Shown one piece after another: positions 1 through 64,000 of a DNA stretch of 64,000 nt; the first letter of the stretch is position 1, and each line of letters starts with the position of its first letter. The notes under the pieces were generated by a model that was not told the origin of the DNA, searched no databases, and saw only the letters and a list, made by a program, of their open reading frames with translations. The position numbers and the translations under genes are program-made. This DNA comes from a virus (Duplodnaviria; Caudoviricetes), in the IMG/VR virus record IMGVR_UViG_3300024259_001623. The stretch is one strand, 5' to 3'.

Positions 1-1
1 A

Positions 2-919
2 ACCTACTATACATTGATTAGAATCATTTACAAAAACCGTACTATTAGCTTCATCTATTAATCCACTATTAACCCCAGGAATAATAGATATTTCATTGAA
101 AAAGAACTGATCTACAGAGGAATATGTATATTTCAGGAATAGAGTCTGTTGCATCAAATTCAAAGATGCTATTTCTCCCAACAAACCATCATTAAACAAA
201 TCATCTTGATCTAAATCTAATTCCGCTGCTAATGTATCTAGTTGAGCATGAGTTAAAACACCTATATTAGTCAAATTCTTATGATTAATAATAGGCATTC
301 TTGTGCTATCAAACCTGCCAGATGTTATCTTAGACATATCGAAATCTTCTAATTTCGCACCTGGTAACTCATTTTTTGTATCTTTTATCAAATCTATTTT
401 AGATGGAGTTCCTCTATGTTTATGAGAATCAATTTCACTAGTAATAGATGCTTCAAAATCAACCATCTCTCTAACGCTATTATCTATAGATGTAATACCG
501 TTCTCAGATGTTACAACTGTAGCTATCAATATAGCTGTAGAGTTAGGAGCAGAAGCTCTAGTCACAAAAGATACCTTTCTATTTGTGACAGTAGACCCTT
601 CTTTGATGGCATAGATATTAAATGTAGAAGAAGGAGTCAAAGAATCTAGAGAGACTGCTGAAGACGTTTCAGAGGCCACAGAATCGATTATTCCCATCCC
701 GTTAGTAATACCTACCGATATCCCCTTAGTCTCGTTAAAACCGTTATCAAATACATCCCAACCTGAGATAGTTCCATTGCCGAATACAGAATACAATCCA
801 TATAGTTGTCTATCTATACTCGTAAATCTATCTATTTCTTTTTGTACATTGATCCCAAAATCTAAACGATCTGAAAAATCAAAAAACGCTAATTTATAAA
901 ATGGAGTCTTGCCTGCCAT
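2..919 (-). CDS. Tail-tip/baseplate-region structural protein, truncated by the window edge (not in the ORF track)
   Basis: Manual translation from ATG at 919: MAGKTPFYKLAFFDFSDRLDFGINVQKEIDRF...; the terminal segment (...IDEANSTVFVNDSNQCIVG) is open in the same frame to position 2; AAGGAG RBS upstream; lies after the tail-tip genes. Confidence 0.7.
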   Translation of the reverse strand, partial: MAGKTPFYKLAFFDFSDRLDFGINVQKEIDRFTSIDRQLYGLYSVFGNGTISGWDVFDNGFNETKGISVGITNGMGIIDSVASETSSAVSLDSLTPSSTFNIYAIKEGSTVTNRKVSFVTRASAPNSTAILIATVVTSENGITSIDNSVREMVDFEASITSEIDSHKHRGTPSKIDLIKDTKNELPGAKLEDFDMSKITSGRFDSTRMPIINHKNLTNIGVLTHAQLDTLAAELDLDQDDLFNDGLLGEIASLNLMQQTLFLKYTYSSVDQFFFNEISIIPGVNSGLIDEANSTVFVNDSNQCIVG

Positions 920-939
920 TATTTATTAACTCCTTATCC

Positions 940-1170
940 TTACTGTACGGTAGGAGGAACTGTGTTAGGACCACCAACTACATATTTAACTTCATCGGAT
1001 GTATCTCCATATCTCATAAACTGATTCGTCCCTAAACCTCTATAACCACTCAAGATAACATTTTTAGCCGTATCTGTGTCTCTATCTTTTATAATTAATT
1101 CTTCAACTCTTTTGTCTATGAAATTTTTTATTTTATCTACAAAAACATCTGTTTTTTCATTATTAGCCAT
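940..1170 (-). CDS. Small hypothetical protein in the tail-tip operon
   Basis: 76-aa ORF co-oriented and tightly packed between tail genes. Confidence 0.6.
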   Translation of the reverse strand: MANNEKTDVFVDKIKNFIDKRVEELIIKDRDTDTAKNVILSGYRGLGTNQFMRYGDTSDEVKYVVGGPNTVPPTVQ

Positions 1171-1215
1171 AAATTCACTCTCTATATACTTTGAGCCTAT
1201 TGAATATATTAAAAA

Positions 1216-4200
1216 TTATGAGTACGTTTCCTCTGACCCATACCATTCACCTTCAACATTTTGCCACCATAAATTCTTTTGAGGGTCTATTTCTGAACTA
1301 ACATTAGTTATAATTATATTTTGACCATCAACATTTGCTATATCAAAACATCTAGCAGGAACTCCATAACTTTGAAATTTATAAACAATAGGAGCCTTGA
1401 AGAATTTTGAATAATGATCAGCCAATGCTTGTAAAGTATTCAAACTGCCGAATATACCTTCTTGCTGCAAATATACTTTCTTATATCCAAGGAACCCTGG
1501 AGAAGAACTATCATAAATAGATTCCCAATTAACCTTGTCATAAATAGCTAATTCTCTTTCAGGTGTAGAAGTCATTAAGTGAATAATATTAAAAGTATCT
1601 GAAACCGTTCTTTGTCTAACAATATTATCGAATATTAATTGACCGGCACCATCAGGACTTCTAGTATACTGCCATAAAGGTTCTACATCATTTGCTTCTC
1701 CACCACCATATAAATATTCATCATATGGTAAATTCTCATAATGAAAAACTCCATACGAATCAAAAAATGCAACCTTTCCTGCTTTTTTGGTTATTTTCTG
1801 TATAACCTGCCAATATGGAGTTCCATCCTGGAATTTGAAAAATGCCTCTTTCAATCTTGCATAAGAATTAGGCAAAACATAAACAGTATTGAAACTTCCT
1901 CTTCCGTCCTGCGTCTGCAATCTAACTTCTGTTAAATCTGTACTAGCTAGTTGCTTCAATAATGACGCTGGACCAGCGTTACCTGTGTCTCCTACCTCAG
2001 TATCTTTCATTCCAACCATCTGCAATAATGTATATATTGCATTAGTATCTCTCATACCATCCAAAAATGGAGAATTAAATATATATGATTCCTGTAATAT
2101 CTTAGTGTAATCTACTATCTGACAAGACATAGTTCTCCTGCCAGCACTTTCATTTATGGTTCCTCCTAAACATAAACCAGTAAATAATTTATATCCCTCG
2201 TTTATATTCAATTTAGTATAATTACAATCTAAATATCCTGCATATACTTCTATATAAAATGCTCTATTTCTCAAATTATATAATTTATTAACAACATCAT
2301 CTGAAGATTCCATACCTTTATTCAATAGAAATTCAATTGTTGCTGAATGATTCATAGAGTGAAAATCTGATGATGAGTAACTCTCACTATATTTCATCAC
2401 CAAATCAGTCGCGTCAATAGCATCTACTTCCCAAGCATCTTCCCTATTAGGAACAGCAACCATTCTAAAATTAGTTAAAATAGGTGTTTTACAAGCATCT
2501 AAAATCCATCCTCCTTCCATATCATGACCACCGGCAGTCATTTTAGCCTTAATATTATACGAGAATGTATGTTTATATCCCTGCTTTTCTTCATCTACCT
2601 GTACATTTTGAGCCTCTAATTCTATTTTAGAAGCGAATTCATCTTCAGGTTTCTTAGTTACTTCATCTTTTTCACCAAATCCCCCCGAAGCTTTTATATA
2701 CTTTCCTAATATAATATAATGACTTATAGCGTCTGACTGCAACTTACTAGCGTTGACAGTCCCAGAATCTACATTCATTCTAAATTTAATCTCAGATACA
2801 ATTTGAGCATCACATGTAAATAATGGATCTCTATTGGATGACTGCGAATTATCATTAGATGATTCATTTATGTCAAGGTCTTGTTCTCCATTTGCTGCAT
2901 CTTCTGTTGATTCTGTTTCTGCGTCTTCGCTACTATTGCTGGCTCCGCTATTAGCAGAACCTTGTCCACCGATATCTATATTAGAAAGTAAAGCATATCC
3001 CGTTTCTGATCCAAAAAACGGCAATTCATATTTAGGAATTTTTTCAGTTACTTCTAGCTCTTCGTCTTCTCCTTCTCCAGTTGTAGAAGTAGTAACTTTT
3101 ACTTCTGATTCTGTTTTCATTTGAGGAGGTAAAAGTATATCGCCTGTTTTTTTATATTGCAGCGGTGAGAAACAAAAACTAGAAGATATATTTCCTCCCC
3201 AAACACCTATTATAGCCGAAGGTACAACTAAAAAATTATTTTTACTAACATCTTCATTATTTGGTTCATCATTGACTTTTTTAAATCTATTAACAATTGG
3301 TCCTGGAGGATTAATAATCCAAGGGTTTTCTCTATCTCCGTCAAAATAAACAACTATAGATCCTAAATGGTTTCTGACCGTCATTGTCCATTTATCTTTA
3401 TTTATTAAGGCATCTCCTATAAACTTATCATATACTCCTAGATTATATGTTATAGCTTTACCTTGTTCATTTCTCTTCATTAAAACACAAGTTGGATAAG
3501 CTTTTTGAGTAAAAATAAAGAACAATATATCTTTATCTTCATTTGGCCCTATTTCTACGACATAATAAGCTTGTTTATTGAAATCGTAAATTTTTCTACT
3601 ATCTTCAATAGCTTTATATTCTTTGACCTTTATTGTTTTTTTTGACTCTTCTTCTATCTTTTCTTTAAAAACAGTTTCATACCTAACAACTGCTTGATTT
3701 GCAGGAACATCTTCTCCATCTGCAACATAATTAGCATCTAAGAAGAAATAAGGATAATCATCTCCCCTTTCATAATACAATCTACTATACGAATTAAACT
3801 TTTCTGAATCAATATTAGATAAATCTGTTGCTATTGTATTTTTTCTAAAAGTAATAAAAAAATCTTCGCCAGTGAATAAAGGTTCTTCTTTTTCTGCTCT
3901 CCAATGTATACCTTTTTCATTATCTGGATTAGATGAATGACTTCCTATATATAAAACATTAGAATCTTCGACCTCATTATCATTCTTCTTTGTAACATCT
4001 TCATTCTCGGTTTCAGGATTATCCATAGCCTCATTATGTCTTATATAACGCCATAAAGCCCTATTCTTAGCTTCACTCGGATCGACATTAGAACCGTCTA
4101 AAGGGCCATGTAGAAAATCATCAAATACACTGTTAGTAGCATTAAATGTTTGTTCTGTTTTATAAATTGGCTCAGTATCTGTTATTTCTGGATAAATATT

Positions 4201-4554
4201 TTCTACTTCTTTGTCTTTAACTTTCAAAAAATTAGATCTATATCTATAAATCTCTCTTAGATACATACCATTTAAACCAGGGATAGATACAAAATTATCT
4301 CTATCTTCATCTCTAAAAGTCTTCACAGTTTCATCGTTAAATGTGATATTATCTTCTACAAGAAACTTCTGCATCATAGGACAAAAAGCATTGATCAGGC
4401 ATATCATTGCTACATTGCCAGCATTATAATTCATAAATCCATCAGAATGCTTATCCTGCGGGATACCCGGGATATCATTCTGTACAGATAAACCTTTTGG
4501 TGGCTTAGAGCTATTGCCATCTGGTGATTGAGGAGTTTGATTATCAGTTGCCAT
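1216..4554 (-). CDS. Large tail-tip/hub-like structural protein
   Basis: 1112 aa, downstream of the tape measure; C-terminal third (YIEVYAGY...KLFTGLC...TMSCQIVDYTKILQ...QKITKKAGKVAFFDSYGVFHY) resembles hub-type tail-tip proteins. Confidence 0.55.
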   Translation of the reverse strand: MATDNQTPQSPDGNSSKPPKGLSVQNDIPGIPQDKHSDGFMNYNAGNVAMICLINAFCPMMQKFLVEDNITFNDETVKTFRDEDRDNFVSIPGLNGMYLREIYRYRSNFLKVKDKEVENIYPEITDTEPIYKTEQTFNATNSVFDDFLHGPLDGSNVDPSEAKNRALWRYIRHNEAMDNPETENEDVTKKNDNEVEDSNVLYIGSHSSNPDNEKGIHWRAEKEEPLFTGEDFFITFRKNTIATDLSNIDSEKFNSYSRLYYERGDDYPYFFLDANYVADGEDVPANQAVVRYETVFKEKIEEESKKTIKVKEYKAIEDSRKIYDFNKQAYYVVEIGPNEDKDILFFIFTQKAYPTCVLMKRNEQGKAITYNLGVYDKFIGDALINKDKWTMTVRNHLGSIVVYFDGDRENPWIINPPGPIVNRFKKVNDEPNNEDVSKNNFLVVPSAIIGVWGGNISSSFCFSPLQYKKTGDILLPPQMKTESEVKVTTSTTGEGEDEELEVTEKIPKYELPFFGSETGYALLSNIDIGGQGSANSGASNSSEDAETESTEDAANGEQDLDINESSNDNSQSSNRDPLFTCDAQIVSEIKFRMNVDSGTVNASKLQSDAISHYIILGKYIKASGGFGEKDEVTKKPEDEFASKIELEAQNVQVDEEKQGYKHTFSYNIKAKMTAGGHDMEGGWILDACKTPILTNFRMVAVPNREDAWEVDAIDATDLVMKYSESYSSSDFHSMNHSATIEFLLNKGMESSDDVVNKLYNLRNRAFYIEVYAGYLDCNYTKLNINEGYKLFTGLCLGGTINESAGRRTMSCQIVDYTKILQESYIFNSPFLDGMRDTNAIYTLLQMVGMKDTEVGDTGNAGPASLLKQLASTDLTEVRLQTQDGRGSFNTVYVLPNSYARLKEAFFKFQDGTPYWQVIQKITKKAGKVAFFDSYGVFHYENLPYDEYLYGGGEANDVEPLWQYTRSPDGAGQLIFDNIVRQRTVSDTFNIIHLMTSTPERELAIYDKVNWESIYDSSSPGFLGYKKVYLQQEGIFGSLNTLQALADHYSKFFKAPIVYKFQSYGVPARCFDIANVDGQNIIITNVSSEIDPQKNLWWQNVEGEWYGSEETYS

Positions 4555-4580
4555 AATGTATCCTTTTAAATCTTATTATA

Positions 4581-4588
4581 TTATCGTA
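4581..4588 (-). promoter_or_regulatory. Candidate promoter core TACGATAA
   Basis: Intergenic CGATA motif that recurs at seven gene starts. Confidence 0.3.
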
Positions 4589-4602
4589 ATTATTTATATA
4601 TT

Positions 4603-7464
4603 TTATTCATTATAATGAAATAAAGATGTAGGTAATAATTCAATATACCATAAATCATAGTCATCATTAAAATAAAAAGTTTTTAAAATACCTTTTCTAT
4701 CAAAATAAGCATCAGGCTGTATAAGAGATGCTACTCCCTTACTCGCCTTGCCACTAGTAGTCGGAGGTATAACCATAAAACCCAATTGCCCCAAGCCAGC
4801 CAATCTAATATTTTTATTTTTTTCTCCATTCTTCATAATATTAAATACTCTAATCTCTGTGTCTACGTCATCATTCTCTATAGCAACTTCATATGTTTTC
4901 ATCCAATCAGCTTTCATTTTTTTGACGAATAAAGAACTATAGACCCCAAATAATACAGCTATATCATCAGTTTGATTATCATATATAACCTGTATTGAAG
5001 AATTTGCATCTCCATCAATGATTGGTGTGGTTATTAATGGAAAATCAGTAGAAGTATCAACCCAATATAATTTATCATATGAACTTTTCATACCACACAT
5101 CAAATCTCCTCTTTTAAGATAGAATAATCTCAAATTACCATGTCTATCTATTATAGCAGAAAAAGATATATCAGCATCACTAAACGGCTCATTTAACATT
5201 GTATCTTCATCATAACCTTTACGCATTCTTACACCATCCTCAAAAGAATAATCACCAGCTATTTTACCTCCATCAATTACTGTTATTGGACTATTTCTCA
5301 AAGCTTTACCTTTATTAGAAAAATCTCCAAGACCAGTATCTTCAGATGCATCTCCTCCAACCGGAACAAATTCAGTTATATGCTTATATGCATCATCTAT
5401 ATCAAACAATGTAGAATCTATAGTTTTCATGCATAATAATTCATCATTTATAACAAAAAATAAATACATAAGTCCTGTTACAATATTATCAACAACAACA
5501 TGAGGTCTTCGAGCGGTTTCTTCACCGCTTAATCTTAATAAATCATAAAAAGCGTACCAAGATGTTCCATCATTATAAGATAAAGCACAAGATATATTTC
5601 CATCAATATCTTCATAAAATGTAAATAGTCTGCCAGCAAGATCATATGCTACACTAGACCTATTCCCTGTCGTTTTATATTTTTTAAAAGTTTCGCAACT
5701 TATAGATGTCATTTCTGCCTTTACCTGATTTCCACCACCTTGAATTCCAAGACGACCAGCTTCAGAATAGCTAGTATCAACAAAAGTTTCATCTGTAGAC
5801 GTGCTATTCAGCACATTTGTATTTATTTCATCAATACAATTAATTCTACATTGAGAACCAATTGTCAACAGCCTAAGATTCCAATCACCTTTTTGAGGCC
5901 ATTTAAATTTTATACTTTTTACAAAAGGATAAGATGACAATTCTAATATTTTGGGATTGCCTGTAAGTGTAAAACTACTGACAGTATAAATATTAGGATT
6001 TTCTACTCCTGATTCTACTGCACCGCCCTCAGTAGCGATTGTTTTTCCAAATTTCCAAGCAACTTTTTCACTAATAATCTCATCAGCCCTTATAAAAGGT
6101 TTGCATTCTCCTACTGTATAAGAGATTGTACCTGTAAAACCATCATTATCGAAACACAACTCATGAACTTTTGCTCTATCAGAGAAAGGGGGAACAGGGT
6201 TTGCCAAGTTCACGATAGTGAAAAGAGCTTGAACTTCGGAATGACTTAATCCCCATTTAGACCATGAAGGATAAACTTCATCTTCTATTTTATGATAACT
6301 TATACTATTATATTGCCATTCAGGACAACTCAATGCGGCATAATTTCTATTTGGTCTTTCTATTACGGATATATTTCCTAGTATTCCCTCTTCCCCAGAC
6401 GAACTACTTGATGAACTAGAACTACTTGATGAACTAGAACTACTTGATGAACTAGAGCTAGAACTTATAGCAGGCGAACTCTCAGAACTAGAAGAACTGG
6501 AACTAGACGTTGAACTAGAACTTGAACTTGACGAACTAGACGAGCTTGAAGATTCTGAACTACTAGACGAACTAGACTGATCGCCAGACGAACTCTCACT
6601 CGAACTACTGGACGAGCTAGGACTACTTGAACTACTGGACGAGCTAGGACTTGAACTACTGGACGAGCTATGAGAACTGCTAGACGAACTTTCAGAACTG
6701 CTAGAACTTTCAGAACTTTCAGAACTGGACGAACTTGGACTACTGCTAGAAGAGCTTGGAGAACTACTAGATGAACTTGGACTGCTACTAGATGAACTTG
6801 GAGAGCTACTAGATGAACTAGGACTGCTACTAGATGAACTAGAGCTACTTACGGCCGGTGATGATGACGAACTTGACGAGCTACTAGAACTATTAATTTC
6901 ATCCAATTCCATCCTGTCAAGATTGAAATTATGTAAAGCAGACCCATTTGAAGTATGGACAATACGAACAATGGCATCTCCGCTATCGTAATAATTCGAA
7001 GATGTCATCTCAAAACTATAAGATTCTTTACTGCCAGTGCTTATAAAATCACGTATATCAGTCGTTAAATTGTCCCAATCACTTGCTATATAATCCCATG
7101 CTTGTATTTTAACAACATGCGCAGGATTTCCCTGATAATATCCATCAATTAAAATATTATTAGATTCGGTAGGAATGCCAGAAAAATTGAATCTATAATC
7201 GAATGCTGGCCCGAGGCCAGTAAACTCATCTAAAATCAAATAATTGTCATCATTGAATTTTACATCATATATGTCACCAGAATCAATTGATCCTTTGGTT
7301 ATTGTGAGAGAATGGGGATTACGCCATGTACTATTAGAGGAACTACTGCTAGACGAACTACTAGCATCGCCATCAAAATCTAATGGAGATATAGGAGCAT
7401 CTATACCCAGATTTGATGCGAATAAAGGGTTTCCAAGTAATCCATGAGTTAGTAGGCCCGCCAA
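4603..7464 (-). CDS. Poly-serine virion protein: jelly-roll-like domain, Ser linker, C-terminal region with an Asp-box
   Basis: 953 aa, TTG start after GGGAG RBS; 165-aa Ser-rich tract; Asp-box-like SYNDGTSW; located in the tail-tip operon. Confidence 0.6.
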   Translation of the reverse strand: MAGLLTHGLLGNPLFASNLGIDAPISPLDFDGDASSSSSSSSSNSTWRNPHSLTITKGSIDSGDIYDVKFNDDNYLILDEFTGLGPAFDYRFNFSGIPTESNNILIDGYYQGNPAHVVKIQAWDYIASDWDNLTTDIRDFISTGSKESYSFEMTSSNYYDSGDAIVRIVHTSNGSALHNFNLDRMELDEINSSSSSSSSSSSPAVSSSSSSSSSPSSSSSSPSSSSSSPSSSSSSPSSSSSSPSSSSSESSESSSSSESSSSSSHSSSSSSSPSSSSSSSSPSSSSSSSESSSGDQSSSSSSSESSSSSSSSSSSSSSTSSSSSSSSESSPAISSSSSSSSSSSSSSSSSSSSSSSGEEGILGNISVIERPNRNYAALSCPEWQYNSISYHKIEDEVYPSWSKWGLSHSEVQALFTIVNLANPVPPFSDRAKVHELCFDNDGFTGTISYTVGECKPFIRADEIISEKVAWKFGKTIATEGGAVESGVENPNIYTVSSFTLTGNPKILELSSYPFVKSIKFKWPQKGDWNLRLLTIGSQCRINCIDEINTNVLNSTSTDETFVDTSYSEAGRLGIQGGGNQVKAEMTSISCETFKKYKTTGNRSSVAYDLAGRLFTFYEDIDGNISCALSYNDGTSWYAFYDLLRLSGEETARRPHVVVDNIVTGLMYLFFVINDELLCMKTIDSTLFDIDDAYKHITEFVPVGGDASEDTGLGDFSNKGKALRNSPITVIDGGKIAGDYSFEDGVRMRKGYDEDTMLNEPFSDADISFSAIIDRHGNLRLFYLKRGDLMCGMKSSYDKLYWVDTSTDFPLITTPIIDGDANSSIQVIYDNQTDDIAVLFGVYSSLFVKKMKADWMKTYEVAIENDDVDTEIRVFNIMKNGEKNKNIRLAGLGQLGFMVIPPTTSGKASKGVASLIQPDAYFDRKGILKTFYFNDDYDLWYIELLPTSLFHYNE
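6397..6891 (-). repeat. Poly-serine coding tract with 18- and 21-bp tandem units
   Basis: 141 of 165 codons are Ser (manual count); three perfect 18-bp units gaactacttgatgaacta at 6401-6454; repeated SSSSSSP units. Confidence 0.95.
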
Positions 7465-7482
7465 TTAATTACTCCCGAAAAT

Positions 7483-8043
7483 TTAATCAGATTCGTTAAT
7501 AGGTACTCTGATAGTCGGATCTAATGCCGAATCAAGCTTGAACTCTGCAAGAACAGTTTCTCCATCATTTTGATATATCCTCAAAATAGTACCCACAACT
7601 TCTGACCTATTTACGGCTGCTGCACGGGCCAAAGAAAGTGCCGCTCCAATTGTTAATCCAGTCCCGACATCAGACTCATCATATTTTTGAGATAAATCTA
7701 TTCGAACAGGAGTTAAATCTATTTCTTGTCTGTAACAAGTTATATATTTATCCAAAGTTTCTTCAATTATAATTTGTACTTTATCTGATCCTTCTGCTAT
7801 AGCTTCGTCAGGAATATCTATTCTACATAATCCAGAACGTTCATGAACTACATAAATACCGTAAGGTTTATAAGAATCACATGACGACTGTAGTATAAAG
7901 GCTTTTTTTGTAACAGGAAGACATTTATCCCTTATATATGTTAAAAATACAAACTCTGATGGAAGTTTATAAATAGAGTTACCTTTTATATCTTTCAACT
8001 CAACATATATACTTTGACTTTTGGAACCAGCAGCTATTTTCAT
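7483..8043 (-). CDS. Tail-associated structural protein directly after the tape measure
   Basis: 186 aa; position; GAGGAG RBS. Confidence 0.55.
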   Translation of the reverse strand: MKIAAGSKSQSIYVELKDIKGNSIYKLPSEFVFLTYIRDKCLPVTKKAFILQSSCDSYKPYGIYVVHERSGLCRIDIPDEAIAEGSDKVQIIIEETLDKYITCYRQEIDLTPVRIDLSQKYDESDVGTGLTIGAALSLARAAAVNRSEVVGTILRIYQNDGETVLAEFKLDSALDPTIRVPINESD

Positions 8044-8060
8044 TATTTTCTCCTCTCGTA

Positions 8061-11000
8061 TTACGATGTTTTTCCTAAATCTATTTCAGCCAAGAATTGA
8101 GCCATCTTATTACCTGTAGCATCTCCAACTGCTTTTGCTATAGCTTCTGCCGAACTCAGCCCTGTAAAATCTATCGACACATTCAATCTAGAAGATACAC
8201 CGCTCCCAGGCCCTGCACTTTCTACAGCACTCTGCAAATTATCTTCCATAGCAGTATTAGGAACTCCCCTACCAGAACCAGTCACTCCAGACGTGCCTCG
8301 ACCTCCTACTGCTCCTGGCCCTTTGCCTACTTTGCCTCGGCGTCCAGTTCCTACAGTAGGAGCAGTTGTCGCACTAGTCGCTCCAGGCTGATTAGCAAGA
8401 CCAGCAGGGAATCTTCCCCTTATGGCATCAGTTATTCTAGTAGTTGATTTTTCATAAGTTTTTATTATTCCTTCTCTTAGTTCTCTTAGCATCTTATTAT
8501 TTTCGTCCATTTTAATTCCGACATCAGGAGCATATCCCTGCCCCCTTGTCCTGCCACCGTCAATAGATAAACCTCCGCCCTGAGTCGCTCTAAATCTTTC
8601 GGCATTTGTGAAACCTATTGGTCCCTCGCCTCTTCTAGCAACCGCACCACTCAATGCCGATCTATATTGCTGCATATATTGTAAACTTTGACGCATATTT
8701 TGATCAGAAGATATTCTCAATTTTGCTATACGACCAGAACCTATTGTTTGAGCGTTAATAGCGCTTACCCAACCATCTCTCATAGATTTAGCAACAGACG
8801 CTTCTTGTTGTAACATCTGAACGCTCTTGTTCTGCAATGCTAATCTTCTCTTTCTTTGTGTAATATTTTCTTCTTCTAGATTGTATCTTGATAGATGATC
8901 CTTTAGCTCTCTTTGAACCAATTCTCTCTGTTGTCTTATCATTTCTAACTGTTTCTGTCTCATTGCAACGCTAGCTCCAAGACCAGTTACCATATTATCC
9001 ATCAAACTAACCATATTAGAAGCATGTTGAGCTTCAGCGGCCAATACTTGTTCTCTTTCTCTATATTTTAAACCAACAGATAAAATAACTTCTTGTCTAT
9101 CTTTTTCCAATTTAGCAAGTTCTGCTGTAACATTCTTTTCTTTAATCTTTAACTGCAAATAAAGTTCGCCAGTTTTCTCTTCTTCTTTTAAAGTAGATAA
9201 CGCTTCTCTAGTAGCCTCTAAATCTTCTTGAGCAGCAGTAGATTGATTTTGTATCAACTTTATTCTATTCTGATAGGCTTTCTCGAACTGTGCCTCCCCC
9301 TTACCTGTTAAAGCAAAATATTGAGCAGCGGAATCAAGATCAGTTCTTCCAGCAGCCGCTAAATTCTTCCTTACACTCAACAATCTTCCAGTCTGATCAG
9401 ACGTAAAAGTGATAAGTTTAGCTCCTTGCATCTGAGTCTGAGCAATTTTTGCTTGTATATTATTAACCTTAACCATAGCTTGCGCGTATTCGATTCCATC
9501 TTTAGGTAATTGTCTGGCAAGGGCTTCAGCTTCTTTCAATTCGTGCTTTTGGACCTTAATCAAATGAACCAAATGAGCTTCCGTTTTCGCTCTATCCCTC
9601 GTAACTGTTCCTGACATCAATAAATTAAGATCTCTTCTGGCTTCTAATTCCGATCTGACAGACTGTGCAGCCGCACTCGACGCAGCAGATATTTTCTCTG
9701 CAAATACTAATTTCATTTTGTCAATATCTAATGCTTGTTTTGCCTGGTTTGCTGATTCGGCCTGTAATGCAGATATTTGAGCGTTTACGTCCTGCAAGCT
9801 TTTATCCGACATCAATTGAGCCATTTTTGTATCTTTTTCCTCTTTTGATATTGTTCCATTTTCGACAGCCATATCAATTTGCTTCTTCATAGCAGAAACT
9901 AAATTCTTACGCAAAGCGACTTGAATTTTCAAACTAGCTTGAGTCATAGTCCTAGCCTTAGCTATTCTTGTTTGAGAAACTGCTTGAGCCTCATAAGCTT
10001 TTGCAACATTGCCAGTTATAGCAGCAGCTTCAAATTCTGCCTGAGCAGCAGATGCCGCAGCAGATGCAGATTTTACATAGGCTTCTTTTAATTCTTTTTG
10101 TTGTTTTGCTATAATAGCTATTTGGGCTTCAAATTCTTGAGCTTCTTTCAATTTATCATTAACACCAGCATAAGCCTTTTGTCTCTCATCTACTATGGCA
10201 TTAATACTTCTTCCTAAAGTATCAGCCTTTGCTTGAACCATGTTTATTTCTTCTTCTGTGGCTTTTTCTTCTTTCTTTTTAGCGACTAAATCTGTAAGGA
10301 CTTGATGTTGTTCTTTCATATTCGCTAAATTCTTTACCGACAATTTACCAGTCAAATCTTTTTCTACTCTTGCCCTTATATCTGTAGAACTTGCGGCTCC
10401 TCCTCTAGCGCTAATCAATGCAGCCGCCGATTTACCTCCGATGCCGGTAACAGCAGCAGAACGAATCTCATTTAATCTCTTTCTTTTAGACTTTTCTCCA
10501 GAAGCCTTCGCTTGAGCTTCTTCCATTTCTCCAGAAATCTTGGCTTTAACTTTTGCAATTCTTGCCGCTTCAGCTTTAGCCTCTCTATCTTGTCTTCTTT
10601 TGCCTAATTGCATAATTCCGCCGACGAGAGTTGTATTAAACGCAGCCTTTGCACCTTTAGCTATCCATCCTCCTAATTTTTTAGCACCGCCGATCACGGC
10701 CTTGCCTATTTTAGTACTGGCAAAAGCACCACCTATCTTTTTAGCTATGGTAAAAGGCAATTTCTGTATTTTTAACCATGTTTTCCCAAGCCACTTAACT
10801 GCTCCCCAAACTTTACCGACAAGACCTTTTATACCATCCCAAATTATACTTCCAAGCTCTTTAATGCCTGACCAGAATGTACCGCCAGCATCTTTTATAT
10901 CCTTCCAAGCCTTTTTAGTTGAAGTTAAGACTTTCTTCCCTATTTCGGATTTACCCAATATAGTTTCAACACTAGCAGAAATATTTTTAAATTCCATAGC

Positions 11001-12677
11001 GAAACCAACAAGACCACCAACAATTCCACCTATAGCGGTTCCTATAATAGGAACCGCAGAACCGACAGCCATCCCTGCTAATGCCATACCCCCAACTGAT
11101 GCAGCAGATTTACCTAACCCTGCTGCCGCTCCTTTTGTCTCAGCACTCTCAGCCGCTCTTATATCTCCACGCTCTCTTAATGTTGCTGCCTGGCTTTCAT
11201 AATTACTTTGCATACCTCCGAAAATCAATTCTCCACCAAGAGCAGCAATACCAGCGCCAGATGCTAATTTAGCAGCTTTACCTAAATTGGCTCCTGTCTT
11301 AGCTAACCCGCCAGCCCTACTTAATAATCCGCCAGCTTTAGATCCGCCTTTACCCAAAAGTTTTCCAATAAAACCACCAGCACGTTTGCCAAGCAATTTT
11401 TGTGCAATTTTACCGCCTTTACCTTTAGTTACTCGACCCAAAACCTTGCCAGCTATATCTCCAATAATACCACCAGCAGCACCTCCAGCCATAACAACAT
11501 GCAACGGTTTTGATTTCGTTCCATCTGGTCTACCGCCAGATAATACTCCAGATAAAAAGCCTTTTACGCCTCCCCCGCCTCTTGCCCCTGCAATTCCGCT
11601 TTTAACTCTGTGCATTAATCCACCAGCCATTGTTTTTGCACCACCAATAGCAGATGCCCCAGCACCAACAACCTTCATAGCCGCTCCAACCGCAACCAAA
11701 GGAGCAACCCATTTAGCAATAAAAGATGCTATCTTCTTGACAGTATCCATATTATTCTTCAAAAAATTAGATAGCTTTTCTACTAAAGGCATAACCTCTT
11801 TACCTATAGAGATAGCAATCTCTTGCCAGAACAACTTCATTTTACCCATAGTCTTAGTATATTCATCAGCTATATTTTTTCTATTTTGATCACCTTCAGT
11901 CGCCTGTTTATTTTGCGAAACATAATCCTGCAAAGACTTATACTGGCTCTCACTAATCTTTCCAGTTGCAACCATTATGCTCAGTTGGGCCTTTAAACGC
12001 TCCTTATCGGCCCCTGCGAGATCTTCTGCTGCTCTTTGCAGTTCAGGATACTGAGAAACTAAATTGCCTACATTAGCCACCATCTGCTGCATTGCTGCCA
12101 CATTAGAACCAGTTGTTGCCCTAATATTCTTTAATAAATTATTAGCACCTTTTAAAGTAGCTAATGGGAAACCTTTTTCATAAGTTTGAAATAACTTAGT
12201 TGTCTCCATACGAGTCAAATTCAACTGCTTCGACATGTGCTTCAGTTGACCTTCTACTTCCCTGATTCCAACTCCATATTTTGCAAATTGTGCTGATAAT
12301 TGTAATAATTCTTTATTATAATCAACAACTATTGTCATAGAACCTTTCAAGTCTAATGTGGCACCAGCCAAGCTGGCCACAGATCTAGCGACTCCCATAA
12401 TAGTTGTAGTAGCCTTATTGAACTGACTAAAAGATCTAGATACAGTTAATACTGCTCCTTCTACTCCCCCTAAAGCCTTTTTCATGTCTTTAAACTGATC
12501 TGTAGCAGATTTGGTCTTTATACTATTCAGAGAATTCGTGATCTTTTTAGTTGATTTCTCTGTTTTATCAAAAGTCCCCATCAACTTCTTCATTTGATTT
12601 TCTAATGAAGAAACATCAGATTCACCTACTACTTTCAGTACATGTTCATGAACAGTTTGATTTGTTTCTTTTGCCAT
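8061..12677 (-). CDS. Tail tape measure protein
   Basis: 1538 aa, Ala/Lys/Gly-rich and helical, with hydrophobic Gly-rich segments; follows the tail tube and chaperones. Confidence 0.9.
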   Translation of the reverse strand: MAKETNQTVHEHVLKVVGESDVSSLENQMKKLMGTFDKTEKSTKKITNSLNSIKTKSATDQFKDMKKALGGVEGAVLTVSRSFSQFNKATTTIMGVARSVASLAGATLDLKGSMTIVVDYNKELLQLSAQFAKYGVGIREVEGQLKHMSKQLNLTRMETTKLFQTYEKGFPLATLKGANNLLKNIRATTGSNVAAMQQMVANVGNLVSQYPELQRAAEDLAGADKERLKAQLSIMVATGKISESQYKSLQDYVSQNKQATEGDQNRKNIADEYTKTMGKMKLFWQEIAISIGKEVMPLVEKLSNFLKNNMDTVKKIASFIAKWVAPLVAVGAAMKVVGAGASAIGGAKTMAGGLMHRVKSGIAGARGGGGVKGFLSGVLSGGRPDGTKSKPLHVVMAGGAAGGIIGDIAGKVLGRVTKGKGGKIAQKLLGKRAGGFIGKLLGKGGSKAGGLLSRAGGLAKTGANLGKAAKLASGAGIAALGGELIFGGMQSNYESQAATLRERGDIRAAESAETKGAAAGLGKSAASVGGMALAGMAVGSAVPIIGTAIGGIVGGLVGFAMEFKNISASVETILGKSEIGKKVLTSTKKAWKDIKDAGGTFWSGIKELGSIIWDGIKGLVGKVWGAVKWLGKTWLKIQKLPFTIAKKIGGAFASTKIGKAVIGGAKKLGGWIAKGAKAAFNTTLVGGIMQLGKRRQDREAKAEAARIAKVKAKISGEMEEAQAKASGEKSKRKRLNEIRSAAVTGIGGKSAAALISARGGAASSTDIRARVEKDLTGKLSVKNLANMKEQHQVLTDLVAKKKEEKATEEEINMVQAKADTLGRSINAIVDERQKAYAGVNDKLKEAQEFEAQIAIIAKQQKELKEAYVKSASAAASAAQAEFEAAAITGNVAKAYEAQAVSQTRIAKARTMTQASLKIQVALRKNLVSAMKKQIDMAVENGTISKEEKDTKMAQLMSDKSLQDVNAQISALQAESANQAKQALDIDKMKLVFAEKISAASSAAAQSVRSELEARRDLNLLMSGTVTRDRAKTEAHLVHLIKVQKHELKEAEALARQLPKDGIEYAQAMVKVNNIQAKIAQTQMQGAKLITFTSDQTGRLLSVRKNLAAAGRTDLDSAAQYFALTGKGEAQFEKAYQNRIKLIQNQSTAAQEDLEATREALSTLKEEEKTGELYLQLKIKEKNVTAELAKLEKDRQEVILSVGLKYREREQVLAAEAQHASNMVSLMDNMVTGLGASVAMRQKQLEMIRQQRELVQRELKDHLSRYNLEEENITQRKRRLALQNKSVQMLQQEASVAKSMRDGWVSAINAQTIGSGRIAKLRISSDQNMRQSLQYMQQYRSALSGAVARRGEGPIGFTNAERFRATQGGGLSIDGGRTRGQGYAPDVGIKMDENNKMLRELREGIIKTYEKSTTRITDAIRGRFPAGLANQPGATSATTAPTVGTGRRGKVGKGPGAVGGRGTSGVTGSGRGVPNTAMEDNLQSAVESAGPGSGVSSRLNVSIDFTGLSSAEAIAKAVGDATGNKMAQFLAEIDLGKTS

Positions 12678-12704
12678 ATTTTTTCCATATTTTTATAAAA
12701 ATAA

Positions 12705-12753
12705 AGAGGAACCGCTGTTATAAATCATTATATTTAATAACGTTGATTCCTCT
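12705..12753 (-). promoter_or_regulatory. Imperfect intergenic hairpin followed by a U-rich run, upstream of the tape measure
   Basis: AGAGGAA/TTCCTCT, GTTAT/ATAAC and AAAT/ATTT arms; followed by TTATTTTT on the minus strand. Confidence 0.45.
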
Positions 12754-12785
12754 AATATTCAATTATATTGAAATATATAAATATT

Positions 12786-13193
12786 TTAATCTTCTGCCGC
12801 TACGACCTCATCAAATCGATCCATAATTATAGCTGCAACGTCTGGATTTAATTTATCAATATTATTTCTATTTACCTTAACCGCTTCTCCATCTGCATCT
12901 GTCAAAGTCCATTCCTTAACTAAGGCACAAAATCTTTCATATCTTAGCAATGCAGGATCGATTTCTACATCATCTCCCTTAGTCTTCAATGTCATACTAA
13001 GAATTTCTACATTATCTCTATATGATGCCTGTCTAAACCTAACAGTATGTTCAACCGTATTTGTCACTCCCGCCCCTTTATCAAAAGAATTTGTATCTTT
13101 AGCAACAACTAAACCGCCTTTCTTGTCAGTTGCTGATGCGAATGTAACTTCCATAAGTTCTTTATTATTTATAAATAGTCCTGTGTTTTTCAT
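12786..13193 (-). CDS. Second tail assembly chaperone (gpG-like paralogue)
   Basis: C-terminus (LVKEWTLTDADGEAVKVNRNNIDKLNPDVA) aligns with 13399..13941 (LVKWDLKDETGAEIPLTPQNVDRLPSDVV); sits between tube and tape measure. Confidence 0.7.
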   Translation of the reverse strand: MKNTGLFINNKELMEVTFASATDKKGGLVVAKDTNSFDKGAGVTNTVEHTVRFRQASYRDNVEILSMTLKTKGDDVEIDPALLRYERFCALVKEWTLTDADGEAVKVNRNNIDKLNPDVAAIIMDRFDEVVAAED

Positions 13194-13396
13194 AATCCTA
13201 CTTGCTCCTTAAAGCTGGGTTTTAATCTATCATGTATCAAAGCCAATGTGGTAAAAATCTCATAATCCTTTAACGACAAATTTCTTACGTATTCTAGAGT
13301 CCATCCAGTTTTTTCTACAACTATATATTCTTTTATTGATATCGGCAATGGCTGTCCAGCAGGAGATCTACCCCTAATATAATCAGCCATCGCCAT
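13190..13396 (-). CDS. Tail assembly chaperone T-part (gpT-like), in the -1 frame of the upstream gene
   Basis: 68 aa with GWTLEYVRNLSL; joined in frame to 13399..13941 by a -1 shift at A_AAA_AAC. Confidence 0.75.
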   Translation of the reverse strand: MAMADYIRGRSPAGQPLPISIKEYIVVEKTGWTLEYVRNLSLKDYEIFTTLALIHDRLKPSFKEQVGL

Positions 13397-13398
13397 GC

Positions 13399-13941
13399 TT
13401 AGTTTTTTGCTTCTTCCGCCGAGATAGATATCATATTTTCATACTTAGATAATAATGTCATTACAACATCGCTAGGTAATCTATCTACATTTTGAGGGGT
13501 TAAAGGAATTTCTGCCCCAGTTTCGTCTTTCAAATCCCATTTTACAAGACAAGTCTTTAGTCTTAAATCTCTGAACTTCCAGACATTCAAATCTTGCATC
13601 GCTTCATTTTGATTATAATATGAAGCTTTCTCGGTAATATCGTTTTGTTCTCTCCAAGAAATAGATTTCCATAATGTTCTTACACACTGTATGTTAGGAA
13701 ATGTCTTCTCTTCAATATCTGGCTGACTAACAACCTTTTCATCGCCATCAACTGGATCTATTTTTACCTCTGACTCTGCTTTCTTTCTTCTTTTCTCTTC
13801 ATATTTTTCTTTTTTATTCAGTTCTGTTTCTGCTTCTTCGTCATCCCAAACAACTATCTTTTTATAGCCATATTTTGTAACAACTTCTTCAAAATATAAC
13901 TTTACCTCTACTGTCCAGTCTTGTTCATTAAGAAGTCCCAT
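13399..13941 (-). CDS. Tail assembly chaperone (gpG-like)
   Basis: Directly downstream of the tail tube; ends in a slippery heptamer. Confidence 0.75.
   Translation of the reverse strand: MGLLNEQDWTVEVKLYFEEVVTKYGYKKIVVWDDEEAETELNKKEKYEEKRRKKAESEVKIDPVDGDEKVVSQPDIEEKTFPNIQCVRTLWKSISWREQNDITEKASYYNQNEAMQDLNVWKFRDLRLKTCLVKWDLKDETGAEIPLTPQNVDRLPSDVVMTLLSKYENMISISAEEAKN
13402..13408 (-). promoter_or_regulatory. Programmed -1 ribosomal frameshift site A AAA AAC
   Basis: GCA AAA AAC TAA in frame 0; the -1 frame reads AAA AAA CTA AGC ATG GCG into 13190..13396. Confidence 0.8.
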
Positions 13942-13984
13942 TGAATATCTCTCCTTTTGCGACTAACAAATCTCTCATTTAATA

Positions 13985-13992
13985 TTATCGTC
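13985..13992 (-). promoter_or_regulatory. Candidate promoter core GACGATAA
   Basis: Between the tube terminator and the chaperone gene. Confidence 0.35.
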
Positions 13993-14015
13993 AGATATTA
14001 TGGATATATAATAAA

Positions 14016-14046
14016 AAAAGGAGAGAATTTTTATTTCTCTCCTTTT
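14016..14046 (-). terminator. Intrinsic terminator after the tail tube gene
   Basis: GGAGAGAA/TTCTCTCC stem followed by a T-run on the minus strand. Confidence 0.75.
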
Positions 14047-14069
14047 AAAACTTAATTTTATTTGTAATA

Positions 14070-15077
14070 TTATGTTAGGAAATTGTAACTTCTCTGGTTG
14101 GTGTATCCTTCGCTGATGCCGCTGGCAACAATAGGACTACCAGGAAGAACTCTGTAATTAACTGTAGTCTCTAGCAATTCATTTGTGATTGCTATTTCTT
14201 CAATCTGGAAAACAGTTCCGCCCATTCTAACTATAAAGTTACCAGCACATCCAACTCCAATATCTCCAGCACAAGTTGGGGCGGCAGTAGAACCTGCCGA
14301 CAAATTACTTTTACTTCCAACGCAATATCCCCAAATGACTTCAGACGTTTCGGTGCATCTTGTCTGATTGTCTTGACCCTTAAAGCCGGCTCTTGCAGCT
14401 AAAAGTTCATTTCTACCCATAACAGTAATGCTACCAGTGATGTCCCTCTTGGTCGCGGCAACATCCTGAGCAACTAACTTACCATTTAGAGTATAATAAC
14501 GCTGAGAATTATTATTGACATTGATACTGAAAGATCTGATCTCGTCGCCACCAACGGCTCCGCTACCTACTAGGAACTTTACAACAGCATCATTCCAAGT
14601 AACAACTCTTGAATTTCTTTGCTCATAAAACGCTTGAGATTCTGTAGCATCGCCAGTAGCACCGTTATCTCTATCAATACCTATAATACCAATATTGATA
14701 TTAACCATATCACTCTGAGTAACGCTATATTCAAACGTATCTACGATATTACTGCTATATTCGTAAGAAACACCAGTTGCATACTTGACTTTAATATTAT
14801 CAATTCTATTTGCTAATCTACCAGATGTATTTCTTTCTATAACTCCATTCCATAATGTTCTAGTGACAGAATCACCATCTTCATGAACAGCAGGGAAAGA
14901 TATTGATCCGCCGACTTCTTTTGCTTGTACCTGATAAGTAGTCTTATCGAATTTACCGTCTACTAAGTTAGGAGAATCAATAGCTTGCGTTGCCCTAATA
15001 TCACAAGATGTCGCTCTAACTCTAGACCCGTCTAAACTGACGAATCCTACATATCCTAATTGGGCTTGATTTGGCAT
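14070..15077 (-). CDS. Major tail tube protein
   Basis: 335 aa, beta-rich (RDITGSITV; FQIEEIAITNELLETTVNY); strong RBS, own terminator, precedes chaperones and tape measure. Confidence 0.75.
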   Translation of the reverse strand: MPNQAQLGYVGFVSLDGSRVRATSCDIRATQAIDSPNLVDGKFDKTTYQVQAKEVGGSISFPAVHEDGDSVTRTLWNGVIERNTSGRLANRIDNIKVKYATGVSYEYSSNIVDTFEYSVTQSDMVNINIGIIGIDRDNGATGDATESQAFYEQRNSRVVTWNDAVVKFLVGSGAVGGDEIRSFSINVNNNSQRYYTLNGKLVAQDVAATKRDITGSITVMGRNELLAARAGFKGQDNQTRCTETSEVIWGYCVGSKSNLSAGSTAAPTCAGDIGVGCAGNFIVRMGGTVFQIEEIAITNELLETTVNYRVLPGSPIVASGISEGYTNQRSYNFLT

Positions 15078-15128
15078 AAATAAGCTCCTATATTCCTATT
15101 CTGTATAACACTTATGATAAACCGACTA

Positions 15129-15554
15129 TTAAATACTATCTGTGACATAAATATCACTGATATCAAATCCTACTTCTGAGCTTAGTGACTGCCAGGTTTC
15201 ATCAACGGTGATAGGTGTTCCATCCGTAGTACACGCAGCGAAAAACTCATCTATTTCAGTATAACTTCCTCTAACGATAACATGATTATTCAATGCTCTA
15301 ACAGCTTCTAATAAAGCAGTAGGAGTATTAAACTGAGAAGAACTAAGATTATACGAATTCCAAAAAGAACTCAATAAGTCTATCTCAGGAATACATGTCT
15401 GCAACATAACTATTTGATAGACGGCATCTAACAAATCTTGATTAACAGCCAAAACCCTTTCTCTAGCTTGAGCGTATAAATCAGCCAAGCACTTATAATC
15501 TTCGCAACTGATTAATCCACTGTCTAAATCGCATGATCCTGTAACACAAGCCAT
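15129..15554 (-). CDS. Hypothetical protein upstream of the tail tube
   Basis: 141 aa with AGGAG RBS; Cys-containing. Confidence 0.6.
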   Translation of the reverse strand: MACVTGSCDLDSGLISCEDYKCLADLYAQARERVLAVNQDLLDAVYQIVMLQTCIPEIDLLSSFWNSYNLSSSQFNTPTALLEAVRALNNHVIVRGSYTEIDEFFAACTTDGTPITVDETWQSLSSEVGFDISDIYVTDSI

Positions 15555-15574
15555 ATTATTTCTCCTGATGATAA

Positions 15575-15625
15575 AAGGAAAATAATTCCAATTAATTACT
15601 TATATTGTTCTTCAATATTTTCCTT
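15575..15625 (-). promoter_or_regulatory. Long-loop intergenic inverted repeat
   Basis: AAGGAAAATA (15575-15584) / TATTTTCCTT (15616-15625), a perfect 10-bp stem. Confidence 0.45.
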
Positions 15626-15639
15626 CGAAACCTTTTTAT

Positions 15640-16851
15640 TTATTCAAAAATTTCTAAATTTAATTCATTTTTATTATTTCTAACTACTTTTATAACATCC
15701 TTTATTTTTCGTAAAAAGTTTCTTAATTCAAACTTCTTAGAAACCTTTACGCTACATGACTTTATTTCTTGAAAAACTTCTGGTTTCCTTTTTTTTATAT
15801 TTTCTAATTCCAATAAAATATCAGCGAATGATTTATAAGAAGCAACTTCATAGTGTTCTGCCAAAGCTCCTACATAAACATTACTATCAACAAAGAATTG
15901 ATATGCCTCTGGCATCTCCTCAATAATCTCTTTTAATGCTCCAACTTTTGTAGCTACAGGTATACAACCACAAGCCATTCCCTCTAAAACAGACATTCCA
16001 GTAGCCGCTCTAACAGATAAGTCTGCTACTACATCACATCCGTTTAATTTTTCGACCAACGCTTTTTCTTCTATACCTTCATTAATACCAATAAACTCTT
16101 CTGGTAATGCAATAGCATTATGCTTATCATATCTTTCTTTCAAATAATATAAGTCATAATCCCCTTCATCAGATATATTTGTGTGCATATAAGATTCTAT
16201 ATTCTCATTGCGATCTCTTGCAGAAGCTACGCCCATCATATATGTAGCAGAACCAGAAGATTGAGAGTTTTTGCCACAACCAAATATCTTTAATTTATTA
16301 GAATTTTTAATAATATTATCTTTTATATTAAAAACATCATGATCTATTCCTATAGGTACATATTCACATAAGGTATTACAGAACTCGCTGACTTCTTTTG
16401 CCCCTTCCTTTGTGGATGATAAAATATAATCCATATACTGAAAAGAATCTTTTCTAGAATCGTTAATCGGAACTGCATCAATAGTTAATATATTAATCCA
16501 TTTGAATAATGTAGGATGTAGAGATTTTATAGCAAATATAAAATCTGTCTCATGATAATCTCCTATAGAGATAACGACATCTGGCTGTGCCTTTTTCATT
16601 ATCTCATAAACTTGTGGAGAAGACATGTCTACTCTATTAATAAACGGATATATACGACATATCTTTTTATCATTTTTTTCAAAAAAGAATTGACCATCTT
16701 CACTGGCAGAATACCAACTAATATCATGATGCCAAACAGCAGAACTAACTTCTACATCTGGCATCTCTGATAAACATTCTAATACATAAGAGTTGATTTT
16801 TCCTAACTTTGTAGACAAATAGGGTGAGGCACTTACCGTTAAAATTTTCAT
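15640..16851 (-). CDS. GT-B (family 4-like) glycosyltransferase with a degenerate E-x7-E motif
   Basis: EYVPIGIDHDVF; CDVVADLSVRAATGMSVLEGMACGCIPVATKVGALKEII, with the first Glu replaced by Ala. Confidence 0.75.
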   Translation of the reverse strand: MKILTVSASPYLSTKLGKINSYVLECLSEMPDVEVSSAVWHHDISWYSASEDGQFFFEKNDKKICRIYPFINRVDMSSPQVYEIMKKAQPDVVISIGDYHETDFIFAIKSLHPTLFKWINILTIDAVPINDSRKDSFQYMDYILSSTKEGAKEVSEFCNTLCEYVPIGIDHDVFNIKDNIIKNSNKLKIFGCGKNSQSSGSATYMMGVASARDRNENIESYMHTNISDEGDYDLYYLKERYDKHNAIALPEEFIGINEGIEEKALVEKLNGCDVVADLSVRAATGMSVLEGMACGCIPVATKVGALKEIIEEMPEAYQFFVDSNVYVGALAEHYEVASYKSFADILLELENIKKRKPEVFQEIKSCSVKVSKKFELRNFLRKIKDVIKVVRNNKNELNLEIFE

Positions 16852-16866
16852 TATATTCCTTTCTAA

Positions 16867-17775
16867 TTACGTCAAGTTTGTGTCTATTGGGAACTCTGGC
16901 TGAACTTGCTCTTCCCATGCAAACCAGGATATAGTAGCAGCTTTCAGCATCGAACCCTTAAATATAGTACCATATTGAGTACTGTCAGGCCACGAATTAT
17001 ATATAAATCTGGTAGTGTTAATGATTTTTGCTCCATCGGCAACATCATAGCTACAAGATGTAGGTTCAAGCAATTTTACAGTAGTTGCATCTATAATTTC
17101 TTCAATTCTATTTTCTTCTGATTTATATGCATCTTCAATCAATATTCTTTGTTGCTCTGGAATATTAAATATAGAACTATCTGCGACTTTCAAATATATA
17201 TCTGCCAACGCTGCATCAGCGGCAAGAGATGTAGTCTGATAAGGACCGACTAACGGAAATATATTGTTTTTAAGACCTTCTCTTATTGTATCAGTGACTC
17301 TCATCAAAAATCTATATGTATCTTCTTGATTACCAGATAAAACATATACAGATAATTCAACTTGATATGATTCTTTTGTACTATCTAAGGTCAACCATTC
17401 GGAATCTGCCGACACAGCCTTAATAGTTATAGCTGGATATCTAGGAATATTATCAGGTTCTCCCAAATATACTTGTTGAACAAAATTTTGGAAGAATGTC
17501 TTCTCTAGGATTGGACTCTCGTTGATATCCCAATAATATTGTATAGCAGTAGTCAATTCAAGATGAGTAGAATCTACTATACTTTTAACTATCAAAGGCG
17601 TTTCGGCTAAAGTAGGCGTTCTGATTAAAACTTCATCCCCTACTCTAAATCTTTTGGTAGTATTTATATTCAAAATTGTATCGCCAGGGGTTGCATCACT
17701 CAAAAGAGGAGCATTTGTAGCGGCCCAGCGGTCCACCATTCTTTTAACACTATCAAGGATCTCTTCCATAGCCAT
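16867..17775 (-). CDS. Tail terminator/completion-like neck protein with two inserted beta modules
   Basis: Core YLGEPDNIPRYPAITI...YQVELSVYV...DTIREGL resembles tail terminator proteins; position between adaptor and tube. Confidence 0.55.
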   Translation of the reverse strand: MAMEEILDSVKRMVDRWAATNAPLLSDATPGDTILNINTTKRFRVGDEVLIRTPTLAETPLIVKSIVDSTHLELTTAIQYYWDINESPILEKTFFQNFVQQVYLGEPDNIPRYPAITIKAVSADSEWLTLDSTKESYQVELSVYVLSGNQEDTYRFLMRVTDTIREGLKNNIFPLVGPYQTTSLAADAALADIYLKVADSSIFNIPEQQRILIEDAYKSEENRIEEIIDATTVKLLEPTSCSYDVADGAKIINTTRFIYNSWPDSTQYGTIFKGSMLKAATISWFAWEEQVQPEFPIDTNLT

Positions 17776-18056
17776 TATATCAAACCCTTAGTAAAATTTT
17801 CTAATATATCAGTTACCAAATTGTCTACATGCTTGCCTTTCAATTTATTCTTTTCAAGAGCTTTTAAGTATTGAGCTTGCTCCATAGCTTGTTTCTCATT
17901 CTCGCTAAGTCTACTCGTATCGACACTCATAGATTCAACAACCTGTCCTTTCTCTACTAAAACTCTACCATCTAATGTTTTTGCTTTTTTAATGCCAGCA
18001 TTCATCATTTTAATATCTTTGACTAGCTTCTCAATGCCCTCAACCTTTTTAGCCAT
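17775..18056 (-). CDS. Small hypothetical neck-operon protein
   Basis: 93 aa, overlapping stop/start with its neighbour. Confidence 0.55.
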   Translation of the reverse strand: MAKKVEGIEKLVKDIKMMNAGIKKAKTLDGRVLVEKGQVVESMSVDTSRLSENEKQAMEQAQYLKALEKNKLKGKHVDNLVTDILENFTKGLI

Positions 18057-18061
18057 AATGA

Positions 18062-18787
18062 TTATACCTCATCCATATTATTGTCACCTGGCTGAACATA
18101 AGGCAATCCATACCTATCTACGACATTGGAATTATAGAATCTTCTACCTATTCTTATTTGACCATGCAAAATTGTTCTACCATTTAATATATTATTTAAA
18201 TCTCTTTTCGCCAATTTTCTCATCAGACCACCATATTCTGATTCGCTAGGAGAGGCTTGAGACATAAAATATTTTTCATAAATAGAAGCCCCAGCCATTC
18301 TTGCAGAAACTAAAGGAATAGGATCGGGATATCTAACTCTTATCAATCTAGTCTCAGTAGCGACAAACGCATAACTTATTGGTTCAGTCGTGGTAAATAC
18401 ATTTGTGTCAATATCATCAACAATAGACTCAATAATAACTCTTTCTTCATTATCTCCATCAGTCAAAATTAGATTATCACCCGGATAAAAAGGACAACTT
18501 TTTTCGGTTATAATATAATCATTATAGTCATCTATATTTGACAGCAAAGTAGTCTCAAAATCTGACTTTTCACAAAGAGGAGTTATATATAACTCGCTCA
18601 AAGCTGAATTAATCTCAGAATCAGCCCATTTAATATATTGATCAACAATCTCTGATGATATAATATTTGAATCAAAAGTATTTCCGATTTTCAACAAATC
18701 TTCTGGTTCTCCAGAACTTCTTGGAGCAGCAGAAGTTAACGCCTGTGCCACAATATACTCTATTGAAGTTATATTAGAATATCCCAC
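18062..18787 (-). CDS. Head-tail adaptor (Mu gp36/DUF1320-like) with an inserted beta module
   Basis: IVDQYIKWADSEINSALSELYITPL ... PDPIPLVSARMAGASIY ... AKRDLNNILNG. Confidence 0.65.
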   Translation of the reverse strand: MGYSNITSIEYIVAQALTSAAPRSSGEPEDLLKIGNTFDSNIISSEIVDQYIKWADSEINSALSELYITPLCEKSDFETTLLSNIDDYNDYIITEKSCPFYPGDNLILTDGDNEERVIIESIVDDIDTNVFTTTEPISYAFVATETRLIRVRYPDPIPLVSARMAGASIYEKYFMSQASPSESEYGGLMRKLAKRDLNNILNGRTILHGQIRIGRRFYNSNVVDRYGLPYVQPGDNNMDEV

Positions 18788-18791
18788 GTAT

Positions 18792-19883
18792 TTAATCTCC
18801 TAAAATACTGGATAAATCATCGTCAGACGATTTATTTATTTTCTTTTGAGTTATCATAGCTTGAGTTAAACATCCTTTTACAACCGAATTCCTAGGATCA
18901 GCAGAGTGTTTTACATCTTTCACCTTAAACGGCAATTTCAAGCCTCTTATTACTTCTTCTATTTTATTGCAAAATCCTTTAGGCATACTTGTGCCACCAG
19001 CAACAACTATATCCAATGGAGAATCAAATTCGCTCTCAACATTAGCAAATTTAACTGCGAAATTCTTTAAAACGTATTCTATCATCGCTCCATAATAAAC
19101 ATCAAGAGCATATAAAATATCATCATCTTCATCCAAATTATTAAAATCTAATCTTTTCTCTTTGGCAGAAGTGACCTTAGATACAGAGATACCCAACTGC
19201 TCAGAAACCTTATTATCTATCCAATCACCACTTCTCGACGTAGACATGCCTAAAATCTTCAACCCCTTATAAGCCAAAACACAATTAACCCTACCAGCAC
19301 CGAAACTAATTCCAATACCACTATAAGGAGATTCAGTTCCATCCTCTTCGACAACAACAGGTCTTTCAGACAATATGACAGCCAAACCTTCTTCTATAAC
19401 CTTAACATTCCAACCATTCTTCTTAAACATACCCATCAATCTTGCCTTATGGAAGGCGCTATCAGCAGAACCATCAGTAGGAGGAGAAGACACACAAGTA
19501 CATACAACGGATTTGTCATTAGGAGCCTTGCCCAAAGATGTATTAATCAATTCAGATAATACTAACATCTTTTTCTCTTCATTCTTATTTAATACTCCGC
19601 TTTCCATAGGACGCCTTAACTCGACTTTACCTGGGAACAATTTTGCAACTCTCAAAGAGTCTTCACCTATAACAAAATAATCACCATCGTCCCTAACGAA
19701 TTTCCATTTATTTTGAGATAATACATCTTCAATATCATCTGTGGCTTCGATCTGCACAAATGCATTTCTGATGTTTTTTAATTCAATTTTATTATCTGCG
19801 TTTTTTTCTGCTGTTTGGAAAAACATAGTTCCGACATCGGCTCCGCACACTCTAGATTGTTTTTTATTTGCATCTTTTTCCAT
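18792..19883 (-). CDS. Actin-like ATPase (MreB/ParM superfamily)
   Basis: Phosphate-1 GADVGT, connect-1 IEEGLA, phosphate-2 GISFGAG, adenosine IVVAGGTS, connect-2 DPRNSVVKG; probable start MEKD after AGGAG. Confidence 0.85.
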   Translation of the reverse strand: MEKDANKKQSRVCGADVGTMFFQTAEKNADNKIELKNIRNAFVQIEATDDIEDVLSQNKWKFVRDDGDYFVIGEDSLRVAKLFPGKVELRRPMESGVLNKNEEKKMLVLSELINTSLGKAPNDKSVVCTCVSSPPTDGSADSAFHKARLMGMFKKNGWNVKVIEEGLAVILSERPVVVEEDGTESPYSGIGISFGAGRVNCVLAYKGLKILGMSTSRSGDWIDNKVSEQLGISVSKVTSAKEKRLDFNNLDEDDDILYALDVYYGAMIEYVLKNFAVKFANVESEFDSPLDIVVAGGTSMPKGFCNKIEEVIRGLKLPFKVKDVKHSADPRNSVVKGCLTQAMITQKKINKSSDDDLSSILGD

Positions 19884-19922
19884 TACATTTTCTCCTATTT
19901 TTTGCATATATTTCTATATTAA

Positions 19923-19930
19923 TTATCGGA
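19923..19930 (-). promoter_or_regulatory. Candidate promoter core TCCGATAA
   Basis: Intergenic, upstream of the actin-like gene. Confidence 0.3.
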
Positions 19931-19943
19931 TATATGATGATTA

Positions 19944-20522
19944 TTACATCAGATTTTCTAATTCTGATGCATTATCTAGAATTGAGTCATCAGATACTTC
20001 AGATTTCTCGTAATCAACAGAACCTTCAGTATTTTTAGACATTTTAGAAACAGCCTTAGCATGCATTGTAGCTATCTTTTCTATATCGATATCATCAGAT
20101 TCTTCTATCGCTACAGGCTGCTCAGTGTTATTTGAATCCCCAGACGTATTACTATTTTTTAATATATTTAATATCTGACTGACTTGCCCCATAATATCAG
20201 AATCAGAATTATTATTATCTTGCTTTTTAAGTCCAGACAACTGCTCTTTCAACTCATCTTTCATAAAATTCTTCAATTCATTTAAGATTTCTTCTTTTTC
20301 AAAATTATTAGGATTATCTACTTGAGACTTCTTAGAGACAGATTCCTCTCTATGTATGACTTTAACTTTCCCTTTTCGTTCAGCAAGTCGTAAATTATCT
20401 GACCTCTCTGGAGATACAAGAGTTTTTACTTTATGTAGATCGATAGCCTGATTAGGCCCTAAAGTTATACCTAAATCCGATAAAGTTATTTCATTCCGAC
20501 TTGAATTAGCTATTAGATACAT
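19944..20522 (-). CDS. Hypothetical protein with the shared N-terminal ~55-aa module and a coiled coil
   Basis: ANSSRNEITLSDLG...LRLAERKGKVKVI aligns with regions of 43133, 43798 and 48570. Confidence 0.65.
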   Translation of the reverse strand: MYLIANSSRNEITLSDLGITLGPNQAIDLHKVKTLVSPERSDNLRLAERKGKVKVIHREESVSKKSQVDNPNNFEKEEILNELKNFMKDELKEQLSGLKKQDNNNSDSDIMGQVSQILNILKNSNTSGDSNNTEQPVAIEESDDIDIEKIATMHAKAVSKMSKNTEGSVDYEKSEVSDDSILDNASELENLM

Positions 20523-20705
20523 TTAATATCTTCTTTGTGTTCGTATCCTGGGTAAGGGTTCTGGTTTTGGTTCTAAACAGATTTTATTTTCTTTTTTACA
20601 ATGAGGACATACATAATATAAGTTCCCATCAGAAAAATTTATCTCAATAGTTATATCGTCACCAGAAGGTTCTGCGCAATATTTGCAAATACAATATATT
20701 TTCAT
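20523..20705 (-). CDS. Small zinc-ribbon protein
   Basis: CKYC...CPHC. Confidence 0.65.
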   Translation of the reverse strand: MKIYCICKYCAEPSGDDITIEINFSDGNLYYVCPHCKKENKICLEPKPEPLPRIRTQRRY

Positions 20706-20707
20706 TT

Positions 20708-23104
20708 TTACCCCAACAATTGTCTGATCATAAACATGCCTCTAATATATATATCGTCCATTTTATCATGCATATTCTTAACAGATTCCGGAGAAGAAGA
20801 TATCCTGATCATTTTTCCATTCATCTTTCTCAACTTAGATATCTTAGTCATCATGTTTACATAAATCGCAACAGCCTGCTTATATCCTTCCCATCTAGAC
20901 AACTTGCTCTCTAATAAAGTGAATATCTGCTTTAATCTTGGAGGAAGAGGACCACCAGCGATCATAGAAATCATATCTCTACCATTTAACTTATTAATTC
21001 CTAACTCTTTATAAAGTCCTGGTCCTATATCTTCCAAAATACCTTTCAATTTAGCGTGACCCCCAACTTTATCTTTTGGAGAACCTTCCGGCTTTGGCCC
21101 CAAAGACGCATGAAATCTGATAAAGGTTAAAAAGTTTTGTCTAGCAATCTGAAAATCTCTGATTCTCTTCTCTCTTTCTCCTGGCATTAAAGTAGATATT
21201 TCTTTTTCCAGTTTTCCTTTACCTCTTATAAAAGCAATAAGAGCATCTGCTGCAAGCTTTCCCCAAACGAAGCCAGATTGTGAAAGATATTTTTGTGTAT
21301 TTAAATTAGATCTTGCGTCTATATATTTTTGACTCTGTTCTAAAGTATGTCTAACAAAATTATCATCATTTAGAAATTTCGCTAATGTTGGATCCTGATA
21401 TACTGGATTAGAAGAAACAGTTTTCCGTATTCTATCATAAAAATCCTCGCTACTATCTAGTCCCTGTACCTGCAACTTTTCAGCAATAGATTTAATATCA
21501 GTTTTCATTTGATATAATAAGTTATTATATTGAGTAGTAACTTTAGGGCTAACAGCATTCGCCATCTGATTTTCATAATCACTTTTATTTGTTTTTTTCC
21601 ACCTAATACCTCCTATATTATTAAAAATACCTACAGGAGTAGCATAAACCTCACCGGGAGCTAATTTCTCTAATATACTATCTATCTCCTTTTGATCTAC
21701 AGGACTAGTGGATTTTTCACTGTTATCCATTAGTTTTAATAATTTTCTTAATTCTGGATCTTTTACTTCTTCTGGTTTTCTCAAGAAAGTAGCATTAGAG
21801 AAAAGATCAGATACCTGCCTCTTGAATAATGCAGATTTCAAAGAAACTAAGTCTACAGCCCCAATAGCTGAATCTTTTGTTTTTTGACTAACTCCAGAAA
21901 GAGAATCTACATATGTTCCCATAACATCTTTCATCTCATTCATAAAATCATTAACTAAAACAGTACCATCTCTAACAGAATTAATCCTTTCCTCGGGACT
22001 CATTCTACTTTCTGACCTATCAACCACTGTCTTATTAAATTTATCGACAGGATCTAAAACGTCAAACTCACCAGCTTCCCCTTCCTCGACCATATCTTTT
22101 GGCATACTTTGTTCCTGCTGAGGAAAATCCTTATAGGCAACATATGCAGCTATATCTTCCGCCCTTCTAAGAATACCCGGAAGAACTCTTTGGTCCCGGG
22201 CCTTTAATAATTCGCTAAGATGTTCCTGCAAATCATTAGCAAGTTTACCGCCGGCATAACTTGCCAATAATTTTTCTTTTGTTGGTCCAGTTATACTTTT
22301 TTTTACTGGCCTTACATAAAATTTACCAGGAAGATGTGAATCCTCTTTCGTATTAACGATATCCTCTTTTGTATAACCTTGAGCCAAAGCCTTCTGTACA
22401 TCTTTGTCATATCGAGCTTGATCTTTTTGTGTAGATAACCGCAATGCATAATCCCAAGATTTTTTAACGTCTTCCCAAGATCCTCTTAAATGGTCTGGAA
22501 CTAAATCTTCATTATTAACAAATATAGCAAGTCTAGAGTCTCTCAAATCCCCCTGGGCAGCGTATTCATATATACGACGATTCTCCCCAAGGGCAGCTTC
22601 CATAGCTTGCCATAAATAACCTAAAATAATCTTTATTCTCTCTTCTTTTGAAATGCTTTTATCAAGTAATCCCAATCTTTGTGCTGCTCCACCAGGATAA
22701 CTATATCTACTTTTAATTTTACTTGCTAAACTATTTAAACTATCCATAAATTCTGGAGATTGCCTAACAACCTCCGGAGGAAAATTATCTTTAAAAAGCT
22801 GAGATTGTTCTGTAGGCATAAAATAATTAGAAATACCAAAAAAATTAGTCTTATCAGTATTTACAGCTTCATCCCCAAAATCAAATGAAATATTAGATGG
22901 TTTTGCTGGAGGATCTATAACTTTTTCTATATTATACTGAGCGTTTTCATTTTCATCTATATCATCTAAATTGTCACTTATATCAGGCTCGATAGCATCA
23001 TCATTTTGTACAGTATTAACATTATACGTATCGACTACAGACTTATCAAATTTCGAGACTGATGCTAATAGATTAAACTTTTTTGAGGAATCTTCAAAAG
23101 ACAT
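20708..23104 (-). CDS. Large hypothetical protein, tandem paralogue B
   Basis: 798 aa; aligns over its last ~720 aa with 23117..26005. Confidence 0.8.
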   Translation of the reverse strand: MSFEDSSKKFNLLASVSKFDKSVVDTYNVNTVQNDDAIEPDISDNLDDIDENENAQYNIEKVIDPPAKPSNISFDFGDEAVNTDKTNFFGISNYFMPTEQSQLFKDNFPPEVVRQSPEFMDSLNSLASKIKSRYSYPGGAAQRLGLLDKSISKEERIKIILGYLWQAMEAALGENRRIYEYAAQGDLRDSRLAIFVNNEDLVPDHLRGSWEDVKKSWDYALRLSTQKDQARYDKDVQKALAQGYTKEDIVNTKEDSHLPGKFYVRPVKKSITGPTKEKLLASYAGGKLANDLQEHLSELLKARDQRVLPGILRRAEDIAAYVAYKDFPQQEQSMPKDMVEEGEAGEFDVLDPVDKFNKTVVDRSESRMSPEERINSVRDGTVLVNDFMNEMKDVMGTYVDSLSGVSQKTKDSAIGAVDLVSLKSALFKRQVSDLFSNATFLRKPEEVKDPELRKLLKLMDNSEKSTSPVDQKEIDSILEKLAPGEVYATPVGIFNNIGGIRWKKTNKSDYENQMANAVSPKVTTQYNNLLYQMKTDIKSIAEKLQVQGLDSSEDFYDRIRKTVSSNPVYQDPTLAKFLNDDNFVRHTLEQSQKYIDARSNLNTQKYLSQSGFVWGKLAADALIAFIRGKGKLEKEISTLMPGEREKRIRDFQIARQNFLTFIRFHASLGPKPEGSPKDKVGGHAKLKGILEDIGPGLYKELGINKLNGRDMISMIAGGPLPPRLKQIFTLLESKLSRWEGYKQAVAIYVNMMTKISKLRKMNGKMIRISSSPESVKNMHDKMDDIYIRGMFMIRQLLG

Positions 23105-23116
23105 AATAATCTCCTT

Positions 23117-26005
23117 TTACCCCAACAACTGTCTAATCATAAACATTCCTCTTCTATGAATATCTGCTATCTGATCTTGAACATTCTTAACAGATTCAGT
23201 AGTTGCAGCCATCCTGATCATTTTTCTATTCATCTTTCTTAACTTGGCTATCTTAGTCATCATGTTTACATAAACTGCAACAGCCTGCTTATATCCTTCC
23301 CATCTAGACAACTTGCTCTCTAATAAAGTGAATATCTGCTTTAATCTTGGAGAAAGAGGACCGCCAGCAATCATAGAAATCATGTCTCTACCATTTAATT
23401 TATTAATTCCTAACTCTTTATAAAGTCCTGGTCCTATATCTTCCAGAATACCTTTCAATTTAGCGTGACCGCCAATCTTATCTTTTGGAGAACCTTCCGG
23501 TTTTGGCCCCAAAGACGCGTGATATCTAATAAATGTCAAGAAATTTTGTCTAGCGATCTGGAAATCTTTTATTCTCTTCTCTCTTTCTTCTGGCATTAAG
23601 GTAGATATTTCTTTTTCCAGTTTTCCTTTACCTCTTATAAAAGCAATAAGAGCATCTGCTGCTAATCTGCCCCATACCTGACCAGATTGAGAAGTATACT
23701 GTTGAGAAGTTAATTCAGATCTTGCGTCTATATATTTTTGACTCTGCTCTAAAGTATGTTTGATAAAATTATCATCATTTAAGAAGCCAGCCAATGTTTT
23801 ATCTTGATATGCAGCATTAGAAGAAACAGATTCCCTGATTCTATCATAAAGATCGCTGCTACCGGCTAGCCCCTGAGACTGCAATCTTTCAGAAACATTT
23901 TTAATATCAGCTTTCATTTTATATAACAAATTATTGTATTGTGTAGCCGTTTGAGTGCTAATAGTATTAGCCATCTGATTACTATAAGAACTTTTCCCGG
24001 TTTTATCCCATCTTATTCTACCCCTATTATTGAAGATACCTTGAGGAGTAGCATAAGATTCGCCAGGAGCTAATTTTTCCAGCATACTATCTATCTGTTT
24101 TTGGCATTTAGCTCCGCAATCTTCTCCACTGTCATCCATTAGTTTTAATAATTTTCTTAATTCTGGGTCTTTTACTTCTTCTGGTTTTCTCAAGAAAGTA
24201 GCATTAGAGAAAAGATCAGATACCTGTCTCTTAAACAATTCAGATTTCAAAGAAACTAAGTCTACAGCGCCAATAGCTGCATCTTTGCTACTTTGACTAA
24301 CTCCAGAAAGAGAATCTACATATGTCCCCATCACATCTTGCATTTCATCCATAAAACCTTTAACTAAGACAGATCCATCTCTAACAGAATTAATCCTTTC
24401 CTCTGGACTCATTCTACTTTCGATTCTATCAACAACTGTCTTATCAAAATCTGCTGACTCAGCTACGCTTCTTTCTTCCCCTTGGTCATCTGTAGCGGTA
24501 GGCATACTTTTCTCTTTATGAGGGAATTCTTTATAAGCAGCATATGCCGCAATATCTTCCGCTCTTCTAAGAATACCTGGAAGAACTCTTTGATCTCCAG
24601 CCTTCAGCAACTCGCTAAGATGTTCCTGCAAATCATTACCTAATGTTCCATCAGAATGAAGAGACAATAATTTTTCTTTTGTTGGGCCTGTTATACTTTT
24701 CTTTAATGGTCTAACATAAGCCTTGCCTGGGGCACGAGCTTCAACTCTAGTATTAACGATATCATCTTCTGAATAACCACTAGCCAAAGCTTTCTGCACA
24801 TCTTTGTTATATCGTGTTTGATCTTTTGCGATTTCGGACTGTAACTGATAATCCCAAGATTTTTTAACATCTCCCCACCCTTCCTGTAGATGGTCTGGAA
24901 CTAAATCTTCATTATTAACAAAAATCGCCAATCTTGAATCTCTCAAGTCTCCCTGAGCGCCATAATCATACATTCTATGATTAGTTCCAAGAGCAGCTTC
25001 CATAGCTTGCCATAAATAACCTGAAACAATAGCTACTCTCTCTTCTCTTGAAATGCCTCTATCAAGTAATCCTAATCTTTGTGCTGCTCCACCAGGATAA
25101 CTATACCTACTTTTAATTTTACTTGCCAAACGTACTAGACTCTCCATAAATTCATCAGTTTCAACAACACCTTCTGGAGGGAAATTCTCTTTAAAAAGCT
25201 TAGATTGATCTGTTGGCATAAAGTAATTGGAAATACCAAAGAAATTAGTCTTATCACTTTTAACAGCTTTTGCGTCTAATAAATCACTAAAATTGAATTT
25301 AGAACCAGTATCTTGATCCTCATTAACAGCCGCCTCGTCAGCCTCAGCCATCTGCTCTCTTACTTCTTCAATTTCTCCGCGATTATCTTCATACAGTTCA
25401 TCAGTCTGTGTAACAGGTGCCTCAGCGGGGGCTTCAGCAGGAGCTTCCACAGGGGCTTCTACTGTCTCAGGAGCCTCTATAACTGGTTCTTCTTCTATCG
25501 GGGCCTCTGTCTCAACAACGGTTTCTGGGGCCTCTTCTGTTACATAATCCTCGCTCCCCAACATATCAATATAATTGATGATTTCTTCTTTAGCGATATC
25601 ATATGTAACATATTCTTTTTGTAAATTAGAATTGATATCTGAGAATAACTCTTGTAGTACTGCGTTAGTATCAAAATCTATTCCCTGTTCCGCAGAGTAT
25701 TCTTTGAAAAAATCCAAATCTTCTTGGGAGAATCCACCTTCTTCTGCTTCAAAGCCGTATTCTGGTTGTACCGAAGTATCTGCAAATTCATCATCTTCGG
25801 AGATTTCTACTAAGCCTTCTCCTGGCCTAGCAACAGGTCTAGCAACGCCAGTGGGGTCTATAACAGCTTGTTCTTGCCCATAACCTTCATCAAAATCTTC
25901 TACCCATTCTCCTTCATCGTTCACATAGCCAGACTGTTTTTTAATTTTATTTGTATCTGCCGACTTTTTCAAATTGAATTTCTTTCTGGCCTTTTCAAAA
26001 GACAT
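23117..26005 (-). CDS. Large hypothetical protein, tandem paralogue A with an acidic E/A/P-rich N-terminal extension
   Basis: 962 aa; EAPA/EAPV repeats; shares KTNFFGISNYFMPT...RGMFMIRQLLG with paralogue B. Confidence 0.8.
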   Translation of the reverse strand: MSFEKARKKFNLKKSADTNKIKKQSGYVNDEGEWVEDFDEGYGQEQAVIDPTGVARPVARPGEGLVEISEDDEFADTSVQPEYGFEAEEGGFSQEDLDFFKEYSAEQGIDFDTNAVLQELFSDINSNLQKEYVTYDIAKEEIINYIDMLGSEDYVTEEAPETVVETEAPIEEEPVIEAPETVEAPVEAPAEAPAEAPVTQTDELYEDNRGEIEEVREQMAEADEAAVNEDQDTGSKFNFSDLLDAKAVKSDKTNFFGISNYFMPTDQSKLFKENFPPEGVVETDEFMESLVRLASKIKSRYSYPGGAAQRLGLLDRGISREERVAIVSGYLWQAMEAALGTNHRMYDYGAQGDLRDSRLAIFVNNEDLVPDHLQEGWGDVKKSWDYQLQSEIAKDQTRYNKDVQKALASGYSEDDIVNTRVEARAPGKAYVRPLKKSITGPTKEKLLSLHSDGTLGNDLQEHLSELLKAGDQRVLPGILRRAEDIAAYAAYKEFPHKEKSMPTATDDQGEERSVAESADFDKTVVDRIESRMSPEERINSVRDGSVLVKGFMDEMQDVMGTYVDSLSGVSQSSKDAAIGAVDLVSLKSELFKRQVSDLFSNATFLRKPEEVKDPELRKLLKLMDDSGEDCGAKCQKQIDSMLEKLAPGESYATPQGIFNNRGRIRWDKTGKSSYSNQMANTISTQTATQYNNLLYKMKADIKNVSERLQSQGLAGSSDLYDRIRESVSSNAAYQDKTLAGFLNDDNFIKHTLEQSQKYIDARSELTSQQYTSQSGQVWGRLAADALIAFIRGKGKLEKEISTLMPEEREKRIKDFQIARQNFLTFIRYHASLGPKPEGSPKDKIGGHAKLKGILEDIGPGLYKELGINKLNGRDMISMIAGGPLSPRLKQIFTLLESKLSRWEGYKQAVAVYVNMMTKIAKLRKMNRKMIRMAATTESVKNVQDQIADIHRRGMFMIRQLLG

Positions 26006-26048
26006 TATAAACTCCCATTATATTTTATTACAATAACCCTATGCAAAA

Positions 26049-27794
26049 TTAATTTCCATTATTTTCGTACCTTTCCTCTATTTTTGCTACAATAGGATCT
26101 CTTACTATACTTTTTTTAGTTAATTGATGAATACCTACTCCATCAATGCCCACAAAACGACTAATAGCGTCTTTAAGACCGTTTGATTCCTTTATATCGG
26201 ATTGTCCTAAATCTCCAGTAACTATACATTTAGATCCTTGTCCGATTCTAGTCAAAAACATTCTCATTTGGCCCTTCAAAGAATTTTGAAATTCATCTCC
26301 AATAACTATAGCCTTATTAAATGTAACTCCTCTTTGAAAAGCTAATGGTAATGTAATAATCTCTTTATCTTTAAGCATTCTTTGTAATTCTATTTCTGGA
26401 ATCCTATCGCATAAAAAGCTTATTAGGGGAAGCATATATGGAGCTAATTTTTCTTCCATATCGCCAGGCAAGAATCCTAATTTCTCTCCATATGCTTCAA
26501 CAGCAGGACGAGTCAAAATCATTTTGTCGAATTTACCATGTAAAAGCTCATTTAATCCCCACATTGTAGCCAAAAAAGTATTATGCGTAACAATGCAATT
26601 ATTAGTCAAATATAAATGATCTTCACTATCCAAATAAATACATTGAGCTAAAGTTTTTCTACTTTTTTCTATTTTTGATATAACTCTCTTTACCTTATAT
26701 TTCGTTCTTTTCTTAGTTTTATCTTTTTTCCTTTGCAGATTAAACAACTCACTAGGATCATTATATCTAATAAAGCATCTGTAAGCCTTTCGACCTTTCT
26801 TTTTTTCTCCATTATATGTATATGATGTGCACCTTTCTTTTATTACGCAAATCCCTCCCAATGATCCAATAACTTCTTTAACGTCAAAAGCCAATTGATG
26901 AGAAGTAGTCGTAAAGCCAATCTGACCCCCCTTTTCCACGTAGCCATCCGAATCAAATAACCCCCTTAAAATACCAACCCTGACATTTCTGAGATTGTAT
27001 TTGTAATTATCTGGAATAAATTTCTCATAAGAAAGTTTTTTATATAAGCCACACTTTTCCAACTTATCGGTATAATAATTCCTATCGTTACGTTTCTTTT
27101 TCCTACAGATAGAATAACCAAACTTATGCTTTAATCTGTGAATTTCATAATCTTCCTTGATAACCATATATTGCAAAACTTCGCTATCATCTGTATAAAT
27201 TTGAGGACTTGCAAGTTTTAACATCCCATCGCCGATTAAAAATCCTAATAAATATGGATCTATATCCACTTCCTGTTCATTAAAATAAACCTCTTCTGGA
27301 ACACTTATTGACAACTTGTTATAACCGGAATGCGTTTTATAATTATTCAGAATCCACTCTAAGTCTCGAACCTTTTCAGATTTCCACCACTTACAATCTA
27401 TTTTCCATAAATGTTCCTTACAACATTCAACACTATCCCCATCAGAAAATGTAATCTTATAAATTTGTTTTTCGCCTTGAGGATAAACTTCTAAAACTTT
27501 TGCCGAAGAACCATCTGGAGTACAAATATCATTTCCAACCTTTATTTCTCCCATTTTTTTTGGTCCGTTTGGAGTATAAACCAAAGAATCTAATGGCTGT
27601 GCCTTACCTGTTCCGGGAGGACCATAAACAAAATCGATTTTGTTTTCATTAAAAGATTTTAAAATGACTTTTTGTTCATCTGTCTTAGCTGTTGGACTAC
27701 AATTAAATACTTTTTTCTTTTGAGAAGTGGTGGCTACTGGCATTCTTGTTGACACTTTCCTTGCTGTAGCCTTCTTAATTTTTCTTGTTGACAA
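26049..27794 (-). CDS. phoH: PhoH-family ATPase interrupted by an intein
   Basis: GPPGTGK|T P-loop, KMILTRPAVE, LGFLPGD, LAFQRGVTF, IGDEFQN, RIGQGSKCIVTGDLGQSD. Confidence 0.9.
   Translation of the reverse strand: MSTRKIKKATARKVSTRMPVATTSQKKKVFNCSPTAKTDEQKVILKSFNENKIDFVYGPPGTGKAQPLDSLVYTPNGPKKMGEIKVGNDICTPDGSSAKVLEVYPQGEKQIYKITFSDGDSVECCKEHLWKIDCKWWKSEKVRDLEWILNNYKTHSGYNKLSISVPEEVYFNEQEVDIDPYLLGFLIGDGMLKLASPQIYTDDSEVLQYMVIKEDYEIHRLKHKFGYSICRKKKRNDRNYYTDKLEKCGLYKKLSYEKFIPDNYKYNLRNVRVGILRGLFDSDGYVEKGGQIGFTTTSHQLAFDVKEVIGSLGGICVIKERCTSYTYNGEKKKGRKAYRCFIRYNDPSELFNLQRKKDKTKKRTKYKVKRVISKIEKSRKTLAQCIYLDSEDHLYLTNNCIVTHNTFLATMWGLNELLHGKFDKMILTRPAVEAYGEKLGFLPGDMEEKLAPYMLPLISFLCDRIPEIELQRMLKDKEIITLPLAFQRGVTFNKAIVIGDEFQNSLKGQMRMFLTRIGQGSKCIVTGDLGQSDIKESNGLKDAISRFVGIDGVGIHQLTKKSIVRDPIVAKIEERYENNGN
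26580..27602 (-). mobile_element. Class 3-type intein (341 aa) with a LAGLIDADG endonuclease
   Basis: Starts AQPLDS after P-loop Lys, ends IVTHN with Thr+1; W in block B (EHLW), C in block F (AQCIYL), T in block G; PYLLGFLIGDG and GILRGLFDSDG. Confidence 0.85.
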
Positions 27795-27817
27795 AAAAAT
27801 AGTCTCCTTGTATATAA

Positions 27818-28225
27818 TTAAGATCTAAATAATAAAACTGTATCTTTATTCTCAACAGATACATCTATACCTTCAAAAATATATTTTGTATGCTTTTTAT
27901 CATACTCCATAAATACATCTACAATAAAATCCCAGTCCTTCTTTTTCATAAAATGACTTTTACCAGATAATACTTTATATTTTATCCTTAAAAGATCTAT
28001 ATTATACTCTTCTTTTAACTCGTCTAATCTCTTATCCACATGATTTCTCATGAATACGTCTTCCCATCCACAAACATGATAGGATTTCTGTATGTTCTTT
28101 TGCTGCTCTGAAGATAAACTATTAAAAATAGTATCTCTTTGGCTTTTATCCAAATATTTTGCATAAAACCAATACTCCGCAAAATCTGCAAAAACATCAT
28201 TATTCTTGATATTTTTAGTAGCCAT
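27818..28225 (-). CDS. Hypothetical protein
   Basis: 135 aa with GGAG RBS, co-oriented. Confidence 0.65.
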   Translation of the reverse strand: MATKNIKNNDVFADFAEYWFYAKYLDKSQRDTIFNSLSSEQQKNIQKSYHVCGWEDVFMRNHVDKRLDELKEEYNIDLLRIKYKVLSGKSHFMKKKDWDFIVDVFMEYDKKHTKYIFEGIDVSVENKDTVLLFRS

Positions 28226-28269
28226 TTTTAAACTCCTTTAAAATGGAACTAATACTAATGTTATTATTG

Positions 28270-28683
28270 TTATTCTACAACTTTTATTTCCACACAATGG
28301 TCTGTTACTAAAATAGCACAATCCATACCAAAATTTTCCAACAATTTTAAACATTGTGCTTCCACATCTTTAAGGGCTTCAGTTGATGAAGGATTAGAAT
28401 TATTACCAACCTTTATATGTAACAACTTTCCTTTTACACTAAGTATATTAGGCATCTCGCCAATGTCTTTATTGTTATAATTATCAGTATTATCCTCTTT
28501 TACTTCAATTTTCTCTTTTTGCGCTGGTGGTTTTACTTGAGGTTTTACTTCAACCTTTTCTTTTTTAACTGGAGCTTTTTTCACTGTAGGCTTTTTAACT
28601 AATGGTTTTTTGATCAACGATGGAGTTTCTTTTTTAACTGTTGTTGTTTTCTCATTCATCTCATCTATCTTAATCTCTTCCAT
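28270..28683 (-). CDS. Hypothetical protein with a Lys/Pro-rich N-terminal half
   Basis: KKPLVKKPTVKKAPVKK repeats, then a small folded domain. Confidence 0.65.
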   Translation of the reverse strand: MEEIKIDEMNEKTTTVKKETPSLIKKPLVKKPTVKKAPVKKEKVEVKPQVKPPAQKEKIEVKEDNTDNYNNKDIGEMPNILSVKGKLLHIKVGNNSNPSSTEALKDVEAQCLKLLENFGMDCAILVTDHCVEIKVVE

Positions 28684-28692
28684 AACCTTCTC

Positions 28693-29058
28693 CTATAAAT
28701 CTTTATTTTCTTTGCCATCGGCAATAATAGGAACATTTGTATTCTCAACGCCATCATCTTTCTTCTTGATAATCATCCTAATATCACCATTAGATAAGAT
28801 AAAAGCATTTTTCTCGTCTAATTTACCCTGAATCCAAGCAAGAACCATTCTCTTTTGAATATAAATACCTTCTCCACTCAAAATAGACGCCTTATGTACA
28901 TCAGGTAAATCCTTCACTACTTGGGCCTCACCTTTAGCAACTATATTTTTAAGATTAACAGAAGGCAAAAAATACAGAAAAATATCATCTCGCAAAATAA
29001 CACTTTCTATCTTCTTCATCTTTTCTTTAATCAGTGGATCATTCATGTTAAGCTTCAT
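28693..29058 (-). CDS. Hypothetical protein
   Basis: Probable start MKLNM after GAGGG. Confidence 0.6.
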   Translation of the reverse strand: MKLNMNDPLIKEKMKKIESVILRDDIFLYFLPSVNLKNIVAKGEAQVVKDLPDVHKASILSGEGIYIQKRMVLAWIQGKLDEKNAFILSNGDIRMIIKKKDDGVENTNVPIIADGKENKDL

Positions 29059-29087
29059 TTTTATCCCTCTATAAAATAACAATCTCT

Positions 29088-30125
29088 ATGATATATATCG
29101 AAATATTTTTGACGATGTTACAATGCCACGAAAAACTTTATAAACATTTTCACAAAAACAACAAAGGAATAAAAACATACAACGAGAATATAATATATCT
29201 AAGTGACTATAGTAGGCAAAACAAAATGAATGATAAAAAAAGAAATTACCAAAAATGGACAAATAATGAAACTAACTTTTTAATAAAAAATTACCCATCT
29301 AAAGGAAAAGAATTCTGTCTACAACACCTAAAAACTACAGAAACAAGAATGATGTTAAAGATTCAAAATCTTGGGCTAAAACTGAACAAAAAAACTTATA
29401 AAAAAGCAATACAAAAAAGATACGATAAACCAATGGACAACTATAACGTAAATCGTGATATTTTCAAAAATATAAACTTACCACAAGTAGCATACGTATT
29501 AGGTTTTTTATGGGCAGATGGGAACATATACCACAAAAACTATCATTATAAAATATCTACATCAATAAAAAAAATAGACGGTATTATATTAAAAAATATA
29601 TTTTTCAAAACTGGTAAATGGTCGATAAGTGAAAGAAAAAAATACACTACTGACACAAGAAACAATAGCGCTCAACTAAAAATAAGCACAAATAACAAAC
29701 ATTTATATAAACTATTAGAAAAATACGGATATAGAAATAAACAAAATGCCAAGAATATTACTAAAAAAATCCCAAAAACGTTATTGCATTATTGGTGGAG
29801 AGGATATTTCGATGGCGATGGATGTGTTTTTTATTCACAAAAAACAGGCTATAAAACATCTGTATCCATAAGTGGACCTTATGATACAAATTGGGAATTC
29901 GCAGAAAGCCTATTTGATAATCTAGGAATAAAATACTCGATAAATAGAAGACACAGTAAAAATGGATCTTCTTCGAACATAATAGCTTACCAAAGAGAAC
30001 ATGTAAATATATTTGGAGAGTATTTATATCGAGGAGAACTATTTGGACTTATAAGAAAATATAAACGTTTTCAAAATATAAAGAATTTTAAAAAGAAAAA
30101 TAAAAATTATTCTGTTTCGTCATAA
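29088..30125 (+). CDS. Free-standing LAGLIDADG homing endonuclease, antisense to the operon
   Basis: AYVLGFLWADG and YWWRGYFDGDG motifs; N-terminal KWTNNETNFL segment; very A-rich. Confidence 0.85.
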   Translation: MIYIEIFLTMLQCHEKLYKHFHKNNKGIKTYNENIIYLSDYSRQNKMNDKKRNYQKWTNNETNFLIKNYPSKGKEFCLQHLKTTETRMMLKIQNLGLKLNKKTYKKAIQKRYDKPMDNYNVNRDIFKNINLPQVAYVLGFLWADGNIYHKNYHYKISTSIKKIDGIILKNIFFKTGKWSISERKKYTTDTRNNSAQLKISTNNKHLYKLLEKYGYRNKQNAKNITKKIPKTLLHYWWRGYFDGDGCVFYSQKTGYKTSVSISGPYDTNWEFAESLFDNLGIKYSINRRHSKNGSSSNIIAYQREHVNIFGEYLYRGELFGLIRKYKRFQNIKNFKKKNKNYSVSS

Positions 30126-30709
30126 TAACTTCCTTTCTTTCCCCTATAATCATGAGCTTTATTAGCAGGATGGTTATAACACCATACATCATCATCATAA
30201 TATTTATTTATAGCATTCATTAAAAATATAATTTTTGATAAAGAAACAGGACTATAAGCATGCGCATCTATCCCGACATTGACCATATTCTTCTGAACCT
30301 TCCACAATCCATGAACATGACCACAAATGTTCCAACAATCTTTCTTCCCCTTTGTAGGATAATGATTCAAAAACATCTGCATTTTTTTGTTTTTCTGAGG
30401 CTTGATGTTCAACATTACATCTTCGCTAACAGACTCAAAATATTTCCTGTATTCATCATCAGGAATTTTGCCTTCGTGATTCCCCTTGATAAGATGCTTT
30501 TTACCATTCATATTAGAGACAACATCAAAAAACTTTTTGTCTGTTAATACATCTCCCAAAAAGAAAACTGTATCATCTTCCTTCACAAGACTATTATGTT
30601 TTTCAAGAATATCATTATTGAAATTCTCTACTGAGTCATAAGGTCTAAATAAAATATCAAATCTGTCATCTCCAAAATGATGATCAGAACAGAACCATAC
30701 ATTAGCCAC
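30107..30709 (-). CDS. Calcineurin-like metallophosphoesterase
   Basis: SDHHFG, FLGD, KGNHE, HYP and GHVH motifs. Confidence 0.9.
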   Translation of the reverse strand: MANVWFCSDHHFGDDRFDILFRPYDSVENFNNDILEKHNSLVKEDDTVFFLGDVLTDKKFFDVVSNMNGKKHLIKGNHEGKIPDDEYRKYFESVSEDVMLNIKPQKNKKMQMFLNHYPTKGKKDCWNICGHVHGLWKVQKNMVNVGIDAHAYSPVSLSKIIFLMNAINKYYDDDVWCYNHPANKAHDYRGKKGSYYDETE

Positions 30710-31478
30710 TATTCTTCTCCTTGTAACTCTTCATGAAGATATCTCCGTCTACAACCCATTTATCTTCTTTTTTCTCTTTATCTCTTAAAACGAAATCTCC
30801 ACATTTTCCCTTCATTCCATTAACTTCAAAGCTCCCTTCTTCAACAATCTCGACAGCCTCTACCTCTGAATACTTAGGCTTCCAAATCGTATAATCTCCC
30901 TTTACTCCAATCTTTTCGTATTTAGTTTCAACCCTCTTAGCCTTTTGAGGCCATGCTTCATCCATAACACCAATACAAATCAGATCATTCTCGTCAGCTT
31001 CCTGGTCCCCTTCCATTGTCTCTACATTGCCTTCGCTATTAACTAAACCCTGTTCTTTGGCCTTATCAAATGGTAATGTCTTCATAGTGGCAACTTTGTA
31101 ATAAGTTCCCCATAAATCTTCATCCGATAATACATCTGGCAGTTTCGACGCTTCTTTTCCTATCATCTCTTGATACTCCTTCTTGTCTTCCCTCGACAAA
31201 CAATATGTTGATAAAATCCACGTTAATAACTCTGTAGCTCGGCGAACCGCATAAAATTCTGTCGGCTCATGAACTCCAATTCTATCACCATCATTTGTCA
31301 CTACGTCCCAAAAACCATCTTCAGTTCTCTTTAAGTGAAAAAGATTTTTAGGCAATTTATGTTCTTTTCTTATAGATGGCAAAATCTTACAAGCGAATTG
31401 AGGGGTAAAATGTTCAGAGATATACTGTAGCAATGCACTGGATACAATATTCTTTTTAGCTACCTTGTACCAGTTCAT
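30702..31478 (-). CDS. MNWYK-tagged hypothetical protein with a C-terminal PGDYG-like domain
   Basis: Probable start MNWYKVAKK at 31478; C-terminal ETMEG...GDFVLRD...WVVDGDIFMKSY. Confidence 0.6.
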   Translation of the reverse strand: MNWYKVAKKNIVSSALLQYISEHFTPQFACKILPSIRKEHKLPKNLFHLKRTEDGFWDVVTNDGDRIGVHEPTEFYAVRRATELLTWILSTYCLSREDKKEYQEMIGKEASKLPDVLSDEDLWGTYYKVATMKTLPFDKAKEQGLVNSEGNVETMEGDQEADENDLICIGVMDEAWPQKAKRVETKYEKIGVKGDYTIWKPKYSEVEAVEIVEEGSFEVNGMKGKCGDFVLRDKEKKEDKWVVDGDIFMKSYKEKNSG

Positions 31479-32029
31479 TTTTGAGTACCCCAAAATTTCA
31501 TCTCCTGAGCATAGCTAGGTTCTGTGTATTTGGGGTATCTATTCCCGTAGATATTTTGTCTCCAATCCGGAGATGTTTTATAACGCTTAGAATAATTAAC
31601 GTATGGAATATTGGAAGCGACATTATCTTCAAGGTCAACATCATCTAATTTGTCACTTAAAATAGGCCAAAATATAGATGTAGGAGTCTCATTATCTATA
31701 AAATCACTCATAGTCTCAACAGCGATTTTCTTTATTTTATTATATACCTTCTTGGCCTTAGCAAAATCAGATTTATCGTATGTCCAATATCTATTCCACC
31801 CCAAAGACCCCAAAAATGCATGATTAATAACTACAGCAACAGCAATTTTCTCTTTTGTTTCAGATATGGATATTCTTATTGTATAAGCATCCATGACATA
31901 TCTCTGCAAATCAAACATGGTCATCCACTCTCCATCCTGATTTGTAGCAGCGGCGTCATCTTCACAATCGAATCTGCCAGATGCGGTCTTTACTACTCTC
32001 TTTTTAATATTATCTTTATACCAATTCAT
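31475..32029 (-). CDS. MNWYK-tagged hypothetical protein
   Basis: Starts MNWYKDNIKKRVVKTAS. Confidence 0.7.
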   Translation of the reverse strand: MNWYKDNIKKRVVKTASGRFDCEDDAAATNQDGEWMTMFDLQRYVMDAYTIRISISETKEKIAVAVVINHAFLGSLGWNRYWTYDKSDFAKAKKVYNKIKKIAVETMSDFIDNETPTSIFWPILSDKLDDVDLEDNVASNIPYVNYSKRYKTSPDWRQNIYGNRYPKYTEPSYAQEMKFWGTQK

Positions 32030-32784
32030 GTTTTTATCTTGAAAAAGTTTCTAATTTTTGACCTTATCTTTATAATTTCTATTTTTTGACGAATCTCCTT
32101 TATAGGAATACAACAAATAAAAGAAGTATTATACGGATAAGAATACATGAATCTTGATATAACCCCAATAACCTCATTTTTAGAGTTTAATAATGCACCA
32201 CCAGACATCCCCTTATGACCACCACCATTTGTCCAAACCTCATTTTTACCTATATAACATATAGCCCCTCTAACAACAAATTTTCTAGACTTCCCAATCA
32301 CATCAGCAGGAAAACCTATAGACCAAGAAATGTCTCCCAGTGTGGCTTCACCCATATTGTGAATAAAATATCTTTTATTAGATTTAAATTTTAATAATGC
32401 TATATCAGCAACGTCAGACTTATATACAATCTCTGATTCATTATTATCTACAAAAATCTTTTGACCAAACATAACGACATGTTTAGCCGTAGCAGCATAA
32501 TACCAACCATCAATAAATGATACAACAACACAAGACCCACCGATCTCTACCGTACTCTCCACTTCTATATCAGACAATGGATCTTTTATAATATCAGTTT
32601 TGAAGAAACTTTTAAAAGTTGTCTTAATTGTTTTTGTAGTCTTTACCTGTAAAATCCCCTTTGACTCTATTTTTGTATTATTTCTTTCTACAAAAATAGA
32701 AGAAGTTTTAAAAGTTAAATTGATATGACAACCTGACAAAAAACTTAACATAACAAGTAGGAGCAAAAAATATTTCACTGACAA
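32026..32784 (-). CDS. Trypsin-like serine protease, predicted lipoprotein
   Basis: Lipobox LSGC after a hydrophobic leader; triad motifs ATAKHV, ADIALL, GMSGG. Confidence 0.8.
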   Translation of the reverse strand: MSVKYFLLLLVMLSFLSGCHINLTFKTSSIFVERNNTKIESKGILQVKTTKTIKTTFKSFFKTDIIKDPLSDIEVESTVEIGGSCVVVSFIDGWYYAATAKHVVMFGQKIFVDNNESEIVYKSDVADIALLKFKSNKRYFIHNMGEATLGDISWSIGFPADVIGKSRKFVVRGAICYIGKNEVWTNGGGHKGMSGGALLNSKNEVIGVISRFMYSYPYNTSFICCIPIKEIRQKIEIIKIRSKIRNFFKIKT

Positions 32785-32801
32785 TCTCCTAAAAAATATA
32801 T

Positions 32802-33821
32802 TTATTGAGCAATCTCTTCTCTGATCTCTGCCAATGTAACGGGGAAGACTCCAAACTTCTCTACCTCTAATCCTCCAGCTATATTAGACAATTTGACACA
32901 TGTTTCTAAATCCGCCCCTACCTTTTTAGCACAACATAACATAGCCAAAACCATATCGCCAGCGCCACTGACATCATATATCTTTCTCTGTTTAACAGGG
33001 AAAATTTTCCCTATAGATGAACCCTGCTTTAAAAAAGCACCATCCTTATCTAAAGTAATTAAAACGTTTTTTATACCATAACCACTATTGATAAAACCTG
33101 CGACTCCATCAACATTGGACAAATTATGATCATCAAGACGTTTTGTTGTTATAGCATTACTGGCTCCCCACATTATACAAGCTTCTTCTCTATTAGGAGT
33201 TACCAAAAACGCTCCCCTATAACGATAATATTTACTACTAAAAGCAAACCTAGCAGGATCGACTATGGCTGATGACCCATTAGAATCACACTTCTTCATA
33301 ATATCGCTGCAAAGTTTATCCACCACAACACCCTTGTTATAATCTTCTATAGCAACAACTGATCCATTAACTATATCTTTCTCCAACAATCCGTAAATTT
33401 TATCAATAACATCAGCAGAAATATCTTCTGTGCTTTCTTTGTCTATTCTTAACATCTGCTGTTGATGTCTGTGTTGAGCTAAACCAATACATCTCTGTTT
33501 TACTGTTGTAGGTCTACTTGGATCAATAACCATTCCCGATACATCTGCACCAGCCCCTCTCAATAAAGATAATAAAGAATAGCCATTACGGTCATCTCCT
33601 ACAACACCAAAACATTTTACACTCATACCTAATGCCAATATATTCATAGCAACAGATGCAGACCCACCACATCTATCCTCTTCCTTCTCTACCTTTAAAA
33701 CAGGAACAGGAGCTTCCGGACTTATCCTCTCACAATTGCCATAAATATACTTGTCCAACATGAAGTCACCGACAAGTATAATTTCTTTATCTCTTCTAAA
33801 TTTATTTAAAACCTTTTCCAT
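32802..33821 (-). CDS. rfaE1: D-glycero-D-manno-heptose-7-phosphate kinase (HldE/RfaE kinase domain only)
   Basis: VGDFMLDKYIYGNCERISPEAPVPVL; TPNREEA; DVSGAGD PfkB motif. Confidence 0.9.
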   Translation of the reverse strand: MEKVLNKFRRDKEIILVGDFMLDKYIYGNCERISPEAPVPVLKVEKEEDRCGGSASVAMNILALGMSVKCFGVVGDDRNGYSLLSLLRGAGADVSGMVIDPSRPTTVKQRCIGLAQHRHQQQMLRIDKESTEDISADVIDKIYGLLEKDIVNGSVVAIEDYNKGVVVDKLCSDIMKKCDSNGSSAIVDPARFAFSSKYYRYRGAFLVTPNREEACIMWGASNAITTKRLDDHNLSNVDGVAGFINSGYGIKNVLITLDKDGAFLKQGSSIGKIFPVKQRKIYDVSGAGDMVLAMLCCAKKVGADLETCVKLSNIAGGLEVEKFGVFPVTLAEIREEIAQ

Positions 33822-33835
33822 AATTAATTTCTTAT

Positions 33836-34291
33836 CTATCCCGGATTTTTTGCCATATTTAAAGAATTCTCAAACTTACTAGTGTATTGTTTTATCTTAT
33901 TAAGACCTATAGCATATATTTTTATTTTACCGCGTTTAAAAACTATAAAACCAACCTGCAAGGTCTTAGGGTCATCCCACTTACATATATAATAACCTTT
34001 CCTAACAGCTAACTCAAAAAACTTTTGAAATTTAACTATATCTACACATTTAACCTTTTTAAAAACATTAAACACATCATGAATAGCTTCTACAACAATC
34101 TCTGAACCATCATGATGATTCTGTCTCAATAATAGAGAACCTATCCTCCCATTAGACCAATCTTCAACTGGCAAAATATTAATATCAAAAACAGAACCAT
34201 CAAATTCTGGCCAATCATAATTCAAACTAGTATGATTTATGAAATTGTTTATCATATATTCATTAAACGTATTCTCTTTTATCTCTACCAT
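33836..34291 (-). CDS. Hypothetical protein
   Basis: 151 aa, packed in the operon. Confidence 0.55.
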   Translation of the reverse strand: MVEIKENTFNEYMINNFINHTSLNYDWPEFDGSVFDINILPVEDWSNGRIGSLLLRQNHHDGSEIVVEAIHDVFNVFKKVKCVDIVKFQKFFELAVRKGYYICKWDDPKTLQVGFIVFKRGKIKIYAIGLNKIKQYTSKFENSLNMAKNPG

Positions 34292-34293
34292 AA

Positions 34294-34605
34294 TTATTCA
34301 TTCCAAAATAAATGACCTATAATTATACCCATCAATACAGGGAGAAATCCTGCGAATCCCCATATATACCACGTATAAACTCCGATGATTCCCATTATCC
34401 CAGCATCGACACCCCGAGGAAATAGCTTATGAATCCATTGCGAAATAGTATCCTCTTTCTTGACAACAAGAAAAATATCAATCACAGCAACAGCAATCAA
34501 TACACCAAACGCAACCCATACCCAAGACATCCACGTCAAAAACATAGCCAAAACCAACAAAACAACTCCAACTAATCTAGAAACAGAAATAAATTTCTCA
34601 CTCAT
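34294..34605 (-). CDS. Small multi-pass membrane protein
   Basis: Three to four hydrophobic segments in 103 aa. Confidence 0.7.
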   Translation of the reverse strand: MSEKFISVSRLVGVVLLVLAMFLTWMSWVWVAFGVLIAVAVIDIFLVVKKEDTISQWIHKLFPRGVDAGIMGIIGVYTWYIWGFAGFLPVLMGIIIGHLFWNE

Positions 34606-35150
34606 AATATTTCTCCATTATTCTCCTGCTCTTCCTCAAGAACAGAAATAACACTTGATTCTATTGTTTTTTCAAACATCTCTTTAATAACAGAATGCTG
34701 ATTAGCCATATCAGAAGAAACTATCATCAAATCTTTCAATGTTCTTATAATAAGATGCTTAGTATACTTTTGATATAACCAGTCCAAATAACCATTCTTA
34801 GGAGCATCATTTGGACGACCATAAACAATCTTACCAGAACAGACGAACCGACCAAACTCTATGTTAGTAGTTAGCGCTGGCATCGTTTTCAAATCACGAG
34901 GAATCCAAAATACTATAACAGCACATTTGAGTAAACCTTCATCCTCCCACTCAACTTGATCCAAAAAACTATATTTAGTTTTACCCTGATGCTCAGGAAC
35001 TAAAACCTGGCCTTTGTAACCAATCTCTTCCAATAACTCTAAAGCTTCTGGCCTCCATGACTTTACATAATCAGTTCTAGGAGTAGGACCAGCTAAAAAT
35101 ATACTATTTGACTCAACAACTAATTCCTGATCCGAATATACTACCTTCAT
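34602..35150 (-). CDS. Nucleoside 2-deoxyribosyltransferase-like protein
   Basis: SIFLAGPTPR...SWR...QVEWE...IVFWIPRDLKTMPALTTNIEFG. Confidence 0.8.
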   Translation of the reverse strand: MKVVYSDQELVVESNSIFLAGPTPRTDYVKSWRPEALELLEEIGYKGQVLVPEHQGKTKYSFLDQVEWEDEGLLKCAVIVFWIPRDLKTMPALTTNIEFGRFVCSGKIVYGRPNDAPKNGYLDWLYQKYTKHLIIRTLKDLMIVSSDMANQHSVIKEMFEKTIESSVISVLEEEQENNGEIL

Positions 35151-35162
35151 AATATTCCTTTA

Positions 35163-35273
35163 TTAACACAATGCCCCAACAAGCCAATACGAATTATACA
35201 TTAAAGTATTAATCAAATCCACATAATCTGAAAAAAATACGCACAAATATAAATATGCTTCAAATAAATTCAT
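35163..35273 (-). CDS. 36-aa hydrophobic peptide (not in the track)
   Basis: MNLFEAYLYLCVFFSDYVDLINTLMYNSYWLVGALC with AAGGAG RBS, filling an otherwise empty gap. Confidence 0.45.
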   Translation of the reverse strand: MNLFEAYLYLCVFFSDYVDLINTLMYNSYWLVGALC

Positions 35274-35300
35274 TATAAACTCCTTCTATTGTATCGACGC

Positions 35301-35747
35301 CTATCCCAATTCGTCCGCAATAGCCTGTAACTCCAATTCCGCTCTAAGCTCAGGACTGATAATGGCGTTCAATCTCGACTCCAACTTATCCAAACTCTTT
35401 TTCTTAGAAGAAATCTGGACCTTGGCAATTCTAGCCTTAATGTCGGAAATCCAATCTTCAACAGTAAACCCCTCCCAAGTAAAATCCGGGGCGCCGACAA
35501 GCCGCAAAACGTTTAGCCAGGCATCAATATAAGATTTTTTTCTTTCTACTAAAAATGCAGTAATACTAATCAACTTTTTAATATCCTTCTCAACATGAAG
35601 ATTTACAACATTAGTTGCACTTCCCTCAATATATGAAAAACTACAATTCGTCACATAATGATACTTCTCAGTCTGTGCAATCTCTTTCTTTCTTCTCGCT
35701 ACCTCTTTAATCAAATCCAACGTCTTTTGGTCTGTCTTGTTAGCCAT
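35301..35747 (-). CDS. Hypothetical phage protein
   Basis: 148 aa with AGGAG RBS; coiled-coil C-terminus. Confidence 0.65.
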   Translation of the reverse strand: MANKTDQKTLDLIKEVARRKKEIAQTEKYHYVTNCSFSYIEGSATNVVNLHVEKDIKKLISITAFLVERKKSYIDAWLNVLRLVGAPDFTWEGFTVEDWISDIKARIAKVQISSKKKSLDKLESRLNAIISPELRAELELQAIADELG

Positions 35748-35768
35748 ATCTCTATATCTCCTTAAATT

Positions 35769-36893
35769 TTAAATTGAATTACCACACAACTGAAACTCAG
35801 AACCACTTTCTAATCTAATAAATAAACCTAAACCTGTAGGCTCAATCCATTTAATCTTATTCCAATTAGTTGATCTATAATAAGGATAATAATTACTATT
35901 ATTTTTAGATTCAGGATTACTACATGTTCCATACCACTCTTCAAACGTCAATTTACCATTCTCAAACCTAACTATCTTCGAACTTTTTATATAATCAATT
36001 TCCGGCTTACCATACCTATAACATGTATCATACATTGTCCAAACATTATCCGCGTCTTCTGTAACCCAACCATCACTATAGTAATAATTGCGTTTTTCTT
36101 CTTTTTTCTTTGGAAGCTCCTTAGAAAATACATCAACAATCTTGCTACCGAACTTTGATTTACTATACTTCTCAACCAACTCAGCATAATTATCAGCCAC
36201 AACATCAGAACTCAAAACAGCAAGAAACTTTAAATCACTCTTAAAAATAAAACTATCTTCATCGCTATAATAACTACTAACATTCTTCCCCCAAAAAACA
36301 TGCATATTACGCTTTCCAATCTTTCCATGATTCAACGTATGACGAGCAAACCTACCTAAATACATAACATCATCTTGCTTCTTAGTTGTATAAGTAGCCC
36401 CAGGAATCAAATCCTTAGCCTTGACTCCCTGGCCCTGCAACTTCGTATAACTCTGAGAAACTTGATAATCAGAAGAAGTTTCAGGCAATAATACTAACTC
36501 AGTTCCATCCCAAGAATAAACAAATTTCCCCTCTAATCCCTTACCTCGACTACAATCACATTCTTTCAAAATGAATAAGAGATTTGCTACAGAAATTTCA
36601 AATTCAAAATCACGAGGATCATATACTCGGATATATTCGTTCCTAGCATTCCATCCATAAGATTGACGAGCGCCACCGACGCCCTTATTTAATACAAAAC
36701 CTTCAGTCGGTACATTATCAAAATCAACATCATCAATCTTATGATCTCGCCAATTGTTCCATGACTTTTCTTTTCTCTTTGTTCCTTTTTGATCGTAATA
36801 AATTACATATGCTAATTTTTTAGTATATGTGCCTTCACGATTCTGAAAACCTACGGCGATTTTCTTCGGAATAAATAATTGCTTGCTCTTCAT
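35769..36893 (-). CDS. Hypothetical phage protein
   Basis: 374 aa, AAGGAG RBS; FIPKKIAVGFQNR...NEYIRVYDPRDFEFEIS. Confidence 0.7.
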   Translation of the reverse strand: MKSKQLFIPKKIAVGFQNREGTYTKKLAYVIYYDQKGTKRKEKSWNNWRDHKIDDVDFDNVPTEGFVLNKGVGGARQSYGWNARNEYIRVYDPRDFEFEISVANLLFILKECDCSRGKGLEGKFVYSWDGTELVLLPETSSDYQVSQSYTKLQGQGVKAKDLIPGATYTTKKQDDVMYLGRFARHTLNHGKIGKRNMHVFWGKNVSSYYSDEDSFIFKSDLKFLAVLSSDVVADNYAELVEKYSKSKFGSKIVDVFSKELPKKKEEKRNYYYSDGWVTEDADNVWTMYDTCYRYGKPEIDYIKSSKIVRFENGKLTFEEWYGTCSNPESKNNSNYYPYYRSTNWNKIKWIEPTGLGLFIRLESGSEFQLCGNSI

Positions 36894-36910
36894 CTGTTAT
36901 TGCTCCTTCT

Positions 36911-37078
36911 TTATTTTTTATCAATAGCTTTTGCTAGTTTTTCTCTGGCTGACTCTAAAGCTTCCATTCTTCTACATCTTTCCTCGCTCCTATCTGGAGA
37001 ATTATACATTCCTGGAAGTGGTTCACTCATTTCGAGTAATGCAGCTTCATACTGAATAAGAATTTCTTTTGTGTCCAT
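36911..37078 (-). CDS. 55-aa hypothetical protein (not in the track)
   Basis: MDTKEILIQYEAALLEMSEPLPGMYNSPDRSEERCRRMEALESAREKLAKAIDKK; fills the gap between neighbours. Confidence 0.55.
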   Translation of the reverse strand: MDTKEILIQYEAALLEMSEPLPGMYNSPDRSEERCRRMEALESAREKLAKAIDKK

Positions 37079-37110
37079 TAGTTCTTCTCTCTATATTATA
37101 TCAACGTGAT

Positions 37111-37935
37111 TCACTTTTGCTTTTTAATTTTCGGAATTCTATCACAAAAATCTAAAACAGCTTTTTTAAATTTATTCGGAATACGAATATTTATATCTAT
37201 ATAATCTTGCCATAAAATAGTTTTGATTTCGTTAAACACGTTTTTTGCCATATTACATATTTTTCGCCAAAAACGAACAGGATGATTAGATTCGAAACAA
37301 AGACTATTTATAAAATCTATGGTTTCTTTATATATTTCTTTTTTTTCCATAGTATAATTCATTCTTTTATTAAAAGACATACAATATGAGAATGGCTCCC
37401 TTATACGACTAGGTTCCTTATATTCTATTTTTTCATCAGTAAATCCTGGAGTTTTTTTATTAGGATCTATCCTGCCCACCATATAAGGATGTTCTGTAAA
37501 ATCTACTAATTCATTTAAAGATCTAGTTCTAAATAAATTTAATATACTTGACATATGTGAATCTATCTCTTCACATATACATAAAATATGTTTTTTATTT
37601 AAAAAATCTTTAGAAAAACCAAAGTCCAACTCGTCTCTAAAATAATTTTGACATTTTTTTATTTCAAATATCAAATCATTAATCTTATTTTCATTTATTT
37701 TGTGTCTTTCTCTTTTTTCATCAGACGACAAAAAATCAGTTTTATTATCTAAAATTTGCTGTATATGGCTTTGTTTTATAAAATCGATAGCGTAAGATAT
37801 GTTTTTTTTACATTCTGATAAAGGATAAACAATATCTTTATGTCTCTTATCTATATTTTTCCCAACTCTAGACCTCACAGCCTCAATTGCAGCAATCGCC
37901 CCTAAAATTATAATTACTAAGGTGCTTATTTCCAT
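37111..37935 (-). CDS. Hypothetical protein with an N-terminal membrane anchor
   Basis: MEISTLVIIILGAIAAIEAV then a soluble region. Confidence 0.6.
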   Translation of the reverse strand: MEISTLVIIILGAIAAIEAVRSRVGKNIDKRHKDIVYPLSECKKNISYAIDFIKQSHIQQILDNKTDFLSSDEKRERHKINENKINDLIFEIKKCQNYFRDELDFGFSKDFLNKKHILCICEEIDSHMSSILNLFRTRSLNELVDFTEHPYMVGRIDPNKKTPGFTDEKIEYKEPSRIREPFSYCMSFNKRMNYTMEKKEIYKETIDFINSLCFESNHPVRFWRKICNMAKNVFNEIKTILWQDYIDINIRIPNKFKKAVLDFCDRIPKIKKQK

Positions 37936-38019
37936 CTTCTTTCTCCAAATCTATTTCTTCTTAATTAGATTACTTCATCAGTCTTGCACTTTGACCTAAA
38001 TTTTAAATATTCTGAATAA

Positions 38020-40113
38020 TCAACTTATCACAAAAATAGGCTCAAATTTATTTCCGCCACCAAATTTAGGATATTTAATTCTGTCCTCACCTAAAAGCAT
38101 ATTTTTCGATTCTAAATATTCTTTTAAATCATCTGCAATAGGATAAGCCCCTGTATTTGCTACATTAATAGCAACTTTCTTGCTTACTCTACTAGACTCA
38201 ACCACACACGGAATTAAGTAATTATCAAACCACTCTCCATATGAACCATATTTCTGTGAACTCTGCTTACTATCAGTATCATATAATTCTGCATCAAAAT
38301 AAGGTGGAGATGTAAAACAAAAATCAAAAGTATTATCTACAAACATCTTCATACCCAAGAGGCTGTCCTGGTTGTTTATATTAATACTTGTCTTAATATT
38401 TTTATATACATATAATGAATGACGTAAATTATGTAAACCAGAAAAAGAATCTAAATTTATTTCGATACCATGATACGATTTTACTTTTTCAGAAGCAGAC
38501 GCTCCAAATAATCTACCACCATAACCAGCACAAAAATCTAATACATTACTTCCCTCATCACAATATTTATCGTATATAGATTTAGCTATACAGGGCATAA
38601 ACCCGCTAACACATTTATTTCCACGATATCTTCTTAATTTTCTTAATAAAACTCTGCCAATAGGAATCCTGTCATTTAAAATAACTTCTCTAACGATTTC
38701 TTTTAAATATATTTCATTATTAAAAATTTCTCTAGGAGAATAAGAACCTTTCGCTTTAGCCGTCCAAAAATTAGGAAAATGATACATAAGAAAAATATTA
38801 CCCAAAGAAGAAAAATCGATACAATCTTCCTTAATTGTTTTTCCCGTGTCAAATTCAAATACTTTTCTCATATCCGTTAAATGATTTTTAGGATCATCTA
38901 ACAGCGATCTAAAACCTTGATGATGAAGTGAAAAAACAATATTATCCACCCATTCATCTTGCTTATCTTTATTCATAGACATAAAATTATCAGAGAGAGG
39001 ACATTCTTTTATATCATGAATAGAAAGATTTTTCTTTTGTTTCCAGCTTGTATGGTCATTTTTATTTATTTTGTAATAAAACATAGGCAAAACATAAGAA
39101 GATACTAAATCAACAAATTTTTCTGAATGATATGTTCTTATTTTTACCCTATAATACAAATTACCATTAGATTTTCTGTCTGCAAGAAAAGCATCTATTC
39201 CATATCTTTCTTTAAACCACTGGACTATTAACTCGCAACTTTCTTTAGAAAATGAATCTGTACAAAAAGAAAATTGCGGTTTATGCTCTCTAATATCTGT
39301 AGAACCGTCGTCTTGATACCAAACAGCTAATCCTAATGGAGTTATATTATCAAGTATTTTTCTAGTTGGCTCTCTTTTATCATCTTTATAAAATTCAGAA
39401 AGTATATTTTCTACATCAGTATTAGCATGGGTATAAAAACTACAAGTAGTATTAAAGCCATTATGTCTAGGGTCAAAACTCAAAGATTCTTTTAGAGATT
39501 TTTCCGAAACAACACTTTTAAATTCATTAAATTTCCACAAAAGATATTTTTTCTGTTTGGAACTATGAGAAAAACCTACGGACGCAGTATTATAACTTTT
39601 ATTAACATATTGTCTTTTTGCATCTCCCATTAGAGATCCATATAATATCTCTTTTTGTCTTTGAGTCAAAGGAACTTCAGTATTTTTTCTATTTTGGTAC
39701 TTAAATCCTGTAGCCTTAAAATTATAAAGTTGTCTTAAAAATGTTATATCACTTTTGGATATATTATACCTATCAGCTATATCATTTAATGGTAACCCAG
39801 ATCTATAATCATTATAAAATGTATCTTTGTCTAAAATAATTTTCCCTTGCAAAAAATTACTAAAAAACTGCACTAAATGCTTAGATACTCCACTTCTGGA
39901 TATGTCTTTAAAACTCTTGCCAGAGTCTACCAACTCTCTTAATTCTCTAAAAGTAATAAAATTAAGTTTTCTGTTTCTAGAACTCTTTTGTAATTGAACA
40001 TCTAAATATGGTTCAACTAAATCCCAATCTAATTTGCTTTTCATCTTATTAAGTTTAGCAAGCTTCATTTGCTCTATAGCTTCTTTACTTAAATTTTGTC
40101 CTTTCTTAGGCAT
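38020..40113 (-). CDS. LAGLIDADG-type endonuclease fused to an amino-DNA methyltransferase
   Basis: QKEILYGSLMGDA and LAVWYQDDG; C-terminal VLDFCAGYGGR (motif I) and FTSPPYF (motif IV). Confidence 0.8.
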   Translation of the reverse strand: MPKKGQNLSKEAIEQMKLAKLNKMKSKLDWDLVEPYLDVQLQKSSRNRKLNFITFRELRELVDSGKSFKDISRSGVSKHLVQFFSNFLQGKIILDKDTFYNDYRSGLPLNDIADRYNISKSDITFLRQLYNFKATGFKYQNRKNTEVPLTQRQKEILYGSLMGDAKRQYVNKSYNTASVGFSHSSKQKKYLLWKFNEFKSVVSEKSLKESLSFDPRHNGFNTTCSFYTHANTDVENILSEFYKDDKREPTRKILDNITPLGLAVWYQDDGSTDIREHKPQFSFCTDSFSKESCELIVQWFKERYGIDAFLADRKSNGNLYYRVKIRTYHSEKFVDLVSSYVLPMFYYKINKNDHTSWKQKKNLSIHDIKECPLSDNFMSMNKDKQDEWVDNIVFSLHHQGFRSLLDDPKNHLTDMRKVFEFDTGKTIKEDCIDFSSLGNIFLMYHFPNFWTAKAKGSYSPREIFNNEIYLKEIVREVILNDRIPIGRVLLRKLRRYRGNKCVSGFMPCIAKSIYDKYCDEGSNVLDFCAGYGGRLFGASASEKVKSYHGIEINLDSFSGLHNLRHSLYVYKNIKTSININNQDSLLGMKMFVDNTFDFCFTSPPYFDAELYDTDSKQSSQKYGSYGEWFDNYLIPCVVESSRVSKKVAINVANTGAYPIADDLKEYLESKNMLLGEDRIKYPKFGGGNKFEPIFVIS

Positions 40114-40131
40114 TATAAGTCTCCTTTATTA

Positions 40132-40164
40132 GTGTTACCAGAATATAATACCTATCGGTAACAC
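40132..40164 (-). promoter_or_regulatory. Hairpin next to the RBS of the endonuclease-MTase gene
   Basis: GTGTTACC/GGTAACAC 8-bp stem with a 17-nt loop, ending 6 nt before AAGGAG. Confidence 0.5.
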
Positions 40165-40224
40165 AATGTAGAAAACTTTAATACATAAAAATAGGTGCGT
40201 CGTAAGTCTATATAAAATAAAGAT

Positions 40225-41529
40225 TTACGTCCCACTTGAAAATAAATAACGAAACCAACGAGACCTTCCACCTGGAAGCGTAAATTCTGGAACTACGATT
40301 GCTCTTGTTAATCCAACGTAAGGACCATACTTTTTCTGTTCATATATATCTTTAACTTCTTCTTCATAGTTCTTTTTCAGTGTTTCCATATTATCGAAGG
40401 CTTTATTTGCTCCTTCTGGACCGCCAAAGACTTGTTGTGGTTCTTGGAATTGCAGGCAGAGCATTAATCTTCTCAGAGCATCGACTGCTGCTTGTTTAAT
40501 AACCACAGGAATGTATCTATCAGGAACTGAATTAACAGTATATCCACTATGAGGAGGATAACTATTCAGTGTTCTGATAGCATTTATAATAAATTCATAT
40601 AGTTCATCATCTGAGAACCATCTGAAATTATAATCTACGTTAACGACATCAAAATCTGTTAATGGAGAACTAAAGACTACTTCGCCTTTGAAATAATCTA
40701 CATTGACGCCGGATGTAACGATTTTATCTTGATTTCTATAGACTTTAATACCTGCTGTTTGGTTCCATCTTGGGAATGTAAATCTATAGGTTTTATGGTC
40801 AACAGTTTGTTTTGATTGCTCGAAATATACGGGAACTGATTGTGCGCATAAAATATATTTTTCCAGAGCTATAATCAATTCTCTTGCTCTTCCTGTATAT
40901 ACTTCATTTTCATCGCCTGTAGTCGGATCTTTTTCTGACACAACAAGATCTTGAATTTCTGATCTTACGACTCCATCTACAGTATATTCCCAAATAGCCT
41001 GATAGTCACCAGTAGTCCTAGTTTCCTCTATATCCCAATCAAATATATAAAACCCTATATCGGCCTTCACAGGAACTCCGAGCGTCACAAGGGTTCCTGC
41101 GTTGTTATTAATAGTTGTTGTAATAGATGTAGCATCTTGAGGATTGCCATCAAAATCTGTAATCTTTAGTAATAGTACAGCGGTTGTATTTTGCTTGAAG
41201 GAACCTTTAAAGTCTGTTGATGCTGTAACTGTGCCTGCATTGGGTACAAATGGTCCTACTTTATCTACTTTATAGACTGGAGTATCTTCAGCTTCGGGGA
41301 TAACTTCCCATGATACCAGATATGTTAGTGTATCATCTGCATCGAAGGTATATTCATAAACTCCTGTAGCTGGGTTACTTGTAGCTGTTCCATCTGCAAC
41401 AACGACGGTATCGGAGTCTAGTTCTTTAATTCCGTAATCTGCCTCATCTGATGATAATTTGACAGAATTTGCATTAACAGACAGTCCATTTTTCTTATAT
41501 AGAAAAGACACAGTGCGATCAGGCATCAC
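40225..41529 (-). CDS. Neck/head-tail connector-like protein with N-terminal Ig-like domains
   Basis: Beta-rich N-terminus (GVYEYTF; GDYQAIWEYTVDG); helical C-terminus (ELYEFIINAIRTLN...VIKQAAVDALRRL). Confidence 0.5.
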   Translation of the reverse strand: MMPDRTVSFLYKKNGLSVNANSVKLSSDEADYGIKELDSDTVVVADGTATSNPATGVYEYTFDADDTLTYLVSWEVIPEAEDTPVYKVDKVGPFVPNAGTVTASTDFKGSFKQNTTAVLLLKITDFDGNPQDATSITTTINNNAGTLVTLGVPVKADIGFYIFDWDIEETRTTGDYQAIWEYTVDGVVRSEIQDLVVSEKDPTTGDENEVYTGRARELIIALEKYILCAQSVPVYFEQSKQTVDHKTYRFTFPRWNQTAGIKVYRNQDKIVTSGVNVDYFKGEVVFSSPLTDFDVVNVDYNFRWFSDDELYEFIINAIRTLNSYPPHSGYTVNSVPDRYIPVVIKQAAVDALRRLMLCLQFQEPQQVFGGPEGANKAFDNMETLKKNYEEEVKDIYEQKKYGPYVGLTRAIVVPEFTLPGGRSRWFRYLFSSGT

Positions 41530-41585
41530 ATTCTCCCATTATAATTTAATATACTTTATATTTGGGAAATATTATTAAAATCCCT

Positions 41586-42383
41586 TTAAGAAAAGAAAAC
41601 ATTAATTTCCTTAATAATAGCCTCTCTGGTGGGCCTTTTTCTTTTCTTTTTTATATTATTAATCATAATTGCTACGACGCTGGTTGCGATTCCTAATGAG
41701 GCTTGTCTGCCTGTCATTTTAGCGTATTGTCCTTCTCCGTATGTAGTATAGAACTTAAAGCTTCTTGGCGGTTTTATATTAATAATATTATTTTCCGCGC
41801 TAATATTCCATTTTTTATTTGTTCCGGTTTTATAATTAACGCCTATAACATTATTATACCCGAACGGGTATATATTTACATTTTTGTCATCGAATGGAGT
41901 TAATATAATTGTTTGTTGTTTAACTGCCTTATTGATAGCATCTTTTAGTGAGTGGTCATCTATATTAGTTGCTAGTGGAAGTACAACGACATTAGACTTT
42001 TTGATAATAGCCCATAACAGTCCTGCTACGATACTGGGAGTATTAGTTTTCCCATTCTTATTAAAAATCTTCGCTGCTGTCAATTCAGCATTTGTTGATA
42101 ATCCTGTAATACCTTTTGGATTATCTGATGTTATAAAGCCTGATAGTGTTGTAGCGTTTCCATGTTCATCTAGGATATTTTTATCGGCGCTAAAATTTTC
42201 CATATCTTTAATATTCATCACATCGCAATGAGAAGGGACGCCTGTGCTTAGAAGACATATTTTAACCTTTCCGCCTTTATTTTGGAACTCAAAATCTTTC
42301 ATAATTTTGAAATAATTTTGACTGTCCGGCAGTTTGTTTTCTATGCTATTTGGGCCTACTCGTTTTATAAAAAAATCACTCAT
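41586..42383 (-). CDS. Subtilisin-like (S8) protein, predicted catalytically dead
   Basis: ICLLSTGV (D to S), DEHGNATTLSG (H to N), YAKMTGRQAS (S to Q). Confidence 0.75.
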   Translation of the reverse strand: MSDFFIKRVGPNSIENKLPDSQNYFKIMKDFEFQNKGGKVKICLLSTGVPSHCDVMNIKDMENFSADKNILDEHGNATTLSGFITSDNPKGITGLSTNAELTAAKIFNKNGKTNTPSIVAGLLWAIIKKSNVVVLPLATNIDDHSLKDAINKAVKQQTIILTPFDDKNVNIYPFGYNNVIGVNYKTGTNKKWNISAENNIINIKPPRSFKFYTTYGEGQYAKMTGRQASLGIATSVVAIMINNIKKKRKRPTREAIIKEINVFFS

Positions 42384-42395
42384 AAATACCTTTCT

Positions 42396-43121
42396 TTATT
42401 GTAAAAAATGTTTAGGAACGTCAAATACTTTACCAGAGCCAAACAACTCTATTTTAAAGTTATAATTTATAGTCTTTAAGAAATACACTTCTTTTCTCAA
42501 AAACAGTGCTATATTAAGAGTAAGAAAATCATCTGTTATAATTCTTTTGCATCTATTTATTTCATCCATTTTTTTATGGATATGTTGTTTTTGTGGGATA
42601 TACCACAACCTAGATTCTTTTAATTTAAGTTCTGTATACAAATATTCTTTTAAATTATAATTAGATAACAGGATACCAGTCCTATTTTTAACTGATTTAT
42701 TTCTAGGTTTATAATTTACATCTGCCCCTTCCCCCCTCCAGGACATACCTGCCAACTGATTATATATCTGAAACATATTCTTATTAGTTTTTTTATTACC
42801 ATAAAGAATATTCTTGTATTTATCTTTTGGATCTGTATAATTTATACCTACACATTTATCTACATTTAATAGGGAATCATTTATTGATGGGGATAAATTT
42901 ATTAATAAATCATAATGATTTAACAATAGATTTTCTTCATCTTGTCGATGTTTTAAAGTAAATACTTTCTTAACATATTTAGAATATTCAAAAACATCTG
43001 CTGTTGAGTCAAATACAGTAGCAACGTACACATCCCCCTGCTTTGACAACTTCTTCAAAAGACAAGTTGCTACAAAGCATTCGCTCATATGTCCTAAACT
43101 GGCTAAAAGAATATTCATCAT
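42396..43121 (-). CDS. Family 9 (heptosyltransferase-like) GT-B protein, degenerate
   Basis: ILLASLGHMSECFVATCLLKKL; YDLLINL; INRCKRIITDDFLTLNIALFLRKEVY. Confidence 0.55.
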   Translation of the reverse strand: MMNILLASLGHMSECFVATCLLKKLSKQGDVYVATVFDSTADVFEYSKYVKKVFTLKHRQDEENLLLNHYDLLINLSPSINDSLLNVDKCVGINYTDPKDKYKNILYGNKKTNKNMFQIYNQLAGMSWRGEGADVNYKPRNKSVKNRTGILLSNYNLKEYLYTELKLKESRLWYIPQKQHIHKKMDEINRCKRIITDDFLTLNIALFLRKEVYFLKTINYNFKIELFGSGKVFDVPKHFLQ

Positions 43122-43132
43122 ATTACCTTATA

Positions 43133-43801
43133 CTAAAAATCGTTCGGGAGCAGTCCTCTCTCGTTGCTAGAACTACTATCCAATCTTCTGGTTCCGGAAC
43201 CTTTTAATTCATTTGTCATATCAATAACAATAGCATCGTCTGCTGCTATATCTCCGTCAGCATAGGCTGCTGCGGAGCCTGGTTCTGAACCAGAGACTAA
43301 CATGCTGTTCATTGCAGCGTCTTCTCTCTCTCTATTTTCAGAATCCAATATAGATTGTTCTTCATGCACTTCGTTTAACGTTAATATTTCTATTTTCCCT
43401 GAGTCCAACAACTGATTAAATATTCTATTATTTTTCATATTTTTTTCGCCATGAGTTTTAATCAAATCAGATAAAGATTTAAAATCATTTAAGCCTTTTA
43501 ATTCTAAATCTAAATCACTCAAAACAATATTGCTTCTTGAAGAAGATCTGACAAACAATGCTTCTTCGCTATCCCAGATATCATCTTTATTGATGATATT
43601 TTTCTTTTTACCATACGATTCTTCAACAAGATTTACAATATCATCTATATCGGTTTTTATAGCATCAGTTATATATAAAACCTCGTTGCCTATAGCTTTA
43701 AACTTATTGAGTTTTTGTATATTTCTGAATGGAATAGAAGTTTCTCCGGTTCTGCTATATACTTTTACTGTTTTACTTTTTATATCCAAAAAAACTATCA
43801 T
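43133..43801 (-). CDS. Hypothetical protein carrying the shared ~55-aa module internally
   Basis: VRSSSRSNIVLSDLDL...FNQLLDSGKIEIL at aa ~82-141. Confidence 0.6.
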   Translation of the reverse strand: MIVFLDIKSKTVKVYSRTGETSIPFRNIQKLNKFKAIGNEVLYITDAIKTDIDDIVNLVEESYGKKKNIINKDDIWDSEEALFVRSSSRSNIVLSDLDLELKGLNDFKSLSDLIKTHGEKNMKNNRIFNQLLDSGKIEILTLNEVHEEQSILDSENREREDAAMNSMLVSGSEPGSAAAYADGDIAADDAIVIDMTNELKGSGTRRLDSSSSNERGLLPNDF

Positions 43802-45192
43802 AATTTACTCCATATAGAATCCAATCTATCTTTAGCCATCTGTGCTACAGTTGGTATATTGTATTTTGTTTTTACTAATTTCTGCAATTTTTTATTTTTC
43901 TTTTGTGCTTCAGAATAATTTTCATATACATATCTCATTTGTTTTCTGGCATCTCGTATAACTTTCTTCGACTGTAGTTCTGGGAACATTTGACCATCCC
44001 AATAATGAACATGCATAGACCCTGGCTGCATTTCAGAAATATTATCTACATCAACCAGATATGAATTACTTTTCTTTAAGAACATGGTCTGTGCGCTGCA
44101 ATTAGAACCTATTACTGGCAGACCGCATAAAGACGACTCACAATATGGAAGACCAAATCCTTCTCCGCGCGAAAATAGAACAAAAGCATCTGCTGCTCTA
44201 TAAATATTAGGCATTCTGTTTTCTGGTATTATACTACTACATCTTGCAATATGAGCAGCTTCGGATTTACCATTGTTATCTATATATCTTTTAATAACAT
44301 CTTTAATAACATCTTTTCCGTGAGCATTACAATTGAATCTACTGACAATCAACAATGAAACAGGATCATCTGACGAAAATTCTTCTAAATACGATTTCAA
44401 TAACACATCATAACCTTTTCTATAACTCCATCCAAATACGCTTATGAAAACAAAGTCTTTTAAGCTAGGATTAAATTCATATGGATCGCTATTTTCATTA
44501 TACAAATTAGTATCTATAGAATCTGGTATAACATAGATAGGTCTACTTACATTATGTTTCTCTAAAATTTCTTTACAGAAATCAGATGTAACCCATATTT
44601 CATTATAACTATTAGATATATCAACAAATTGTTGAGGTATAGAATAGGCTTCGACCGTGGTATATAAAATTCTATATCTAGATGCAGACATACTACTAAA
44701 TGTAGGTATCATACTATCTATAGAAATCGCCTTTCTGCTTACTGTTTTATTGATATGAGACAATCTTTTTATTTCTGCTTCATTTAGGTTATTCGAGTAT
44801 TTATTTGATGCATCTATATTGACTCTCACTCCTAATTTATGTAGACCTTCCGCTATATTTCTATTTACTTTGGCATATCCGCCAGCTTCATAGAAATGGC
44901 CTCTTATTTTTACTTCTAGATCTTTACAGCTTTCCATTTCGATTTTCTCATCCTCTTCTTGTTTTATTATTTTTTCTTTTGATTCTTTTTGTGATTTTAA
45001 TAAGCTTCTTTCTAAAGCAGTTTTACCGCACTTTGTTATTTCAATTTGACCCATACTAACCAATAATCTAAAAGAATTAGATTTCTTGACATTATCCAAC
45101 GAGATATGTTGTACCTCATCTCCTAAGAACGGGATATTCTTATCTATATCGCTTAAAAATATAGTGTTATTTGATCTATTTACAAAGTCCAT
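43798..45192 (-). CDS. GT4 glycosyltransferase with the shared N-terminal module
   Basis: VFGWSYRKGYDVLLKSY; ADAFVLFSRGEGFGLPYCESSLCGLPVI with intact E-x7-E. Confidence 0.9.
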   Translation of the reverse strand: MDFVNRSNNTIFLSDIDKNIPFLGDEVQHISLDNVKKSNSFRLLVSMGQIEITKCGKTALERSLLKSQKESKEKIIKQEEDEKIEMESCKDLEVKIRGHFYEAGGYAKVNRNIAEGLHKLGVRVNIDASNKYSNNLNEAEIKRLSHINKTVSRKAISIDSMIPTFSSMSASRYRILYTTVEAYSIPQQFVDISNSYNEIWVTSDFCKEILEKHNVSRPIYVIPDSIDTNLYNENSDPYEFNPSLKDFVFISVFGWSYRKGYDVLLKSYLEEFSSDDPVSLLIVSRFNCNAHGKDVIKDVIKRYIDNNGKSEAAHIARCSSIIPENRMPNIYRAADAFVLFSRGEGFGLPYCESSLCGLPVIGSNCSAQTMFLKKSNSYLVDVDNISEMQPGSMHVHYWDGQMFPELQSKKVIRDARKQMRYVYENYSEAQKKNKKLQKLVKTKYNIPTVAQMAKDRLDSIWSKL

Positions 45193-45199
45193 ATTTTTT

Positions 45200-45207
45200 A
45201 TATCGTC
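45200..45207 (-). promoter_or_regulatory. Candidate promoter core GACGATAT
   Basis: Between a terminator and the GT4 operon. Confidence 0.35.
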
Positions 45208-45223
45208 AATATCTAATCTTAAT

Positions 45224-45246
45224 AAAAAACCTGGCAGTAGCCAGGC
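45224..45246 (-). terminator. Intrinsic terminator after the PEP-CTERM gene
   Basis: CCTGGC-TACT-GCCAGG followed by TTTTTT. Confidence 0.7.
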
Positions 45247-45283
45247 TTTATATTAAATCATCTTTTAATTTATAAGTTTATTT

Positions 45284-45991
45284 TTATCTTTTTCTTTTTG
45301 CTAATATAGCTGTAGATCCTATCAAAAAAAACAACGCTGTAGTCGGTTCTGGAGTATAAGTATAAGCATCAACGCCAGGTTCTCTCCACCATGACAATAA
45401 TATACTCAAATCTGCATCATCAACAATTCCTACAAAATCATCATTAATAGGATCTTCATGAGTTCCCAACCATACATTTCCTTTTTGATATGTCCGATAT
45501 TCACCCCAATTAGATAACAAAATGCTTAAATCATCATCTTCTACAAATCCATCATGATTCAAATCACCTGGATAAACATCAACCCAAATAAAAACCCATG
45601 AATTATACGATTGACCATCTTCACCAACAAGATTGATCCAATGCTGATCTGCTCCCCAAGAGTCAATCTCTGGTGTAAAAGTATAATAATCCGGCCCCAC
45701 ATCTTGATAAAAATGTACATCTATATCGCCTTTGATAATTCTAGTAGCTCCTATCATAGAGATATTCTTCATACCAATGTCATTTTCTAATGGATAGATA
45801 TTAATACTATTTCCTAATAATACATAATAATCATCTATAGCCCCATCTGCTGGCAATGGATAAAATGGATATACAGTCGCAGGATTAGGATTAAATTCAA
45901 ATTCGTATGCAAAAGAAGGTTGAGTAAAAAATAAAATACAAAATATAATAATAACTAAAATATGCTTCAAATATCTACTTGCAAGTCCCAT
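45284..45991 (-). CDS. Secreted PEP-CTERM protein with cadherin/Ig-like and dockerin-like domains
   Basis: Signal peptide (...FFTQPSFA); DDYYVLLGNSINIYPLEND; PGDLNHDGFVEDDDLSILLSNWG and VDDADLSILLSWW; C-terminal TPEPTTALFFLIGSTAILAKRKR; GGAGG RBS. Confidence 0.8.
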   Translation of the reverse strand: MGLASRYLKHILVIIIFCILFFTQPSFAYEFEFNPNPATVYPFYPLPADGAIDDYYVLLGNSINIYPLENDIGMKNISMIGATRIIKGDIDVHFYQDVGPDYYTFTPEIDSWGADQHWINLVGEDGQSYNSWVFIWVDVYPGDLNHDGFVEDDDLSILLSNWGEYRTYQKGNVWLGTHEDPINDDFVGIVDDADLSILLSWWREPGVDAYTYTPEPTTALFFLIGSTAILAKRKR

Positions 45992-46047
45992 AGTACTTGT
46001 CCTCCATGATCCCCCAATAAGTTTCTTCAATCCATTCTTACTTTAGC

Positions 46048-46623
46048 TTACTTAATTACATCAAAGTATCTATAGGATTTCTTTTTATTTTTATCTTTGT
46101 TTTGTTTTTTAATATGTTTAACACATCTTTCATATTTTCCCTTGTCTTCTCTACCAGCAGATTCTGTGCATACAGCCCAAGGATTATATGGTTCCGTTTC
46201 TGATTTTGGATATTTACTTTTTGCAATTTTTAAAATATCATAATATCTTTCAGTTGATGCTGCCATTCCCATGCCTTTACCCATCATGCCTTTACCTTTA
46301 CCCATCATACCTTTACCCATCATACCTTTACCCATCATACCTTTACCCATCATACCTTTACCCATCATACCTTTACCCATCATACCTTTACCTTTGTCCA
46401 TATCTTCTTCCATCTTTTCTAAATGATCATAATATCTATCATTTTCTGTTAAATGATCCATAGCTATTTCTAAAGCCAAATCTGGATCATCAGTATGTTC
46501 CATCTCCGTAAGAATTCCCTTCTCTAACTGTTCTTTACAGAAATCCGATGGAACTCTATTATCCGCCAAGCCATCTGGTAATCTATCTTTATGTTTTGCC
46601 GTTTTAATTATTTGCATTCTCAT
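46048..46623 (-). CDS. DUF5661-like protein with GKGMM repeats
   Basis: QLEKGILTEMEHTDDPDLALEIAMDHLTENDRYYDHL; C-terminal NPWAVCT...YERCVKHIKK. Confidence 0.7.
   Translation of the reverse strand: MRMQIIKTAKHKDRLPDGLADNRVPSDFCKEQLEKGILTEMEHTDDPDLALEIAMDHLTENDRYYDHLEKMEEDMDKGKGMMGKGMMGKGMMGKGMMGKGMMGKGMMGKGKGMMGKGMGMAASTERYYDILKIAKSKYPKSETEPYNPWAVCTESAGREDKGKYERCVKHIKKQNKDKNKKKSYRYFDVIK
46274..46390 (-). repeat. 15-bp tandem repeat encoding GKGMM
   Basis: Six perfect cctttacccatcata units at 46295-46384 plus degenerate flanking copies. Confidence 0.95.
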
Positions 46624-47383
46624 CCCTATTTTGATAATATTTTAATCTTGCCTCTCTCATCTTCATTTTTGATTCTTCACTATGTCTCCTGCCTATTCCG
46701 CTTTCCGAAATTTTCTTCCTTGTTTCATCACTAATATTAGCTTTAGCAATTCTCATTTTTTCTTTCGTTTCTTCAGTCAATGTACGCCCTTTTAAGGATC
46801 TACTAATCTTCTCTTTCTGCTCTTTAGTTATAATTCTTCCCTTTCTCGCCTTACTCATATTCGCCGTTGCCTCTTTTGACGCTTTTCTTCCCTTTAAAGC
46901 TTTACTAATTTTATCTTTTTGTTCTTGAGGCATTTGATACCCCATATGAGATTCACTCATTTTCTTTCTAATCTCTTTAGAAGGATTCCATCCCCTTCTA
47001 GACTCAGCCAATTTCTTTTTATGTTCAGTCGTTCGATTCTTAGCCAATATGCTTAATTTATTTCTAGTCTCTTGAGAAACTTCCTTATTTCCTGTTTTTG
47101 GAGAAATGTTATACCCTTTATCTCTTAATAGGGTTTTCCACTCTTTTATATTTTCATTTTCCTTTTTAGCAAGATCTTCTATTGAACATTCTTCTATAAT
47201 ATCAAATTTAAAATTTTCTTCTCCATACTTATTAAAAGCATTTTGTAAATGATTATTTTCATGCTTGCCATGTCTCAATTTATATAAATGACTTCTTCGT
47301 CTTTGAGTCAAATTCCTACTACTACCAATATATTTTTTATTATTTACTTTATTTATGATCATATAAATGCCTATTTTTTTCAT
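46604..47383 (-). CDS. Free-standing GIY-YIG homing endonuclease with NUMOD3-like repeats
   Basis: IGIYMIINKVNNKKYIGSS; repeated (H/L)(S/T)EE(T/S)K.KMS/IS motifs; probable start MKKIG after GGAG. Confidence 0.9.
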   Translation of the reverse strand: MKKIGIYMIINKVNNKKYIGSSRNLTQRRRSHLYKLRHGKHENNHLQNAFNKYGEENFKFDIIEECSIEDLAKKENENIKEWKTLLRDKGYNISPKTGNKEVSQETRNKLSILAKNRTTEHKKKLAESRRGWNPSKEIRKKMSESHMGYQMPQEQKDKISKALKGRKASKEATANMSKARKGRIITKEQKEKISRSLKGRTLTEETKEKMRIAKANISDETRKKISESGIGRRHSEESKMKMREARLKYYQNRDENANN

Positions 47384-47433
47384 GCTAAATTCTCCAGTTT
47401 TTAATACAATAAGCATATTTATATTCTATTTAT

Positions 47434-56281: not shown

Positions 56282-58372
56282 CTATTTTCCTTCAATTCTC
56301 TCTAATATCTTTTTACATCTCTTAGAAGGATCTTTAGTTAAAAAAGCTGCCTTTTTCCCAAAGTAGTAAGGAACAACAAAATCGAATTGTTCTTTTGTTA
56401 TATCAATAATTTCTTTGTTATATTCTGCCCACCAATGTGAAACACCATCTTCCAAAGTATATCTCTTTATTTTTATATCATATTTCTCTTTCAATATATG
56501 ATATAAAGATTCAGTAGCTATATAACAAGCACCATGAATAGGAGTATCACCTTGATATTCTTTCTTTATTAAATCAAAACTTAATACTTTCTTTATCTGA
56601 TCACAAATATCTATAATTTCTTTTTTTTCACAAAAATTAATCTTTGTTAAATTATAAACCCATTTCTTTTTTCCACAATCCCATATAACATACATTCTTC
56701 TCGAATTATTCCAATCTACGATAGTCATCCCCTCCGGCCTGTTTTTATTAGTCTGTCTTTGAGATTGCTTATTACAATACTTCTGTTTTTTATGATCATA
56801 ATAAAAATAACTTGGTGGATATTCTTTCTCTAAAGAAAAATCTAAAACACTATAAATATTCCCCTCAGAAAAAATATTGTCAGACCAACTAATAATATTA
56901 TCATAACCAGATTTTATAGACCACTCCCTGAAATATTTAAATAATTTACTAGAGCCACCTTGAACCGTTACACCATCCTTAAAAACCAACCTGGTCAAAA
57001 TACAAGCCTTCTTATCTCCACCACGCTCATGATGCTTGCCTGCCGTCATAACCCCTACAGTATCTCCATTATATACTAAATTAAAATATTTAATTGTTCC
57101 TCTTGGAGTTCCCTGTATATGATATTTCTCAATAAAATCATCAGAGTTACTATGAGATATTATACATTTACGAGCAGCAATCTTTTTCTTATTTAAACCA
57201 AAAACAGATTTTAAATATGTCTTAACCTGGTTCTCTCTTTGTAAATAAGTATGTTCAAAAACATGAACCAATCTATAACCCTTTTCATTACATAATCTAG
57301 TCTTTTCTATGTGCGTTTTCTTAGCTTTTTCACGAGAGAGGTTAGCCTCAGAATGCCAAAAACTACCATTAAATTCTACAGCAACTTTTTTATCCTTATC
57401 TACTATATCTAATTCTAGCGGAGTAATTATAGAACGATCATTAAACGAGACATTAGATCCTTCCTCTTTTAACCAGTCGTACAATTCTTTCTGTTTTTGT
57501 TGTGTAGGAAAAGTATATGTAGAATAATATCTATCCCTAAATTCATCCTTTAATAAAGCGGCAGTTGCACTTTGATAATTTAAATCAAAGTCTTCACAAA
57601 CTTTTTTTAAAGAATTTTTCAACAATTTATCCCAAAAATCTTGTCCTCTTAAAGTATTAACTAAATCATAATGACCTGCCTCATTTATGCCTATAGTGAT
57701 ATTAAAATTATGTTGAGTTTTATTTTTTATATCTTTATTTTGTTGAGGATTTTTACAACCATATTTTTGCATATTAGTATTTTCTATTTTTTTTCGAATC
57801 TCTTTATTTTTGAGAGGATTATCTACTCCATATCTCTCTACATTTGTCTGTTTCATTTTTTCTTTTATATCTTCACTTTTTAAAGGATGATCTACACCAT
57901 ATTTTTTAATATTAGTTTTTTTAATTTTATCTTTAATCTCTTCTGACTGAAAAGGATTTTCAACACCGTACCTTTTCAAATTTGTTTTTTTAATTTTATC
58001 CTTATTTTCTTTAGATAATCTAACATTAGAAATTTTCTTAGCTATTTCTTTATTTTGACTTGCATATTCAGATCCGTACTTCTCTTTAATCTTTTTTTTA
58101 GCTTTTTTTCTAATTTCAGGATCAGAAAATGGAGAACATTGTTTCTTCATTTCTTTTATTTTACACTCTTTATGACAAGCTGATCCTGATTTTATAAAAA
58201 ACCCTTTCCTAACTTTATGCTGTTTTCCACAAAATCTACAAATAGCAATAACAAATTTACTTGATGAATTACCTAAAGTGTCAGGATCATATCCAAACTC
58301 TTTTATAGTTTCTTCTTTTAAAATCTTTGATTTAAAATTAAATATCTTACGTTCTTTCATTTTTATCCTCAT
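56282..58372 (-). CDS. Hef-like homing endonuclease: KYGV(D/E)NP repeats, PD-(D/E)xK nuclease, GNAT-like domain and an extra C-terminal domain
   Basis: KTNLKRYGVENP-type repeats; LELDIVDKDKKVAVEFNGSFWH; AARKC...YHIQG...GGSSKLF...IISWSD...GNIY; start may be 58360. Confidence 0.75.
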   Translation of the reverse strand: MRIKMKERKIFNFKSKILKEETIKEFGYDPDTLGNSSSKFVIAICRFCGKQHKVRKGFFIKSGSACHKECKIKEMKKQCSPFSDPEIRKKAKKKIKEKYGSEYASQNKEIAKKISNVRLSKENKDKIKKTNLKRYGVENPFQSEEIKDKIKKTNIKKYGVDHPLKSEDIKEKMKQTNVERYGVDNPLKNKEIRKKIENTNMQKYGCKNPQQNKDIKNKTQHNFNITIGINEAGHYDLVNTLRGQDFWDKLLKNSLKKVCEDFDLNYQSATAALLKDEFRDRYYSTYTFPTQQKQKELYDWLKEEGSNVSFNDRSIITPLELDIVDKDKKVAVEFNGSFWHSEANLSREKAKKTHIEKTRLCNEKGYRLVHVFEHTYLQRENQVKTYLKSVFGLNKKKIAARKCIISHSNSDDFIEKYHIQGTPRGTIKYFNLVYNGDTVGVMTAGKHHERGGDKKACILTRLVFKDGVTVQGGSSKLFKYFREWSIKSGYDNIISWSDNIFSEGNIYSVLDFSLEKEYPPSYFYYDHKKQKYCNKQSQRQTNKNRPEGMTIVDWNNSRRMYVIWDCGKKKWVYNLTKINFCEKKEIIDICDQIKKVLSFDLIKKEYQGDTPIHGACYIATESLYHILKEKYDIKIKRYTLEDGVSHWWAEYNKEIIDITKEQFDFVVPYYFGKKAAFLTKDPSKRCKKILERIEGK

Positions 58373-58451
58373 AATCCATATATAATATCAACAATTATGT
58401 TCACTATTATATACGAAGAACTCGGGATAGTCCCTTCTATAATATAAGTAC

Positions 58452-58488
58452 AAAAAAAAGAGAGAGCCATAGGCTCTCTCTCTTTTTT
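58452..58488 (-). terminator. Intrinsic terminator after the major capsid gene
   Basis: GAGAGAGCC-TAT-GGCTCTCTC followed by a T-run. Confidence 0.85.
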
Positions 58489-58506
58489 AAAAAACTAATT
58501 ACTAAC

Positions 58507-59379
58507 TTAGGAAGTTGCAGAACTAACGTTGATTCTAGAAACGGCGTAATCGTTGATAACAACGATTCCGACCTCTTCGTAGATAACCCAGCCAAGACGC
58601 AATTTCTTAGGATCATCAGCAGGAAGAACGGTAATATCCTGTCTAATTGGGAACGCGCCAACGGTGTCAGGACTCGCAACAACAAGAACGACGGTGTTAG
58701 GCATTCTCGAAGAAACGTGAATGTCGGCGGTATACAAGTGACCGTAAAGACCAGTTGTAATAATTTCTCTCTGAGTTGCCTCATCATAGAAAGTTTTGCC
58801 GAAGTTTCTTACGCTTGCAAACTGGGTTGCATGCATAACGATCTTAGTAGCGACAAGATCATGCTCTTCGATGAAACGGAAAGCGGTATTCAACGATGCA
58901 ACCGAAAGGGTTCCAAAGTTGTCAACAACATTACCGGAAGTAGTAGCAGCAGCCAACAGTGCGTTGAAAATGTTGGTGTCCTCTTCCTTCTGGATAGCTT
59001 CCTTGGCCTTGATTTGGGCGCGGTCTACGATGTAGAATCTACGAGCCTTAATCTCGGACAATCTTACGGTAGGATGGGCAGCGATTTCGAACGTAGGAAC
59101 CAAAATCTCTTCACCTTCCTGAATCTGATCTGGAACTGCGCCTCTACGAGAGATAACGTGAGCAATGCTCGCAACATCTCTTTCGTAACGTGCCAAAGCA
59201 CCTTGAGGAAGTTCGTCAACCATTAAAAGCTTACGACCTACAGCTTGATATTCCAACGAACGTCTAATTGGTTCTACCATAGCCTGTGCCAACGCTACTC
59301 TACCCTCATCAGTCTCAAGGGCCTGGGCGATGACCTCTTCTTTCTGTCTATCAGACAAACTATTTTTTGCAAAAGCCAT
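58507..59379 (-). CDS. Major capsid protein (HK97 fold)
   Basis: 290 aa; EPIRRSLEYQAVGRKLLMVDELP; PTFEIAAHPTV; AIQKEEDTNIFNAL; GWVIYEEVGIVVIN; AAGGAG RBS and own terminator. Confidence 0.9.
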   Translation of the reverse strand: MAFAKNSLSDRQKEEVIAQALETDEGRVALAQAMVEPIRRSLEYQAVGRKLLMVDELPQGALARYERDVASIAHVISRRGAVPDQIQEGEEILVPTFEIAAHPTVRLSEIKARRFYIVDRAQIKAKEAIQKEEDTNIFNALLAAATTSGNVVDNFGTLSVASLNTAFRFIEEHDLVATKIVMHATQFASVRNFGKTFYDEATQREIITTGLYGHLYTADIHVSSRMPNTVVLVVASPDTVGAFPIRQDITVLPADDPKKLRLGWVIYEEVGIVVINDYAVSRINVSSATS

Positions 59380-59459
59380 TTTAAACTCCTTTTATTTACT
59401 ATTTTCAGGTATTCGATTGATTACAAATCCTAAAACGATAGTTTATTAAATTTTTTAAA

Positions 59460-60005
59460 TTAGATCAATAGAATGAATTCTACGAATTCACCTAAAGTAG
59501 TAGAACCATCAACAGTGATACCGGGAACGCCAGAAGGATAGTCAGCAACCGCAGCCGCTACTCTACCGATCAACTGGTCAGTACCTGGAGTACCATTGGT
59601 AGTCAACAAAGCATTGGCCGAACTATAAAGTGCAGCACCTGGATTCGCTGTAGAAACAAGATCTTCAAACTGATCGGTTGCGAAACGTCCGCCGCCATTA
59701 TAAACAGTCATCTTACCAGAAGCCAAAGTCTCGTTGAAGAAGTCAGATACTCTATTAGAGGTCTGTCTTGTAGCACCAGCAGAGTTAACGATCAAAGATG
59801 CAGAGTAAGGCGTACCAGCAGTATCATTACTCTGAGTGTCACCTGCGATGCCGATAGCATCGTTATTGTTACTGGCGTCAGGTCTTGCGTATCCAGCAGT
59901 TGTCAATCTGACAATCTGGCCTTCAATAAGATCTGGAGTACCAGCCCAATCAGGATCAACAGGATACATATCCGCAACAACATGTTGAATTTCGATTAAA
60001 GCCAT
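59460..60005 (-). CDS. Capsid decoration/cement protein
   Basis: 181 aa directly upstream of the MCP; GQIVRL...AIGIAGD...GKMTVY...GAALYSSANALLT...IGRV. Confidence 0.65.
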   Translation of the reverse strand: MALIEIQHVVADMYPVDPDWAGTPDLIEGQIVRLTTAGYARPDASNNNDAIGIAGDTQSNDTAGTPYSASLIVNSAGATRQTSNRVSDFFNETLASGKMTVYNGGGRFATDQFEDLVSTANPGAALYSSANALLTTNGTPGTDQLIGRVAAAVADYPSGVPGITVDGSTTLGEFVEFILLI

Positions 60006-60033
60006 TTTATAAATCTCCTAATTTTTCAATTCA

Positions 60034-63000
60034 TTATATACGATTATAAACTTTTTTATAATCTGAGTCTATGTCGTGAGCAGCTTGATTCTGTTGGTCG
60101 AGACTGAATAAACTTTTCAACTGAGTTGCAAGTTCTCCAGAAGCAGTCCTTTGATTGCTTTTTTCTCCAATAACAACGGGATTACTCTCTAGCCCGCCAG
60201 CTTCTCCGTCGAGTCCTTTTTTAGAAAAGATGCCTTTTTCAAAATCTGCAAGTTGCTCCATTTGGTATCTTGCCAACTCAGCGATTTTCTCTGCCAAGCC
60301 TTCTGGTTTGATACGGTTATCTTGCAACATACGACCGGCAATTCTTGTAGCTTCAGCATAAACTTTTCTATTATCGGACTCCGCTGTAGTAGAAGCGATG
60401 CCTATATCTTTATTTTCTTTTTCAGATTCCTGTCCTTCGCCCTTTGGTAACGTATCGCCACCGGCTGGGAAAGAAGGATGATCTTTAGGGGAATCTGGTT
60501 TACTCTTAAAAGTCTCTTTCTCTTTACCAATAAATCCGCCGTCACTCTTAACATCCTTATCCTTTACTTCATCAGCATCGAACTTATCTTCGTCGCCCAT
60601 AGTCTTATTGTCTTGTATGGGTTGGATATCAGGATCTTTAGAATCAGGTTCTTTAGGAGCTAACTTTTTCTCATTAGCAGACTTCAAAATGTTATCAGCT
60701 AATGCAGAAATTCTTTCTCTAGTAGATGCAGCCTTAGAAGTACCGGCTCCTTGTTCGCCGCCAGTATTTCTTACATCTCCGCCCTCTAACTCTTCTTCGC
60801 CCATTGGAGAACTTCCTGCTGGAACTTTAACCTCTTCAGTATCAATCTTTGTCTCTTCCGAGATAAGAGCTTGATCACCAGTATGAGGAACAGAAGGCTT
60901 TCCTTCTGTCAAAGCATTCTCATTATCCATTGGAGTTCCGTCTTTATATTTTCCGATATCAGGAGAATCTTGAGCATTCTGCTGCTGCAAAGATTTCTCT
61001 CCAGCTTCGGCTTTCTTATTTACAACAGATAAGACGTTAGACAAGTCTAATCCGATATGTCCAGTTCTACCGATATAACCATGTTTCATGGTGTTGGCCT
61101 CTTTCTCAATATTTTCTTGATTGTTTGCCATTGTCATTTCAGAATCTTCCATATCCATTTCTTCTTCGTCGCCCTCTTTTTCTACCATCTCGTCTGTCTC
61201 TTCAGGATTCATAACTCCTGCGTTATCATTCATATACTCATCTTCTTCTGGGACTCCTTCTTTATTTCCCATTTTTTCTTCAATTACTTCTTCTACTATG
61301 TCTTCAACCCTATCCATAATCTCTTCAACTATTTCTGCTTCAGGACTTTCTACAACATCTTCTACATCTTCTACGTCTTCTACAACATCCTCTACGTCTT
61401 CTTCAATACCTTCTACGCCTTCTCCAATATCTTCTACAACATCTACTACTTCTTCTTCGCCTTCCATATATTGCATATCAGAAGATTCTTCTCCTTCCAT
61501 ATCTTTAACTTCTTCAGTTCCTAAATTCTCTCCCAAAGCCTTATCAACAACTTCATCTACTACTTCTGAAGCATCTTCAGGAGTATCGATGTCTACTTCG
61601 ACTTCGGTAACTTCTTCTGGAACTTCTTCTACGACTTCGCCTTCACCTTGAGCCTCATCAATAGCTTGCTCAAGTTGCTCTAAAACTTCCGAAGGTAATT
61701 CAATAGTTATAGTAGCATCTGTATCTTCGCCAAAAGGCTCGATATCTACAATGCTGATGCCGTCAGGACCGCCAGGACCGTCTGGTCCTTCTGGACCGTC
61801 ATCTTCGACATCCAACTCGTCAACAATGACATCATCCAACTGTGCATATTTTGTTTTCAATGCATCGCAGATGACGCATGACTGTTTGTATTCAAATCCC
61901 AATCTGATATAATCTTCGATACATTCGCTAGCAGCTTCTTTCTCTACCCAAATTCCAGCGACCTTAACGGCCAAATTGCTAGAGTAAACGCCAGCATTCT
62001 TCAAAGACTTGCAAACGCAATCTGCCAAAGCTTTCCCTTCGCAAGGACCGCTTAAAGCAACTGCATTTTCGCCATATCTATTAGCCAACTTTTGCATGCA
62101 ACTTTCAACTGGGAACTGACTACCATCAACAGAAGCAAACTTAGTCTTATATTCATCAACTACGGATGTCTTTGTGCTTGCAGTCTTAATCTTATCTATA
62201 AGTCCCTTTCCGCTCATAGCCAAGATAACGTTACCCTTTTCTTTCATATCTAATGTATCAAAGCCCTTTTCGTCCAAACCAACTGTAGTTAAGGCTTTAA
62301 TGAATCTTGCTTTACTTCTTGAGCAAGAATCGCATTCCATATCAGTATTAGTTTTCCAACTCCATTGAGCGTATATATTCTTAGGATTCTTTGTACTAGC
62401 AGCATACTTAACTTCATACGCAATTCCAGAATCCATACACATAAACTTATTTGTATCTAATTGCATAACGTTTGTAGAACCAGTTACAGGGCTGACTTCG
62501 CCTAACTTAACTCCAGCTTCAGAAGCGATCTTCAAAGCTTCAGGAGTCAATTTTGTAGTCATAGCGAACTTACCAACTTTCATAACGGATGCTACTTTTT
62601 CCATTTTACTATCAGACTTGGCTGCTGCTGCCATCTCGCCCTCGCCTTCTGGAAGTGCAAAGCCTTCGCCTTCCAATTCTGCTCCAGCGGCTTCAGTCTC
62701 ATCTTCGCCAGCGAACTCGTCCTGGTCAATACCATCGTCCTTGTCGCCAGAAACGCCTTGCCATTTAGTTACTTTAATATCGATTTCATAAGAAAACTCC
62801 GATCCGCAGTTATTGCATTTTCCTTGTCCTTTGATGATATCAACATCTTCGCTTGTGCAAACTGGGCAAGTGGAGCCAGGAGGCTTAGGCTGTAAATCTT
62901 CGCCATCATCTCCCATTCCTTCTGCCATATCAGTCTCTTCAAATGTCTCTAATGGAGCTTCGCCCATATTTCCAGGAGCGGCTGGCATTGTAGCCCCAGC

Positions 63001-63999
63001 ACCGGCTCCTGCTCCCCCATCAGCGCCGCCAGCGGCTTCGCCGCCCATTCCTGGACCGCCTTGACCACCGAACATTTGAGCAGTCTTTACTAAATCATCT
63101 CTAGAAGCCATTCTCATATCTTTTTCATCATCATCAAGTTCGAATGGATCATAGAGCAATTCTTCGTGCTTTTTACCCTTTTCTATCTCTGCCAACTCTT
63201 CTGGGGTAGGCTCAATATATTCCATTTCCTCAGTCGCAGGCGGATCAAGCTTCTCTTTTCCAAAACTCTTTGGGTCATACAAAGCTGTCTGTGCAACTTT
63301 AACAGCAGCTTTTTCTTTTGCAGTCAAAGTCTTAACGTCCTTGACTGTAGCAACTACAAAACCTTTTTCCTCATCAATATCAATACTTAACAATGCAGTT
63401 TCGATCCCTGCATCATCAATTTCCTTATCAGCAAGTTTCTTTAAGGCTGCGATAAATTTTGCTTGATCTTCTTTACTAGCAGAAATTTCTTTCAAATCGG
63501 CATAAACTTGATAAACGCCGTCTTCTGGTCTATCCAACTCAGTAATAGCATTTTCGTATTCCGCAGTCTTATCCAAAACATCAACTGTATTCTTAGAAGC
63601 CATTTTTTCTTTTGCCATATTCTCGGCAATCTTCATACCCTTCTTGCTTCCAGCGATAACCTTAATAGCTTCTAAAACATCATCAGCCTTGTATCCTTGA
63701 ATATGAGCAGAAGCACATACAAGTAAGGAATCGACAGCAGATGGAGTTCTAACGCCGGAAGAAGCGATCTTAGAGAAGTAATCATACTTTTCTCTTTCAG
63801 ACTGTCTCTCGCCAGCCTTATGAGGAAGTGCATTGATCAATGTGACATAAGCAGCCTTATCTAAGGTCTTTACATTTTGATTAATGTAACTAGAAGCCTT
63901 TAAAACATCAACAGGAGTCTTACCGTAGTAAGCAATAGTATCAGCGATGGTTGCCATAGCAGACTTTACGATATCCTTAGATTCGCTAGAAGCCCATCT
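60034..63999 (-). CDS. Very large acidic scaffold/prohead-core-like protein, 5' end outside the window
   Basis: Frame stays open upstream of the track start (RWASSESKDIVKSA-MATI) to the edge; D/E-rich stretches, CPVC...CNNC zinc ribbon, many K-x-A motifs; precedes decoration and MCP genes. Confidence 0.7.
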   Translation of the reverse strand, partial: RWASSESKDIVKSAMATIADTIAYYGKTPVDVLKASSYINQNVKTLDKAAYVTLINALPHKAGERQSEREKYDYFSKIASSGVRTPSAVDSLLVCASAHIQGYKADDVLEAIKVIAGSKKGMKIAENMAKEKMASKNTVDVLDKTAEYENAITELDRPEDGVYQVYADLKEISASKEDQAKFIAALKKLADKEIDDAGIETALLSIDIDEEKGFVVATVKDVKTLTAKEKAAVKVAQTALYDPKSFGKEKLDPPATEEMEYIEPTPEELAEIEKGKKHEELLYDPFELDDDEKDMRMASRDDLVKTAQMFGGQGGPGMGGEAAGGADGGAGAGAGATMPAAPGNMGEAPLETFEETDMAEGMGDDGEDLQPKPPGSTCPVCTSEDVDIIKGQGKCNNCGSEFSYEIDIKVTKWQGVSGDKDDGIDQDEFAGEDETEAAGAELEGEGFALPEGEGEMAAAAKSDSKMEKVASVMKVGKFAMTTKLTPEALKIASEAGVKLGEVSPVTGSTNVMQLDTNKFMCMDSGIAYEVKYAASTKNPKNIYAQWSWKTNTDMECDSCSRSKARFIKALTTVGLDEKGFDTLDMKEKGNVILAMSGKGLIDKIKTASTKTSVVDEYKTKFASVDGSQFPVESCMQKLANRYGENAVALSGPCEGKALADCVCKSLKNAGVYSSNLAVKVAGIWVEKEAASECIEDYIRLGFEYKQSCVICDALKTKYAQLDDVIVDELDVEDDGPEGPDGPGGPDGISIVDIEPFGEDTDATITIELPSEVLEQLEQAIDEAQGEGEVVEEVPEEVTEVEVDIDTPEDASEVVDEVVDKALGENLGTEEVKDMEGEESSDMQYMEGEEEVVDVVEDIGEGVEGIEEDVEDVVEDVEDVEDVVESPEAEIVEEIMDRVEDIVEEVIEEKMGNKEGVPEEDEYMNDNAGVMNPEETDEMVEKEGDEEEMDMEDSEMTMANNQENIEKEANTMKHGYIGRTGHIGLDLSNVLSVVNKKAEAGEKSLQQQNAQDSPDIGKYKDGTPMDNENALTEGKPSVPHTGDQALISEETKIDTEEVKVPAGSSPMGEEELEGGDVRNTGGEQGAGTSKAASTRERISALADNILKSANEKKLAPKEPDSKDPDIQPIQDNKTMGDEDKFDADEVKDKDVKSDGGFIGKEKETFKSKPDSPKDHPSFPAGGDTLPKGEGQESEKENKDIGIASTTAESDNRKVYAEATRIAGRMLQDNRIKPEGLAEKIAELARYQMEQLADFEKGIFSKKGLDGEAGGLESNPVVIGEKSNQRTASGELATQLKSLFSLDQQNQAAHDIDSDYKKVYNRI

Positions 64000-64000
64000 C

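What the first reader, a model, noticed from the sequence alone, without database searches (positions are those of the whole stretch)
41586..45192. Operon pairing one active GT4 with degenerate enzymes
Seen: promoter-like motif, then intact GT4, module protein, degenerate GT9-like, dead S8, followed by the neck-like gene. With the impaired GT4 at 15640 this gives three apparent pseudo-enzymes in morphogenesis context. Inference: a virion-surface glycosylation or shielding complex with one catalytic subunit and exapted enzyme folds as scaffold or glycan readers.
Basis: inference. Interest (0 to 1): 0.7.

Follow-up and report, generated by a model that had tools for sequence, protein, structure and literature searches.

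The report
Conserved sugar-adding gene cassette, huge phages
A 434-kb uncultivated marine phage and at least 24 distant relatives carry the same tight gene cassette (a sugar transferase, a small adaptor-like protein, a miniature heptosyltransferase-like protein and a subtilisin-like protein), and in this phage's branch the subtilisin has lost its whole catalytic site yet is still kept.

Summary

In 24 related loci of huge phages (contigs up to 548 kb), the last three genes occur in the same order in 24/24. The GT4 lies directly upstream in 17/24. No other neighbour is found in more than 9 loci.

- **Transcription signal:** a terminator hairpin plus a conserved CGATA box precedes the cassette throughout the lineage.
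- **GT4:** it looks active. Its EX7E motif is invariant, and one relative has an intein inside that motif.
- **S8 protein:** it is truly dead here (D32S, H64N, N155D, S221Q). The family consensus is an active subtilase, and 16 relatives keep the triad. The loss maps to one branch, followed by faster evolution with the reading frame kept.
- **GT9-like protein:** it is a conserved, miniature GT9-fold family (Z 17.7 to WaaC). "Degenerate" is not shown.
- **Second GT4 (15640):** it is a strongly conserved family, so it is not demonstrably impaired.
- **Relatives' flanks:** giant multi-glycosyltransferase/methyltransferase proteins and collagen-like or beta-helix proteins sit beside the cassette.

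Best reading: a glycosylation cassette, probably acting on phage proteins. "One catalytic subunit plus scaffolds" is only partly supported.

The parts
45221..45245 (-). Intrinsic terminator-like hairpin (CCTGGC-TACT-GCCAGG) with T-run. It ends the upstream PEP-CTERM gene and insulates the cassette.
   Evidence: Sequence read; the hairpin is listed. A hairpin plus T-run stands at the same place in most relatives.
45193..45205 (-). CGATA box followed by 8 nt and the GT4 start codon, with no Shine-Dalgarno sequence. Candidate lineage-specific promoter; the GT4 mRNA may be leaderless.
   Evidence: CGATA-N7-8-ATG stands before GT4 in the window and 12 of 17 relatives, with CGATA further upstream in 2 more. 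CGATA plus a 25-35 nt leader with GGAG stands before the 222-aa gene in 6 of 7 GT4-less loci; the seventh has CGACA.
43798..45192 (-). GT4 glycosyltransferase, 464 aa (P0001): a conserved N-terminal domain of about 95 aa followed by a GT-B catalytic body with an EX7E motif.
   Evidence: Pfam and PHROG hits. EX7E at residues 344-352 is invariant in 17 orthologues. An intein sits inside EX7E in L019.
43133..43801 (-). 222-aa 'module' protein (P0002): two small alpha/beta domains, a long helix and a disordered acidic tail ending NERGLLPNDF. No known family or fold.
   Evidence: Present in 24/24 loci. AF2 pLDDT 77.7, with the middle domain at 94-96. No convincing PDB match, best Z 4.3. The middle domain resembles the GT4 N-terminal domain (hhalign E 8e-5, probability 61%; the sub-threshold hmmsearch hits are enriched in these proteins).
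42396..43121 (-). Miniature GT9-fold protein, 241 aa (P0003). It belongs to a phage-restricted family of about 240-aa proteins.
   Evidence: 98 representative clusters. The family profile hits GT9 structure 3tov at E 2e-7. The model has pLDDT 96.2. Z 17.7, 228 residues aligned, rmsd 3.2 to WaaC. Invariant residues are listed.
41586..42383 (-). S8 subtilase homologue without its catalytic triad or oxyanion Asn, 265 aa (P0004). No propeptide and no signal peptide.
   Evidence: The identical protein was read on 14 contigs from several samples.
40225..41529 (-). Conserved 434-aa protein (P0005) downstream, with its own GGGAG ribosome-binding site after a 56-59 nt gap. It is a neighbour, not a member of the cassette.
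   Evidence: It lies beside the cassette in only 8 of 24 loci, twice inverted. Weak Atlas lead to head-completion proteins.
15640..16851 (-). Second GT4 (P0105, 403 aa), 27 kb away. It has Ala at the first Glu of EX7E.

Best explanation
This is a self-contained, co-transcribed glycosylation cassette of a clade of marine huge phages.

**Shown**
- The order 222-aa protein, mini-GT9, S8 is invariant in all 24 relatives. A GT4 with intact catalytic motifs leads the cassette in 17 of them.
- A terminator plus a conserved CGATA box precedes the cassette.
- The genes are translationally coupled.

**Inferred**
- The GT4 (retaining type) and the mini-GT9 protein (inverting type) add sugars to an acceptor. 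The acceptor is most likely a phage-made protein such as a fibre, a decoration protein or another virion-surface protein. In relatives the cassette is extended by giant multi-GT/methyltransferase enzymes and sits next to collagen-like, beta-helix and Fn3-associated proteins.
- The 222-aa protein is an adaptor. It shares a small domain with the GT4 N-terminus, so both may dock on the same partner. It also carries a clade-specific acidic C-terminal peptide.
- The S8 protein was ancestrally an intracellular-type processing protease of this pathway.

In the branch that contains this phage the S8 protein lost Asp, His, Ser and the oxyanion Asn in one event. It then evolved faster but kept its frame and length in 8 diverged phages, so it now serves a non-proteolytic role, such as binding or assembly. 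That role is unknown.
For: - **Synteny:**. The trio is in 24/24 loci, GT4 in 17/24, and no other family is in more than 9 loci.
- **GT4-less genomes:** two 100% complete genomes (461 and 548 kb) lack the orthologous GT4 but keep the trio.
- **Operon signals:**
- **GT4 integrity:**. An intein sits inside EX7E in L019; inteins typically sit in functional sites (general knowledge).
- **GT9 fold:**. Glu14 aligns with the GT9 catalytic Asp, and the TDD motif aligns with the ND(S/T)G motif.
- **S8 family:** the consensus IIDSG/GHST/GN/GSS is that of an active subtilase, and the profile scores E 1e-47 to subtilisin DY. The triad is lost only in the window, L008-L011, L013, L028 and L031.
- **One loss event:** the loss needs a single change on the GT9-like tree, and 0 of 500 shuffles are as low.
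- **Faster evolution after the loss:** at equal GT9-like divergence, S8 identity is 38% among triad-intact pairs and 25% among triad-less pairs.
- **Glycan context in relatives:** L028 has a 1627-aa protein and L017 a 1905-aa protein with GT2, GT17 and methyltransferase domains. L015 has GT4+GT2, L022 a collagen-repeat protein and L025 a beta-helix protein. Fn3_assoc/CHB_HEX_C and beta-helix proteins lie upstream in GT4-less loci.
- **Shared domain:**
- **Precedents:** glycans on capsid and tail-tube subunits of mycobacteriophages (Freeman 2023, as cited in PMC12619734); PBCV-1 A064R and mimivirus L230 (PMC9614988).
Against: - No acceptor has been identified, and no sugar-nucleotide synthesis genes are recognisable nearby.
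- The flanking genes vary, so the target cannot be read from context in this phage. Here the flanks are a PEP-CTERM/dockerin-like protein upstream and a conserved structural-looking protein downstream.
- The acidic residue at the GT9 catalytic position is Gln/Ile/Leu in 7-8 of 25 members, and the canonical GT9 donor-binding loop is not recognisable. The mini-GT9 protein may therefore be non-catalytic or use different chemistry.
- The domain similarity between GT4 and the 222-aa protein is weak (hhalign probability 61%).
- Everything about the dead S8 protein's present role is inference.
Confidence: 0.5

Rival explanations
1. Host-envelope remodelling. The GT4 and the GT9-like protein modify a host glycolipid or polysaccharide (LPS core, capsule or exopolysaccharide) during infection, for example to block superinfection or to keep progeny from sticking to debris. 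The S8 protein and the 222-aa protein are accessory.
For: - GT9 plus GT4 is the enzyme pairing of LPS inner-core assembly (WaaC/WaaF with WaaG; general knowledge).
- The best structural matches are WaaC and WaaF.
- The upstream gene encodes a PEP-CTERM/dockerin-like envelope-type protein.
- A 2026 preprint counts huge-phage glycosyltransferases among cell-envelope-associated genes (10.64898/2026.10.24.761521).
Against: - None of the four proteins has a signal peptide or membrane segment.
- The cassette sits among morphogenesis genes.
- In relatives it is joined to GT17/methyltransferase giants and collagen-like proteins. These resemble viral protein-glycan machinery more than LPS genes.
- The PEP-CTERM gene is separated from the cassette by a terminator and is absent from all relatives.
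- The mini-GT9 family was not found in 185,579 prokaryote genomes, although only one search pattern was used.
Confidence: 0.18
2. The proteins form a stable virion-associated complex in which GT4 is the only catalyst. The mini-GT9 and the dead S8 proteins are exapted scaffolds or glycan/peptide readers, comparable to GtfA with its non-catalytic GT-B partner GtfB.
For: - The S8 protein is certainly non-catalytic here yet retained.
- The GT9 fold is used as a structural subunit elsewhere: chloroplast NDH chains score Z 16.4.
- In GtfA/GtfB one partner is the transferase and the other a chaperone that binds the acceptor. They interact through a shared domain (PMC6973325). The domain shared by GT4 and the 222-aa protein offers a parallel.
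- The canonical base is variable in the mini-GT9 family.
Against: - 16 of 24 relatives keep an intact S8 triad, so the conserved function of the cassette includes a live protease.
- Two complete genomes keep the trio without the orthologous GT4. If GT4 were the only catalyst, that trio would have none.
- The mini-GT9 family keeps invariant polar residues (D197, K210, E225, N189) and mostly keeps an acid at the catalytic position.
Confidence: 0.15
3. DNA hypermodification. The transferases glycosylate modified bases of phage DNA to evade restriction.
For: - Phage GT-B enzymes glycosylate hydroxymethylated pyrimidines, and diverse viral glycosyltransferases hypermodify DNA (Pyle et al. 2024, held as bioRxiv 10.1101/2023.12.21.572611, and PMC13326640).
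- A methyltransferase-like protein (38020-40113) and a nucleoside deoxyribosyltransferase-like gene lie within 8 kb.
Against: - No TET/5mYOX, hydroxymethylase or cytosine-methyltransferase gene is linked to the cassette in any of the 24 loci.
- A subtilase and an adaptor-like protein have no place in that pathway.
- The neighbours are structural or glycan genes.
Confidence: 0.07
4. Co-located but functionally unrelated genes. The dead S8 gene is simply a decaying remnant.
For: The dead S8 proteins evolve faster than the intact ones, and no interaction or shared substrate has been shown.
Against: - Invariant order and tight or overlapping spacing in 24/24 loci, while every flanking gene changes.
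- Full-length open frames in 8 phages whose dead S8 proteins share only about 25% identity. Unconstrained sequence would not stay open at that divergence.
Confidence: 0.1

Closest known systems
Virion glycosylation operons of mycobacteriophages (Freeman et al. 2023, cited in PMC12619734)
   Same: Phage-encoded glycosyltransferase genes placed among structural genes. The likely target is the phage's own proteins.
   Different: Those systems have no GT9-fold protein, no subtilase and no adaptor gene, and their glycans were demonstrated by experiment. Here nothing is demonstrated, and the cassette is a fixed three- or four-gene unit in huge marine phages.
GtfA/GtfB priming glycosyltransferase pair of the accessory Sec system (PMC6973325)
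   Same: A GT4 catalytic subunit is encoded beside a partner thought to hold the acceptor, and the partners are linked through a shared extra domain. P0001 weakly matches the GtfA model (E 1e-4).
   Different: No serine-rich substrate or secretion genes are present. The possible non-catalytic partners here have a GT9 fold or an S8 fold, not a GT4-like fold. The score is far below the family cut-off (21 against 575 bits), so P0001 is not a member.
GT9 heptosyltransferases WaaC/WaaF and the protein heptosyltransferase TibC
   Same: The same two-domain fold: Z 17.7, 16.0 and 12.5. The N-terminal motif and the C-terminal TDD/NDSG motif align.
   Different: The protein has 241 residues, against 320-390. 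It fails the Pfam GT9 model. The donor-binding loop is not recognisable, and the catalytic Asp is Glu here and variable in the family. The family is restricted to phages.
Multi-domain glycan-building enzymes of giant viruses (PBCV-1 A064R; mimivirus L230 with collagen-like proteins; PMC9614988)
   Same: Relatives of this phage place 1627- and 1905-aa proteins with several glycosyltransferase and methyltransferase domains, and a collagen-repeat protein, directly after the cassette.
   Different: Those are eukaryotic viruses. This window itself lacks the giant enzymes, and no homology to A064R or L230 was tested.
Subtilisins of family S8A, especially intracellular subtilisin proteases
   Same: Clear sequence homology over the whole catalytic domain (profile E 1e-47). 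No secretion signal and no classical propeptide.
   Different: The window protein lacks Asp32, His64, Asn155 and Ser221. The Ser125-Leu-Gly substrate-binding strand is also altered.
GT9-like structural subunit of the chloroplast NDH complex (PDB 7wff chain a, 9grx chain 1)
   Same: The fold matches almost as well as the true enzymes do (Z 16.3-16.4). This shows that the fold can serve as a non-enzymatic subunit.
   Different: Plant protein; fold-level resemblance only. I take its non-enzymatic status from general knowledge and did not test it here.

Membership tests
Glycosyltransferase family 4 (Pfam Glycos_transf_1 / Glyco_trans_1_4) - P0001 | C-terminal GT-B domain scores above the curated cut-off | tested here: met
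   48.1 bits against 27, and 39.5 bits against 26.4; phrog_2170 E 5e-27
Glycosyltransferase family 4 - P0001 | EX7E motif | tested here: met
   EGFGLPYCE at residues 344-352; both Glu invariant in 17 orthologues
Glycosyltransferase family 4 - P0001 | N-terminal GT-B half (Glyco_transf_4) | tested here: inconclusive
   18.3 bits, below the cut-off of 28.5; no structure was predicted
Glycosyltransferase family 9 (Pfam Glyco_transf_9) - P0003 | Matches the family model above threshold | tested here: not met
   P0003 has no Pfam hit. One of 53 family members matches, at E 6.2e-6. The family profile reaches GT9 structure 3tov at E 2e-7.
Glycosyltransferase family 9 - P0003 | GT-B fold closest to GT9 enzymes | tested here: met
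   Z 17.7 (WaaC), 17.2 (3tov) and 16.0 (WaaF), with 227-229 of 241 residues aligned at rmsd 3.2-3.6. The next GT-B families score Z 9.8 or less. Foldseek's top 9 hits are all GT9.
Glycosyltransferase family 9 - P0003 | Catalytic Asp after the N-terminal Gly (Asp13 of WaaC/WaaF) | tested here: inconclusive
   Glu14 aligns with it. Across 25 orthologues the position is D/E in 17 and Q/I/L in 7-8.
Glycosyltransferase family 9 - P0003 | ADP-heptose donor binding and transferase activity | not testable with these tools
   The TDD motif (196-198) aligns with ND(S/T)G, but the phosphate-binding loop is not recognisable. An enzyme assay is needed.
Peptidase family S8 (subtilases) - P0004 | Homology to the subtilase catalytic domain | tested here: met
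   Pfam 26.5 bits against 21.8; E 6e-15 to subtilisin DY; family profile E 1e-47
Peptidase family S8 - P0004 | Asp-His-Ser catalytic triad and oxyanion Asn | tested here: not met
   S46, N76, Q227 and D166 stand in their places. The triad is present in 16 of 24 orthologues. P0004 is therefore a homologue of S8 but not an active member.
Phage virion-glycosylation system | Glycosyltransferase genes embedded among structural genes | tested here: met
   Tail tube at 14070, tape measure at 8061, capsid gene at 58507 and tail-like proteins in the window
Phage virion-glycosylation system | Glycan present on virion proteins | not testable with these tools
   Needs virions of a cultured relative and glycoproteomics
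GtfA/GtfB-type two-protein glycosyltransferase | Membership of the GtfA equivalog | tested here: not met
   TIGR02918 21.2 bits against a cut-off of 574.6

The most novel reading that the evidence does not exclude
In huge marine phages a subtilase belonging to a glycosylation cassette was converted, in one lineage, from a processing protease into a catalytically dead binding subunit. It now holds the acidic C-terminal peptide of the neighbouring adaptor protein: the NEGxLLPDDF-type tail is found only in the dead-S8 clade. This would make a phage-built protein-glycosylation machine of GT4, mini-GT9, adaptor and pseudo-protease. The machine would be transcribed as a leaderless mRNA from a lineage-specific CGATA promoter and would decorate the virion surface.
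Probability: 0.15. Interest if true: 0.75.

Novelty: new variant of a known kind. Interest (0 to 1): 0.55.

Why it matters
Phage-encoded glycosylation of phage particles has been shown only for a few actinobacteriophages. Huge phages carry many glycosyltransferases whose targets are unknown. This cassette has several features that make it a tractable entry point:

- It is a defined, portable and strongly co-conserved unit with an unannotated miniature GT9 family and an unannotated adaptor.
- It offers a natural experiment: sister lineages carry a live or a dead subtilase in the same cassette.
- That contrast allows a direct test of what a pseudo-protease is kept for, and of what huge phages glycosylate.
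- The conserved CGATA box with a start codon 7-8 nt downstream is a candidate promoter for this lineage.

Tried and rejected
- **Close relatives by DNA or single protein:** blastn of the block against 50,697 phage records found nothing. tblastn of the mini-GT9 protein against the same records found nothing. Single-protein scans of IMG/VR found nothing. Relatives appeared only with an alignment query.
- **Word-indexed search with the S8 protein:** it returned only itself.
- **Complex prediction** (mini-GT9 + 222-aa protein + S8 as partner, with alignments): score 0.00, verdict 'no answer'. I count this neither for nor against binding.
- **Fold of the 222-aa protein:** no convincing match. Foldseek best E 0.17; VIA-align wide best Z 4.3; the Atlas gave nothing usable. 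No Pfam, PHROG, NCBIfam or PADLOC family.
- **Fused (Rosetta-stone) forms of the 222-aa protein:** none among longer proteins, which is weak evidence.
- **ADP-heptose pathway near the cassette:** not recognisable. The PfkB kinase at 32802 stands alone.
- **Mini-GT9 family in prokaryote genomes:** none found, but only one pattern was scanned.
- **Defence-system models:** no hits. The 'GT4-conflict' Pfam hit is below its cut-off (24.9 against 26 bits).
- **p434 as a neck protein:** no PDB sequence match and only a weak Atlas lead.
- **Sigma-70 promoter scan:** no more sites than chance.
- **ACGATAWTAW motif in the window:** 3 sites against 1.1 expected, not significant alone.
- **AAGGRWTWWTT box after S8:** not enriched.
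- **Whole genome:** none is held for this window.

Full report
**What is there.**

The window is part of an uncultivated marine phage. The S8-like protein is found, letter for letter, on 14 contigs from several samples, the longest 434,625 bp. The window carries tail tube, tape measure, capsid and homing-endonuclease genes. All genes of interest are on the minus strand:

| Gene | Coordinates | Length | Protein |
|---|---|---|---|
| GT4 | 43798-45192 | 464 aa | P0001 |
| 'Module' protein | 43133-43801 | 222 aa | P0002 |
| GT9-like protein | 42396-43121 | 241 aa | P0003 |
| S8-like protein | 41586-42383 | 265 aa | P0004 |
| Downstream protein | 40225-41529 | 434 aa | P0005 |

The first two genes overlap by ATGA. 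The next two gaps are 11 and 12 nt, each with a GGAG or AAGG ribosome-binding site. A 56-59 nt gap precedes P0005.

**The cassette is an evolutionary unit.**

No close DNA or single-protein relatives exist in the phage or IMG/VR collections. An exhaustive HMMER search with P0003 found 98 representative clusters, nearly all of about 240 aa. An alignment query then retrieved 23 IMG/VR loci plus one metagenome contig, on contigs of up to 548 kb.

tblastn and an all-against-all clustering of their ORFs gave these results:

- The 222-aa protein, the GT9-like protein and the S8-like protein occur in that order in 24/24 loci.
- The GT4 lies directly upstream in 17/24.
- No other gene family is present in more than 9 loci.

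Two genomes rated 100% complete (461 and 548 kb) keep the trio. They have only 26-28% identical GT4 paralogues 40-50 kb away. The invariant core is therefore the trio, and GT4 is a frequent leader gene. P0005 is adjacent in only 8 loci, twice inverted, so it is a neighbour and not a member.

**Transcription signals.**

Upstream of GT4 the preceding gene ends, and a hairpin (CCTGGC-TACT-GCCAGG) with a T-run follows. Then comes CGATA, 8 nt and the ATG, with no Shine-Dalgarno sequence.

- The same layout (hairpin, T-run, CGATA, 7-8 nt, ATG) precedes GT4 in 12 of 17 relatives, and CGATA lies further upstream in 2 more. The surrounding bases are not conserved.
- In 6 of the 7 GT4-less loci, hairpin plus CGATA precedes the 222-aa gene, with a 25-35 nt leader that carries GGAG; the seventh has CGACA.

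I read CGATA as the core of a lineage-specific promoter. The GT4 message may be leaderless. This is inference and no transcript data could be obtained. A generic sigma-70 scan found no more sites than chance.

**GT4.**

- Pfam and PHROG place it firmly among GT4-type enzymes.
- The EX7E motif (residues 344-352) is invariant in 17 orthologues.
- In L019 an intein (Hint plus LAGLIDADG) is inserted inside this motif...EGFGMPY|C...HN|CEASLCG. This fits a functionally important site.
- About 95 N-terminal residues form a conserved extra domain.

**The 222-aa protein.**

It matches no family in Pfam, PHROGs, NCBIfam or PADLOC. The AF2 model shows two small alpha/beta domains, a long helix and a disordered acidic tail. 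I found no convincing match in the PDB.

Its middle domain resembles the GT4 N-terminal domain. hhalign gives E 8e-5 at probability 61%. In an hmmsearch with the GT4 domain, the first sub-threshold hits are mostly these proteins.

The extreme C-terminus carries clade-specific acidic motifs. NEGxLLPDDF-like tails occur in the same clade that has the dead S8 protein. That link could simply reflect shared ancestry.

**The GT9-like protein.**

P0003 alone fails the Pfam GT9 model. The family profile, however, reaches GT9 structure 3tov at E 2e-7 and WaaF at 1e-4, and one family member matches Pfam GT9.

The model is very confident (pLDDT 96.2). Its structural matches are:

| Match | Z |
|---|---|
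| WaaC (228 of 241 residues, rmsd 3.2) | 17.7 |
| GT9 entry 3tov | 17.2 |
| WaaF | 16.0 |
| TibC | 12.5 |
| Other GT-B families | 9.8 or less |

It is thus a trimmed GT9-fold protein. Glu14 aligns with the catalytic Asp of GT9 enzymes, and TDD(196-198) aligns with their ND(S/T)G motif. Across 25 orthologues the acidic residue is kept in 17 and is Gln/Ile/Leu in the rest. Fourteen positions are invariant, including D197, K210, E225 and N189. Whether it is catalytic is open, and 'degenerate' is not demonstrated. The chloroplast NDH chains at Z 16.4 show that the fold can also be used structurally.

**The S8-like protein.**

Homology to subtilisins is clear. Against subtilisin DY the window protein has S46 for Asp32, N76 for His64, D166 for Asn155 and Q227 for Ser221. 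It cannot be a serine protease.

The family as a whole tells a different story. Its consensus reads IIDSG, GHST, GN, GSS. Its profile scores E 1e-47 against subtilisin DY. Sixteen relatives keep Asp, His and Ser. The triad is missing only in the window, L008, L009, L010, L011 (partial), L013, L028 and L031.

- On a tree of the neighbouring GT9-like protein this needs a single change. Branch support is moderate (70/73), and 0 of 500 label shuffles are as low.
- At equal GT9-like divergence, triad-intact pairs share 38% identity and triad-less pairs 25%.
- All the triad-less genes remain open and full-length.

The protease was therefore inactivated once, constraint was relaxed, and the gene is still kept. 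That points to a remaining non-catalytic role, which is unknown.

**Context in relatives.**

Directly after the cassette:

- L028 has a 1627-aa protein and L017 a 1905-aa protein, each with several GT2, GT17 and methyltransferase domains.
- L015 has a further GT4 and a GT2.
- L022 has a collagen-repeat protein and L025 a beta-helix protein.

Upstream in GT4-less loci lie small Fn3-associated/CHB_HEX_C proteins and a beta-helix protein. This resembles the glycan machinery of giant viruses, such as PBCV-1 A064R with two transferase domains and a methyltransferase, or mimivirus L230 acting on collagen-like proteins (PMC9614988). It also resembles virion glycosylation in mycobacteriophages (cited in PMC12619734). 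It supports a glycosylation role and favours phage proteins as targets, but it does not prove either.

**The second GT4.**

P0105 (15640-16851) has Ala at the first Glu of EX7E. That position is Ser/Ala in its whole family, the second Glu is invariant, and the family is strongly conserved at 49% mean column identity. It is not demonstrably impaired.

**Verdict.**

The interpretation needs correction:

- This is a conserved glycosylation cassette whose ancestral form includes a working-looking protease.
- Only one of the three alleged pseudo-enzymes is established, and only in this phage's branch.

I put 0.5 on a phage-protein glycosylation cassette with a secondarily dead S8 subunit, 0.18 on host-envelope modification, 0.15 on the scaffold-complex version, 0.07 on DNA glycosylation and 0.1 on unrelated neighbours. 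I found no description of this cassette in the papers searched.

The scan's earlier notes on this genome gave context. These included a separate heptosyltransferase-like gene behind a fibre gene, the PEP-CTERM protein, and a protease-scaffold polyprotein that is the likelier head protease. I did not use them as evidence.

Noticed in passing
window 45193-45245 (minus strand); L008-L031 upstream of GT4 or of the 222-aa gene: Conserved hairpin + T-run + CGATA box. The start codon lies 7-8 nt after CGATA and has no Shine-Dalgarno sequence when GT4 leads. When the 222-aa gene leads, a 25-35 nt leader with GGAG follows. Candidate lineage-specific promoter and leaderless mRNA.
   Followed up: partly
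L019:3647-6268 (+): The orthologous GT4 carries an intein (Hint, LAGLIDADG_3 and intein-splicing domains) inserted inside the EX7E catalytic motif, between ...EGFGMPY and CEASLCG.
   Followed up: partly
L028:8540-13420 and L017:9005-14719: Giant 1627-aa and 1905-aa proteins lie directly after the cassette. They combine several GT2 domains, GT17 domains and two or three methyltransferase domains, one of them of the rhamnosyl O-methyltransferase type.
   Followed up: no
window 45284-46030 (minus strand): The gene just upstream encodes a protein with an N-terminal hydrophobic segment, two dockerin-like repeats and a C-terminal PEP-CTERM-type motif (NCBIfam PEP_CTERM 16.9 bits, cut-off 16). It is absent from all 24 related loci.
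   Followed up: partly
window 26049-27794 (minus strand): PhoH-like ATPase with a LAGLIDADG_3 domain in its middle, probably an intein.
   Followed up: no
window 38020-40113 (minus strand): 697-aa protein with a LAGLIDADG_2 endonuclease domain (residues 154-333) followed by a weak N6-methyltransferase-like region. Several relatives have only a protein of about 340-370 aa that matches its first half.
   Followed up: no
window 18792-19907 (minus strand): Actin-fold protein that matches Pfam Volactin at E 9e-57, lying among morphogenesis genes.
   Followed up: no
window 15640-16851 (minus strand): The second GT4 belongs to a strongly conserved huge-phage family. In this family the first Glu of EX7E is Ser/Ala throughout and the second Glu is invariant.
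   Followed up: yes
window 41530-41585 and the first 15 nt after the S8 stop in many related loci: A recurring AAGGAyTwTTT-like box lies just after the S8 stop codon and before the variable downstream gene. It may be a second promoter type. A loose pattern was not enriched in the window.
   Followed up: partly
window 32026-33821 (minus strand): A trypsin-like peptidase (Trypsin_2) and a PfkB-family sugar kinase lie side by side, 8-9 kb from the cassette. No other sugar-nucleotide pathway genes were recognised.
   Followed up: no

What the first reader, a model, noticed from the sequence alone, without database searches (positions are those of the whole stretch)
60034..63999. Giant scaffold-like polyprotein studded with K-x-A sites
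Seen (manual count): more than 20 K-x-A, including 13 K-x-A-[S/Q/N] (KIAS x2, KMAS, KVAQ, KTAQ, KVAS, KTAS, KFAS, KLAN, KYAQ, KEAN, KAAS, KSAN), often bounding acidic blocks and Cys-rich mini-domains. Inference: maturation-protease sites that cut the core into pieces, using the same code as the tagged cargo. The protease may be the missing N-terminal part or the next gene.
Basis: partly seen in the sequence, partly recalled or inferred. Interest (0 to 1): 0.7.

Follow-up and report, generated by a model that had tools for sequence, protein, structure and literature searches.

The report
Megaphage protease-scaffold polyprotein, K-x-A sites
This open reading frame is the rear two thirds of a 1,936-residue head-assembly protein of an uncultured giant phage, a capsid-maturation protease fused to a huge scaffold-like body, and the many Lys-x-Ala motifs in it are probably where that protease cuts, though no cut has been measured.

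Summary
Shuffles that preserve local composition expect about 12 and 1.7. The reverse pattern A-x-K is not enriched, and none of the other 52 ORFs in the window is enriched for K-x-A.

The ORF runs off the window. The full gene encodes 1,936 aa and lies portal, two small genes, this gene, decoration protein, major capsid protein (55% identical to Bacillus phage G gp27). The missing N-terminus folds like T4 gp21 and the herpesvirus assemblins, with an invariant His98 and Ser149.

K-x-A is the most over-represented one-gap residue pair in 61 homologues and in 97 further giant relatives. About 20 positions are conserved although x and the flanks vary. The sites flank the protease domain, follow short N-terminal leaders and sit in a flexible inter-subdomain loop.

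I also found a conserved internal Shine-Dalgarno plus ATG at Met458, in 7 of 7 homologues with DNA. This suggests a nested scaffold-only product, as in herpesvirus UL26.5 or lambda Nu3.

Cleavage itself is inferred, and several sites lie inside predicted helices. This scan has already noted the same K-x-A code in at least seven other phage-G-like genomes. I found no paper on it.

The parts
60034..63999 (-). C-terminal 1,321 codons plus stop of a 1,936-codon prohead protease-scaffold polyprotein gene. The first 615 codons lie beyond the window end.
   Evidence: Translation is open to the window edge. It is 100% identical to P0002 (1,936 aa) over its whole length. L002 and L003 match the window with 0 mismatches over 13,967 nt and carry the whole gene.
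63325..63999 (-). Moderately conserved K-x-A-rich module (P0002 residues 616-840). It contains KSAM627 (63955-63966), KIAS692 (63760-63771), KMAS747 (63595-63606) and KLAD803 (63427-63438).
   Evidence: K and A at these positions are kept together in 83%, 76%, 39% and 69% of 54 homologues, while flank identity is 0.25-0.42 and x varies.
63076..63087 (-). KTAQ (residues 920-923), the site before the Gly-rich/acidic/zinc-ribbon segment.
   Evidence: K-x-A is kept in 85% of homologues. Q923 is invariant. x varies among E, T, Q and K.
62806..62868 (-). CxxC...CxxC zinc-ribbon mini-domain (C993, C996, C1010, C1013).
   Evidence: C993 and C996 are invariant and C1010 and C1013 nearly invariant (>=90%). 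C..C is the most enriched two-gap pair.
61810..62577 (-). Conserved Cys-rich two-lobed domain (residues 1090-1345) with no detectable known fold.
   Evidence: AlphaFold model with pLDDT 88.7. Best Foldseek E-value is 0.035 and best VIA Z is 4.4. The profile finds nothing significant in the PDB.
62176..62187 (-). KTAS (residues 1220-1223) in the flexible loop between the two lobes of the Cys-rich domain.
   Evidence: K-x-A is kept in 96% of homologues and the next residue is Ser in 42 of 52. The site lies in the only block of the model with mean pLDDT near 61.
61954..61965 (-). KVAG (residues 1294-1297), the most conserved K-x-A, inside a predicted helix.
   Evidence: K is kept in 98% and A in 100% of homologues. 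The site lies in helix 200-211 of the domain model. It may be structural rather than a cut site.
61120..61809 (-). Hyperacidic, poorly conserved block (residues 1346-1575; summed net charge of the six full 40-residue bins 1361-1600 is -83). It is bracketed by KYAQ (61840-61851) and KEAN (61093-61104).
   Evidence: Composition and conservation by 40-residue bins; coordinates.
61006..61017 (-). KKAE (residues 1610-1613), a conserved site after the acidic block.
   Evidence: K-x-A is kept in 74% of homologues.
60037..60447 (-). Conserved C-terminal module (residues 1800-1936), a candidate capsid-binding end of the scaffold.
   Evidence: Alignment A4 has several nearly invariant columns. Assigning it scaffold function is inference from position only.
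59460..60005 (-). 181-aa gene in the position of the phage G gp26 capsid decoration protein. It has no K-x-A.
   Evidence: Synteny with phage G gp26/gp27 and with all relatives examined. K-x-A count is 0.
58507..59379 (-). Major capsid protein, 290 aa, without a delta domain. It has one K-x-A.
   Evidence: phrog_2522 at 1.8e-63. 55% identical to phage G gp27.

Best explanation
The ORF is the C-terminal two thirds of a single 1,936-residue head-assembly polyprotein of an uncultured phage-G-like megaphage.

Its N-terminal 250 residues, just beyond the window, are a serine protease of the assemblin / T4 gp21 / HK97 fold. The remaining roughly 1,650 residues are a modular, partly disordered and very acidic scaffold/core body.

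Inferred mechanism: the protein co-assembles with the capsid protein inside the procapsid. A shorter product lacking the protease is probably also made from a conserved internal start at Met458 and supplies most of the scaffold. The protease then cuts after Ala in (hydrophobic)-x-Lys-x-Ala followed by Ser, Gln or Gly. This frees the protease itself and chops the body into pieces that leave the capsid or stay as internal proteins.

Shown: the identity and position of the gene, the protease fold with conserved His and Ser, the enrichment and positional conservation of K-x-A, and the conserved internal ribosome-binding site.

Inferred: that K-x-A is cut, that the scissile bond follows Ala, that the internal start is used, and that the body acts as a scaffold.
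For: Gene order is portal (with intein), 147 aa, 214 aa, this gene, 181 aa, MCP, and it is conserved in every relative examined. The MCP is 55% identical to phage G gp27.

The N-terminus hits phrog_18299, head maturation protease. 19 of 45 members weakly hit PF14550 Peptidase_S78_2. The model (pLDDT 81.6) aligns to T4 gp21 with Z 10.0 (rmsd 2.9 A over 131 residues) and to VZV and PRV proteases with Z 9.3-9.0. H98 and S149 are invariant, also in phage G gp19 and mycobacteriophage Tonenili gp249. Inteins are inserted at two separate points within 3 residues of S149 in five homologues.

K-x-A is the top one-gap pair in this protein (36 vs 15) and in 61 homologues (2,133 vs 876). 60 of 61 homologues have z>3 with 30-residue block shuffles. 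It is also the top pair among the 55 more distant of 97 giants found independently through the protease profile (1,338 vs 786). A-x-K stays at 1.0.

20 aligned positions keep K and A in at least 50% of sequences while x and the flanks vary.

The sites sit where processing sites are expected. K30-x-A-S (93%) lies in the disordered leader before the protease core. K257-V-A-S (78%) and K286 (67%) lie just after the core. K471 (91%) lies 8-16 residues after the internal Met. KTAS1220 (96%) lies in a low-pLDDT loop. Most family members start M-x-x-x-K-x-A.

Phage G gp19 is itself K-x-A enriched (8 vs 2.4), and gp20 and gp21 begin with a short leader ending in K-x-A.

The format P3-x-P1 cut P1' with P1 Ala and P1' Ser matches what I recall of the herpesvirus assemblin sites (V/L/I)-x-A|S (general knowledge, not tested here).

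Internal start: GGAG lies 5-12 nt upstream of the aligned ATG in 7 of 7 homologues, against a 2-6% base rate per codon. In two of these genes it is the only in-frame Met with such a site.
Against: There is no direct evidence of cleavage for this phage or any relative. The phage G multi-omics paper lists gp19 as a head maturation protease but reports no cleavage sites (PMC12484599).

About seven of the ten K-x-A in the Cys-rich domain lie in predicted helices or strands, including the most conserved one (K1294), so part of the signal may be structural.

No conserved K-x-A lies close to the C-terminus, where herpesviruses have their maturation site.

K-x-A does not rank among the most enriched one-gap pairs in the mycobacteriophage homologue Tonenili gp249.

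The C-terminal module shows no detectable similarity to phage G gp21 or to the Tonenili protein, so scaffold function rests on gene position alone.
Confidence: 0.65

Rival explanations
1. The body is not mainly a scaffold. It is a polyprotein of internal head (cargo or ejection) proteins that is carried into the procapsid by the protease and released by K-x-A cuts. The zinc-ribbon, Cys-rich and hyperacidic modules would be the mature products kept in the head.
For: The body contains well-folded, conserved modules (pLDDT 88.7) with no known fold. They are separated by variable linkers that carry K-x-A. Giant phages such as SPN3US pack tens of MDa of processed proteins in the head (PMC10052503 and PMC7411985, abstracts). 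Phage G keeps the protease as a 300-aa stand-alone gene, so the body is not obligatorily attached.
Against: The MCP has no delta domain, and no other scaffold candidate lies between portal and MCP. A conserved internal start that makes the body alone in excess is the hallmark of scaffold genes. The two roles do not exclude each other.
Confidence: 0.2
2. K-x-A is a recognition or docking motif that is bound but not cut, for example an address that holds proteins to the inner capsid surface, the portal or the protease.
For: The motif sits at residues 5-7 of most family members and in N-terminal tags of unrelated proteins, where removing a few residues would seem to achieve little. Several copies lie in helices.
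Against: A three-residue motif with a free middle position is short for a binding epitope but typical of protease subsites. In T4, as I recall (general knowledge), the targeting tag is both address and cut site, so this rival largely merges with the main reading. The sites flank the protease domain in three distant lineages.
Confidence: 0.08
3. The enrichment is inherited structure without any signal function: conserved helix-forming K/A patterns of an old, slowly evolving protein.
For: About 15 of the roughly 36 sites per protein are at positions shared by at least half of the family, so common descent explains much of the count. Some sites are in helices.
Against: Conservation is on K and A only, in linkers whose flanks are 25-40% identical and rich in indels. 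The reverse and shifted patterns are not enriched. The residue after A is biased to S (2.8x) and Q (2.3x). The lysine- and alanine-rich tape-measure-like protein of the same phage shows no K-x-A excess. About 7 sites per protein are lineage-specific.
Confidence: 0.05
4. The protease cuts after Glu as T4 gp21 does, at the six V-I-T-E-K-Q-L repeats (residues 478-606), and K-x-A is unrelated to it.
For: T4 gp21 is the best fold match. I-T-E fits the L/I-x-E rule I recall for T4 (general knowledge). The repeats hold invariant residues.
Against: In the repeats, T and Q are the invariant residues, while the Glu is often replaced by Gln. [LI]-x-E is only 1.2 times expectation in the family, against 2.4 for K-x-A. 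The repeats occur in one block only.
Confidence: 0.02

Closest known systems
Herpesvirus protease-scaffold pair UL26 / UL26.5 (assemblin; HCMV UL80a/UL80.5)
   Same: An N-terminal protease of the same fold is fused in frame to a scaffold. There is a predicted nested in-frame product lacking the protease (expression strategy described in PMC11565193). A predicted cut site lies just after the protease domain. Ala is the predicted P1 residue and Ser is the commonest P1' residue (the herpes sites are from general knowledge).
   Different: Lys replaces the hydrophobic residue at P3 ([VLI]-x-A is at 0.97 of expectation). There are about 20 conserved sites instead of two. No conserved site lies near the C-terminus. 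The body is about 1,650 residues with Zn-ribbon, Cys-rich and hyperacidic modules. The nested product would arise from an internal ribosome-binding site, not from a separate transcript. Sequence identity to the herpes proteases is only 10-15%.
Phage T4 prohead protease gp21 with core proteins and the capsid-targeting sequence
   Same: It is the best structural match (Z 10.0). A short P3-x-P1 code is repeated in the core proteins, so that the core is cut to pieces. The same code ends N-terminal tags of cargo proteins (T4 facts from general knowledge; tags in this window).
   Different: The code is K-x-A, not L/I-x-E. Protease and core form one polypeptide. The T4 MCP is itself processed, whereas this MCP has no propeptide and only one K-x-A.
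Bacillus phage G gp19 (head maturation protease, 300 aa) and its head module
   Same: It is homologous to the protease domain (35% identity, E 6e-27), with invariant H and S-M-G. It is K-x-A enriched. It has the same decoration and MCP genes downstream.
   Different: It is a stand-alone protease. The giant body has no detectable counterpart in phage G or in any record of the 50,697-record phage collection.
Cluster C mycobacteriophage (Bixzunavirus) 1,236-aa 'hypothetical protein', e.g. Tonenili gp249
   Same: It has the same N-terminal protease domain (31% identity) fused to a long body. The synteny is the same: fusion, about 180 aa, MCP. K-x-A is present before and after the protease core.
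   Different: K-x-A does not rank among the enriched one-gap pairs over the whole protein. The body is not alignable. It is annotated as hypothetical in the records I looked at.
Lambda C/Nu3 and P2 gpO protease-scaffold genes
   Same: Protease and scaffold share one reading frame, with an internal start for the scaffold (general knowledge).
   Different: The lambda protease belongs to a different family (ClpP/S49 type, from memory), and these proteins are 5-7 times smaller.

Membership tests
Assemblin / T4 gp21 / HK97-type prohead serine proteases (Pfam Peptidase_S78 and S78_2, S77, S21) | Herpesvirus-protease fold | tested here: met
   Model m04eae3b71342 has pLDDT 81.6. VIA-align gives Z 10.0 to T4 gp21 (5jbl) and Z 9.3-9.0 to VZV and PRV proteases. 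All 50 top Foldseek rows are herpesvirus proteases or gp21.
Assemblin / T4 gp21 / HK97-type prohead serine proteases (Pfam Peptidase_S78 and S78_2, S77, S21) | Conserved catalytic His and Ser | tested here: met
   H98 (N-H-Q-N) and S149 (S-M-G) are invariant in 45 family members and in phage G gp19 and Tonenili gp249. Inteins are inserted at two points beside S149. Their spatial proximity in the model was not measured.
Assemblin / T4 gp21 / HK97-type prohead serine proteases (Pfam Peptidase_S78 and S78_2, S77, S21) | Significant sequence match to a curated family model | tested here: inconclusive
   There is no Pfam hit for P0002 itself. 19 of 45 members hit PF14550 only weakly, best 7e-4, below the curated cut-off. 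The PHROG head maturation protease family hits at 1e-9 to 2e-13.
Assemblin / T4 gp21 / HK97-type prohead serine proteases (Pfam Peptidase_S78 and S78_2, S77, S21) | Gene in the head module between portal and MCP | tested here: met
Assemblin / T4 gp21 / HK97-type prohead serine proteases (Pfam Peptidase_S78 and S78_2, S77, S21) | Proteolytic activity on head proteins | not testable with these tools
   This needs biochemistry or proteomics.
Nested protease-scaffold genes (herpes UL26/UL26.5, lambda C/Nu3) | Protease and scaffold in one reading frame | tested here: met
   A single 1,936-codon ORF with the protease at the N-terminus. Scaffold function of the body is inferred from position.
Nested protease-scaffold genes (herpes UL26/UL26.5, lambda C/Nu3) | In-frame internal start that gives the scaffold alone | tested here: inconclusive
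   GGAG plus ATG is conserved in 7 of 7 homologues with DNA. The Met column is at least 90% conserved in a variable linker. Use of the start was not tested.
Nested protease-scaffold genes (herpes UL26/UL26.5, lambda C/Nu3) | Release site directly after the protease domain | tested here: inconclusive
   K257-V-A-S (78%) and K286-x-A-G (67%) are present at the right place. Cleavage is not shown.
Nested protease-scaffold genes (herpes UL26/UL26.5, lambda C/Nu3) | Maturation site close to the C-terminus that frees the scaffold from the capsid protein | tested here: not met
   The last well-conserved K-x-A is at residue 1610. K1853-I-A is kept in only 37% of homologues.
T4-type core processing with capsid-targeting sequence | Cleavage after Glu in L/I-x-E | tested here: not met
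   [LI]-x-E is at 1.2 times expectation, against 2.4 for K-x-A. The Glu of the I-T-E repeats is often Gln.
T4-type core processing with capsid-targeting sequence | The same short code on N-terminal tags of unrelated cargo proteins | tested here: inconclusive
   Five ORFs of the window start with MNWYK or a similar leader. Two have K-x-A at the tag and one has it at residue 14. The family's own N-terminus is mostly M-x-x-x-K-x-A. The genome-wide claims come from unchecked scan notes.

The most novel reading that the evidence does not exclude
K-x-A followed by S or Q is the address-and-cut code of a whole clade of phage-G-like megaphages. The giant polyprotein would then be more than a disposable scaffold. 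After cutting, defined products stay in the head and enter the host with the DNA: the zinc ribbon, the novel Cys-rich domain, and the roughly 230-residue hyperacidic block bracketed by two sites (a possible DNA mimic or charge buffer). The six invariant T-E-K-Q repeats would be the contacts that set the size of the very large capsid.
Probability: 0.15. Interest if true: 0.8.

Novelty: new variant of a known kind. Interest (0 to 1): 0.55.

Why it matters
How capsids that hold 400-500 kb of DNA are built and sized is hardly known, and phage G is the only cultured member of this group.

A predicted cleavage code gives a simple rule for annotating which of the hundreds of unknown megaphage proteins are head components or packaged cargo. 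It is directly testable in phage G by semi-specific reanalysis of virion proteomics.

The architecture also extends the parallel between phage and herpesvirus assembly to the largest known phages: an assemblin-fold protease fused to its scaffold, a nested scaffold product, and Ala|Ser-type sites. It also assigns a function to a 1,236-aa 'hypothetical protein' present in more than 200 sequenced mycobacteriophages.

Tried and rejected
tblastn of the 1,321-aa part against 50,697 phage records found no match.

Pfam and PHROGs on the window part alone found nothing.

Profile searches of the protease and Cys-rich alignments against PDB sequences gave no hit for the former and only chance-level hits for the latter.

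Fold searches with the Cys-rich domain model (Foldseek on the PDB, and VIA-align on 48,161 representatives) gave a best E-value of 0.035 and a best Z of 4.4, so no fold was assigned.

hhalign of the C-terminal module against phage G gp21 and Tonenili gp249 gave probability below 1%. The apparent resemblance of the C-terminal ends that I saw by eye is therefore not supported.

No whole genome is held for this window, so genome-wide counts of tags could not be made here.

The tape-measure-like ORF as a second K-x-A substrate is rejected: K-x-A and hydrophobic-x-K-x-A are both at expectation.

A T4-like Glu code at the I-T-E-K-Q-L repeats is rejected.

Literature searches for the tag, for a K-x-A code, and for megaphage prohead proteases found no paper that describes it. 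This is a limited library, so it is not proof that the motif is unpublished.

Complex prediction was not used, because an enzyme-substrate pair is a poor case for it.

Full report
WHAT IS THERE

Window 60034-63999 on the minus strand is open from the window edge to a stop at 60034-60036 and gives 1,321 residues. It is not a whole gene. The protein database holds a 1,936-residue protein that contains it at 100% identity (P0002). Two public contigs, L002 and L003, match the window without a single mismatch over 13,967 bases and carry the complete gene, which starts 1,844 bases beyond the window end.

The window belongs to an uncultured phage with contigs up to 434 kb. Its capsid protein (58507-59379, 290 aa, phrog_2522 at 1.8e-63) is 55% identical to gp27 of Bacillus phage G.

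Gene order is portal (interrupted by an intein), 147 aa, 214 aa, the giant gene, a 181-aa gene in the place of the phage G decoration protein gp26, then the capsid protein. All relatives whose DNA I fetched keep the order portal, giant gene, capsid protein, and where the contig shows it most also have the ~180-aa gene in between.

THE OBSERVATION

- Whole-protein shuffles expect 11.4 and 1.4.
- The protein has a hyperacidic stretch, which could distort such a test, so I also shuffled within blocks of 20, 30, 50 and 100 residues. Expectations stay at 11.9-12.4 and 1.6-1.8, with z about 4.8 and 8.5-9.4.
- A-x-K, K-A, K-x-x-A, K-x-G, K-x-S and E-x-A are all at expectation, so this is not helical periodicity or K/A richness.
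- An unbiased scan of all 400 one-gap pairs puts K-x-A first in the full protein (36 vs 15).
- Of the other 52 ORFs in the window, none is enriched for K-x-A. The lysine- and alanine-rich tape-measure-like ORF is at expectation.

THE FAMILY

61 homologues of 868-2,292 residues were found.

- K-x-A is the top one-gap pair over the family (2,133 vs 876). 60 of 61 members have z>3 under block shuffles.
- A profile of the protease domain alone finds 3,905 cluster representatives at E no higher than 1e-3. The 150 best have a median length of 1,556 residues.
- Among 97 giants new to the analysis, K-x-A is again the top pair even in the more distant half (1,338 vs 786), with A-x-K at 1.0.
- In the alignment of 54 full-length members, 20 positions keep K and A in at least half of the sequences. 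The middle residue varies and the flanks are only 25-40% identical.
- The residue after Ala is Ser (2.8x) or Gln (2.3x). Leu is favoured two residues before Lys (2.5x). R-x-A is mildly enriched (1.6x), [LI]-x-E hardly (1.2x), and [VLI]-x-A not at all.

THE PROTEASE

Residues 35-253 of the full protein hit the PHROG 'head maturation protease' (1e-9 to 2e-13 in four members). A model built on 45 sequences (pLDDT 81.6, core above 90) matches T4 gp21 at Z 10.0 (rmsd 2.9 A, 131 residues) and herpesvirus proteases at Z 9.3 to 7. The 50 best Foldseek rows contain nothing else.

His98 and Ser149 are invariant, also in the two distant relatives found among isolated phages:

- Phage G gp19, a 300-aa stand-alone protease.
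- The 1,236-aa 'hypothetical protein' of cluster C mycobacteriophages such as Tonenili, which has the same fusion and the same neighbours.

Five homologues carry inteins, at two different insertion points that both lie within three residues of Ser149. This is typical of active-site motifs.

WHERE THE SITES LIE

- K30-x-A-S (93% conserved) is in the disordered leader in front of the protease core.
- K257-V-A-S (78%) and K286-x-A-G (67%) follow the core directly.
- KTAQ920 (85%, Gln invariant) precedes the Gly-rich/acidic/zinc-ribbon segment.
- KTAS1220 (96%) is in the one low-confidence loop of the otherwise well-predicted Cys-rich domain (pLDDT 88.7).
- KYAQ1332 and KEAN1581 bracket the hyperacidic block.

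Most family members begin M-x-x-x-K-x-A. Phage G gp20 and gp21 start with a ten-residue leader that ends in K-x-A, and gp19 itself has 8 K-x-A against 2.4 expected.

Against this, roughly seven of the ten sites inside the Cys-rich domain are in predicted helices or strands, including the most conserved one (K1294, 98%). Not every K-x-A can be an accessible cut site.

A NESTED PRODUCT

In the indel-rich linker after the protease, one Met column is at least 90% conserved (Met458). In this phage, AAGGAG lies 9 nt upstream of its ATG.

In all seven homologues for which I obtained DNA, GGAG lies 5-12 nt upstream of the aligned ATG, even where the encoded residues differ (K-E, Q-E, E-E, I-G-V). The chance of GGAG in such a window is 2-6% per codon. 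In two of the genes this is the only in-frame Met, of 52 and 39 respectively, that has one.

A K-x-A (K471, 91%) follows 8-16 residues later. This is the signature of an internal start that would give a roughly 1,479-residue protein without the protease. That is the arrangement known from herpesvirus UL26/UL26.5, where the short form is made in about ten-fold excess (PMC11565193), and, from general knowledge, from lambda C/Nu3. It lies outside the window but belongs to the same gene.

INTERPRETATION

The best reading is a protease-scaffold polyprotein that is processed by its own N-terminal domain at K-x-A.

The scissile bond most likely follows Ala. Proteases of this fold read P3 and P1 (T4 L/I-x-E, herpes V/L/I-x-A|S; general knowledge), and Ser is the preferred next residue here.

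If only the dozen best-conserved sites were cut, the products would include a 32-residue propeptide and a roughly 227-residue protease. They would also include a 156-residue module carrying the six T-E-K-Q repeats and a C-terminal piece of about 320 residues. These fragment sizes are my arithmetic and are inference.

Whether the body is a true scaffold, a bundle of internal head proteins, or both cannot be decided from sequence. The C-terminal module has no detectable relative in phage G or the mycobacteriophages, and the Cys-rich domain has no known fold.

COMPARISON AND NOVELTY

The system works like the herpesvirus assemblin-scaffold pair and like T4 core processing. It is a member of the assemblin-fold protease superfamily by fold and catalytic residues.

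It differs in four ways: the predicted code (Lys at P3), the number of sites, the size and make-up of the body, and the lack of a conserved site near the C-terminus.

I found no paper describing the motif or the fusion. The recent phage G study names gp19 a head maturation protease but gives no sites.

Within this scan the K-x-A code has already been reported for at least seven other phage-G-like genomes, and a 1,923-residue fusion for another. The MNWYK tag has been reported for this same genome. Those are unchecked AI notes, and my tests here were made independently of them.

Additions here, as far as two look-ups of the scan notes show:

- the block-shuffle control;
- the replication in 97 independently retrieved giants;
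- the intein evidence for the active site;
- the link to the mycobacteriophage 'hypothetical protein';
- the rejection of a Glu code;
- the conserved internal start.

Noticed in passing
L002:7495-7881 (P0002 residues 478-606, just beyond the window end): There are six repeats of V-I-T-E-K-Q-L spaced 20-32 residues apart. Their T and Q are among the few invariant residues of the whole 1,936-aa family, and the Glu is often Gln in relatives. They are possibly repeated contacts to the capsid protein. Function is unknown.
   Followed up: partly
L002:7420-7443 (outside the window): AAGGAG lies 9 nt before an in-frame ATG (Met458) inside the giant gene. It is conserved in 7 of 7 homologues, which suggests a nested scaffold-only product.
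   Followed up: yes
window 53112-54236 (+): This is one of only two large ORFs on the plus strand of the window (with 29088-30125). Gene calls on identical contigs give it OrfB_IS605 / Cas12f-like TnpB domains, so a transposon-type nuclease sits inside the phage late region.
   Followed up: no
window 56282-58372 (-): A 696-aa homing-endonuclease-like protein (phrog_3339 at 1.6e-94, DUF7487) lies directly downstream of the capsid gene. The portal gene upstream (L002:1523-4867) carries an intein with a DUF559/MTES_1575 nuclease.
   Followed up: no
P0003, P0009, P0030 and P0036, P0055 (homologues): Inteins are inserted in the protease domain at two different points, just after S-M-G and just before T-S-M-G. 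Both are within three residues of the putative catalytic Ser149.
   Followed up: partly
L006 and L007 (relatives P0049, P0010): In these contigs the giant gene translates to the database protein only with TAG read as Gln, so some members of this megaphage group use a recoded stop.
   Followed up: no
window 31475-32029, 47573-47932, 54750-56243 and 30702-31493 (-): These ORFs start with, or contain near the start, M-N-W-Y-K. 54360-54737 starts M-K-R-I-K-T-A-Q. This is the shared N-terminal tag reported by other notes of the scan. Only some copies have K-x-A directly at the tag.
   Followed up: partly
window 8061-12677 (-): A 1,538-aa tape-measure-like protein has 9 K-x-A-[SQN] against 3.4 expected (p 0.007), but K-x-A overall is at expectation. 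The excess is not significant after correction for 53 ORFs.
   Followed up: yes
L004:6974-10684 (Mycobacterium phage Tonenili gp249): The 1,236-aa 'hypothetical protein' upstream of the capsid gene of cluster C mycobacteriophages carries the same protease domain. More than 200 phage records match, so it can be annotated as a capsid maturation protease fusion.
   Followed up: partly
window 51536-52078 and 52182-53012 (-): A phage sigma-70-type factor (regions 2 and 4) and an R2K-clade ATP-grasp protein lie a few genes downstream of the head module.
   Followed up: no
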